The notes beneath the pieces were generated by a model. That model made no database searches. It worked only from the letters and a program-made list of their open reading frames with translations, and was not told the DNA's origin. A stretch of DNA of 54,090 nt from Nemertoderma westbladi (lineage: Eukaryota; Animalia; Xenacoelomorpha): contig JAUCBJ010007710.1 of assembly GCA_032718475.1 (NCBI GenBank), positions 1 to 54,090 on the forward strand, given 5' to 3'. How positions within the stretch are numbered: the stretch's first letter is position 1; each line of letters starts with the position of its first letter. Positions 1 through 54,090 of this stretch are shown one piece after another. The position numbers and the translations under genes were made by a program.

Positions 1-217
1 AATAATACAGTAGGCTTGACCGCAAATAAATTTAAGCCCACGAATCCAGTCTCCCGGTGTTATAAACGGGTCATTTGGACGCGCATGGACTGGCTTCGGC
101 TAATGTTTTTGGTTTGTTTTTGTATTAAATCTTGTCATCTTATAAAAGGCAGTTTATCAATAAAGACATATAAATTTCGGCAGGTTAAACTGCTGAAGGT
201 CTATAAAAGCGCGTACA
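1..217 (+). mobile_element. 3' end of an LTR related to the BEL/Pao LTRs at 25875 and 42951 (cut by the window edge)
   Basis: The reverse complement of 1-217 aligns by eye with 25875-26095. Shared blocks include gcagtttaacctgcc, aacattagccgaa, gggagactggattcg and cctactgtatta. It ends ...gcgcgtaCA, where the BEL LTR ends ...gcgcgaaCA. Confidence 0.65.
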
Positions 218-238
218 AATTCGAATTTATTACAGGAC

Positions 239-355
239 TCTCAGATTTGTAACCAGAAACTAAGTTTTGTAACCAGAAACTAAGATTTGTAACCAGAAAC
301 TCAGATTTGTGACCAGGCACTCAGATTTGTAACCATAAACTCAAATTCGTAACCG
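239..355. repeat. 20-bp tandem repeat, about 6 copies (tcagatttgtaaccagaaac)
   Basis: Directly visible units with 20-bp period. Confidence 0.9.
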
Positions 356-952
356 CTATCAGTTGACTGTTTATGATAAATAAAAGGTAGGTTCCTTATT
401 GGTCTAAAGTCTCCCTCCACGGTAACCACTATGGCTCCTTCTTGTCTGTTGTGTAAATAATAAGAGTGGATCTGGAATCTAACGAAGTCATCAAGTTTCA
501 GACTCTTTTGGTGTCCATTAATGTACATGTTAGAAGGCACAGTAGACAAGAATAACAATTGCAAAGTGGCAATTCGCTTACTATTGGTACAGTAAACCAG
601 TAACCCTTATCTCTCGTAGGTAATAGCACTTGTCCTGTGTATGTTTTACCATCCTCTAGCATATCATACTTATCCGTTTGCATTCTCCATCTTGGTTAAG
701 GTTAATATTTTTAGCTACCTCGCATGAATCACCATCCTGTATTCTAACGCATGCGGCGTATCGATAAACATCTGTATTATTATAGCTATACTGGAATAGA
801 AGCTTTCTGTTATCAATAGACAGGATCCGGCGTCTCTTAGTAACATGGATGTTATTTTCATGAAATTGTATTTTGTGGCATTGGCAAAGTTCCATATTAT
901 TATTTTTATCGAATGGAACTATATACACATATTTATTTTTATAACTATAGAA
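301..952 (-). pseudogene. 3' half of a multi-cold-shock-domain-like gene (rest of CSD2 and CSD3), two frameshifts
   Basis: ORFs 656-928, 498-683 and 301-564 read FYSYKNKYVYIVP..IQFHENNI..YAACVR and KTYTGQVL..DKGYWFTVP..GHQKSLKLDDFVRFQI..AIVVT. These resemble the CSD pattern G.VKWF...KGYGFI.P..VF.H..GFRSL..G..V.F..A.NVT. Confidence 0.55.
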
Positions 953-1923
953 CTAGTGCCGTGCAAGCACGCGGGATGTAAATCTTAAGAACACTTCTAT
1001 TAATTAATTAATATACGAATATTAAACTTTATAAATCACTTTTTGAGAAGTGGTGCTCCGGTTCCATAGTCGCCATCAATTATATTATGCGGCCGAAAAA
1101 ATGCAAGTCAGAACAAAACTTTTGGTCTCGAGTACCACATTGCTAATATACAGTACTACCATAGTGAATCAATTTCACGAACCATTTAGGGCTTAAATCT
1201 CGTCTGATCGATATATTTTGGAGATACTTCATTAACTTTAAACATTAGGCCTACTCAATTGATAATTCTTGTAGCTGGACAGTGTGTTGCAGCTATGTCT
1301 TAATTAGGAGCCCGCTTGACAGCGGGATACTGTTTTTAGAAGTACTAAAGTGCTAACAAACAGCAGTCCTGCAATGGTAAAGTGCCAACTGTTTTAAAGT
1401 GCTAACCTAAAGTGCTAACACTCCCTGGAAAATATTTGTTATAAGACAAGTTGACTACAATTCTGGGTTCCGATTGGATTATTTCGAAGTGTTAGCACTT
1501 TGACCCCTTTGCAAGCACAAAGTAAAAACGTCAAATAGCAACAAATTTTAACAACTGCCCCCTAGCGACCAGATTCAGAATTATTGAAAAAGGTAAAGTG
1601 CTAACTGTTAGCACTATAGAGTTTCTCCATAAGACATATTCTAAATGTTAGCTCTTTAAGGCTAATTTTGTTGTATAATTATTGCATAGCAGTATAAATT
1701 GATTATTAATCAAGCCGAGATCACAAGAAGTGATTATGAGTTTCTGAAATGAATAATACCGGCCAACAGAAAGCATGAAGTGCTAACATTAGGCCTATTC
1801 AATTCATATATTAAACGTCTGTCTTTGCAACTAGTTCATGGATTTCTTAAAAGCATTCAATAATATGGCACATAATCACAACCATTAATTAATTTATTCT
1901 CATAATTATATCTAAATCCTTAA

Positions 1924-3493
1924 CCCTATTAGTACCGGGCAATAAAATGTTGTACAAATACCGGGAGGGGGTCATATTGACCCCCCCCCCCCCCCCCCCT
2001 TTAAAATCTACAAATATTTACGAAAACGTCTGATTTTTTGTTTGTACGTAGGTATCACTTGTCTGGATCCGACCGAAAAAAAAAAATTTCGAAAAAATGT
2101 ACTGGGGTGGTTATATTGCAGCACCAAAATTACAAGTAGTGCACAATTTTCACCAAATTTGAAAGTTACATTTTCGGCTAATTATTTTTCAATACAGGTT
2201 TTCTGGGGTGTAAAATACATTGGAAAATATTAAAAAATGATATGATTACTATAAATGGCTGTTTAGTCCTCTCTGCGTAGGAAAAAAATGAAAAAAACAA
2301 GTAACCAGCACTTTTCAGTTAGAACACAAAATTTTTAATTCACTTATACGATGCTATAAATTCACATTTTCAGGTATTCGAGGGCGCTGAATCTAATGGA
2401 ATACATTTCTAATATGCTAGATCATTGCTACTTGTATTTTTCGGCGTAATTTGGCAAATTTTGGGGCTAGCACCAAATTTCGTACCCATCACCAAAAAGT
2501 ACAAGTTTGCGATGTCCAGTGCAGTTTTTATTGATTCCATCGGATTCAGGACCCTCATAAACCCGTATATCGCAAGAAACAAGGTGATACTATCTACTTA
2601 TCAATTTGCATATTTTCCAAAATTTGGTGCTGGCACAACAATTTTCACCCACCGGCGAAAAATACAAGTTTGACAACTCTTATGAAATTTTTACTGATTC
2701 CATTGAATTCAGAACCATCACAAACCCGTATAACGCAAGAAACAAGGTGACACAATCAATTGATATATTTGATGGTTTTCAAAATTTGGTGCTAGCACCA
2801 CATTTTGCACCCACATCCGAAAAATACAAGTTTGAGATGTCTAGTTCGATAATTATATTTTCCATTGAATTCAGAACAGCCATAAACCTCTAAAACGCAA
2901 GAAATAAATTCTCACAAGCAATTTTATCTATTGAATGGATTTTCAAAATTTCGTGCTAGCACCAAAATTTGCACACAGCACCGAAAAATACAAGTTTGAT
3001 ACGCTTGGTGCAACTCGTATATATTTCTTCGAATCCAGAAACCCAAAAAACCCCAATTGCGTAAAAAACAAGTTTCAAACGATCAATTTACAAAATTGAC
3101 TTATTTCAAAATTTGGTGCTGGCACCAAAATTTGGCACCCACCGAAAAAAACAAGTTTAAAATTTCTAAATCAATTTATATGAATTCCATCAAATTTCTA
3201 ACACCAAAAAACCCGTGTAAATAAAAAATAGAGATGTTACAATTCATATTTAATGAAATGTAATTTTCAAAAAACGTCTCAAAAAAAGTGCCAAAAGTAG
3301 GGTTAAAAAATGGCGCTATAACTCGAAAAGTACCCAATATTTTTGAAAACGGTTTTCACTACTAGGAAGACAATAGATTTTTAGGAAAAGTCATAAAATT
3401 TCAGATTCCCAACTGCGTTTGTTTCAGAATTATAATAAAAAAACCACGGGAGGGGTCATATTGACCCCCCCCCCCCCCCCGGGTTTAATAGGG
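1924..3493. mobile_element. piggyBac-like non-autonomous DNA transposon (MITE)
   Basis: TTAA at 1920-1923 and 3494-3497. Imperfect TIRs ccctattagtaccggg / cccgggtttaataggg. Subterminal gggtcatattgaccc palindrome at both ends. No transposase. Confidence 0.8.
2340..3260. repeat. About 163-bp tandem repeat (about 5.5 degenerate units) inside the piggyBac-like MITE
   Basis: The blocks aaatttggtgctagcacca and aaaatacaagtttga recur near 2470, 2633, 2794, 2959 and 3122. Confidence 0.8.
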
Positions 3494-3732
3494 TTAATCC
3501 TATTCTGTATGTCAAATTTCTTGCAATCTCAAATTTTATTTTGTACATATACTGCTATAACGTAAATTGCTACAAGTATTTTGAAAATGTGTCACCAATT
3601 TCTTACCCATTATTGCACACTGCTGCTATTCTTGGTCTTTTCGAGGTCAAAATTTTAAACCTCTGTAAATACATACATAAAACCAATAAGCCATGTCCCG
3701 GAATGCAGTGTATTTAATTCAATGACAGGGTA

Positions 3733-4387
3733 TTGTCCGATAACTTTAAAGAAATAAAAGTGTCTGAGTTTGTACCCCCAGATATTCCCGTTGGCGATAT
3801 CTACTTTGCAGAAGTGAAGGCTGCTGCAAAGAGCATTAAGACCAATCGTGCCAGTGGAGTAGATGGTGTTCCCCCTGAGGTCTTTAAAATACCTGAGTGT
3901 TTAAAGCTCATCTATTCCATCATAGGAGACATGTACCAAACAACAAGAGTCCCACAAGAAGTGAAAACAAATAAGTTGGTGCCAGTTCCCAAGAACAGCA
4001 ACCTAACACTCTATGGTTCTTTTCGGGGAATCTCATTGATCTCGATTGCTGCAAAGCTATACAATAGGATTCTATTAAATCGCATCAGGGATCCCATTGA
4101 GAGACTGCTCCGTGGAAATCAAAATGGGTTCCTTAAAGGTCGTGGGACCATGGAGCCCATTTTGGCACTTAGAAGGATAACTGAAGAGTTATCAAAAAAG
4201 AAAGACAGGCATCTGGGTGTTATCTTTGTTGACTTCTTTAAGGCCTTTGATTCAGTCTCTCGCTCACGTATGCTCACTATACTTTCATTATATGGGATTC
4301 CTGATTAAATTATTGCAGCAATCAGATCAGTATAGGCTACGATTGTTCGCCAACATTTGTGTCTACTGATGACGGTGACACAGAACC
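3733..4387 (+). pseudogene. RTE-like LINE reverse transcriptase fragment, truncated at both ends
   Basis: ASGVDG, PVPK..L...FRGISL, NQNGF..GRGT and FVDF.KAFDSV motifs. Near-identical to 5288-5935. Stop codon at 4306-4308. Confidence 0.9.
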
Positions 4388-5287
4388 GCAGAAATGTATG
4401 TTCTATTGTTTAAAAAGGATAACATTTTTTTAGGATTCTCTATTTTATTTTGAAAATGAAAAATATAGAACGTTATAAAATATTTTAATTGAATATATTT
4501 TTGATATGTTTGAGAACATTTTCACAAATGAAATTAGCAAAAACTTGGTAGTATAAAATTTGGTGTGTACACCCCCCCCCCAACCCCAATTCAGTTTCTA
4601 ATCAATTTGTAACGTTCAAATAATGTAATTTAAATTTATTCTGATACATCTTGATTTTCAAATAATCAATAACACTATAAGAAACATTAGAAAACTATGT
4701 TCTGTAATGTTACATAAATTTTAATATAAATATTTTGATTTTATTGACGTTGTTGAAACTAAATAAATATTGATATTTTTGAAACAAATGATTACATATT
4801 TAATATTATAATATATTCAATATCCTTTCACATCCCAAAAAACGAATAATGAGTTAGCATTTTATGATGTGTGGTGTCTTGAAATATTCAACACAAAAAC
4901 ACCTAATCATTATCTTTCAAGATTTACAGATGCCATCACTTCAAACTCCTAACTTTGCTAATATTACTATTGTTATTGGTGTTTTTATTAAGTTAGCACT
5001 TCAGAACAGTTAAGCCCTCTTGCGGGTGGTGCAGAATTGGTGTTGCTAAATGTTGCTAAAGTCTGTTACTGAGTTAGCACATTGGTACTTTCAGAAATCA
5101 CTGGTATGGTGTCACTTTACCAAGGAAATCCCGCGTTAGCACTTACAGACTTATGTGGTGCATGTACTTACTGTAAGAATCTCAGGGATACTTTCTGTAA
5201 AAATCTCAGGATACATTACACTGACTGACTGACTGACATACTGACTGATAATTATCTAGGTTAAGGCACTTCCTGCCTGCCTGGCCT

Positions 5288-6933
5288 GATAACTTTATAG
5301 AAGTAAAAGTGTCTGAGTCTGTACTCCCAGATATTCCCATTGGCGATATCTCTTTTGCAGAAGTGAAGGCTGCTGCAAAGAGCATTAAGACCAATCGTGC
5401 CAGTGGAGTACGTAGATGGTGTTCCCCCTGAGGTCTTTAAAATACCTGAGTGTTTAAAGCTCATCTATCCCATCATAGTAGACATGTACCGAACAACAAG
5501 AGTCCCACAAGAAATTAAAACAAATAAGTTGGTGCCAGTTCCCAAGAAGGGCAACCTAACACTCTATGGTTCTTTTCGGGGAATCTCATTGATCTCGATT
5601 GCTGCAAAGCTATACAATAGGATTCTATTAAATCGCATCAGGGATCCCATTGAGAGACTGCTCCGTGGAAATCAGAATGGGTTCCGTAAAGGTCGTGGGA
5701 CCATGGAGCCCATTTTGGCACTTAGAAGGATAATTGAAGAGTTATCAAAAAAGAAAGACAGGCATCTGGCTGTTATCTTTGTTGACTTCTTCAAGGCCTT
5801 TGATTCAGTCTCTCGCTCACGTATGTTCAGCATACTTTCATTATATGGGATTCCTGATGAAATTATTGCAGCAATCAGATCAGTATACGATGGTTCGACA
5901 ACATTTGTGTCTACTGTTGACGGTGACACAGAACCATTTGAAGTGTTATGGGGCGTCCTCCAAGGAGACACACTTGCACCATTCTTGTTCATTATTGTGG
6001 TTGACTATGGTCTACGCATGTCCTTAGATCATTATAATGATGATGGGGTGATGATAACTCCACCTACTGGCTCCAGAAGTCGAGGAAATCCTGCCAAGTA
6101 CCTAACTGATCTAGACTTTGCTGATGACTTAGGAGTACTCTCAGAATCATTAGAGGGAGCCCAACGGCTCCTCAGCTCATTAGAACATGCTGCTTCTAGT
6201 GTTGGTCTTTTTATTAACTCCAGAAAGACCAAAATTCTGACAGTTAACTTTGAAAGTCCTCAGCAAGTCTCTGATCATATGAGCATAAGCTCAAAGGATG
6301 GTATGCTTGAGCATGTGGACGACTTCTGTTACCTGGGATCATGGATCCGGAAGTCAGGTGAGGACCTTCGAATACGTAAGGGAAAGGCATGGGCAGCCTT
6401 GAATAGGCTTTCTAGGATTTGGAAGTCACCGAGAATTAATCGGAAACTTAAGGTCCGATTATTTAGAGCAGCAGTAGTTCCAGTACTCCTCTACGGGAGT
6501 CCATGCTGGGCTCTAACTGCTGAGGACACCAAATCTCTGGATGGCACATTCACAAGAATGCTACGCCGGGTTCATTGTGTCAAGTACAATGCACACATCT
6601 CCAACCATACACTATATAACATTGGAGGTGTCTCATTGGTTCCCCCAAGCTTGACACTAGAACAAAATCGCCTCCGCTTTGCAGGACATTGCTTTCGCCG
6701 CGAGGACCAGCCAGTGCATAATCTTGTACTTTGGCAGCCTCATGGAGTGAATAAGCATGGTGGACAGCCCATGACTTTCTTGAGACGCATCTTAAAGGAC
6801 ACTGGCCTTAAAGAAGGGATGATCTAGCAAATGTCATGGGTGATAGGGAGTTGTGGCGGTGCAATTTTGTTGATAAGCCGGCACAGCATTCTTAAAAATG
6901 CAGCTGCAATGCAGCATGCCGATCCTAGTAGTA
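5288..6933 (+). mobile_element. 5'-truncated RTE-clade LINE (RT ORF 5397-6827) with short 3' UTR and (GTA)n tail
   Basis: RT motifs KAFDSV, GVLQGDTLAPFLF, DFADD and FCYLGS. RTE-type C-terminus LYGS..W.LT..LDG..RMLR..RLRFAGHC.R. Ends gatcctagtagta. Confidence 0.9.
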
Positions 6934-7814
6934 TTTTGATAAAATTTTGCAAGTACATTGCTTTGGTGGTTCATAATCGCGTTACAAAATTTCAGATCGA
7001 TTCTATGTTTACTCACACATAAGCTGTTGGTTTCTAATGTATTACCCCATAAGCTGATTGCTCTCCCAGTGCTTCCTAAGGGTATATCTACAATAAGGTT
7101 ACTCATTCTGCTATGTTAGGGGGTGGATCAGGAGAATGAATTTTAGTTACACAAAGCAGTGTGTTGTGTCCTATTGCAGTTGTTACTCACTGTGGATTGC
7201 AAAATGTTTTATAGTTGACCTACACTATAATACAGTAGTTGCATGTATTTAAGGAGCCCGCTCTGGCCTACCGCCTAAGGAGTACCTATATTACATATTC
7301 ACATAGAATTCACTGGGAAGAGATATTCCGCTTGACGACGGGGTAATACCTATAGAAGGAAACTAAATTTGTTATTTGGCTCTATTCGTTGTTATTTATC
7401 TGGTTGTGCATCATGGGCATTTTTTATAAATATTCGGTAATCGCATCTTATATCTTGTAAACGTGCGTGATAATGAAATTATTTGCTTCATATTATATTT
7501 TTGTTAGTGGTAGCTAAGTTGCATTTTTTATTATGTGGGGCGAGCCACAAAGTCAGCTAGCCTCACGCCTTGCAGTTTAGACAATTTTAGTTTACTTACT
7601 GCTGACTGACATAGTTCTTTGTAATAGTCTTGGCTAGGATTTTTCCCCCGGGCTCCTTCCAGCCAGCTTGCTGGCTTTCTAGTGATCTGTTGAAACAATA
7701 ACTCTCATCTTCGATGATAGATGATTTTGATTTATACCCATAGATAACGACGTATAATGCTTTTATTAATACATATTTTATTTCCCTTCACATCCACTCT
7801 GGTCCTTTTAATGC

Positions 7815-7925
7815 GCATAAATTTCATCTAAATTTAAATTTAATACGCATATATTTCATCTAAATTTAAATTTAATACGCATATATTTCATCTAAATATA
7901 AATTTAATACGCATATATTTTATCT
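7815..7925. repeat. 32-bp tandem repeat, about 3.4 copies
   Basis: Unit gcatatatttcatctaaatttaaatttaatac is repeated. Confidence 0.85.
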
Positions 7926-8384
7926 CATTCCATATGACATCCAGTCTGTCTCATAATTATTAGAAATGCTCCTTTAATGGAATATTTCTAATCTAATATA
8001 TTTTTAAGACCAACATTAAAATACAGTAATAATTTTAATTCGGTTTATTTTAATGTACTTAATTTATTGACTCACATTTTAAAATACGTATGTTTTTTTT
8101 ATGGGGGAAACCCCATCCATAATACTAAAGTTAATTTGCCAGCACATGTTATCTTTGTTCTAAGTTACAGTATGGTGTATATTTATATTAATAAATAATA
8201 ATAATATTACCGTACATTAGTTATTATTTATAAATATAATGTAGAACTTCGATCTTGACGACTTTCAAACAGGTGTCGGAGCAGTTCCTACTGACGACTA
8301 ACGTAAAAAACTACAAAACAAATAATTATATTGAATAACTTATTATTAATCAATAGCTTATTTAAGGGAGTAAAGTGAATCTTT

Positions 8385-8477
8385 GGGCCAAAACGTCCGA
8401 CAAGCAAATCTTGTATTTCATTCATTGGGCCGAAACTTCCTAGGCCAAAACGTCTTAGACCGAAACGTCTGTTACCC
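8385..8477. repeat. About 15-bp ggccRaaacgtc repeats ending gttacc; probable truncated DNA-transposon terminus
   Basis: Four copies of ggcc(a/g)aaac(g/t)tc. No matching opposite end found. Confidence 0.45.
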
Positions 8478-8941
8478 CCTTGATTGAGAAGGCTAATCAG
8501 CTGTATAAAATATTGAACACACACTAATGCTACCCTATGAATAATTTTAAGTTTGTTAGGGAGTGGAGTTTAAGCAGTAGGGCCTAAGCAAACAGTATGG
8601 GTGTACTAAGTACAATAATCTTGGCAACCTCATCGATTTATACTAAGCCTGTGTAGAAAACCATTACATAAGCCATTTTTCATCATGAACACCAGCTGTT
8701 ATTGGTGTTTATTTTACCATTGCGTCTATGGCACTTTTCGTTTATTTAATTTTTTGCAAAAACCAATGACTGTATTTTTCTGAAAATTGCTTTATACACC
8801 CATTCAGACCATACACTACAGGAGGGTAAAAAACAACACAATTGACCGGATTGTTTCGGAGCCTTTCGTGTGACAAACAGACAGACAAACAAACATGCAG
8901 ACACGATTTTCTTACAGTAAGTAAATCTGAAGATTTACAAA

Positions 8942-9700
8942 TAAACATTGGCCGGTATAAGTTATGGTCTCCTCTATGTTTGGAAGTTTACTATCTGAGC
9001 CGCAATCACTACATCCTGGAACACTAACCCATGTTGTTCTATCTTTTCTAATTTCGCTTTTAAATATTACAGCATCACCCTTCTTCAGAATCTTCAATAG
9101 CCATAAATATGGACTTTTAACTTTATAAAAACTCACAGCTATCTTACCGATATCCGGTTCTATGAACCCATATTGTGTGTCAACATTAAAATAAATACAC
9201 CGACTATGGTATGTTTTGTTCACTTCCAATTTGTCTCTCTGTGGTGGACCCCACTGCCTTAGCGGACCTTCTGTTTGTGTAATAAGATTGTTTTGGTGTG
9301 TTAATGTGAAGGTTTGAAGCTGTCCCTGTTGAATGGTGGTGCTAGGGTATGTTGGCATCAAGAAGGGTTGACTAGGTTCCACTCCTGGTTGCATATAGTG
9401 AGTTGGATGGAGTCCCACTGGTGGCGTATAAGGAGTTTGAAGCTCACCTGGTTCCATGCATACAGTATATGAGTTTGCAAGCCATCCTGGTTGCATGGCG
9501 GGAGATAGAAGCCTTCCTGGTTGCATATAGTTAGTTGGAAGCTCTCCCGGTTGTATAACTGGAGTTGGAAGCCACCCTGGTTGCATAGCGTGAGATAAAG
9601 CCTTCCTGGTTGCATATAGTTAGTTGGAAACTCTCCTGGTTGTATAACTGGAGTTGGAAGCCATCCTGGTTGCATGGCGGGAGGTAGAGAAGCCTTCTCT
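8942..9700 (-). pseudogene. 5' half of a multi-CSD-like gene: QPG decapeptide repeats, CSD1 and start of CSD2
   Basis: 30-bp/10-aa repeats (MQPGWLPTPV IQPGELPTNY) with a 1-bp deletion near 9600. Then TYHSRCIYFNVDTQYGFIEPDIG...LKKGDAVIF (RNP1-like YGFI), then TYTGQCL. Confidence 0.6.
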
Positions 9701-9702
9701 CA

Positions 9703-10030
9703 TGTCTCGTAGTGCGAGCAGAAGTACTGAAGTAAATAACATATATTTGAGTTCAATATAATACCAGCTCCAACCAGCAGTTTTTTTTTAGCGTACGTAT
9801 AATGTTACGGTATAATAGCATCAAATATGTTGCGCTGCAGCCGTGCTGCATAAGTGGTACTCGCATACAGCTGTACTGTGTACAGTGGATCAGTATCCAG
9901 TAGTACTGCAGTAATAAGCAGTCTGGATGTACCGTTAAAGCCGTAAGTATGTATATCCCTATGTATATTCCCTTCACCCATGTTGCCTTATAATACAGTA
10001 TAAAAATTGGGGCGAGCCATGGACACAACA
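9703..10030 (-). mobile_element. 3' LTR of Ty3/Gypsy element 1
   Basis: TG...CA bounded, 328 bp. Preceded on the minus strand by a PPT (gggaaaagggga, 10031-10042). Shares ttggggcgagccat with the LTR at 23147-23450. The left boundary is inferred from the TG only. Confidence 0.6.
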
Positions 10031-11912
10031 TCCCCTTTTCCCATGAGATCTAAAAGAGTTATATGAGTTATAGTCTAGTTTGTTGTTTAAAAGGGCGGTT
10101 TTAAACTTTATATATGACTGTCTCCCCAAATCTGACAGTTGGTGTTCTAATACGTTCGCTCCTGCGCGGTAGTACCGGTACGGAAATACTTTCAGTTTCT
10201 AAACTTTTGGGTTGGATACTATTCGGAGGTGTTTCCACACGTGGCGTCCTCTGGCACATAGTACTGGCGGAGGAAACGGCGGTTGCGCCACCATGTGTGC
10301 CCGGAGGTGAGTTTCACTCGATATTCTCGGTTGGGGCCGACACCTAATACGGTGCCAACGTTGTTCCATATTTGCGTGGGTTTTGAATCCGCACTCGCAT
10401 ACTGGGGTGAAATGGTCGATGATCGTGGGCCGTTTGGTTGTAGTGAACTGTATTAGTTTTACGGAGTTCTTCTGCTCTTTTATCAATCGCGTTGGCTTTC
10501 TCACGCCATTGTAGAGCATAGGTCGTGTAATGGGCGGGCACATGAGTCCGCAGTTGTCGTCCAAATACGACTTCATTTGGAGACCTCCCGCCTGCGTGTG
10601 TAGTGTTCCGGATTTCCATTATGCCGTTCTGGAATTCCTCGGACTTTGTGTCGTTCCGCGTTACTTTCAGGGTGAGAGTTTTTATTAGTTTTACGGCAGA
10701 CTCGGCGTGTCTGTTACTCTGCGGAAAGTGTGGGGTGCTGGGAGACCAGCTTACTCCCCAACGTTTCAGAAACTGTTGGAAGAATGCAGCCGCAAACTGG
10801 GGTCCGCCATCGGTGCGCAGTCTGGTTGGGACCACATGGTCCACAAACCATGGACGCATCGCATAAGCGACATCCCTGGCAGTGGGGTTGCTACGCCGTT
10901 TCGTGTACCAATGGGTATCCCGAGAGGCGGTCAGCGTAGGCAAGGTAGTGTTTCCCGCCAGTCTCGAACAGATCGGTGGAAACAGATTCGAAAGGCCACA
11001 TGGGCGTCTCATCAGTACGCAAAGTTTCCTTCTGGAGGCTCGGTCGAAGCGTCTGGCACGCTTCGCATTCATTGACAGTGAGTTCAATGTCGCGTGATAT
11101 TCCCGGCCAATAAACCGTCTGCCGGGCGCGTTGCTTCGTCCGGGTCATTCCCTGGTGGGATGCATGGAGGCGGTTTAATACGTACGTTGGTGGGCCGGTG
11201 GGACGACAATGCGACCCCAGAAGAGTAAGAGGTCATCCTCGATTGCGAGTTCGTTATTGATGGATTTAAACATCTGGACGTATCGTGATGCATTCCGGAT
11301 GGTTCGGAAGTTATTCTCGATCTCGCGGATGAGTTCGGTATAGTTGGAGTCGCCTCGGGCTGCCTAGCAGAACTCATCCAACACGGGGTCGGTAAGGGAG
11401 GTGGGTTGTACCTCTCCGACGTGAGTTAGAACTGCACAGATAGAGGCTGCAGTTCGGGAGTCCCCGCCGAACTCAGCGTCGTCCGCCATCGGGTCATTGA
11501 CAGTTGAGTGACTTCGGCAATTGGCAATGCGGTGCGACTTTCCTTTTTGCCACTCCAGTTGGAATTGATAATTCGATTTTAAGTTCGCTTTTATCGGCTG
11601 GATTTTCGCGTTGTCGACTTGATCTATCGAATACGAGTTGAATATTGTGATCAGCGGGCGGTGGTCTGTCACCACCGTAAAGGTCGGTAAACCCGATAGA
11701 TAAATCCGGCACTTCTGTATAGCATAACGGATTGCTACCGCTTCCAGTTCTATGGTCGCGTAGCGAGTTTCTGGATCCAAGAGGAACTGGCTACCACAGG
11801 CAATGAGTTTCCCATTAAGTTGTAAAAGGTCGAATCCAAATCCATGGAGGCAACTGGCGTCAGTCTCTAATCGTGTCTCCAGGTTGGGGTTGAATGGAGC
11901 GAGGACCGGTCA
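10031..11912 (-). pseudogene. pol: Ty3/Gypsy pol remnant (RNase H and integrase), frameshifted
   Basis: RH: LETDAS, RYATIELEAVAI, VVTDHRPL. IN: HQG..RTKQRAR..VYWPGI..CEACQ, STDLF, TDGGPQF, PHFPQSN.HAE.AVK. Confidence 0.9.
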
Positions 11913-12389
11913 GACGGCCAAAACGCTCAGAAGAAAATAAAGCCAACAAACCAATAGGAGCGTTGTTTTAATTAATTGCAAGCATTGTGCATAGTATCCC
12001 AGGATACTTAACAATGTGAAATTCTGGAAAACATTGTGAATAATGGAATAGCTGTCATAAATGCGCAAATGTTAACACATGTGTGTGTTTGTTGTCAAAT
12101 GTTACTACTAAAAGTGTATTTTACAGTAGTGTACCGGGATTGTGAAACGCCTTCCATTAGCTGTATATCAATTATCATAGCCCGTGGGATGGATGGTCTT
12201 GTGTGACTTTGCTTAGTTATATTGGTGCCACCCTGGAACCGCAGTGTCAGTAGGGGCCAAGCAACATCAATATTCCATAGTTTGAGGATTCTTAGCCATA
12301 CTGAGGGCTTTGCAGGGGATATAAGAGGCAGTGACACCCGCTGGCCTCCTTGTATGACTCTATATAACTGTAAATCCCCATATATGCAA

Positions 12390-15300
12390 TAATGGATTTG
12401 ATAAAGGAAGTTCCGATATTAGAGAGAGATATATTCAACCTTTACAAGAGTTGCTCGATAGTCTGTTGATTGGAAATTTCAGTAAACAGACTACATCAGA
12501 CGATACGCGTTATATTGAGCCACCGATGAATGAGGAACAGCTCAAATGTGAACTCTATTACTGGAAATTCACAGAGCGTTACACCCATCGGAATGGTATG
12601 TGTAGGGATTTCTTAATGACTGGACACCCTATAGACCTCTTTGACTATAATGACTTAGATGCCGAACTGAAATGGTTTTGTTCCGATTGGATATACAAAG
12701 ACAGCGCAGTGACAAACCTTGAATCAATCATGAAGTGTCTCTTAAATGCTAGTTGGAGAAAGAAGGTATCGAAGATCCGGATAAACCCGCAGACTTTTAT
12801 GAATATTTAGAGTTTCTTTGTGAAACCTACCTCAATATCGCTAGTCAACAGGATCTTGAAACGATATATCCATAAGGTATGCCCCCAGATCTGATGATGG
12901 AACTCAAAAGCATTTATACTTCACTATGATGTATTTAACGTCCAACCGACTGCTATCTGTTATGCTGGACAGTTTCGAGCAAATAGAGGAGTATTGTAAA
13001 ACTGGAGAAAGATCACCGCAATTCAACCAACAAGACATGCACCTTTGGTACTACTGCATGATTGTTCTAAACCCAATCAGCAAATCGCACATAATAGTCA
13101 CCCCCGGAGACGATGCACTAAGCATAGTTTCACGCGTAACACCTATGGTGGGTTTGAGTGAAGGTTGTTCGATCTAGACCCTTCCGTCGCTTGACTCAAG
13201 CGAATGGTAAACAAAGCGATGATCAGAGTTCTGGAATAGTCTGTCAGACCTCCCCATAAACCGGTATAACCACAAACTTTAGATCCTAAGAGTTTCTCTG
13301 ACCTGCTTGAACTATATTCAATTTTTAAAGACCTCATATTGCCCGAGCAATCCATCGGTGGCTCTGTGGCAGTGGGTGTTTTGGAATCCATCCAACCTAC
13401 CTGGCCAGCTTGGGAGGAGGACATTGATCCTCCTATTTCGACCCCAACCTCCAACCTGGTTCGAGTTCGATGCCAGTTCAACAATCCACTGAGGTCGAAG
13501 AGAGCATTGCCCAGAATGCTCTTGAAGCCATTAGGCAAAAGATTGGTAAAGGTACTTATAAGAAAGGCCTTAGAAAGGGTCAACAGGTGCAAACGGTACA
13601 TACTAGAACTGTCCTTTCACCTATTAGATAAAGAAACCGAAAATCTGGAGAAAGATATCGACTTGAGATATGTATATTCATTGACCAATTTCTTAGAGGA
13701 AAGGCACCAACAACGTAATGAGAAAATCACCAAGAGGAGAAGCATACCACAACGGACAAAAGAGAGGAAGCAGCTTTAGCCCAACCCGAAGCGCAAGAGC
13801 TTGTGACCGATCTGTTTTCCAAAACTGTACTTCATCCTTCTATCATCCCTCATTTCGAAGACAAACTCTTTGATATAGGTCAACCTCAACCAGTCGACAT
13901 GGACTTACGTTCAAACGAGTGAATCAGCAGATGCTCCTATGTTACAGTGACCCCCTATTGAACCTGCTTGAGTGGACAGGTAATTGGTGGAACCACCCAA
14001 TAATCGTGTCAACTTAGTCAATAGGATGGTACGGGAGGTTAACCTTAGGGTTTGACCCTTACGAGACACATTTTACAGAATTAAGGACCATTCTTATTCC
14101 ATATATCTGTCACACTACTATATTATTAACCCCGAGGACTCATCGCATAGCTTGAACTTCCTCCCATTAATTAACCCGCTTGACTTGGTGGAATTAGAAA
14201 GACTCTAGAAACATCTCGATCAGCTAGTGAAATCAAACTCATTTAGAAAGCCCTATAACATCGCTAGGATCGAGAATGAAACACTGTCCCCATGCAATCT
14301 CGCTGGGTTGATACAAACTCGTTTAGAATATTGGAATCTAGAAGTGCTATTTGAAGAAGAAAATATATAACTCAAAGGAGATAAAAACATGCATGACACC
14401 CAATACCTCAAATATGGTGTGATTCGACTTACAATAATGAAGGTAGTATACCGGTTGTAGAACTCGGAACTAGAAGACTTATCCACATTCGAGGGTTAGC
14501 AGGATCCACTCTTTACACGTGCCTGCTCTGCCTCTATCAAGTATTCTTTTGAGACTCTTACTGAATTACAAAGGAGATTATGACACGGGCAATTCGAGAG
14601 AGCTGACCAATCGAAAACCAGCTATGGGAATCGATGGCTCCATGCTGCCCCAACACATACTCAACATGTTGTTTGATGAGTGAATAATCAAACTCGGATC
14701 TGCAGTCTATGGAGATCGACACAATGACTTTAGATCTATGGAAAATATCCTATACCTCTTTGTTGACACCCAGTTGGTTGCTCCCTGGGCCGAAGGACAA
14801 GGATTCTTCAGGACAATGTATACAGAAACTGCTGGAGGAATGAGTAAATTCCAGAGAACTTCTATCGGACATCTCGCCTTTCAAGAGTTTGGGTAGAGCT
14901 TCAAAGTGGGAGACCCTCTCAGGTTTCTACTACTACCACTAGGATCAGCATGCTGCATTGAGCTGCATTTTTAAGAATGCTGTGCCGGCTTGTCGACCAA
15001 ATTGCGCCACCACAACTTCCTATCACCCATTACATTTGCTAGATCATCTGCATCTTCAAGGCCAGTGTCCTTTAAGATGCATCTCAAGAAAATCATGGGC
15101 AGTCCACCATGCTTATTCACTCCATGAGGCTGCGAAAGCACAACATTATGCACTGGCTGGTCCTCACAGCGAAAGCAATGTCCTGCAATGTGGAGTCGAC
15201 TTTGTTCTAGTGTCAAGCTTGGGGGAACCAATGAGACACCTCCAATGTTATATAGTGTCTGGTTGGAGATGTGTGCATTGTACTTGACACAATGAACCCG

Positions 15301-15989
15301 GCGTAGCATTCTTGTGAATGTGCCATCCAGGGATTTGGTGTCCTCAGCAGTTAGAGCCCAGAATGGACTCCCATAGAGGAGTATTGGAACTACTGCTGCT
15401 CTAAATAATCGGACCTTAAGTTTCCGATTAATTCTCTGTGACTTCCAAATCCTGGAAAGCTTATTCAAGGCTACCCATGCCTTTCCCTTACGTATCATTA
15501 CATTTCCCTTAGGTATCTAAAGATCTATGGAGATCAATACTCCCGTCTGTACTTTGAACTTCCAAGAGGTCTGCATCGGCCGTATGAATATCAAGAGAGA
15601 GAAGGAGCAGTCGAAAATATCGTACAACCTCGAAAGTTCATGTCAACTTGCAGCCCCTTAGCGACTGCAACCCAAACGACCAAACATGGACTGGTACAGG
15701 CTGCTTTACTGAAACGCACCCTAAAAGCTGCGCATACGGAAGCAATAAGATTATGTCATAAGAATTTGGACTCTGAATCCAAAGCGAAAAACAGGAAGGA
15801 ATCGATCTCAGATCTCGGTTACATCCACCGGTGGTTATACCGATAGAAACCCGATCCCTCCTGATGCACTCACATTGCATCGTTCACCCGAGAGTAGTAG
15901 TCCGCCTACCAAGGTGACTCGCCTTCAGAGAGAAAGAAACTGTAAAGAAGTTGAAGAAGTTACATAAACGGAGACCCAAAAAGAAATGA
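12390..15989 (+). pseudogene. Degenerate second copy of the BEL extra ORF (DEDDy exonuclease-like), with an internal deletion and a LINE insertion
   Basis: Colinear peptide matches to 31388-27137: RYIEPPM, YTHRNG, FTMMYLT, TEVEES..NALEAIRQKIGKGTY, FLPLINPLDLV, IHIRGLAGST, KLGSAVYGD, FVDTQL.APWAEGQGFFRTMY, RTSIGHLAFQE, TSTGGYTDRNP, KKLHKRRPKKK. Confidence 0.9.
14925..15510 (-). mobile_element. RTE-like LINE 3' fragment inserted in the second extra-ORF copy
   Basis: Near-identical to 6372-6933, with a (GTA)n tail at 14927-14940. Flanked by aggt at 14921-14924 and 15511-15514. The host frame KVGDPLR|YLKIYG is colinear across it. Confidence 0.9.
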
Positions 15990-16057
15990 CTTGTTGGGCC
16001 TATTTGGAATAGTGAACTTGTTAGAAAGTAGAACTCTAGTGTAAATATTAAACTCAA

Positions 16058-16440
16058 GTCCCACTTTCTGGGATTGGTGTTAAATATTTTGTGACTAAAA
16101 TTCATATTTTATTAGCAATATGCTGTTCTACTCCAATGTAATATAATGGAGTAAATAGTTTGCCAGTTTTCCCTGAACAAAACTCATATGCCCTTCTGTT
16201 TCAGTACACATCATTCCTTAAGATGTGGCTAATAGAAATTGTTTTCCTTGTTTTAATACAGCTGGCCCCATTTTTCAAAAGGTAAACAATAACAAATTTG
16301 ACGTATGTTAGCTGTTGATTGGCTAATGATGATTTTGCAACCCTTTTCTCAGAAATGGCCAGGCCGGAAGCTCAATATTCTGCTTTAGTTGCTAGCTAAC
16401 GGACGTGTTTTTGCCTTTTAACATCTGGCTTAGAATAGGT
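16058..16440 (+). mobile_element. PPT region and start of the 3' LTR (TG at 16078) of the second BEL-related element; LTR end not found
   Basis: actcaagtcccactttctgggattgg-TGTTAAA matches the intact element's actcaaatcccattttctgggagcgg-TGTAAAA. Confidence 0.6.
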
Positions 16441-18215
16441 AAGAATTTTCCGTTAATTACCGCATGTGTGCAGCACACTCCAGCTGGAACACCTTGAAAC
16501 ACTGACATAGACATAGACCCGTAAGACATAGAACTACTTATTATCTAGAGCGCAACATCTGAAGAGGAACTGTTAATACTATCGCATTATGTGAACATAG
16601 TTGTTAGAAATTATATAGCGAGAATCAATCGAATGAGACATAACCAGCCCAATTTAGTAAGCCGATACATTTCAGACTCCCTTTGGGTCATATACCGCAC
16701 TAGCTGATTCATATCCGATGTTAAAACGTTTGGCAAAATGAAGCAAGATTTGTGTGATAATAAATATGATGGGGAAAATTATCAAAGTCTTCTAAAAGCG
16801 CGAACAACTCATAACCGAAAACAACAGGCACTTGAATCCGTATGTACATGCTATGCCTCCATAAAAAAACGCTCCTACTCAAACCTACCTAACCAAATTA
16901 CAAAATAGCCATCAACCTATTCACTCCATATGTTAATATATCCTTATATTGTTATGTACAGTTAGTTTTGGTTTAAACACTGCCTATGCTGTAGTGTATA
17001 TTGTCAATGTGCATGGTTATTTTAAATTTCGCGTTGCATATACTTACTGTATATTTGATTTGACGTCTAATTAAAAGTTCCAATTCCAAGTTCTAGACTG
17101 TGGATCGTTTCGTTTTACAAAGCACAGAAGTGAATACAGACAGACTCAGAATGCAGTACGGTACTAAACACTTTGCGTGTGCAGTGCAGGCAATAACAGA
17201 CAGACTCAGAATGCAGTAGGGTACTAAACACTGTGCGTGTGCAGGGAATAAGAAGAAAAATATACAGTAACACGTTCGTGGTGCCTTCGCGCAGGACGAG
17301 GCCCAGTTATGAGATAAAAATTAAAATTGAGCGACTGTATCACAAAATCAGTATTTGAGAAATTTAACCATATCGACAATCAATCAAAGAAAGGGGGACA
17401 GTACGTGTTCAGCCCTTTTAATCTGCCCCCCCCCCCCCCCCTCCTACCAACCAATACATAACCGCGACATCTACCACCCAAGGGGCGGAAGGGAAGCACA
17501 AACTTATTTCCAATCGCACGTTCAATATGCGAAGCCATGTGGTTTTAGGAACTATCGAGAATTCGAGAAAATCGAGAATACGAGAAACTCGATCGAAATA
17601 CCTGCTCATCCCAGTATCCGTCCGTAGTCACCAGACAGCTGCAGTTTATTCCCGTAGAACAGTAGAATTCCCGCAGCTTCCGACCCAATTCGACAACGAA
17701 TTCGCCTCACACTTTCGCGTGGCAGAGAACATAATCCGGTGCGATACACGTCTGCCCGACTTTCAACAATTTCCCCCAGGCGATCCCAGGATCCGGCTGT
17801 CCGGGCCGCCGCTAAACCCAAATCGCAATCCTCGTCGATTCGTCCAGTCGTCGACGTAAGTCGGACTCTTCCCACCGCACTCCAAGGTGGGTGGCCTGAT
17901 TGAGGCATGAGGAACTTGGCAGTGGCCCGCATTACGATCCGACCGACCGCCATATTCCCAGTGTAGTAAATAGAATCTTACTGACAAGCAAGCAATTCCG
18001 TAGTATTTATTCCTCAGTTAATCGCATATTGATGCCACTCGGCTGCTCGGGTCCAGATACATCGGACTGTCGGAAGCTGTTTAGATGAAGAAGTTGTTTA
18101 GATGGCCTTGCCAACGACCAACGACCTGAAGACGGTACCGGTAACTCTGTACCACTGTAACAGTTAACAGTACCGGTACCGTACTGTAATCCTGTAGTCT
18201 CCTAGCAACCAGCTG

Positions 18216-18500
18216 ATGCCAAGCCTAATAATTTTTGGGTAGATTAATTTATTATAACTTTAAGACAGTTACACAGATGCTGCACGAAGACCCCACGCAA
18301 ATTCAACCTGGAAAATACTACATATGTACCAAGTTTGGATATATTTTATCGAGATTTGGATGAGTTATTAACGTTTAAAATTGGACACAACAGAACAACA
18401 GATCGACAGAACAACAGATCAACAGAGCAACAGACACACCGATTGAGTTAGTGGTACCTGTATGCTAAGCTCGCTTACTTTCGTCGCTCGCCCCACAAAG
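18216..18500. mobile_element. Probable Helentron/DINE-like non-autonomous repeat
   Basis: An accaagtttgg block, an ACAG-rich microsatellite and a terminal gctcgc..gctcgc motif. Similar layout at about 45120-45650. Confidence 0.35.
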
Positions 18501-19105
18501 TACAGAGAAACCCTAAAATATCCGCACAGGTAAATACGCACATGTGAGTGGATGGAGTGCTGGTGTTAGTTAAATTCCGTTACCGGTACGGTACCTCTTG
18601 CTTGATAAAGGAACCCGTAAGTGTTTTGAAATATTGCAATAATTTTGTTTTTGCGTCATCCTTACCCCGTTTATATTAATATAAATTCATTAGGAAGTGC
18701 GTCTCTGAATGAGAAGACTAATTACAACATTACATTATACCCCATGCGGTATCTCTCTCATACACATTTTACCCAAAGAAGTGTACTGTACTGTAGTATA
18801 GAAATAAGAAAATCAATGTGGTAATTTACAACGCTATAACGGTACTGCAAAGGCAGAAAAGTTCAGATCAATAGACCTATTTACAATGATCTACTGTAAT
18901 GCCTACCAACACAAGAATTTCATCCTTTATATAAATTTATGCATATCTGCATGTCATACAGATTCAATTATGCATTATAAGATAATTAACTATTTTTTTT
19001 TAGGTCCGCGTAGCGAGACCTCTACTATTCAATTCGTTGTTGTTGTTGTTAATTTCCAGTTGGGTTTTAGTTTTATACGGCTTCATACGCCGCAGTTTGG
19101 AAATT

Positions 19106-19160
19106 TGTAGAGCGTTGGACTTGGAATCTCTAGGTACCGAGTTCAATCCCCCGTTCCAGT
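19106..19160 (+). mobile_element. tRNA-derived SINE head or tRNA pseudogene fragment
   Basis: gtagagcg-ttggacttggaatct-...-gagttcaatcccc, i.e. a partial A box and a B box. The acceptor and anticodon stems do not pair fully. Confidence 0.45.
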
Positions 19161-20297
19161 AAATGTTTTTTGGTAGTAAGATTGGAAGTAAACCATTCAA
19201 GGAGACGATTTCATGCGTTAGTAGACTCGCGCTTGATTACTTAGCTTAGACATAAATAATAACAAACATCATAATAATTACTGTAATAAGGCCATATCAA
19301 ATTCTTATTGAATAAACATAGGAATTCGTTTGAAGCTTAGCTTCTTTACAGATATGCACATTTTTATTATCACTACCAAATATTTACAGTACCGGCTGAT
19401 CGGTACTAAAAGTTTAGTGTTATTTTAAATCTAATCTGTAGGCCATACTTAATACGTAGGCCTACTTAATACGGCTTTAAATACTGGTGGAAACAGCATT
19501 TTATCAATGTTCCTATCATAAATTTCATCAATTGTAGTGTCCAGATTCTCCGCTATCAATTGATATAAGCCACGTGTGAAATGATTGAGATTTAATCAAT
19601 ATGTATTTGTATCAATCAAAAATCACTATCCATAGAAACCAAAATCAGAAATTATCAGAGCAGTTTGTAGTGACGTCAAATCTGTAGCAGCCAATCACAG
19701 CCGATTTAAAAAAAATGACTACCAGTGCTTACTTAAACCCGCCATTTCGAAGGTTTCCACAGGTTTTTACAAAAAACACACCCCGCCACGGCACCTTGTT
19801 ACCCCTTATTTAATTGTTTCTAGCCCAAACACTTTTTTCTCGCACCAACCATATTCTAAGAGTTTTGTATGGTATTTAATTATATTTTTTTTTTGTGTAA
19901 TCCATCTAAATATGGCGACAAAGTGGGAATTTTTACCCAAAATGTTCACTTCAGGCACATCGTCAATATTTAATTGGTAATTGAGATGGCTAGGCACATA
20001 ACTAAACTTGTAGACAATCCCTAAATACACATTAAATGCTCTAATGAGCTCCAGGGCATTTATCCCTATTGAAACCTGTATTGGTTCCTATACAGCATCA
20101 TTTAATCCCTCAAACATTTCATCAATATTTCGTTAAACAGTTTATTTGCAATTTAATTGTAGTCATGGTGATTCCATGATATTATATATAAAGTCCATAA
20201 ATATAAAATATAATCCTTAAATATACATATAATAAATAATAATAATAAAATCCCTTGGTTTCGCGTCAGTCTTGAGTATTATTAATCGTCAGTATTA

Positions 20298-23200
20298 ATA
20301 ATGTTCTTGGTTCATAATATAATAAAATATTACAAAGTACAGAAACAAACAGAACACAATAAACCAATAATAATAAGCTTAGCGACTGATCAGGGCCCCA
20401 ATATACAGTTTTGTGTAACCGGGCGGGGCGACGTCCACCGCGGTCATGGGACTAGTGGACATAGGGGTGGCTGAAACCATAAGGGGGTGAGGAAGCCCCA
20501 CTGGAGAGTAGTTTGGAGGTGTAGACAGGAGGAAACGTCAATTTCTCGTCACAGTACGAGGAGGGGGTTCACACCGTGTAGTGCCGATTGGGCCCAACCA
20601 TGACCATGGTTCGCTTCCGGTCCCAGCGGTGCGAGCAGGGGTCCTGGATGACCACAGGGTCATGGACAGCAAGGAACGGGAGATTGGGCAATTCGGGCAG
20701 TGCGGAGTGACTGGGACAGAGTGTCGAGAATCATGTGAGACTTACCCCAGCACTAGCAGGTAGTATACTGGTGCAGCACCAGCTTGGATTTGAGTTGTTG
20801 CATATGGGTGTTTTCCACTTCTGAGAACTATATGCAGTCTAAAATTGTGACCAGGGAGAAGGTGGTAAGACCGAGGAGGAAGTTGTGGAACTTCTGGATG
20901 CCCCAGACTACTGCTACAAGTTACAACTCAATAGTGGCGCATGAAGACTCTACCGGCGTAATTAACCGAGATCCACATTCTATAAGGAGCCTCTCTGTCC
21001 TGTGGCGCTGGAAAAGGGCATAGTAAAGCCTTTTGAGACGAGAAACATCAGTTATGAGCATCGTGTCGATGGAGACATCGGATGTGGTCAGAACCAGAGA
21101 GGTATAGTAAGGGCCACCTTGGTGGCATCAAAGGCACGGGTACGGTCGTCGGTTGACCAGATATATGGCGATTTCATCGATAGGTGGGGGCAGAGTGGTA
21201 GGAGCCTCTCAGATATCTCGTAGGAGAATGCAGTGAGTTGATCTACAAGCCCAATAAAACTTTGGAGATCGGTTAGAGTTTCTGGATGAGGGAAGGAAGC
21301 TATAGCAGAGAGTTTACTGGGGTCGGCATGGATGCCATCTGTCCTGACTAGGTAGCTGCCAAATTTCACATTGGAAACTTAATGGGAGTATCCCAAGATC
21401 CGGGCAAACCGATTTGCTAAGAATCTGTCCCTGCATCTCCAGAGAGACAATGATTTCCATTGTGGCGGAATTTCGGCTGGACGAGATGACGGGGGGTAAG
21501 GCGACTGTGAATTTGTATTGGTAGTACATTGGCGGCGATGAGATCCAGGTTGGTGGAAGAGAGGAGATCCTTCCCAACTCCTCCAAGTTGCGCCACTGAC
21601 TGGAAGCTCACAATCAGGTAGTCCAGTTTGCATATCGCCACGAGGGATTCTAAGCGGTTAATGGAGTTGCGGTATAGGATACTGCGTACGCAGAATAAGG
21701 TTCCTTTGAGGAACCGCTGGATTGGCACACCTGCTGGAAGTGTCCCTTCTTGCCACAGCTGCGGCAGTGAACTTCGCGGGCAGGCAGGGCATACAGATTT
21801 GTCGGAATGCTGTGCTTGCACACAATTTCCACAAGTGCGGGTGCAATTGTTCTCCTTGGTGGAGGAAGATTTTCAGGGTTGCTGGGAACCATTCTATGGG
21901 GGCATCGAAGCACCCTGACACATTGGAGAGTGGCCATCACGTTGTTTGTATTGGGAGATTTTGAATACTGAGTGGGAACTCCCAAATACTTGGGTGTTTG
22001 TAGTGCTGTACTCCCAGTTCTGACAGATAGTGCGAGTTTCTTCTAGAGAGGGCCGAGGTAGTATTTTTAGGAGTTTCTGTTGAGTCTCTGTAAATTACAA
22101 ACCAATGAGTAACTGAGTTACTATCTGGTTGTCCTGGCACTCCACGCCCAGTTCTGGGATTTCGGCGAGATGTTTCAATGACTGGTAGAAGTCATCGAAA
22201 GTTTTAGATGCGCCCTGGTGGCTTCTGTGGAATTGCATGCAGTCGACATTGATGCTATGTTTACCGCAGAGGCGTTGTTCAACAAATTGAGAAATCGTAG
22301 CCGTGTCCACCTTGTCACTGTCCGGATCAGTTCCACGGTATATCGGACAACGTCGTGTAGGCCTGATCCTAAGGCGGTGAGGAGTGTATGTAAACCTGTT
22401 TGCTGGGTGGAAAGGTTTCTGCACTCTCTCTGACAACAGGGACTGCTGTCCCAACTGTCCCATCAGCGGCTAAAGGCGGGCAGTTCGACTGAAATATCAA
22501 TTCGGTCTAGATTGCTGACATCCAGAGTGCACTGACAAGTGGGGGCTGCATGTGGTGCAATGGGTTGTCCTATAGGATGATCTGCAAATTGTGGATGGCC
22601 GAGCTGGGCGAGAATGTCCACTAAAAGACAGTTGGCAGCCACTGCTGCCACATGTTCTTCCCAATGTTCTTGTTGTTGCTCCTCCACACAGCATTGCGTG
22701 TTTTCCTGCTACTGAGCCATGAGTTCCAGGAGTTGCACACTGGGTTGGCCACCGGTAGCCACGCGGGAGAGTGTATCAGCGATCTGAGTGTTGAGTTTCT
22801 TTTGAAGTGTTGCATCGGATGTTTTCGATATCGTCGGGATACTACTGGCGTCAGCACAATACTGAATCAGTGAAGGGAGCCGCAGGGGAGAGGTCTTACC
22901 AGCCAAGATCCTCAGTAGAGGAAGCAAGCATCGTTATCCGCCGTCATACCGTGAGCTTAGAGGACGTTGGAAAGCATTGGGATACCGAACATGTGGCGCT
23001 GAAGTTTAGCACGGAGAGCATTATCATATTGTCTTATTTACATTGTATATTTAATACACCGCGTCACTCACCCCACAACAATTCACTTATTATTACTGAA
23101 GTTTAGCACTGAAGGCACATAGGAACAGAACTACTGAGCAGCGCCATGTAATGTTCTTGGTTCGTAGTATTATAAACTATTACAACGTACAAAACAAACA

Positions 23201-23450
23201 GAACACAATAAACCTATAGCGACTTCAGTACTCTGTACCCTGTACACTGAGCAGTTGTACCTGCTTTTATACTAAAAGCACCGACAGAAATGGAATGCGC
23301 AGAACGAATGCGATGTTCTCGAATCAAAGGAATGTTCTATCTAATCACAACTGCATATGGGGCGAGCCACATGCAAATATTGTCTAACCTGCATTTGGGG
23401 CGAGCCATATGCTATATTTTGTATATCACCGCCATATGGATATCACTACA
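20298..23450 (-). mobile_element. Internally deleted Ty3/Gypsy (Mag-like) element 2
   Basis: 5' LTR 23147-23450 (TGTA...TACA), with a partial second LTR copy at 20298-20387. Gag zinc knuckle C..CGKKGHF..VC at about 21730-21770. RT thumb DGIHADPSKLSAI..P..LTDLQSFIGLV at 21088-21369. Many frameshifts. Confidence 0.85.
23129..23146 (-). promoter_or_regulatory. Primer-binding site of Gypsy element 2 (TGGCGCTG..., tRNA-Ser-like)
   Basis: Starts with TGG immediately after the LTR-terminal CA on the minus strand. Confidence 0.65.
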
Positions 23451-23727
23451 ATTAAGGTTCAGGTTCATTAATTAAGTTAATTAACTTCACAGAATCCTTC
23501 TAATACTTAAAATTTTTAATGAATACAATATTACTAAACACTAATTCCATCATCTTGAATACTTTATAAAGTAAATACTGTACATTAGTTGCCGTAGTTA
23601 CTGTCTGTATAAATTGATGGTTTAATCATTTCAAAAAATTATCAAAACTTAAAGATTTATACTGTTTTTTAGTTTTCGAATTAAAATTTAAGATAGCAGC
23701 CTCCTCTCCAAGTTAAGGTATTCAAAA

Positions 23728-24438
23728 ATGGGCTATCATCATACCAGATCACTCTATGCACTTTACATGGCAGTAAACATTACTGTTTGTTACAGTGTAA
23801 TATGTTATCATGAAGTTGTAGTAAATGTTACAACTACTAATCAAGTGTTACAACAAGAGATGCTTGATAAATTGGCAAAATTAGAACGTGGCAATGAACG
23901 TTGGTTCGAATATACTGGGTTCACAACTTCTCGATATGAAATAGAAAATATTCGAGACAATTGCACCGAATGTCTTGAAGGTTACTACCGAATTATCAGT
24001 GTTCATGAAGATAGTGGTGATGAGATCTTGCTTGATGCATATGTTCATAGGTGCATCAAAGAGGATAATGAGATTCCAGCGGAACGGTTCTGCTTGGCTC
24101 TAGATGAAGAGAGATGCATACTATTCAAGAATCAATTTGAACAAGACCACAGTGCAGGAGATGGCGATGCCGACCCGGGCCAAGATCGCTTTGTACGCCA
24201 GATTTCCTATATTGAGGATTATATGCTATACGGATCTTCCGTCACATACGATTCATGTCAATCCAAGTGCTGTGCTGGTAAGTGTCCTGGTCACCTAACC
24301 TGGAAAGTTGGTTTAGCTACAACAACTAGCAACATTGAAACAACAGAAGAGTTCGTCACCACAGAAAGCAGTTCGGTGATCCCCAAACCTCTAATAGCTA
24401 TGGTTTTATTGATGGTTACATTTAATGCGGCAGCTTAG
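23728..24438 (+). CDS. Putative secreted/GPI-anchored Cys-rich protein, 236 aa, family unknown
   Basis: Uninterrupted ORF with aaaaATGg context in AT-rich flanks. N-terminal hydrophobic stretch, about 9 Cys, Thr/Ser-rich stalk (ATTTSNIETTEEFVTTESSS) and hydrophobic C-terminus (LIAMVLLMVTFNAAA). Confidence 0.6.
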   Translation: MGYHHTRSLYALYMAVNITVCYSVICYHEVVVNVTTTNQVLQQEMLDKLAKLERGNERWFEYTGFTTSRYEIENIRDNCTECLEGYYRIISVHEDSGDEILLDAYVHRCIKEDNEIPAERFCLALDEERCILFKNQFEQDHSAGDGDADPGQDRFVRQISYIEDYMLYGSSVTYDSCQSKCCAGKCPGHLTWKVGLATTTSNIETTEEFVTTESSSVIPKPLIAMVLLMVTFNAAA

Positions 24439-24715
24439 ATGAATTCTGACTGAGAATGCCATTCAAACTTTACTTAACTCATAAACTACATATATCATCC
24501 AAATACTCATGACTTTGTAATAATTATTATAAACTAAAATTATAATATTTAATATAATATAAATAAATTATAATTATATTATAGGGGCCTAATATCATAT
24601 ATCATAATATAAACCTATTTATATATATATACTATAGGCCATATATCTCTAAAGGCCTATGTCATTATTTTGAACAGAAAAATGTTAAATGACATATATA
24701 CACAATACATATACA

Positions 24716-25086
24716 ATGCTATAAATTCACATTTTCAGGTTTTCTGTGGCGCTGATTATAATGGAATGCGTTTGTAATTTATCGGATCATTGCTACTCGT
24801 ATTTTTTGGCATATGGTAAATGTTGGTGCTTGCACCAAATTTCGCACCCATCACCAAAAAGTACAAGTTTGAGATGCCCAGTGCCGTTTTTATTGATTCC
24901 ATCGGATTCAGGACCCTCATAAATACGAATAACGCAAGAAACATGATGATAATATCTATTTATCAATTTCCCTTTTAAAAAATTTGGTGCTGGTACACAA
25001 ATTTTCACCAACCGCCGAAAAATACCAGTTTGAGTACTCTTATGCTATTTTAACTTATTTCATTGAATTTACAATCACCACAAACC
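24716..25086 (+). repeat. Dispersed fragment of the internal repeat of the piggyBac-like MITE
   Basis: Aligns with about 2351-2725, e.g. cccatcaccaaaaagtacaagtttg and gattccatcggattcaggaccctcataaa. Confidence 0.85.
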
Positions 25087-25874
25087 GCAAGCTTTAGATC
25101 AGGCGGCGTCTCTGCAGGTTGATGCTGGGTCATGGTAAGGAGACATTGCCATAGTTGTATAAAACTTCATTGCTGCTGTGTGCATCACAGGCAATAATGC
25201 TATTGCATACCCTGCTCATCATTCTGTACATACAGTACATATGTTTCATACATAGGCCTACTGTATGATCCATAATATGTACTTGTGTCTTTAGCAGTTA
25301 GATCCCAGCGAGCATCACAGGCACCACCGCTGCAAGGAAAAGTGTGCCTTTAAATAACTTTTGAAGTATTTATCATAAACGTACTTGAGATAGATTGAGA
25401 TATTGAATCAAATATACAACGTAACTAAAATCCTTTCTTTCCATTGACACTCCTCTGATTTCCATACCAAACCCTTGCCTGGATTTGCCGACAGCAGGAA
25501 CTCTGGTCGAGACCAGAGTGAGCTTGACTAAGCCGAGAAGGTAGATATTATCAGCTAAAGACATGCACAAGAATCGTTGAGGGATTGCAAACTACGTAGA
25601 CCGGATGGAAACTACTCACATTTCTTATTATTATGAAACGCGAAGCTATTTTGTAGCCTATCAATGTTATTAATTAATTACATTTATATATTATATTTTT
25701 TGAAATCATTAACGTGTACTGTATTTCATTATGTCGTAACGTCGAAAAGACGATACTTTAGAAAAAATGAGCAAAGAAAATGGTGACATGTTCAGTAAAA
25801 CTGAACAAATGCAGACAATGACTCAGTTTACTTCAGTCAACCAAGGTGAAGATGGATCAAAGATTTATCACATC

Positions 25875-27058
25875 TGTTCGCGCTTTTAGACCTTTAGCAG
25901 TTTAACCTGCCAATTTTAGGTGTCTTCCAATTTATAAATCGACTTTAGCCTACAATTATTTATTACACTGGAATAACATTAGCCGAAACCAGTTAAGCAA
26001 CCAGAAAGTTATGGCGCGACCATTCACCCACTGTTAAGGGAGACTGGATTCGGGAGCTTGGATTTATTATTGCGTTGCAGACCTACTGTATTAATCGATA
26101 TAATCCCTGACAATATATTTACTTTCGGGGAAATATTAACAGTTCCTTTAGGACGTGGCGCTTTAAGTATAATAAACAGAGTTATGACTTATACTAATCA
26201 CAACTAGATGTCTTGGAGTTGCATAAAAGGCGCATTCTTTAGGAGATGCTTTGTTATCAATCACACCACCTCACACGACTTCACACTGATTTACACTACT
26301 TCACACTAATCTGCCGACAGTCACTGAATTTGATCATATATAAGGAGGATCACAACGGACACCTGTAGGTATTATGAAATAGCATTTAATTCACACAAAA
26401 CCACTATAATGTAAGTCGCAGTTGCTACCGGTAACCTGTCCTCTCACCTTCAGTAATCAAGAAGATTGGGGTTTTTGGGTTCTTTATCGGTATTCTCCAA
26501 ATATAACAATATATCCATCAACAGATATAACCATTAATACAAACAGTAAAATAATGCGGTGAATGCAGTAGTGCAGTTAATTAAGTAAGTATGAGAATGA
26601 TATGAGTCAAGTTAACAGTTTTAGGCTTCTATAATCCAAGGTATCAGCACAGCAGTGTAGCCAAAGTCTGAAACCTCTATAGAAACACAAAAGAATCCTA
26701 AGCCGGTGTTTTGGGCTTAGAAAATATAAGACAACTGAACTGACGTGCCTGGCACGGTTTACATAAGGCTAAAGCACACATAAAAAATGAAAATCGCTCT
26801 GATTGGCCGAACTGGCTGAGCCGAACAAAGAACCAAAGCTCCTTGCAAAAAGCTCCACGTGGACACAGCTGATAGATGTCGTCATCGGAGTTCCGGTGTT
26901 TAGAGTATTATGCGTATTGCGGAAAAAACTAGCTTTTTATGTCCTCTAAAACACACATGCAGACTTAGCGGGTAAAAATCGTTTGTTATGTCCGCTAAAA
27001 TACCTACACGGTATATTGCGGAGAAAAATGGCTTATTATATCCGCAAAAGCTTTTACA
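25875..27058 (-). repeat. 3' LTR of the BEL element (1184 bp, TG...CA)
   Basis: Minus strand reads TGTAAAAG...GCGAACA, preceded by purine-rich gggagcgg (27059-27066). Contains CCAAT, TATA-like and AATAAA motifs in the expected order. Confidence 0.85.
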
Positions 27059-27136
27059 CCGCTCCCAGAAAATGGGATTTGAGTCTATAAAATATACAAA
27101 ATCACAGTTTCTAAAATATAGGAATACTCTAAACTA

Positions 27137-30100
27137 CTAGTCCTTCTTACGCGGACGGCGTTTACGCAGTTTTTTGAGGCTAGCAAGAGTCCTTTTCTCT
27201 TTGGGGCGAGCCACTTTACTAGGAGGGCTATAACTCCGGGGTGAAGGGTACAATATAATTGCATCGGAAGGTTTAGGATTGCGGTCAGTGTATCCGCCGG
27301 TCGAGGTACCCGGTTGATCGATATCAACCTCAGTGGAGCGAGGTCTAACAACTTGCAGCGCGCGTTTCAAGACGGCAGCTCTTACTGGTCCCTGACAAGT
27401 CGTCTGGACTAGGGCGGTAGGTGGACCGTGAGTAGTGAGAAATTTCCTCGGTTTGATGGTTCTTTCTAACTCGCGTTCTTGAGCTCTATATTCATAAGGT
27501 CATCTATGAACCTCCTGTAGTTCGGGATGCGAGTTGACGAACAGATCACCATATTCTGTATCTTGAAGGATGAAGTTGATCAAGTTATAGGAGTTAAGAT
27601 CATTGGGGTTAATGTTCCTGAGATATTTACGAACAAATTTGGTCGAAATATTCTCGCCAACGCGCTTCATTAGTTCGTAACTCGGCGTGCGAGATTTTTA
27701 TTCCACGGACGCGAATAGATAAAGGTGGAACGCATAAACCCCTTCGTAGGCACGTCCAGGGTAATAGCGATGACGTGACTCACAATGTAAATCCGCGTTC
27801 GCTTCCCAGGCTCGGATATAGCGTAGGGTAATCATTTCATCTACACTTTCCAGATCGCGGTTGAAAGGGCAATCAAAGCTGGCATGTCCTTTAAGTTGAC
27901 AATGATGGCACTGAGTCATAAATTGTGGGCAGACTGCGAAAATGTGCAAGTCATTGAGTCGACAATATGCACAATAGATCTCCATCGTGGGCTGTTCATG
28001 GAAGTAGGAGCAGGGTACGTTGGAGTCCACTGGGGTGAAATGGTCTCGAGATGCGCACAATCGGCAACGTTTCCTAGAGACATAATTGGCATGTCGATAA
28101 TCGTACGTAGTGAGACATTGTGGACCTTGATACCATTCTAAAACGTAGTCGTTGTCACTGCTCCAGGGTGCTGTGGGCTGAATCTCCTCGGTTTCTAAGC
28201 ATATTGGTTCGTCTTCCAATTACATAGCTGAGGCAGGTGTAGCTGTCTCCTCAAGCGAACCCAGTGTCTGGACTTCCACGATAGAATAACCCGTGGGGAT
28301 TCGAGGTCTTGTATAACAGAGGAATGTAAGTTCTGTATACAAACGTCTTTGAAAATGGCGAATCCAGCGCTGTCTAACTTCTCAGCAGCGGAGTCTCTTT
28401 GGCTGAGCTTGGTCAGAGTGTGGTCCTTGAACTGACTATCAACGTTACGGAATGGAGTCAGAAAGCACCTAAAGCATTCAAAGCGGATGAATTTATTGTG
28501 TTCATCTAGCTTGGCGAGCTTAGTTCCAAGTATTAAGGGATGGGCGCGTATAGTACGACTGCACACATCGGCTAGCCAACTGGCAAATGCGGCGTTCTCG
28601 AAGATAGTGTATATAGCTAATGAGGGGCGAAGGGGAACACTCATAAAGCTATACACTACGCCAGGTGCGGTCAATGGTCCGTCAAAGTATAATCAGGAAT
28701 AATGATCTCCATATACTTGTTGATAGGTAATAGGGTTTCCGACCTTGAAATTCCATCCGTATTCTTGGAAGGCAAGATGTCCGATGGAGGTTCGTTGTAC
28801 TTTATTTATGCCGCTGGGTGTATTGGCATACATAGTTCGGAAGAAACCTTGGCCTTCTGCCCAGGGAGCAATCAGCTGGGTATCTACGAAAGGATACGGG
28901 ATATTCTCCATGTTCCTGAAGTCGTTTTGGAGATCTCCATAAACAGCTGAGCCGATTTTAAGGATTCTTTCATTAAACAACATCTCAAGCACGGGCTGGG
29001 GTAACATCGATCCATCGCTACCCATGGCCGGTTTACGCTCGGTGTCGGTGACGTAACGCTGTGCGAGTTCGAATTGTCCATGTCGGAGTTTCTTTTGTAT
29101 CTCGGTGAGAGTCTCAAAAGAATAATCGATCACATCGGAACACGCTCGAGTAAACACGTGGGTAGAACCAGCTAGTCCTCGTATGTGTATCATGCGCGTA
29201 GTTCCCAGTTCTCCGACTGGAACGCTACCTTCGTTATCGTAAGTGACAACTCCATACATTTCGATAACGTTAAGAGTTTCGTTCCACTCTTTAGTGGCGT
29301 TCTCTAGGGTCATCCCCACTGGATGCCATAAGGTGGCGCATTCATTAGCGTTAGGGAGATCCCTATACTTCAGATACTGTGTATTATACGTCTCTACATC
29401 TCCATATCTTTGTATTCTCTCTTCTTCGAATAATACCTCGAAATTCCAATGGACTAATCGAGTTTTAATAAATCCATCGAGATTATACGGCGCCGTTATA
29501 TCCTTCTCTATTCTGGAAACATTATAGGGTTTTCTGAATGAGTTTACTTTCACTAACTGATCCAGATGTTTCTGCAATTGTTCGAGTACGACAAGATCAA
29601 GAGGATTTATTAGTGGTAGAAACCTTAGACTATGGGTAGGATCTTCCGGTTTTACCATATAATATTGAGTTAGATTGACATAATAAGGGTGGTCTTTGAT
29701 CCCATAAAACGAGTTCGGTAAAGGTCTAGCGCGTATGTTGACCTCGTGTACCATACGACGGACAAGATCCGCTCGATTGTCCGGAGGTTCAACGAGTATA
29801 CCGTAGACACGAGCGGCCTCGATTGGCGGACGCTGTAACATAGGAGCGTCAGCGATAAGATCTCGGGATCTTAGGTTGATATCAACCGGTTGGGGTTGTA
29901 CCGTTGCGAAGAGTTTGTCTCCGAAATGGGGAACCATCGAGGGATGAATGATGGTTTTGGAATAGAGATCAGTCATAAGGATTTGAGCTTCGGGTTGGGC
30001 TAAAGCTGCTTCTTCTCTCTCATCCATTTCGATGTGTTTCTCCTCGAGCTGATTTTCCTCCGCTTGTCGTTGTAAGCATTCATCTAAAAACTCTTGTAGA

Positions 30101-31388
30101 GAATAGGTTCGTCCAAGTTCGATGTCTTCCTCGAGGTTCTGGAATTCTCGATCGAACTGTGGTAAGGCCAACTCCTTCACCGATTGGACTTGTTGCTTCA
30201 ATTTACGTTTCTCTAAACAATCGTACGTTCCTTTTCCGATCTTCTGCCGAATAGCGTCTAACGCGTTTTTTGTAACGCTCTCCTCAACTTCGGTGACGGG
30301 TTGTATCGGGGTTAAACCGGGACGATTGTAAGGGTTGAACGGCGATGTAAATGTCCGCGTCCCAATCCGGATAGGTAGGATGGGCGAATATCTAGCGAGC
30401 CCACTACCGGAGTGCCACCGATTAATTGTTTGGGTAACACCAGATCTTTGAACAGTGAGTACAGTTCGGGAGGATCCGTGATACTATTAGGATCAAGAGT
30501 TTGAGGTCTCACTAGGGAATGAGGAGGTCTGACCGAGTATTCCGGAACTCTGATCATGGGTTTATTTAAGGATCGTTTGAGTCGAGCGAGCGTAGGTGAT
30601 ACGTCAAACAAATTTCGCTCGAAACTCCCGTAAGTATAGCGAGTAAAACTGTGTTTAGCGCAACGTCTCCGCGGATGTTTATGTCTTTCCGTTTGTTGGT
30701 TAGGTCTAGGGCATTCATCACAATAATACCAAAGACGCACGTCCTGTAAGGGAAACGCGGGTGATCGTACTCCAGTTTTACAATATTCCTCCATCTGTTC
30801 GAAGCTATCCGGGACAACAGGTAGCGGTCGATCGGCGGTAAGATACATCATAGTGAAATAGAGCCGTTTGAGTTCTATCATAGGGTCATGATGTATACCT
30901 TGAGGATATCGAGTTTCTAGATTTTGTTGACTGGCAATATTGAGATATGTTTCTCTCAAGAATTCCAGATATTCGTTGAAGTCGCTGCGTTTATCCGGCT
31001 CTTCAACGTCTTCTCTTTCGAGTCGGTTTCGAATAGAATTCTCGTGTTTGATTCTCGGTTTGTTGTTCCGACTCCGCTGGGTATGATATTTAAATAGAAC
31101 CATTTCCCTTTCGGTGTCTACATCGTCCGTATCGTGTAAATCAATAGGATGACCAGTAGTTAAGAAGTCCATATACGTACCATTACGATGCGTATAACGA
31201 GCGGTGAATTTTCTATAGTCCAATTCACGCGTGAGTTGTTCCTTGGACATGGGCGGTTCGATATAACGGCCATCGTCCTCCATAGTAGTTGGACTAGCGT
31301 CGCCGCATATTAAGCTATCAACAAACACTTGCAACGGTAAGGTATATCGCTCTCTGATACCAAGATCATCTTCTATCAACTCAGTCAT
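27137..31388 (-). pseudogene. BEL extra ORF (about 1,400 codons reconstructed): DEDDy 3'-5' exonuclease-like domain, CCHC zinc knuckles and basic C-terminus
   Basis: ExoI-like VVTYDNEG, ExoII-like LPQPVLEMLFNERILKIGSAVYGD, FVDTQ, SIGHLA..YG and ExoIII-like PLRPSLAIYTIFE. Knuckles CAYC.....H....C and CHHCQLKGHASFDC. ORF pieces are joined by in-frame stops (28693, 27698, about 27500) and frameshifts (about 30370, about 28200). Confidence 0.75.
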
Positions 31389-32210
31389 AGCTGCTATATG
31401 AGTTTATCAATATTATAATTAACTTTAATTAGGCTAGCGGGCGTCGCTGCCTACCCCTCACTGCCCCCAGACAGCACAAGATCCTCAGCGCCGATGTACT
31501 GACGTCGCTGTGCCTCTCGCCAACGTAGTAGCAACACAACGATAACAATAACCAGCGCGAGTCACTCCACTGTCCGTCCCAAGGGCTTAGATTTACTTCA
31601 GGTTCTTACTGTAGAGGTAGGGCTACTTTCACAACTGCGACTAGCTACTGTAAACACACTTTAGTAGCAACATTCACCTATAAACGCACAAATTCCACAC
31701 AACTGTCACAAATTGTGCACATTCGGGCCATTTGTCCGTTAGTCAAGTGCCTTCCAGAATGCCACGTTATTATTATGTATCCCTGGATACTAGCAGTGTG
31801 CTATTTATTCCGTATGCTATTCAATGGGGCAAGCTTTCTATTGTTCTTTTAACTCACTTCTAATTCTAGCGTGGTTGTTGCTATGGTGACATTATGGAAA
31901 GCTAGCAGTTGAATTAGGGTTATTCTCATGCATACAGATCTGGGATGCTATTTAATAGTAATTCTTTAATTGTCAATATTCCCCTTTATATATGATTTTA
32001 TGAATTTTATCGGCTATTGACAATATATTGAAGATTCTCTCACGCTAATATACTTAATAGGGTGAATCTCATCTCCCATGATCTATTAATTAATGGAATT
32101 TTGGGAATGTTATAAATTGTATAAAATGACAATTTATCAAATTCATGAGAGGATATGAATTTAAATTATTCCCGTAAATTTTATTATTTAATATTAAAAT
32201 AGACACAATT

Positions 32211-32518
32211 TTATTCCAGAACATGTCTGGGGACTAGGATCCTTAATTCTAGGAATTTTGTCCTTTTAAGAGTATCGGTAAGTGCTATGATATCTTAATT
32301 GACTAGAATTTCAAAGGATCTAAATTTTAACAGATTTTGATTTATAGATTTTTATAAATATTAATTATGTAATATTTAAGATGGGCACCGATTTATTCCA
32401 GAACTTGTCTGGGGACGTTAACCACTGATTCTAGAATTTTGTCTTTCAAGTATATCGGTGGGTGCCGCGATATCTTAATCGACTAGAATTACAGATGGTC
32501 AAAGGGTTTAACAGATTT
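32211..32518. repeat. Two diverged about 127-bp direct repeats (about 182-bp period) in the pol/extra-ORF spacer
   Basis: ttattccagaac.tgtctggggac ... gatatcttaat.gactagaatt ... ttaacagattt at 32211 and 32393. Confidence 0.8.
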
Positions 32519-33038
32519 ATTTTGCGTTTTACGCTACTGTTAAAGGGACATCACGCTACTATATGTATTATTTAATATACGGTATGAGAGCAATATCGCA
32601 CGAAGCAATGTCAGTAAGAAGAGGCAAGTCGTTTCCAAGGTCTACCCAGAGCTTGGTTTAGCCGAGACACGAGGATCTGAACTTTGCATTCCTAATACTC
32701 TACTTACCAATAATACTTGAATATAGTAGGAGCTTTATTGTACTTTAATAAGTACGGACATTTCATCTTACTGTAGTCACGCATTATGATACGGACAGTA
32801 AGGAAAGAGAAAAAGAATTATTTCTCGCCATTGCACTAAATATATAATATAAGTAATTAAGTAATAAAACACGAGTATATATTGCACTAGTCTACTGAAT
32901 AATCGCTAAAATAACATTCTACTGAATAAAATTAAAGAAAACGATTATAATAATAAAATTACGTAGTAATACATACATAAATATTAAAAAAAAAAATATA
33001 TATAAAATAATATAGTCACACACCCACTCCGTACGCTG

Positions 33039-36000
33039 TTACGTTGGGGAGTCCCTAGATGTTCGTTGGATTAGGGAGGTGGTCGTGGGAAGAGTATCTT
33101 GCCTTCCATAGTTTCCAGAGAGTTCTCGGTCTCTTTCCAGTAAACATAAACGACCAGCTGGGCGATTGAGTTGCTGCGTTTCGAATACAATTCCAGGTTT
33201 CTTAAAGTTGCGTCGCATAACGACGAGTTCTACCGATCGCACTAAACCATCATCAGATATATGAGTCTCGATGATACGACCTGTCTGCCACCGCTTACGT
33301 GGAAGATCTGATTCCACAATAAGGACCATGTCTCCGGCGCTGACATTTTCTTGCTGCGCAAACCACTTGGTTCGAAGTTGTAGTGTAGGCAGATAATGTT
33401 TTTCGAAATGGTCAGCGAAACGACGGGATAAAAAACTGCATAAGTTGCCAAGTTTGTCGGCAGTATTCGTCTCCGTCCGTAATTTCCGATCGTGGAAGCA
33501 TGGCTACAGGTTTCTTCAGTAGGAAATGCGCGGGTGTTAGCACTTCTAGGGAGTCGGGACTCGATGAGACTGGCATAAGCGGTCTCTCATTAAGATAGGC
33601 GGCGATTTCCTCCATTAACGTCCGCAAAAGTTCGTCGGTGAGATACGCGCGGCACGGCACTATAAAGTGAAATGCGGTCTTTACGCTTCTTATTAATCTC
33701 TCCCAACTTCCTCCCCACCAAGGGGCGTCGGCGGCGTTGAAGGTCCAGCTGGATGCTGTTACCCTTAGCTGATCGTCCACCTGTCTTTGGTTCCAATCTC
33801 TAACGTTAGCTTTGATCTCATTATTGGCACCAATGAAGTTCGTTCCCTTGTCCGATCTCATCATATTGCTAGTTCCAAAGCGGGCGATCTGTCGGCATAA
33901 ACTTAATATGAAGCTGTTGGTAGATAGATCGTTCACCATATCTAGATGGATCACTCTACAAGTCATACAGACAAATATGACACACCATCGCTTAACTATA
34001 GTCCTAGCACGATATACTTCAATAGGGCCAAATAAATCCACACCGGTATTAGTAAAGGGTGGTTCATAGAAGCTTACTCGTTCCCTAGGTAATTCTGCCT
34101 CTCGCTGTGTTAAAGGCCTACAGAATGTTTTCCTACAGGGTATGCAGTTCCTAAGAACTTGGTTCAGAGCTCTACGGGGTTTATGAAAATAATAGCGAGT
34201 TCGAATTTCGCTAAGAACTCGTTCTCTACCAGCATGGTAAAGCCTACTGTGAACATCTACAATCATCTTGATTTGTATTTCAAGATTTCTAATGAGTATG
34301 GGAAACTTAGTGTCAAAGGATAATGGAGCATTAGTTAGTCTTCCTCCAACGCATATTAACCCATCTATCATTGTACTAGAGAAACGATCCCGTAAGCGCA
34401 TCTGTGGATTTCTCAACAACAGGAAATACTTATCGGAATCTTCATAGCATTGCAGGAGTCTCAGTATCTGCTTATTGGTTTCTTCATGCTCCTGGTAGCT
34501 GATCTTCTCCTTCAGAAACCGCTCTGATACCTTATATTTGGGAAGATCTTTAATGGCATGGACCTGCGCAGATGTCAATGGGGCGGTATCACTAGCGATC
34601 TTCGTACTGGAGTAGTGATAATGGAAGCATCGCTTCAAATATACAACGGCCTTACAAAGCCGATTCCAGGAGCTATGGTGATTGATCGCTCTCTGCAGAA
34701 GAGGTGAGAGTCCCTGCGAGACGTCTGGTGTTCCAGATTTCCAGTCTCTCTCTCTAATCTCCACAACAGATTTATTTGTGGCGTGTGAGGTTAGATCCAT
34801 AGCGTCGTCCCCGGAAATGTGTAGTACAGACAGATCTATCACGGGTTTAAATAACCCTGATTTACTCGTACGGGTTTTAGGTTTGACTTTCTCCGCTCCC
34901 TTGGCTTGTCTAATCTCAGCCGTGGTGAGATGAGGAGGCCATTCATCTTCTTCTTTACTTAGGAAGTCGGGTCCACCCAACCAGTCCGAAGTATCTATCA
35001 GTTCTTGAGGAGTCGCTCCTCTGGAGGCGATGTCGGCTGGATTAATCGTCCCAGGGCAATGTCTCCATTGATCTACATTAGTGCGACTAAGTATAATGGC
35101 TACTCTGTTGGTAACGAAGATGCTGAACTGACAGAATTCATTGGTTATATACTCCAAAACGAGTAAAGCATCAGTCCAATAGACAGTTTTCTCCAGTGGA
35201 TAGTCGATCTGTTCTGTTACATTCCGGCCGATGGCTGTAGCGTATAGAGCCGCCTTTAACTCCGCTCGAGGAACTCGTAGTTTGTTGTTTATCAAGGCCT
35301 TAGAGGTAACCAAGGCAACTTTAATTCCATCAGGAGTTTCAACTCTCAGGTAGGCTACTATACCTATTCCCATATCGCTGGCGTCTCCAAACACATGGAG
35401 TTGATAGGAATACGTGGGTAGAACGTGTCCAAAGTAGGAACGGGAAATTGTAAAGTTCTCGATGGATGGTAGAGAATCTTCCCATTTCATCCACTTCTTC
35501 AGTAGTTCTCCCTTAAGTGGATCGTCCCACGAGTGGTTTTCAAGCCACATTTGTTGTACTAAACTCTGAGCAACCAATATAACGGGGCTAATAAATCCCA
35601 ATGGATCGAAATAAGTCCTCAGGATACTTAGACAAATCTGTTTGGTTCGAACTGGATTATCTCGCCGTTTTAGCTGGAAAAACAGGATATCTCTCTCCGT
35701 GTCCCATTTTAAACCAAGCGTCTTGGTTTCTGGAAGATTGTCCTTGATAAGGTCCAGATCTTTAACCCCTCGGTCTTCCACAGGAATCGATTCCAGAAAC
35801 TCACGGGAGTTGCTAGTGAATTTAGTTAGTCGAAATCCACCGCACTTCAAACACTCAACCGTTCCCTTGGCAACATCAATGGCTTCTTCCACCGATGGGA
35901 GGGACTTTAAATTATCGTCCATGTAGATATCCCGTTTGATGTTGTTGATAACCGCTTTAGAGAAGGCGTCCCGGTTGTCATCCGCAGTAGTATGCACTAC

Positions 36001-36927
36001 TGAGCAAGCGTTTGAGGGGCTCGAGATGATCCCAAAGGCTTGGATGGTCATCCAGTACTCTACCGGTTTTTGGTTGAGGTCTCCTTCAGGCCACCACAGA
36101 AATCGTAGGCTGTCTCGATCCCTATCCAGCGCCTTAACTTGTAAGAACATGCCTTCTATATCTGAGGCAAAAGCTATAGAATATTGCCGTAATCTTAAGA
36201 GTATTCCCAACAAAGATTGGAGTAAGTTGGGTCCCGGCAACAACTCAGAATTAAGGGATTGACCCATGTAAAGGGCAGAGCCGTCGAATACTACCCTGAC
36301 TACATTGGGTTTACCGGGTTTGGGAACGTAATGATGTGTTAGATAATACGTTATCTCGGTTACGGGTGTTTCTTCTGGTACTCGCTCCGCATATCCCTTA
36401 TCGATGAATTTCTTCAGCTGTGTCTGGTACATCTCTTTCGCTGAAGCATTGGCCGTAAGACGCCGATGTAGTTGCGCAATTCTCTTCTCCGCTAAAGGTC
36501 TATTATTGATAAAGTTTGGTTCTCGTCGTCGGAAAGTCAGACCGATTTCATATCTTCCTTGATCTTTGAGAAAACGGGTGATCGTTTCCTGTATCTGATT
36601 GGCTCTTTCCTCCTCGACAGATAGAGCCTTGTCATAGGAATTAGGCTCTACAGCTTCTTGAGTAAAGAATCTTACGGCGTGTTCATCGCGAATCCTATCG
36701 TTGTATCGATCTATCGCTACATTTAATTCGTCATCATAGTCGAATTGTCCGACATGACTGACAAGATGACACAGTTGTGTTTGGTTTCTCCAAACTTCAC
36801 TCTCGTTGAGGAGGTCGATTGTATTTTCCTCATCGAATAATTGGGTAATGTCGTCGTTATCTGAGGAGTATGGTGTTCCCTCAGGCATGTTCTCTCCCTC
36901 ACTGATTTCTTCTTCCCATTCACTCAC
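33039..36927 (-). pseudogene. pol: BEL/Pao pol: RT, RNase H, integrase and C-terminal domain
   Basis: RVVFDGS, SLNSELLPGP, DIEGMF.Q, YMDD, FDPLG, FGDAS, PRAEL.AA, YWTD, NPADIASRG, H...H.GR..CIPC, GVDLFGP, SDKGTNF, PWWGGSWERLIRSVK and W..GRI...DGLVR.V. Frameshift near 33430. Confidence 0.95.
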
Positions 36928-38762
36928 CTGTGTATATGGTCAGTGGGTACTCGTTCTATGAGTGTTCTCCGGGAAGGTCCAGTGAAGTACCAACCTACTC
37001 TTGTTCTCCCCGCATAGGTTTGCAATGGTTGCAGTCGAGCAGGCTGTTTTTCTAGTGTCTCAAGCGCCTCATGCGCATTTTGGCCGATTAAAATTTGCAC
37101 CCCTGGGTAGTCGGTGTTGAATCTAGGGATATCATGCTGCTGGGTAAATTCGTCCTCATCCCAGTTGTAAGGTTCTACTTGACTGGTAGCAAAGTTCTTG
37201 ATCGCCACCATTTTCACTGACCTTAAGCTATGTTCTCCTAGTTCGTCCTAGGGAGTGGACAATGCTCCTACATAGTAGTCTGTAGCTACTGTAGATTTCC
37301 AAAGCTGCATAATTCCTGAAAGGTTCAACTTAGTTCGGAACTTGGGTTGTCCAGCAAAGATGTCTTCGGCTAGTTCCTTGTCAATGAATGTTCCTGTGCT
37401 GCCGGAGTCCAGGAGGGCGTTGACTATAAAACTCTTGACTGGACCATGGACCCTCAACTGAACTACCGGGAATTCTCGAATTCCGACGTTGGAAGTTGGT
37501 GCTTTCCAAGATGGTTGTTGGTCTGGAATATTCGATTGGACTTCATTATCAGACTCAGTTTCATACGTAAGCGCTCGATACACCGCGGTGTTTATCATAT
37601 AACAGGATTCGTTTTCATCGGAGAATACGTCCGTGTAAAATCCTTCCATCTCAGAGCTGTGGTCAGTGTCGTTCACATCACTGAATTGGACGTGTAGCTC
37701 GGACTCACTTACCTGACTCGGGCTGGTTCTTTCAAATTCGGTGTGCAGCAAGATATGATGTTTCGCGCCGCACTTAGCGCACCTCGTGTCCGAGTAACAG
37801 GTCCGCCGTTGGTGTCCTTGTCTGAGACAATTATAACATAACCGCTTATCCCACATGACATCACGTCTATCTTTTAGGGATTTCTTTAAGAATTCCTCAC
37901 ATGCACTTAAACGATGGGGCCCGTCGCATAATGCACATTTAGGTTTGATGTTACTTACTTTAACTTGAGTAGTGTTGTGCACACTTGTTCTTTCCTCGGG
38001 CTTTCTTCCATGAATTCTCTTAGGAGACATAGGAGGAGTTTTTGTTACCTGTTCTCTCCTGTCACTGGTTCGAGACTTAAATTTACTTACGTCTTTGGGT
38101 GCTTTGTTGACATAGTAAGATCTTTCTGTGTCTTTCCCGCTGTTCTCCTCCTGGGAGGTTTGGCTTTCGCCGTCGTCTGTATAACACACTGGTGTTACCT
38201 TTCTCCTAGAAACGGGTTTTTCACTTACCTTATTCTCCGATGTCTTCTCTCGGGACTGCTTTAGGAGCTGTAATCTTACCTCTCCATTTAAGAATGTCAT
38301 GAGATCAGTCATGGTAGGGTCTCTTTGTTGCTGGTCCATCATATAGAGAACTCTCTTATCCCAACGCGTACCTACTCCACCCTTCGGCAAAGTAGATGCT
38401 ACGGCTCCAACAACCATAGAACTCTTATATTCATGAGATTTACCTAGCCAATCTAACTGTCTACAGATCTCCTGGATCTCATCGGAAAATTCTATAATCC
38501 CGCTGCTAAGAAACTTCCGGGGCGCTACTAATTTCGCATTCAAATACCTAGCTATGTTAGTCCTATTACCATACCTGATGTTTAGTGTATCCCAAACTTG
38601 TCTTAATCCATCTGGATGTCCAATAAACTTTAACGCCATTAACTTGGGAGGTCCTTCCAAGCACTCGATGAGGAATCTAAGTTTCTCTCCGTGGGATAAT
38701 ACGGAGCTCTGTATGTTATCTTTATAATATTCATTAAAAGGCAACCATTTTATGCAAACCAT
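36924..38762 (-). pseudogene. gag: BEL/Pao gag core, three zinc knuckles and aspartic protease
   Basis: EKLRFL..CLEG.P..W..L..RYG. Knuckles CALCDGPH..SAC, CYNCL..GH....C and CAKC..KHH.LLH. Protease ALLDSGS. In-frame stop at 37248, then ILIG..RT.VGW..TG. Confidence 0.92.
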
Positions 38763-41185
38763 TGAACTTGACTATCTCTCCCACCTTTACCGCTTGACGG
38801 GCTTCGGTTCTAGCCATTTGACGCGTAAAACTTTCTTGGGCCATCATATTATTTAATATCGAATTATCGGTATATAAATTTCTCAGATTATGATCAGTTC
38901 TATATGGAATATCATTATCAACAGGTTTATTATTATCCTTAATAGGGTTTACTATAGGAGTTTCTACTTTCACTAGCAGTATAGATGCATGCAGGCTCCA
39001 CACCTTGCGAATTAAATACTTCAGACCTAACAGGTTGACACACTGTTACAGGGGGTGGTGTTACACCCTTTTGTATATTTACTAACTTATCGCGTTCTAA
39101 TGCGATACTCTGCTGCACTTCTTGCAACTCTAACCTACTTTTTCTTACTGTTCCCTTCAACTGCTGAACAGTCCCTTCCAACTCCCGGACCTGCTGGGAG
39201 GAACACGCTCGGTGTTCCCTCATCTGGCCGAGCAAGAGACCCATCTCCCGCTGTCCCTCATCCACCCACTCAACCGCCGAAGCGGGAGCCGCCAACATAG
39301 TAGCGGGCAGACGAGGGACGACGGGCGATAAATCTTTAATGTCTCGCTCGGCGTCCAGGACCGGGGTTATCTGAGGAACCGTCCTACTGGGCACAGGTAG
39401 TTTAGTACTGTGCAAAGGGAATTTAGAGTTAGGTTCTGGAAGTACAGGGGTCTCTCTCAAAGAGGGTGCGGCTTCAAGAACAGGCCCAATTATTTCAGGC
39501 TCATCTACTATAGTAGGTAGTCTTTCTATTCCAATAATTTGGTCTGTGGGCTCTGTACTACCTAAGTCTACACTAGCTAATTGCCTTCTCACAGCTGGGG
39601 GCAGATTAGGCAATTTCTGACGGTGTGGCGCTCTTCTACGTCCGCTGGAATGAGATCGATTTCCTCCGCCTTCATAATCTGTTGTATCGCACTCGTCAGA
39701 GGATATGAATCCCTGTCTTTTGGGAGTAGATCGACTTAGCAATTGCATATGAGTAGCTGTTCTCTGTTTATTGAAGTTGTCTTGCTTCTCTTGAAGATTT
39801 TCCAACTCTAGTTGGGTTGTCTCTTCAGATGCCCTCCATTCTGCTTCTGCCACTGCCGCTGCCGCTTTTCTTTCCGCTTCTACTGCTGCCGCTGCCGCTT
39901 TTGCCTCTGCCGCTGCCACTTTTCTTTCCGCTTCCGCCTCTGCCGCCGCCGCTGCTGCTGCCGACTTTCTTTCAACTTCTGCAGCTACCGCTGCTGCTGC
40001 CTTTCTGTCTTCTATTCGTTTTTTCTTTAACTGTTCTTCCTGTTCCTTAGCGATGCGGATGCTTTCATCAAATTTAGCATGCTCTATGGCTAACATTTCC
40101 GCATCTAATGCGTCCAACACAAATTTGGCTCCCTCACTCTTAGGGTGAAGTCCAGCTAGCCGTCTCCTCAACTCTTTGTCACCTATAAATCGCTGATAGT
40201 CCGACAGATAGATGTCAATAGCGTCCTTCTTCTGAGGTTTTTCAGTCGTCACTTCGCTTTCCACTTGAGAAAAGGCAGCGTCTGTTGATTCTCCATGGGT
40301 CGAGCGCTCAGCTAGCTGAATTTTCCATTGTGTCATTCCTTGGACTTTAAGACTCACTCGTTGGAACCAAGTCTTTACGGCGACTTGCAACGACGTATCT
40401 TGGCTTCTCTTCGAGGCTTCCTCAAAGGCTGAAAGAATTGGTCTGATCCGCAGAATTCGTTCGTGAACTTGATAAAGCAGCTCTCCCTGCTCTTGAGGTT
40501 TGTGAGGTTGTTGAAACAGGTGTTCCTCTAATTGCTCCAAAGAGCTGAAGAATCCCTGTACATATCCTGCTGCCGACCTCTTCCACACAGCGGGATCTCT
40601 AGTATCCTTGATTACTCCCATCCGGTGTAAGTCCTCCCAGGTAGCTTCCGATAAGTTAAACGGGAATCCGCTTCTGGGGAAGTTCCATTGCGTCTCGACA
40701 ATAGACTTCAGTTCTTCTATCGGGTATCCAGCATAAATATCCTTGGTCGATCGCTTACTTCTTGCCCAATCGATTTGATGTTCTTCCACAGCGATCAACA
40801 CTCTAGTGAGTACGGCCTCAGGAAGAATGAGAACTGGGTCCTCATAACCCGCCTCTGCCATCTCTGCTCCGATCTCTGGCGTCAACTCTACCGTATCTTG
40901 ACTACTGGAGCTATCGGGCCGCTGAGCAATAAGTTCTCGGCTCGGGTGTTGCTGGTGTTGCTGTTTAACAGCTGCCTCTTGGTCCCGCTTGACTTGAGCC
41001 CGCGTGCCTATAATAGACCTACGGTGCTTGACCAACCTAGGGTCTGAAACTACTACTGAAGGGATCACTTTTCTTACAGTAGGGGGGGACTGGAACTTCG
41101 GTCTAAGATGTTCTACACTATTGTCTGAGTCGCAGACTGTTCTTTCTAGGAGACTATCTGACAGAGTTTGTTTTGTGTCAGCCAT
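38734..41185 (-). pseudogene. gag: Long N-terminal gag extension (748-aa ORF plus an 89-aa frameshifted linker), Ala-rich coiled coil
   Basis: ATG at 41185. AAAAEAERK repeats at about 39830-40010. Overlaps the downstream gag frames through frameshifts near 38990 and 38755. Confidence 0.75.
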
Positions 41186-42950
41186 GTTTGATTGCGTAGT
41201 TGAATGCCTACTACTATAACGACAGTTAAAGCAAGTCTAGTAATTCAGTATACACTGTAAGCCTAGTGATCAACTACCGATACCATTACTCAATGTAACG
41301 CGATATATATAATATTAGAATACCGGTATACACTTATAGTATATATATAAGTATTGTTACAAACTAGGTTTAGTCACAGAATACCGGTATATAATTTCAG
41401 CCTAGACATATATAAATGCATATAATAAGCCTACCTTAAATACCGGTAATGTCAATTATTTTGTAATAACTGAATTTCTGAATTTAAAGGTTACTTTCCT
41501 TCACTTTATTACTGTTATCAAGTAGTAGCCCAACTGATATTAAGACCTAGTTGAGGTATAACAGGCCTACTATTTTATAAATCAGTTGGAGTTGATTTAT
41601 AATATATTTGTACCCGTACAAGGGTTTTTGCCAATATTTGAAACAAATGTTATTGTTTCTGGTTAGGGGGTCACTACACAAAAGCTAAACGCTCTCAGTG
41701 GAGTGCTACCTGTTGGACACTAAAACAAATAATTCTACTTTTCTAAGTTACTTATTACTACTAATTACTTACAAACAGGGTGAGATTATCTCTAAATAAA
41801 CAATAACAAATTACACGTACAAATTTTAGGGTAACTTTACAGGGAATCTACAAACCAGTCTAACAGGGTGTTAGAATTTCTGGTTATTACAAACGGACAG
41901 GATACTAAGGTATTTGAAAATAATTAAGCAGTAGTAAATACACTGTGTTGTCCAGATAAGAAATTACCACCATCTGACGACTTATAGTCTTGTTGCTCTA
42001 CAGCACTATAAGTACTACGTTATGTACCCGGAGTGTCCCTACCTAGAAGTTAATTACCGCAGCCAACCAGAGCTAACGTGCCTATTAACCACTTTACAAC
42101 ACAAATATACTGCCTACAAACTAAATTACCTTCGGAGAGTATTGTACACTAAACCCTAGATTAGGTACAAATACTTATATAACAAATAACCAACAGTTAA
42201 ATATACTTGAACAGCTAAAAGAACCACGGTATCTGCTGGAGTGACTAGAGCATAAAATCACCAGTCTTTACCTAAGCCAAGCAGCCCTGATGTAGTACCG
42301 GGGTTAATTTAACTATAACGGTATGTATAACAAGCACAATTACTGTAGGAATAAACTGGGGGAGTTTGAAGGTTGCGAATACTTGCATAAACTCTGAATA
42401 ATAAATATTACGCTACCTGTACAGACTATACAAACAAAATACAGACCAAATTCTGGCAGGCTACTGGCAAGCCTAAATAAACTACAGTATATGCAGACTC
42501 CGAAATGGTTAGTTAGTATGCGTTCTAACCGAGTAGCACGACTTATTCTTTCGGGGGGGATTTACCTTACAACTCAAGATGCCCCTACTTTCCTAACTAG
42601 TACTTTATCGGACATACACTCTACACACACTGCAATCTCTTCAAACTTAACAACAGCTAGACAACAATCCAGCCTACAAATTATCTATACAATCTGAGCA
42701 GGCTCACTGCCTTCTGTTCAATATAACACTTACAGATAAATAACACTGACAGAAATAAATAAGCTCTAAAAGAAACAAGGGGTGTACAGTCCCTAATTTC
42801 TTAAACAGCCTACCACTATACAATTATCAAAATCGAATAATACTGCTGTACTTGTAAGTACCGGTTCGGGCAGTTAGGCCTACAGCTTACCGTTCGACCG
42901 GTACTTCGGCTTTATTGTCTACGACGCAATAAAGAAAATAAAACTGTTAT

Positions 42951-44490
42951 TGTTCGCGCTTTTAGACCTTTAGCAGTTTAACCTGCCATTTTTAGGTGTC
43001 TTCCAATTTATAAATCGACTTTAGCCTACAATTATTTATTACACTGGAATAACATTAGCCGAAAACAGTCTGTGCGCGACCATTCACCCACTGTTAAGGG
43101 AGACTGGATTCGGGAGCTTGGATTTATTATTGCGTTGCAGACCTACTGTATTATTCGATTGATCGTTACTATATAATCCCTGACAATATATTTACAGTAC
43201 AGGCCACTAGAAAACGCAGATTTGTACAATTGTGAACACATTTTATCAAATGTGTACCAGTGTAATGTAATGTTGTTGAATGGGACAATTGAACATAATT
43301 GAACATAATTGAATTGGCAACAACCAAAATTTTTTCGCCAAAGGATACAATTGAATACTTTTGAAACGCTTAGTAATCTGGAAACTCTCTGTAGTTTGCC
43401 GCAAACTGTCACTCACTGCAGCTGGAAATGCGATAAGGATTTTGTTTACCTTTATAGTGTGCGGTTAATAGTGTCTAGTAGGCAGGCCTATAGTTAGAGA
43501 TGTTAAGCCATCTTCTGGTGTTTCTCTGTGCCCTCTCGGTGTCAGACTAATGGCGCGACATCTCCCTGCACTAAATTAATTATTCAATGGTCTAGGCTCG
43601 TCCATCCATATACCCATCCACTCCCATACACTCCATGAACCTCCATGTGGTCTTGTATGTAGTTCTCTCTCTACCAATACAGCCCATGTCCGCAATGTTA
43701 CGTCCTGTGGGCTCTCTCATCTACCTGATATCAGACATACAGGCGCACCGCACACTAAGCCTTTGTTGGTCCCAGCAAGTTAGCTAGATAACTCGCCATA
43801 ACCTGCCAATCAGATGACTTGAACAAATGTGTTCACATGTGATCACATTGGATGAAATCTGCTTTTTCTGGTGGCCTGTACTGTACTTTCGGGGAAATAT
43901 TAACAGTTCCTTTAGGACGTGGCGCTTTAAGTATAATAAACAGAGTTATGACTTATACTAATCACAACTAGATGTCTTGGAGTTGCATAAAAGGCGCATT
44001 CTTTAGGAGATGCTTTGTTATCAATCACACCACCTCACACGACTTCACACTGATTTACACTACTTCACACTAATCTGCCGACAGTCATTGAATTTGATCA
44101 TATATAAGGAGGATCGCAACGGACACCTGTAGGTATTATGAAATAGCATTTAATTCACACAAAACCACTATAATGTAAGTCGCAGTTGCTACCGGTAACC
44201 TGTCCTCTCACCTTCAGTAATCAAGAAGATTGGGGTTTTTGGGTTCTTTATCGGTATTCTCCAAATATAACAATATATCCATCAACAGATATAACCATTA
44301 ATACAAACAGTAAAATAATGCAGTGAATGCAGTAGTGCAGTTAATTAAGTAAGTATGAGAATGATATGAGTCAAGTTAACAGTTTTAGGCTTCTATAATC
44401 CAAGGTATCAGCACAGCAGTGTAGCTAAAGTCTGAAACCTCTATAGAAACACAAAAGAATCCTAAGCCAGTGTTTTGGGCTTAGAAAATA
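42951..44490 (-). repeat. 5' LTR of the BEL element, interrupted by a MITE and missing about 330 bp of its outer (U3) end
   Basis: Matches 25875-26726. By eye, about 5 substitutions and 1 indel over 43885-44490. Homology stops abruptly at 44490. Confidence 0.9.
43195..43883. mobile_element. Tc1/mariner-type MITE (689 bp)
   Basis: TIRs cagtacaggccactagaaaacgcagattt / aaatctgctttttctggtggcctgtactg. TA duplicated at 43193-43194 and 43884-43885. The empty site (single TA) is seen at 26120-26121 in the other LTR. Confidence 0.92.
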
Positions 44491-45683
44491 ATCTTTAATT
44501 AGATTTAAATGTATAATTAATACTGTATACCAGTGTACCTGTTAATAAATTTCACTTATATTCGAAATAGTACATGATTAAAATGTATAAATGAGCATCC
44601 TTAAAATCCTTTCTTCACATACCAAACGCTTTATAAATACTAGAAAGCCAGCAAGCTGGCTTTAAACGAACCTGCCCCTCAAACCAGTACCGCAGTACCC
44701 TGAGTGAGCAAAAATGGAAACACGAAAATTGCCATCAACTCAACGATAGAAACACCAGCTGCTGGTACTCATGTGGGCCTAGTAAGCTACTACTATTTAT
44801 TGAATGGATAGCCCAAACTGCAGAGAAGTATATTACTTGCCAAATTTATTACTATCTCACTCTAACCCAGACAGTAATCAAACATCAACTGTAAGTTTGT
44901 TATTACCCCACCAGATGAATAGCTCCTCCCAGTGAATCCTATGACAATAATCTACAAGGTTACTCACTGCTATGTTAGATGGGAGGCCAGGTAATTGAAT
45001 TGTAAGCACTGGGCCGTTTAAATGGTTTATAGGTCGATGATAATGAATGCGTGTAACACTGCGTTTGTCTATATGGACGGTATCCTTATAGCCAGCTGGC
45101 TGGCTTTTCTAGTTGAATCATATTATTCTGCAACCAAATAATTTACTCTTTTAGACGAATTTGTGCGTTTTTTTGCCGGACTAAGAAATTTGGCGACGTT
45201 CTGTGCGAGATTGGCTCAAATATGTTTCTCAAATGACTGAATAGTCCAAATAAAAACGTTGGTGCATACTCGACGAGTTGAAATCGGTGAAATTCGACTT
45301 TAAATTTTCAAAACCGCTATTTTTCAGTGACCCCGTGATCGAAACGCCACAAAAACTATACAGTCTTGTGCGCAACCAAAATTTATGTAGAGTTTGTTAT
45401 TCAAATTTTTGCGTACCTGATTGAGTTTTTAGATATTGGATGGTTATACATATACACACACACACATAACCACATCGTGTTTTTGAACGGCTCAACTCTT
45501 GACAAGAACTACTCTGGCCTATTAATAGGCAGGTTCGTTATAAGTTGACACAATAACAAAATTACATACATCATTGCTTGCAAAGGTCACTTTTCAGCGT
45601 TAAAAACCCTTGTTTATTTATGTAGACCTCCCTCGCTACGCTCGCTCGGTACATCAATATTCTCGGGTCATAACGCTGCAAAG

Positions 45684-48600
45684 GGTTATATTGAAAAATA
45701 TCGAGACATGAAAAATATCGAGTGTTGAAAAATAACGATAATAACGAGAGTTCAAAAAATATCGAGAGTAAAAATATCGAGTGTTGAAAAACATCGAGTG
45801 TTGAAAAACATCGAGAGTAAAAATATCGAGTGTTGAAAAATATCGAGAGTAAAAATATCGAGTGTTGAAAAATATCGAGAGTAAAAATGTCGAGTGTTGA
45901 AAAACATCGAGAGTAAAAATATCGAGTGTTGAAAAATATCGAGAGTAAAAATATCGAGTGTTGAAAAATATCGAGTGTTGAAAAATATCGAGTGTTGAAA
46001 AATATCGAGTGTTGAAAAATTTCGAGAGTAAAAATATCGAGTGTTGAAAAAAATATAGAATGTTGAAAAATATCGAGAGTAAAAATATCGATAGTAACAA
46101 TTTTTTTAAATAAGGGTTGTATGATAATTTTTTTTACTAAAAATGTTCTAGAACAACAATATTTATCAACATTTGGTAGCTTATACGTGTTCTAATATAA
46201 TATTTAACAATATTTATAATATTTATCAAAATTTATAGCTAGCACTTCTTTTATAATATTTATAAAAAAAATAGCAAAAACTAGCTAGTATAATAAATCT
46301 GGTAAATGGGTACCCAAGGTGTTACATAATGCCATTCACTTGCACTTGCACTGTTGTAACCCATGCACTGCAATATTGTTCCATAATTCTAAATAAAATG
46401 CTCAAGCAAAATGCAATATTTTTACTCTCGATATTTTTCAACACTCGATATTTTTCAACACTCGATATTTTTACTCTCGATATTTTTCAACACTCGATAT
46501 TTTCAACACTCGATATTTTTACTCTCGATTTTTTTACTCTCGATATTTTTCAACACTCGATATTTTTCAACACTCGATATTTTTACTCTCGATATTTTTC
46601 AACACTCGATATTTTCAACACTCGTTATTTTTACTCTCGATATTTTTACTCTCGATATTTTTCAACACTCGATATTTTTCAACACTCGATATTTTTACTC
46701 TCGATTTTTTTCAACACTCGATATTTTTACTCTCGATATTTTTCAACACTCGATATTTTTACTCTCGATATTTTTCAACACTCGATATTTTCAACACTCG
46801 TTATTTTTACTCTCGATATTTTTACTCTCGATATTTTTCAACACTCGATATTTTTACTCTCGATATTTTTACTCTCGATATTTTTCAACACTCGATATTT
46901 TTCAACACTCGATATTTTTACTCTCGATATTTTTCAACACTCGATATTTTTACTCTCGATATTTTTCAACACTCGATATTTTCAACACTCGTTATTTTTA
47001 CTCTCGATATTTTTACTCTCGATATTTTTCAACACTCGATATTTTTCAAGTCTCGATATTTTTCAACACTCGATATTTTTACTCTCGATATTTTTCAACA
47101 CTCGATATTTTTACTCTCGATATTTTTCAACACTCGATATTTTTACTCTCGATTTTTTTCAACACTCGATATTTTTACTCTCGATATTTTTCAACACTCG
47201 ATATTTTTACTCTCGATATTTTTCAACACTCGATATTTTTACTCTCGATATTTTTCAACACTCGATATTTTTACTCTCGATATTTTTCAACACTCGATAT
47301 TTTTACTCTCGATATTTTTCAACACTCGATATTTTTACTCTCGATATTTTTCAACACTCGATATTTTCAACACTCGTTATTTTTACTCTCGATATTTTTA
47401 CTCTCGATATTTTTCAACACTCGATATTTTTACTCTCGATATTTTTACTCTCGATATTTTTCAACACTCGATATTTTTACTCTCGATATTTTTCAACACT
47501 CGATATTTTCAACACTCGTTATTTTTACTCTCGATATTTTTACTCTCGATATTTTTCAACACTCGATTTTTTTCAACACTCGATATTTTTACTCTCGATA
47601 TTTTTCAACACTCGATATTTTTACTCTCGATATTTTTCAACACTCGATATTTTCAACACTCGTTATTTTTACTCTCGATATTTTTACTCTCGATATTTTT
47701 CAACACTCGATATTTTTACTCTCGATATTTTTACTCTCGATATTTTTCAACACTCGATATTTTTCAACACTCGATATTTTTACTCTCGATATTTTTCAAC
47801 ACTCGATATTTTTACTCTCGATATTTTTCAACACTCGATATTTTCAACACTCGTTATTTTTACTCTCGATATTTTTACTCTCGATATTTTTCAACACTCG
47901 ATATTTTTCAAGTCTCGATATTTTTCAACACTCGATATTTTTACTCTCGATATTTTTCAACACTCGATATTTTTACTCTCGATATTTTTCAACACTCGAT
48001 ATTTTTACTCTCGATTTTTTTCAACACTCGATATTTTTACTCTCGATATTTTTCAACACTCGATATTTTTACTCTCGATATTTTTCAACACTCGATATTT
48101 TTACTCTCGATATTTTTCAACACTCGATATTTTTACTCTCGATATTTTTCAACACTCGATATTTTTACTCTCGATATTTTTCAACACTCGATATTTTTAC
48201 TCTCGATATTTTTCAACACTCGATATTTTCAACACTCGTTATTTTTACTCTCGATATTTTTACTCTCGATATTTTTCAACACTCGATATTTTTCAAGTCT
48301 CGATATTTTTCAACACTCGATATTTTTACTCTCGATATTTTTCAACACTCGATATTTTTACTCTCGATATTTTTCAACACTCGATATTTTTACTCTCGAT
48401 TTTTTTCAACACTCGATATTTTTACTCTCGATATTTTTCAACACTCGATATTTTTACTCTCGATATTTTTCAACACTCGATATTTTCAACACTCGTTATT
48501 TTTACTCTCGATATTTTTACTCTCGATATTTTTCAACACTCGATATTTTTACTCTCGATATTTTTACTCTCGATATTTTTACTCTCGATATTTTTCAACA

Positions 48601-49281
48601 CTCGATATTTTTCAACACTCGATATTTTTACTCTCGATTTTTTTCAACACTCGATATTTTTACTCTCGATATTTTTCAACACTCGATATTTTTACTCTCG
48701 ATATTTTTCAACACTCGATATTTTCAACACTCGTTATTTTTACTCTCGATATTTTTACTCTCGATATTTTTCAACACTCGATATTTTTACTCTCGATATT
48801 TTTACTCTCGATATTTTTACTCTCGATATTTTTCAACACTCGATATTTTTACTCTCGATATTTTTACTCTCGATATTTTTCAACACTCGATATTTTTCAA
48901 CACTCGATATTTTTACTCTCGATATTTTTCAACACTCGATATTTTGACTCTCGATATTTTTCAACACTCGATATTTTTACTCTCGATATTTTTACTCTCG
49001 ATATTTTTCAACACTCGATATTTTTACTCTCGATATTTTTCAACACTCGATATTTTAACTCTCGATATTTTTAACACTCGATATTTTTCAACACTCGTTA
49101 TTTTCGATATTTTTCATCTCGCGTTATTTTTACTCTCGATATTTTTTAATCACGTTAATTTTCAACACTCGTTATTTTTACTCTCGATATTTTTACTCTC
49201 GTTATTTTTACTCTCGATATTTTTACTCTCGTTATTTTTACTCTCGATGTTTTTCAAGTCTCGATATTTTTCACCATTACC
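45684..49281. mobile_element. Foldback-type DNA transposon with satellite-filled inverted arms
   Basis: 8-bp TSD ctgcaaag at 45676-45683 and 49282-49289. Termini ggttatattgaaaaatatcgagac / gtctcgatatttttcaccattacc. Left arm about 45690-46095, AT-rich spacer, right arm about 46415-49275 in the opposite orientation. Confidence 0.85.
46415..49275 (+). repeat. Satellite array of interleaved 14-bp (actctcgatatttt-type) and 15/16-bp (caacactcgatattttt-type) units
   Basis: Directly visible. Rare variants (ctcgtta, caagtctcg) recur periodically. Confidence 0.97.
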
Positions 49282-49972
49282 CTGCAAAGTGCTACAGTAC
49301 TTTGCACACAATGATGTAAATGGTTATGGCTAGTTTCCCTAGCAATATGCAAAAATTAAAAATAAACAAAAATATGTTATCGTTGGAGGTTTTACAATGT
49401 CTAGACAGTATCCCGTATGAAAGAGAAGGCCGAATTTAGAGTGATGGGAGTGTATTGCTGCCAGCCTTTGTAGTGAGGCCCCTGATGGTGTGGTGGTGAC
49501 GAGGGGTGGAGGGTGCGCCAGTCATATTTTCCCATAACGGTCGCGCATATGACCTCAAATTACCGAAGATTACAATTACAATATCAATATCAAAAATACG
49601 AAGGATTAAAATATCGTAATAATTAAAAAAAAACCTGAAAAAACCGGACTTCTTCAATACATACATAATTTATAAAAGTTTATATTTCGTGTTCTTTATA
49701 TAATTTACATACATATGTTTATTCAGCGGCAAAATTACATAATTATCAATTTGGGGAAAATGCCCTAAGTAACGGCATACTACAATACAAACACATGCAA
49801 ATTTAACCTATTGTATAGTTTAGGTTAGAACAGCCTGATATTTTAACCTAATCCTCCTTGTTCCTAATCCTTAATTCATGTTTAACATTGTTGATAATAT
49901 GTTCATTTGGTATTTGACATATCCACCTTCCACTCATGAAGCCTTCTCCTCTGAATCTTTGTAACAAGAAAG

Positions 49973-50780
49973 TTACACCCGGGAATCCAAACTACAACAT
50001 TTTATAGCTGCGAACGACCAGCTTCCGCACGGATACGGTTTACATGCATTCTGGTGCCACGACGTACAAAATCCCGTCACGATTTTGCTCGTACCGCAAT
50101 ATTTATTGGTCCCTTCGGCCATGCAAACCCATTGACACCCGTACGGTTTGGGGTACCTTGTAAGCAGAGCTCGGTTTAATTTGTTCGCAATGTCAATAAT
50201 TGTCAAATCGTAACTCGCAATTTTTGAGAGAAACTCGTTCATGGCTTTATCATGGTAATCAAGCGAATCGAGGAATTTGGTATCGTTAACCATAAGTCGC
50301 TTAATATCATTGATTTGTTCGTCCAACATAGGCTGCATCATCGAAACATCTTTATTAACATTTTCCCTCAACAACCGTAGATGATTATCATTTAAACTTC
50401 TGATCATTTCCTTAAAACCGTTTGCTTGATCAGCGAGACCCTTCTTATCATCGATATGTTTGTTTTCCAAACTCTCAAGATTAATATATATCTCTTCTAT
50501 GATACCATTAATTACTGATAGTTGATCCTGTTTCAGACCCAGGGCTGTGGCAGTCTCGCGTGTCACACCTGTTTGTTCAGATTTTATAACCGGTACATTC
50601 ACCACAAACAGATAAAAAATCGAGGCGATAATTAAAAGTTGCATTAATATCATAAAAAACAATAATCTCCTCTTTGAGCACAGACACCAAAAGTCGTCGT
50701 CTCGCTTCTTCTGTGGTGGATCGTTCCTGTAATTCATGTTGATACTCGCGTATTGTGGTTCTTCATCGACATCACTTTCA
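49973..50780 (-). CDS. Exon 2 of a type II membrane protein (TM, coiled coil, Cys-rich head)
   Basis: Acceptor ttatattttAG at 50782-50781. TM LLFFMILMQLLIIASIFYLFVV, heptad-rich neck, C-terminal CQWVC..YC..IVTGFC..C...C..AIKCC. Confidence 0.75.
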
Positions 50781-51117
50781 CTAAAATATAATAAATAATT
50801 TGATTGTTTTAATTTATTTGTTTTTATGTGTTTATTTATATGTTTAATTTAGCTTATAATTAAAGAACATCCTATCGTTTTTGAATAGAAACCTCTTGGA
50901 AACCAATTTAAACAGAAATACTCTTATAGAAGTTGGTGGACAAAGAAAACCTCTAGTAAACAAATAACCCCTAATACACACACCATCTTAAACATAAAAC
51001 CCTCAATACAGACACACCATTTTATATCGCCAAAACTGCCCATATAAAAAAAAATATTTTAACTGGCTTCCTCTCTAATAAGACTTCTCTTTAACATTCA
51101 TGATAATGCAGTCTTAC

Positions 51118-51437
51118 CTGTTGAGTTGTCTGATATGCATTCCACTGAATTCTCCATGAATCTCGTTCTGTAGGTATCCGAAGTTATCCGTACCTCCCTT
51201 ATTGGTGGGATTCTCTGACGTAGGATATATAGAAAGGCTGGTGTCTGCGGACACCGGTGGTGCGGGGAGCGGTTGTGTTTGACGGAAGGATATCGCACCG
51301 GGTTTACTGGGCTCTGCATATCTTGGTTCATCAACTACATCTGTACGGACACCAACACCGCAATCATCTTCTTGCAGTTCTATTTCCTTTTCTTTAACCA
51401 TATCATCATCGGGGAGATCGCCAGATGACGCCATCAT
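51118..51437 (-). CDS. Exon 1 (cytoplasmic acidic/Pro-rich region) of the same gene; spliced product about 375 aa
   Basis: ATG at 51437. Donor cag|GTAAGA at 51117. The phase-2 junction (AG|T) joins in frame to ESDVDEEPQYASIN-MNYR. Confidence 0.7.
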
Positions 51438-53082
51438 ATTCCGAAATTATTCCTGGGTATTATTGACAATTATAATTGATGTTTCTATACAATAAAAGGT
51501 TGATAGTTATTATGTTGAATAAGTTTAGTTTAATAATACCCTGTGATTCTATTCAAATATATTGAATATAAAAACGTGCCAAACCATTCCTTTAATAATT
51601 CTCCCCACCATTGTTGTTTACAACATCCCACTACAGTAACAAATTACCTGTTGTGTGTACAGCTAATATCTCAGGAATGTTGTTCCTATTACTTTTATTG
51701 GCACTAACAATATATCCGAGCCCATATAGTCTACAGGTACTGTAGTTGGGCTCACTTCCTTCATAACCATGGTAACTCTGTGGGCTCATATAAGAATACC
51801 ACCTGGGTATTATCGACAATGCAGGTGGTGGTATTTGAAACAAAACACATGTGCTGTGCAGCATACCGTTTCCATTTAACTTGTAAATTATACAATCCAA
51901 CGCGGAGTTTTGTTCCACATTGTGGATCCGCGTACAATGCATTGAATAATAAATAAGGAATTAAATTTTTTTAAATAAATATCGGGATTATGTATTTTAC
52001 AGCGATGGAAATTACAGGATTTTCGAAATTTTTTAATTTGCTGTGCCATGGTGTCGGTATGGTAATCATCACGGCCAGAGTGGGGGCAGTTATGAACTAT
52101 ATTCGTTTCCAACTGTTTCATGTCTTAATATATTCTGTTTCACGTCATATATTATAATAATCCAAAGCAATATCATGCATGAATGCCCTTCAGCAATCAT
52201 ATTAAATTAAATTAAAGGAAGATACATACCAACCCCCTGTTAGTCAGTATGTCGTTAACATCAATTATCATCTTCAGCAATCATGACTTTTAATTTGCAT
52301 GCATGACAATGTCATTGAATGCTCAGGGAGCCATGAACTAGGTAGTGTGGTATAGCCTTACCTAATCCTCTATGCAAATCTACCTGTTTTTTATTGACCA
52401 GTATTCTTCAGCATACTTGATTTCTTTGTATTCAAATACTTAATATCACTTTATTGGTTCTCTCCAATCTAGACCAATGACACCACATTCAAAGCCCCAG
52501 GACGGCGGCAGTGGCATCGATTATATATAATCTTTCCAAGATAGTCCCCCCTTGACTAGCCGGTGGAAGAATAAAGAAGAAATAACATTGCCAGAAACGA
52601 TGGGATAACAAACTGAAAGTAATTTGTAGCCAAAGACACTTAACTCAGTTTGTTCAAACAAACCTGTAATAACAAACGATAACACGCTGATGGTGGGACG
52701 ATAATGACTGCAGACAATCCCTGTGACTCGATACACAATATTGTGAGGACCGTGGCTGACGCTGAGAGAGTGCCCGCGATCCGTCGCGTGGCTTATTCGA
52801 CACCTCCTGATAAGGGTTGAAGTAGATCAGTATAGTATATTATATTGATAGGAATTTAGAACATTAAGTAAACAATTAATTTAGTTTAATTTAGTAAGGA
52901 ATGTCCAGAAATTGCAGAAATACTATTTACAGTAAAAAATGCCGCCAAAATATAAAAACTTTTGCTGTTGTAAAGGTTGCTTCCGCTGGCAGAGGGTGGA
53001 AAAGCAAGAAAGTAGTAAAAGTGCCGAAGCCTCGCCTTAAATACCCAGACATTATGCAAATCAGTATCACAACGTATAGCTG

Positions 53083-53130
53083 CTGATTGGCCGGAGATCG
53101 TCACTGATTGGTCGGAGCTACCGGTTGGCC
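53083..53130. promoter_or_regulatory. Tandem CCAAT/Y-box motifs, candidate promoter
   Basis: ctgattggccggag and ctgattggtcggag, 21 bp apart. The target gene is unknown. Confidence 0.3.
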
Positions 53131-54090
53131 AAACAGCTGCGTTTTATTCCTATTGTACATATGGGCTGGTGAGACCTACTGTAGGGTCAATGACAGCAAA
53201 TGTAACCGCGTGTGGCAAACCAAACGTGACCCAACTGGTCAAACCAACACGAGATTGTTCACAATGTGACGTACAACTTGAGGTAAATTCTACGTGACTA
53301 GCCCAGAGGCTTAACTATGGGAGGGGGGGGGGGGGGGGGACTTGCTCCCGGCGCCAAAATGTTTTTTTTGAGTGGATATGATTTGCATTTTTCGATATTA
53401 TACAAAACAAGTAATTATTACAATATTAATTGTAGATATTAATAATTAAAATAATTTAACCCTGTAAAAGCTTTTGTGGGATAACTGATTCGTTTGCCTT
53501 GTTGGCCAGTTCCCACCCAGTCGCTAAGAATACTCTAAAAGTGATCTATAACTAAAAATAGTGCAAGTTACCAACTTATTGGCTGATTTGCTGTACGCAG
53601 GCATCTGGGCTCTGTTTAATCGGCCAACAAGCCTAGGGAGGTTGCGTCATAGCCTTGTTTTGTATCTCCCAATAGAATTTGAGTTAGCCTTGATTTCGAC
53701 CTATCACAGAGTACTGAACTGAAAATTTCCTATCTCACTGCTCTTTCTCTGTGTTGAACGGGAGCTTCGTGGAATAAGGGAGTTGGTATCCTCGTATAGA
53801 GCAGTAGTCACGAGTTTTTCAAAGCCACGAAAGAACGGCTTTTTAGTGTTTTGTGATTTCTGCTTTTTAGCTCAACACTAGTAGGTTTAATTACAAGGAC
53901 ATATATCCTTTAACTGACGAAACAAACACTCTGCAATTTCGTAATCACCGCATACTGCAGTACTGCATACACTGCATACTGTGTAACACTGTGCATACTT
54001 TTATATTGTTATACTGCTATTTACTGTCAGTTCTTCATAATATGGTTGATGAATTATTATATTTGGAATAACGAGAAATAACCCCGAAAC

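Follow-up and report, generated by a model that had tools for sequence, protein, structure and literature searches.

A BEL/Pao retrotransposon of Nemertoderma westbladi whose third gene encodes a predicted DEDDy-type domain and CCHC zinc knuckles

The BEL/Pao element and its third gene

The window, the 54,090-nt stretch of contig JAUCBJ010007710.1 analyzed here, holds a retrotransposon that a Pfam domain search assigns to BEL/Pao by PF03564, PF05380, PF17921, and PF18701, all above their cut-offs. Pfam matches and motif positions place gag and the pol domains in the order protease, reverse transcriptase (RT), RNase H, and integrase. Between integrase and the 3′ long terminal repeat (LTR), in the position of env, lies a third gene (ORF3) of approximately 1,417 codons, in the same sense as pol. 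The element is a broken copy of a high-copy, highly repeated family and is composed of the following parts.

42951..44490, minus strand: 5′ LTR remnant with its first ~330 bp gone (blastn against the 3′ LTR)
~43196-43883: insert of ~690 bp within the 5′ LTR, TA-flanked, with terminal inverted repeats
36924..41185, minus strand: gag and protease region, in pieces, preceded by a ~1.77-kb leader (PF03564, E 7e-10)
33039..36939, minus strand: pol, with RT, RNase H, integrase, and a DUF5641 tail in a different frame
31389..33038, minus strand: AT-rich spacer of 1.65 kb between pol and ORF3, part of it common to the relic copy described below
29332..31388, minus strand: N-terminal ~690 codons of ORF3, with a frameshift near 30347; kept in the relic copy
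28549..29331, minus strand: DEDDy-like domain of ORF3, with an in-frame stop at 28695-93
27701..28219, minus strand: zinc-knuckle region of ORF3, located by pattern scan, in a frame different from that of the nuclease piece
27137..27700, minus strand: C-terminal part of ORF3, interrupted by two in-frame stops, its tail rich in Lys and Arg
25875..27058, minus strand: 3′ LTR of 1184 bp, TGT...ACA, with a short G-rich tract just before it

The LTR pair, of which the 5′ member is truncated, is 99.2% identical across 607 nt, with 5 mismatches, and 91% identical across 225 columns (blastn), and the LTR length of 1184 bp lies within the 0.2 to 1.2 kb typical of BEL/Pao. BEL/Pao elements typically have a tRNA-Arg/Gly primer-binding site and a polypurine tract; the first 130 nt past the 5′ LTR contain no TGG. 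In pol, PF05380 (E 2e-35), PF17921 (E 2e-7), and PF18701 (E 4.5e-19) were matched, and the YMDD of RT lies at 35925; the Asp_protease_2 and zf-CCHC_4 matches in the gag and protease region are weak. With a complete 5′ LTR assumed, the element measures about 18.3 kb, which exceeds the 4.2 to 10 kb given for the Belpaoviridae in the ICTV profile (PMC8742986), a range that is descriptive and not defining. In a genome survey, the lengths recorded for BEL/Pao elements reach 22.8 kb, with a median of 7.4 kb (PMC3118150, file 9).

ORF3 ends 79 nt before the 3′ LTR. A preliminary description of this DNA had presented it as a sense ORF of about 4.25 kb; its position and its sense orientation hold, but the frame is not open. 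This copy is interrupted five times, by frameshifts near 30347 and near 28200-28219 and by stops at 28695-93, 27700-698, and 27502-500, and is dead. Neither a signal peptide nor a transmembrane anchor, the two features by which an env product is recognized, was found, as had been described (the highest 19-residue Kyte-Doolittle mean is 1.17, and the N terminus is acidic). The N-terminal part contains one Cys/His cluster near 30722 and no recognized domain, with no notable match in Pfam, PHROG, or NCBIfam; an Atlas search with the frame 31388-30315 found nothing (best score, 0.81). The knuckle region, with a zf-CCHC_3 match (E 0.0012) under that model's cut-off, presents a canonical C-x2-C-x4-H-x4-C motif (27910), a C-x2-C-x5-H-x4-C motif (27973), and a looser one (28066). 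Nuclease and knuckles were probably fused across the break near 28200.

Evidence for a DEDDy-type domain

The middle domain of ORF3 likely adopts the DEDDy (PF01612) fold. The motif coordinates of the preliminary description proved right: on the minus strand, D 29238-36 and E 29232-30 form the D-x-E of ExoI, D 28935-33 is the ExoII Asp, and the proposed ExoIII residues are Y 28611-09 and E 28599-97. A DTQ motif lies at 28890, and an insertion of ~45 residues separates ExoI from ExoII, after strand 3. The order ExoI-ExoII-ExoIII claimed there stands for the ExoI D-x-E, the ExoII Asp, and the spacing, with the assignment of ExoIII uncertain. Other placements of ExoI (residues 388, 453-455, and 480 of the read-through protein) were rejected for want of a D-x-E or of space for strands 2 and 3.

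An Atlas search with the unguided sequence returned PF01612 in 27 of 30 matches, with a top score of 0.93; these matches share 151 to 155 of 256 features, where true family members typically share 170, and the nearest clusters are viral PF01612 proteins. The best NCBIfam match is RNase D (E 0.004), and a custom profile of 46 sequences matched ExoII with an E value of 2.5e-5. Three independent libraries all point to a DEDDy-type domain. A PF01612 or WRN_exo-like match had been expected, and it appeared in Atlas and in Foldseek (EXD2 at E 1e-3 with the guided model described below) but not in Pfam, where PF01612 gave no match at E values up to 10 and its cut-off was not reached. The motif chain scored 57, versus 25 ± 5 for shuffled sequences, and was equaled by none of 500 shuffles, or by none of 200 when loose gaps were allowed. 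When blocks were tested by shuffling, ExoII (P 0.002) and DTQ (P 0.042) were significant and no other block was so alone. The score of ExoI with the two following strands was reached by 25 to 131 of 200 shuffles, and the chain lost its significance once ExoII and DTQ were removed (14 to 49 of 200 shuffles).

Structure prediction with AlphaFold used a guiding alignment that was picked for leaving ExoIII free and that misplaces strands 2 and 3; AlphaFold put these strands on residues having no alignment rows. DEDD structures are matched by residues 1 to 165 of the guided model, which has a pLDDT of 83 to 88 at the ExoI D-x-E and below 50 in the ExoIII part; a single-sequence model reached a pLDDT of 28.7. 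The best fold match of the guided model is EXD2 (6k17; Z 8.7, rmsd 4.5, 120 aligned), and RNase D of Trypanosoma brucei (TbRND, 7c42) is also among its matches, with Z 5.8, rmsd 3.9, and 110 aligned, a ranking that is partly circular because EXD2-like and RNase D-like rows guided the model.

The ExoIII acid had been read as Glu in place of Asp. Asp is indeed absent in both candidate registers, with Ser (Y 28653-51, S 28641-39) or Glu (Y 28611, E 28599) in its place, but the Ser register (28689-28639) scores higher in most tests. It ranks top in the block scan (10.8 versus 7.5), is put first by hhalign, and was chosen in 18 of 27 MAFFT runs, versus 3 of 27 for the Tyr named earlier; these three runs are the only ones in which strand 2 is placed as in AlphaFold. 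On an EXD2-like profile the registers tie (5.2 versus 4.8), and neither segment is significant alone in the shuffle test. Across family contigs, no amino acid variant is listed at either codon, and the Glu codon varies only synonymously. A third register, at 28740, ranked 11th in the block scan. In Trypanosoma RNase D, according to the available part of one study (PMC7797062), metal A is bound by the Asp of ExoIII, and replacing this residue with Ala leaves only trace activity. Since neither register has this Asp, the earlier proposal of an active exonuclease is unsupported; the ExoI D-x-E and ExoII Asp kept in this copy would fit catalysis equally.

Conservation of ORF3 and comparison with known systems

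A second, diverged copy of the 3′ part of the element lies elsewhere in the window.

11990..16806, plus strand: relic with spacer, ORF3, and 3′ LTR end, at 68-74% DNA identity
14934-15495: LINE piece inserted in the relic copy

The two copies match in tblastn with E values down to 1e-109 and have an identical 16-nt LTR end. The relic includes the basic tail and lacks ExoIII and the knuckle region; its first ExoI acid is Asn, and its ExoII Asp is kept. Differences between the copies fall on 408 of 808 third, 187 of 807 first, and 122 of 812 second codon positions (50%, 23%, and 15%), and 23 of the 26 variable sites in 28560-28745 across family contigs are third positions. This concentration at third positions shows that ORF3 was a real gene under purifying selection. 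It is therefore extremely improbable that ORF3 is neutral cargo or that it arrived as a separate nested insertion. Its five breaks, together with family contigs that skip 2.5 to 2.8 kb of it (joints 27487-30029 and 28216-31019), would suit such an origin, but the codon-position bias refutes it unless the selection signal predates capture. None of the other family copies compared has the stop at 28695, and the flanks of ORF3 have no common direct or inverted 10-mers. Nesting, which the preliminary description had raised against its own reading, is ruled out because the same ORF3, spacer, and LTR end occur together in a copy that is about 30% diverged.

Juno and Vesta belong to gypsy-like lineages. 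DEDDy ORF3s occur in these bdelloid LTR retrotransposons and in Athena/Terminon elements (Rodriguez et al. 2017, PMC5408684); according to the available part of that paper, the gene of Juno and Vesta is, as here, RNase D-like, located 3′ of pol in place of env, and without membrane segments. The rotifer proteins have all four acids in the motif DEED, unlike the present ORF3, whose third acid is Asp and whose carrier is BEL/Pao, and the same part of the paper describes no fusion with several CCHC knuckles. Of the precedents named in the preliminary description, the rotifer one is real, and the nematode one had no occurrence in the available text of PMC5408684 and none in the literature search. 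A DEDDy gene in the env position was already known from rotifers, and judging by the literature searched, the BEL/Pao carrier and the multi-CCHC form appear to be new. No exonuclease ORF in BEL/Pao was found in the literature searched, with subscription journals and Repbase outside its coverage, which agrees with the earlier statement that an exonuclease/multi-CCHC ORF was not known there; the word "exonuclease" has no occurrence in the main text of PMC3118150. Other Belpaoviridae have the same gag-pol organization and ORF3 position, but their named third genes encode env-like or fusion glycoproteins, F-like in Roo and gB-like of Chuviridae type (PMC8742986; available part of PMC13524379), and ORF3 lacks their signal and membrane segments.

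In TbRND, too, several CCHC fingers come after a DEDDy domain, a pairing that its authors call very unusual in the part of the report available (PMC7797062). The likeness lies in the architecture. TbRND is a cellular enzyme that actively trims guide RNAs and has a complete tetrad and four fingers; ORF3 belongs to a mobile element, carries ~690 further residues at its N terminus, and lacks the ExoIII Asp. From EXD2, WRN, and Mut-7 (Nibbler), ORF3 differs by an identity of only ~14%, the insertion after strand 3, and the altered ExoIII acid; the L-P-x2-hydrophobic lead into its ExoII resembles EXD2-like bacterial rows. The DEDD folds of Exd1, Exuperantia, and Egalitarian bind RNA, with catalysis not needed, as stated in the available part of a preprint (bioRxiv 10.1101/2025.08.03.668247); these are host proteins without a knuckle array, and Egalitarian keeps all four acids.

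Among 1.84 billion representatives, which cover few animal repeats, phmmer found no ORF3 homologue at E 0.001. No direct homologue came from word-indexed protein searches, and none from metagenome (0 of 30 candidates) or viral (0 of 1) contigs, all collections poor in animal repeats. A phage tblastn gave nothing beyond two matches at E 5, PDB sequences gave one match at E 1.4 and none lower, and the ORFs of Juno, Vesta, and Athena were recovered in no protein search.

Possible functions of the ORF3 protein

From its sequence, the ORF3 product is most likely an RNA-binding pseudo-nuclease. We favor, with roughly even confidence, a conserved BEL/Pao third gene that combines a predicted DEDDy fold without the fourth acid, CCHC knuckles, and a basic tail into an RNA-binding helper with weak or no catalytic activity. 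In this reading, an RNA 3′ end or hairpin would sit in the exonuclease pocket, the knuckles could grip nearby single-stranded RNA, by analogy with Trypanosoma RNase D, and the basic tail may carry the protein to the nucleus. Candidate substrates are the oversized transcript of the element itself or the small RNAs aimed at it, and this RNA would be shielded or escorted and not cut, in the manner of Exd1, Exuperantia, and Egalitarian. With ORF3, exonuclease-type accessory genes, known from LTR lineages of rotifers, would come to include one in BEL/Pao, with an architecture much larger than in the rotifer cases and parallel to that of the trypanosome guide-RNA trimmer. It bears on whether animal retrotransposons carry tools that shield their own RNA or blunt small-RNA silencing, and a high-copy family conserving a gene without the standard fourth acid offers a concrete test of binding versus cutting.

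An active, non-canonical 3′-5′ exoribonuclease with a D-E-D-E tetrad, as the Glu register would predict, is possible but doubtful. Such an enzyme might trim small RNAs or the 3′ ends of element RNA, its knuckles delivering the substrate much as those of Trypanosoma RNase D do, and it might counter piRNA or siRNA silencing. The P-L-x-x5-Y-x3-acid spacing is exact at 28635-28597, and the purely synonymous variation of the Glu codon, the three alignments whose strand 2 lies where the model has it, and the tie on the EXD2-like profile are in its favor, as is the tolerance of rotifer ORF3s for a D-to-E change elsewhere (DEED; available part of PMC5408684). However, this register falls below the Ser register in the block scan, hhalign, the chain score, and 18 of 27 alignments, it requires a longer linker, and its L-A-I-Y stretch looks like the post-ExoIII helix of EXD2-like proteins. 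A further reading of the pseudo-nuclease, that env was replaced by a 1,400-residue nuclear decoy in which a disarmed trimming fold and knuckles capture piRNA or siRNA 3′ ends, acquired independently of rotifers, is unlikely; if true, an animal retrotransposon would here encode a silencing suppressor of its own.

It is quite improbable that ORF3 is a DNA-end or proofreading enzyme that would trim cDNA or primer ends for an oversized 18-kb element. The length of the element beyond the ICTV range speaks for this role, as do the viral PF01612 proteins nearest in Atlas and the DEDDy domains of Dada DNA transposons, proposed to process 3′ ends (available part of PMC3706591). Yet ORF3 is a separate gene 1.65 kb 3′ of pol and unfused to RT, its tetrad is incomplete, and the survey that recorded still longer BEL/Pao elements makes no mention of an exonuclease in its main text. 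There is, finally, a slim chance that the DEDDy likeness is confined to the single helix-strand stretch of ExoII and DTQ, the protein being something else or the product of two genes. The lack of Pfam, low-E PDB, and homologue matches, the dependence of significance on ExoII and DTQ, the low pLDDT of the single-sequence model, and the guidance of the better model by DEDDy rows are what such a limited likeness would give. Against it, the three libraries agree on DEDDy, the Atlas result came from unguided sequence, and the order and spacing of the motifs fit.

Identity of the element and of its third gene

The minus-strand LTR retrotransposon is a member of BEL/Pao, as the preliminary description had it, since a Pfam search retrieved the domain set of this group, namely DUF1759 (E 7e-10), Peptidase_A17 (E 2e-35; an RNase H [PMC3985635]), Integrase_H2C2, and DUF5641. 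Its large third gene, ORF3, occupies the env position, and a second, diverged copy of the same kind of element (the relic) is found elsewhere in the window, as follows:

31388-27137, minus strand (pol sense): ORF3, about 1,417 codons
27058-25875, minus strand: 3' LTR, 1184 bp, TGT...ACA
44490-42951, minus strand: 5' LTR, start lost, with a MITE-like insertion inside
about 11990-16806, plus strand: relic, carrying the same gene at 68 to 74% DNA identity to ORF3

Counting a whole 5' LTR, the element would measure 18,260 bp, which is above the 4.2 to 10 kb of the ICTV profile (PMC8742986) and the median of 7.4 kb of a BEL/Pao survey but below the survey maximum of 22.8 kb (PMC3118150, file 9). 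The element belongs to a highly repetitive family: 47,123 contigs from run X1 match 25700-33500 (contigs not being copy numbers), and family contigs cover 30 of 30 bins of this region in three of four runs and 28 of 30 in the fourth. Only 5 mismatches separate the two LTRs over the 607 positions of their common core, but 25875-44490 holds five breaks in ORF3 and up to five gag-pol discontinuities; this copy may have been defective before it was mobilized in trans, or errors may be present in the assembly. No canonical TGG primer-binding site was found right after the 5' LTR (42820-42950). The insertion within that LTR (∼43196-43883) is a TA-flanked MITE-like element of ∼690 bp with terminal inverted repeats.

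ORF3 starts 1.65 kb past pol and ends 79 nt short of the 3' LTR. The position and sense claimed for a 4.25-kb ORF were right, as was every named residue, but five interruptions break the reading frame of this copy. Other family copies lack the stop at 28695-93 in all four runs compared, the break near 30347 is not shared by the relic, and the relic reads through 27502-500. No signal or membrane segment was found in ORF3, in agreement with the earlier claim. C-terminal to the nuclease-like part lie three CCHC knuckles, of which one is canonical, one nearly so, and one looser, followed by a Lys/Arg-rich tail. Because the relic lacks the region holding the breaks near 28200 and at 27700, that the nuclease-like part and the knuckles form one fused protein is something we infer, and it is made likelier by the absence of a Met ahead of the first knuckle. 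The N-terminal ∼690 residues gave no explanatory match in Pfam, PHROGs, NCBIfam, or Atlas searches. Family contigs in public runs skip 2.5 to 2.8 kb of ORF3, with joints at 27487-30029 and 28216-31019, showing that deletion derivatives without the nuclease domain exist.

ORF3 and the relic differ at 408 of 808 third codon positions, against 187 of 807 and 122 of 812 at the other two (chi-square p 5e-59). Within 28560-28745, 23 of the 26 variable sites listed among family contigs are third positions, these sites being limited to differences above 10% and not independent. ORF3 was therefore a genuine gene of the element. A separate nested insertion with its own termini, raised in the preliminary description, fails as an explanation: the gene, its basic tail, and the 16-nt LTR end all recur in the relic, as does a portion of the spacer, and no repeats bounding ORF3 were found.

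The DEDDy-like domain and its active site

The middle domain of ORF3 very probably has a DEDDy fold. The expected PF01612 relationship gained nothing from Pfam searches (no DEDDy domain match), a PDB sequence search (no homologue of note), or three protein searches (no homologue), but the sensitive searches are mutually consistent. When the Atlas was queried with the 268 residues that precede the stop without interruption, 27 of 30 matches carried PF01612 (top 0.93), sharing just 151 to 155 features. In NCBIfam, the ExoII stretch matches RNase D best (E 0.004), and PHROGs gave a weak exonuclease match (E 0.085). A profile from 46 PF01612 domains, none from animals, matched ExoII at E 2.5e-5.

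An ordered chain of seven motif blocks scored 57, against 25 ± 5 for shuffles (0 of 500 as high), 30 for the reversed protein, and 18 to 27 for three other proteins of the window. The gap ranges were chosen with the query known, and the result holds with loose gaps (0 of 200 shuffles). The signal depends on ExoII and DTQ, without which 14 to 49 of 200 shuffles equal the score. The hhalign score of 26.2 exceeds the best of 60 shuffles (23.5), at a probability of only 12%. An AlphaFold model guided by 14 homologue rows spanning ExoI to DTQ has a pLDDT of 83 to 90 at ExoI and ExoII and places strands 2 and 3 directly after ExoI, though the alignment had them elsewhere. In fold, this model is closest to EXD2, Rrp6, and other DEDD proteins (Z 8.7, rmsd 4.5, 120 aligned), a comparison that is partly circular.

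ExoI has its D-x-E and ExoII its Asp. For ExoIII, two candidates 14 residues apart have the exact aromatic-x3-PL-x-x5-Y-x3 spacing, the upstream one ending in Ser (28641-39) and the other in Glu (28599-97). The Ser register leads in the block scan (10.8 versus 7.5), in chain scoring, and in hhalign, and was chosen in 18 of 27 MAFFT runs, with 3 for the Glu register and 6 for neither; those three are the runs concordant with the guided model on strand 2. The registers tie in an EXD2-like profile, and the guided model does not resolve this part. We lean toward the Ser register, leaving the Glu register as a sizeable minority reading. The report of a Glu in place of the ExoIII Asp was correct in that neither register has the Asp expected of a DEDDy member, but it relied on the register that scores lower in most comparisons. 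Among family contigs, no variant is listed for the Ser codon and those of the Glu codon are all synonymous, so the missing Asp is a trait of the family and not a product of decay.

Precedents and possible function

DEDDy ORF3s with a DEED motif are known from the bdelloid Juno and Vesta elements and Terminons (PMC5408684; repeated in reviews PMC5718144, PMC6431247, and PMC6338049), whereas the ORF3 described here lacks the ExoIII Asp. The rotifer precedent named in the preliminary description is sound; no nematode counterpart was found in the literature search. A complete DEDDy domain is also present in Dada DNA transposons (PMC3706591), and the exonuclease-plus-CCHC layout proposed for ORF3 is already seen in Trypanosoma brucei RNase D (TbRND). 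In that enzyme, the ExoIII Asp is a ligand of metal A, and its replacement by Ala reduces activity to a trace (PMC7797062). The literature covered names only env-like genes in the third position of BEL/Pao elements, and "exonuclease" does not appear in the main texts of PMC13524379 and the BEL/Pao survey (PMC3118150). No BEL/Pao exonuclease was found in this literature; Repbase entries may bear on novelty. Taken together, the preliminary description is borne out in part, both in its observation and in its interpretation.

The best reading, to which we give about an even chance, is that the ORF3 product is an RNA-binding pseudo-nuclease. Judging by its domain layout and by analogy with Exd1, Exuperantia, and Egalitarian, a 3' end or hairpin would sit in the exonuclease pocket, the CCHC knuckles would grip adjacent RNA, and the basic tail would direct the protein to the nucleus. 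There it would protect or accompany the oversized transcript, or act as a sponge for small RNAs. An active D-E-D-E trimmer is a possible but less probable alternative; it would use the Glu register, which is conserved in the family and outscored by the Ser register in most comparisons.

A DNA-end or proofreading enzyme is unlikely. Slightly less likely still is a non-DEDD protein, with which the blank Pfam and PDB searches agree and the chain score does not. Neutral cargo, compatible with the deletion derivatives, is very improbable given the codon-position bias.

Other repeats in the window

Adjoining the BEL/Pao relic is a relic of another LTR element (8912-11915, minus strand; RT_RNaseH E 3e-18, rve E 8e-6), whose Pro/Gln-rich frame past the integrase has a weak cold-shock-domain match (E 0.0035) and is possibly another accessory gene. 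LINE-type reverse transcriptase (RVT_1 E 4e-28) occurs at 3718-6933 and 14934-15495 in three related pieces, one of them inverted and inserted into the relic ORF3. A GC-rich segment (21417-22469, minus strand) that holds short frames and weakly matches a zinc knuckle (E 0.06) is probably another retroelement fragment. A 163-nt tandem repeat lies at two sites (2342-3168 and 24707-25086), and a 15/17/32-nt satellite at 45691-49271, with its short arm inverted relative to the long arm, yields three spurious long frames.
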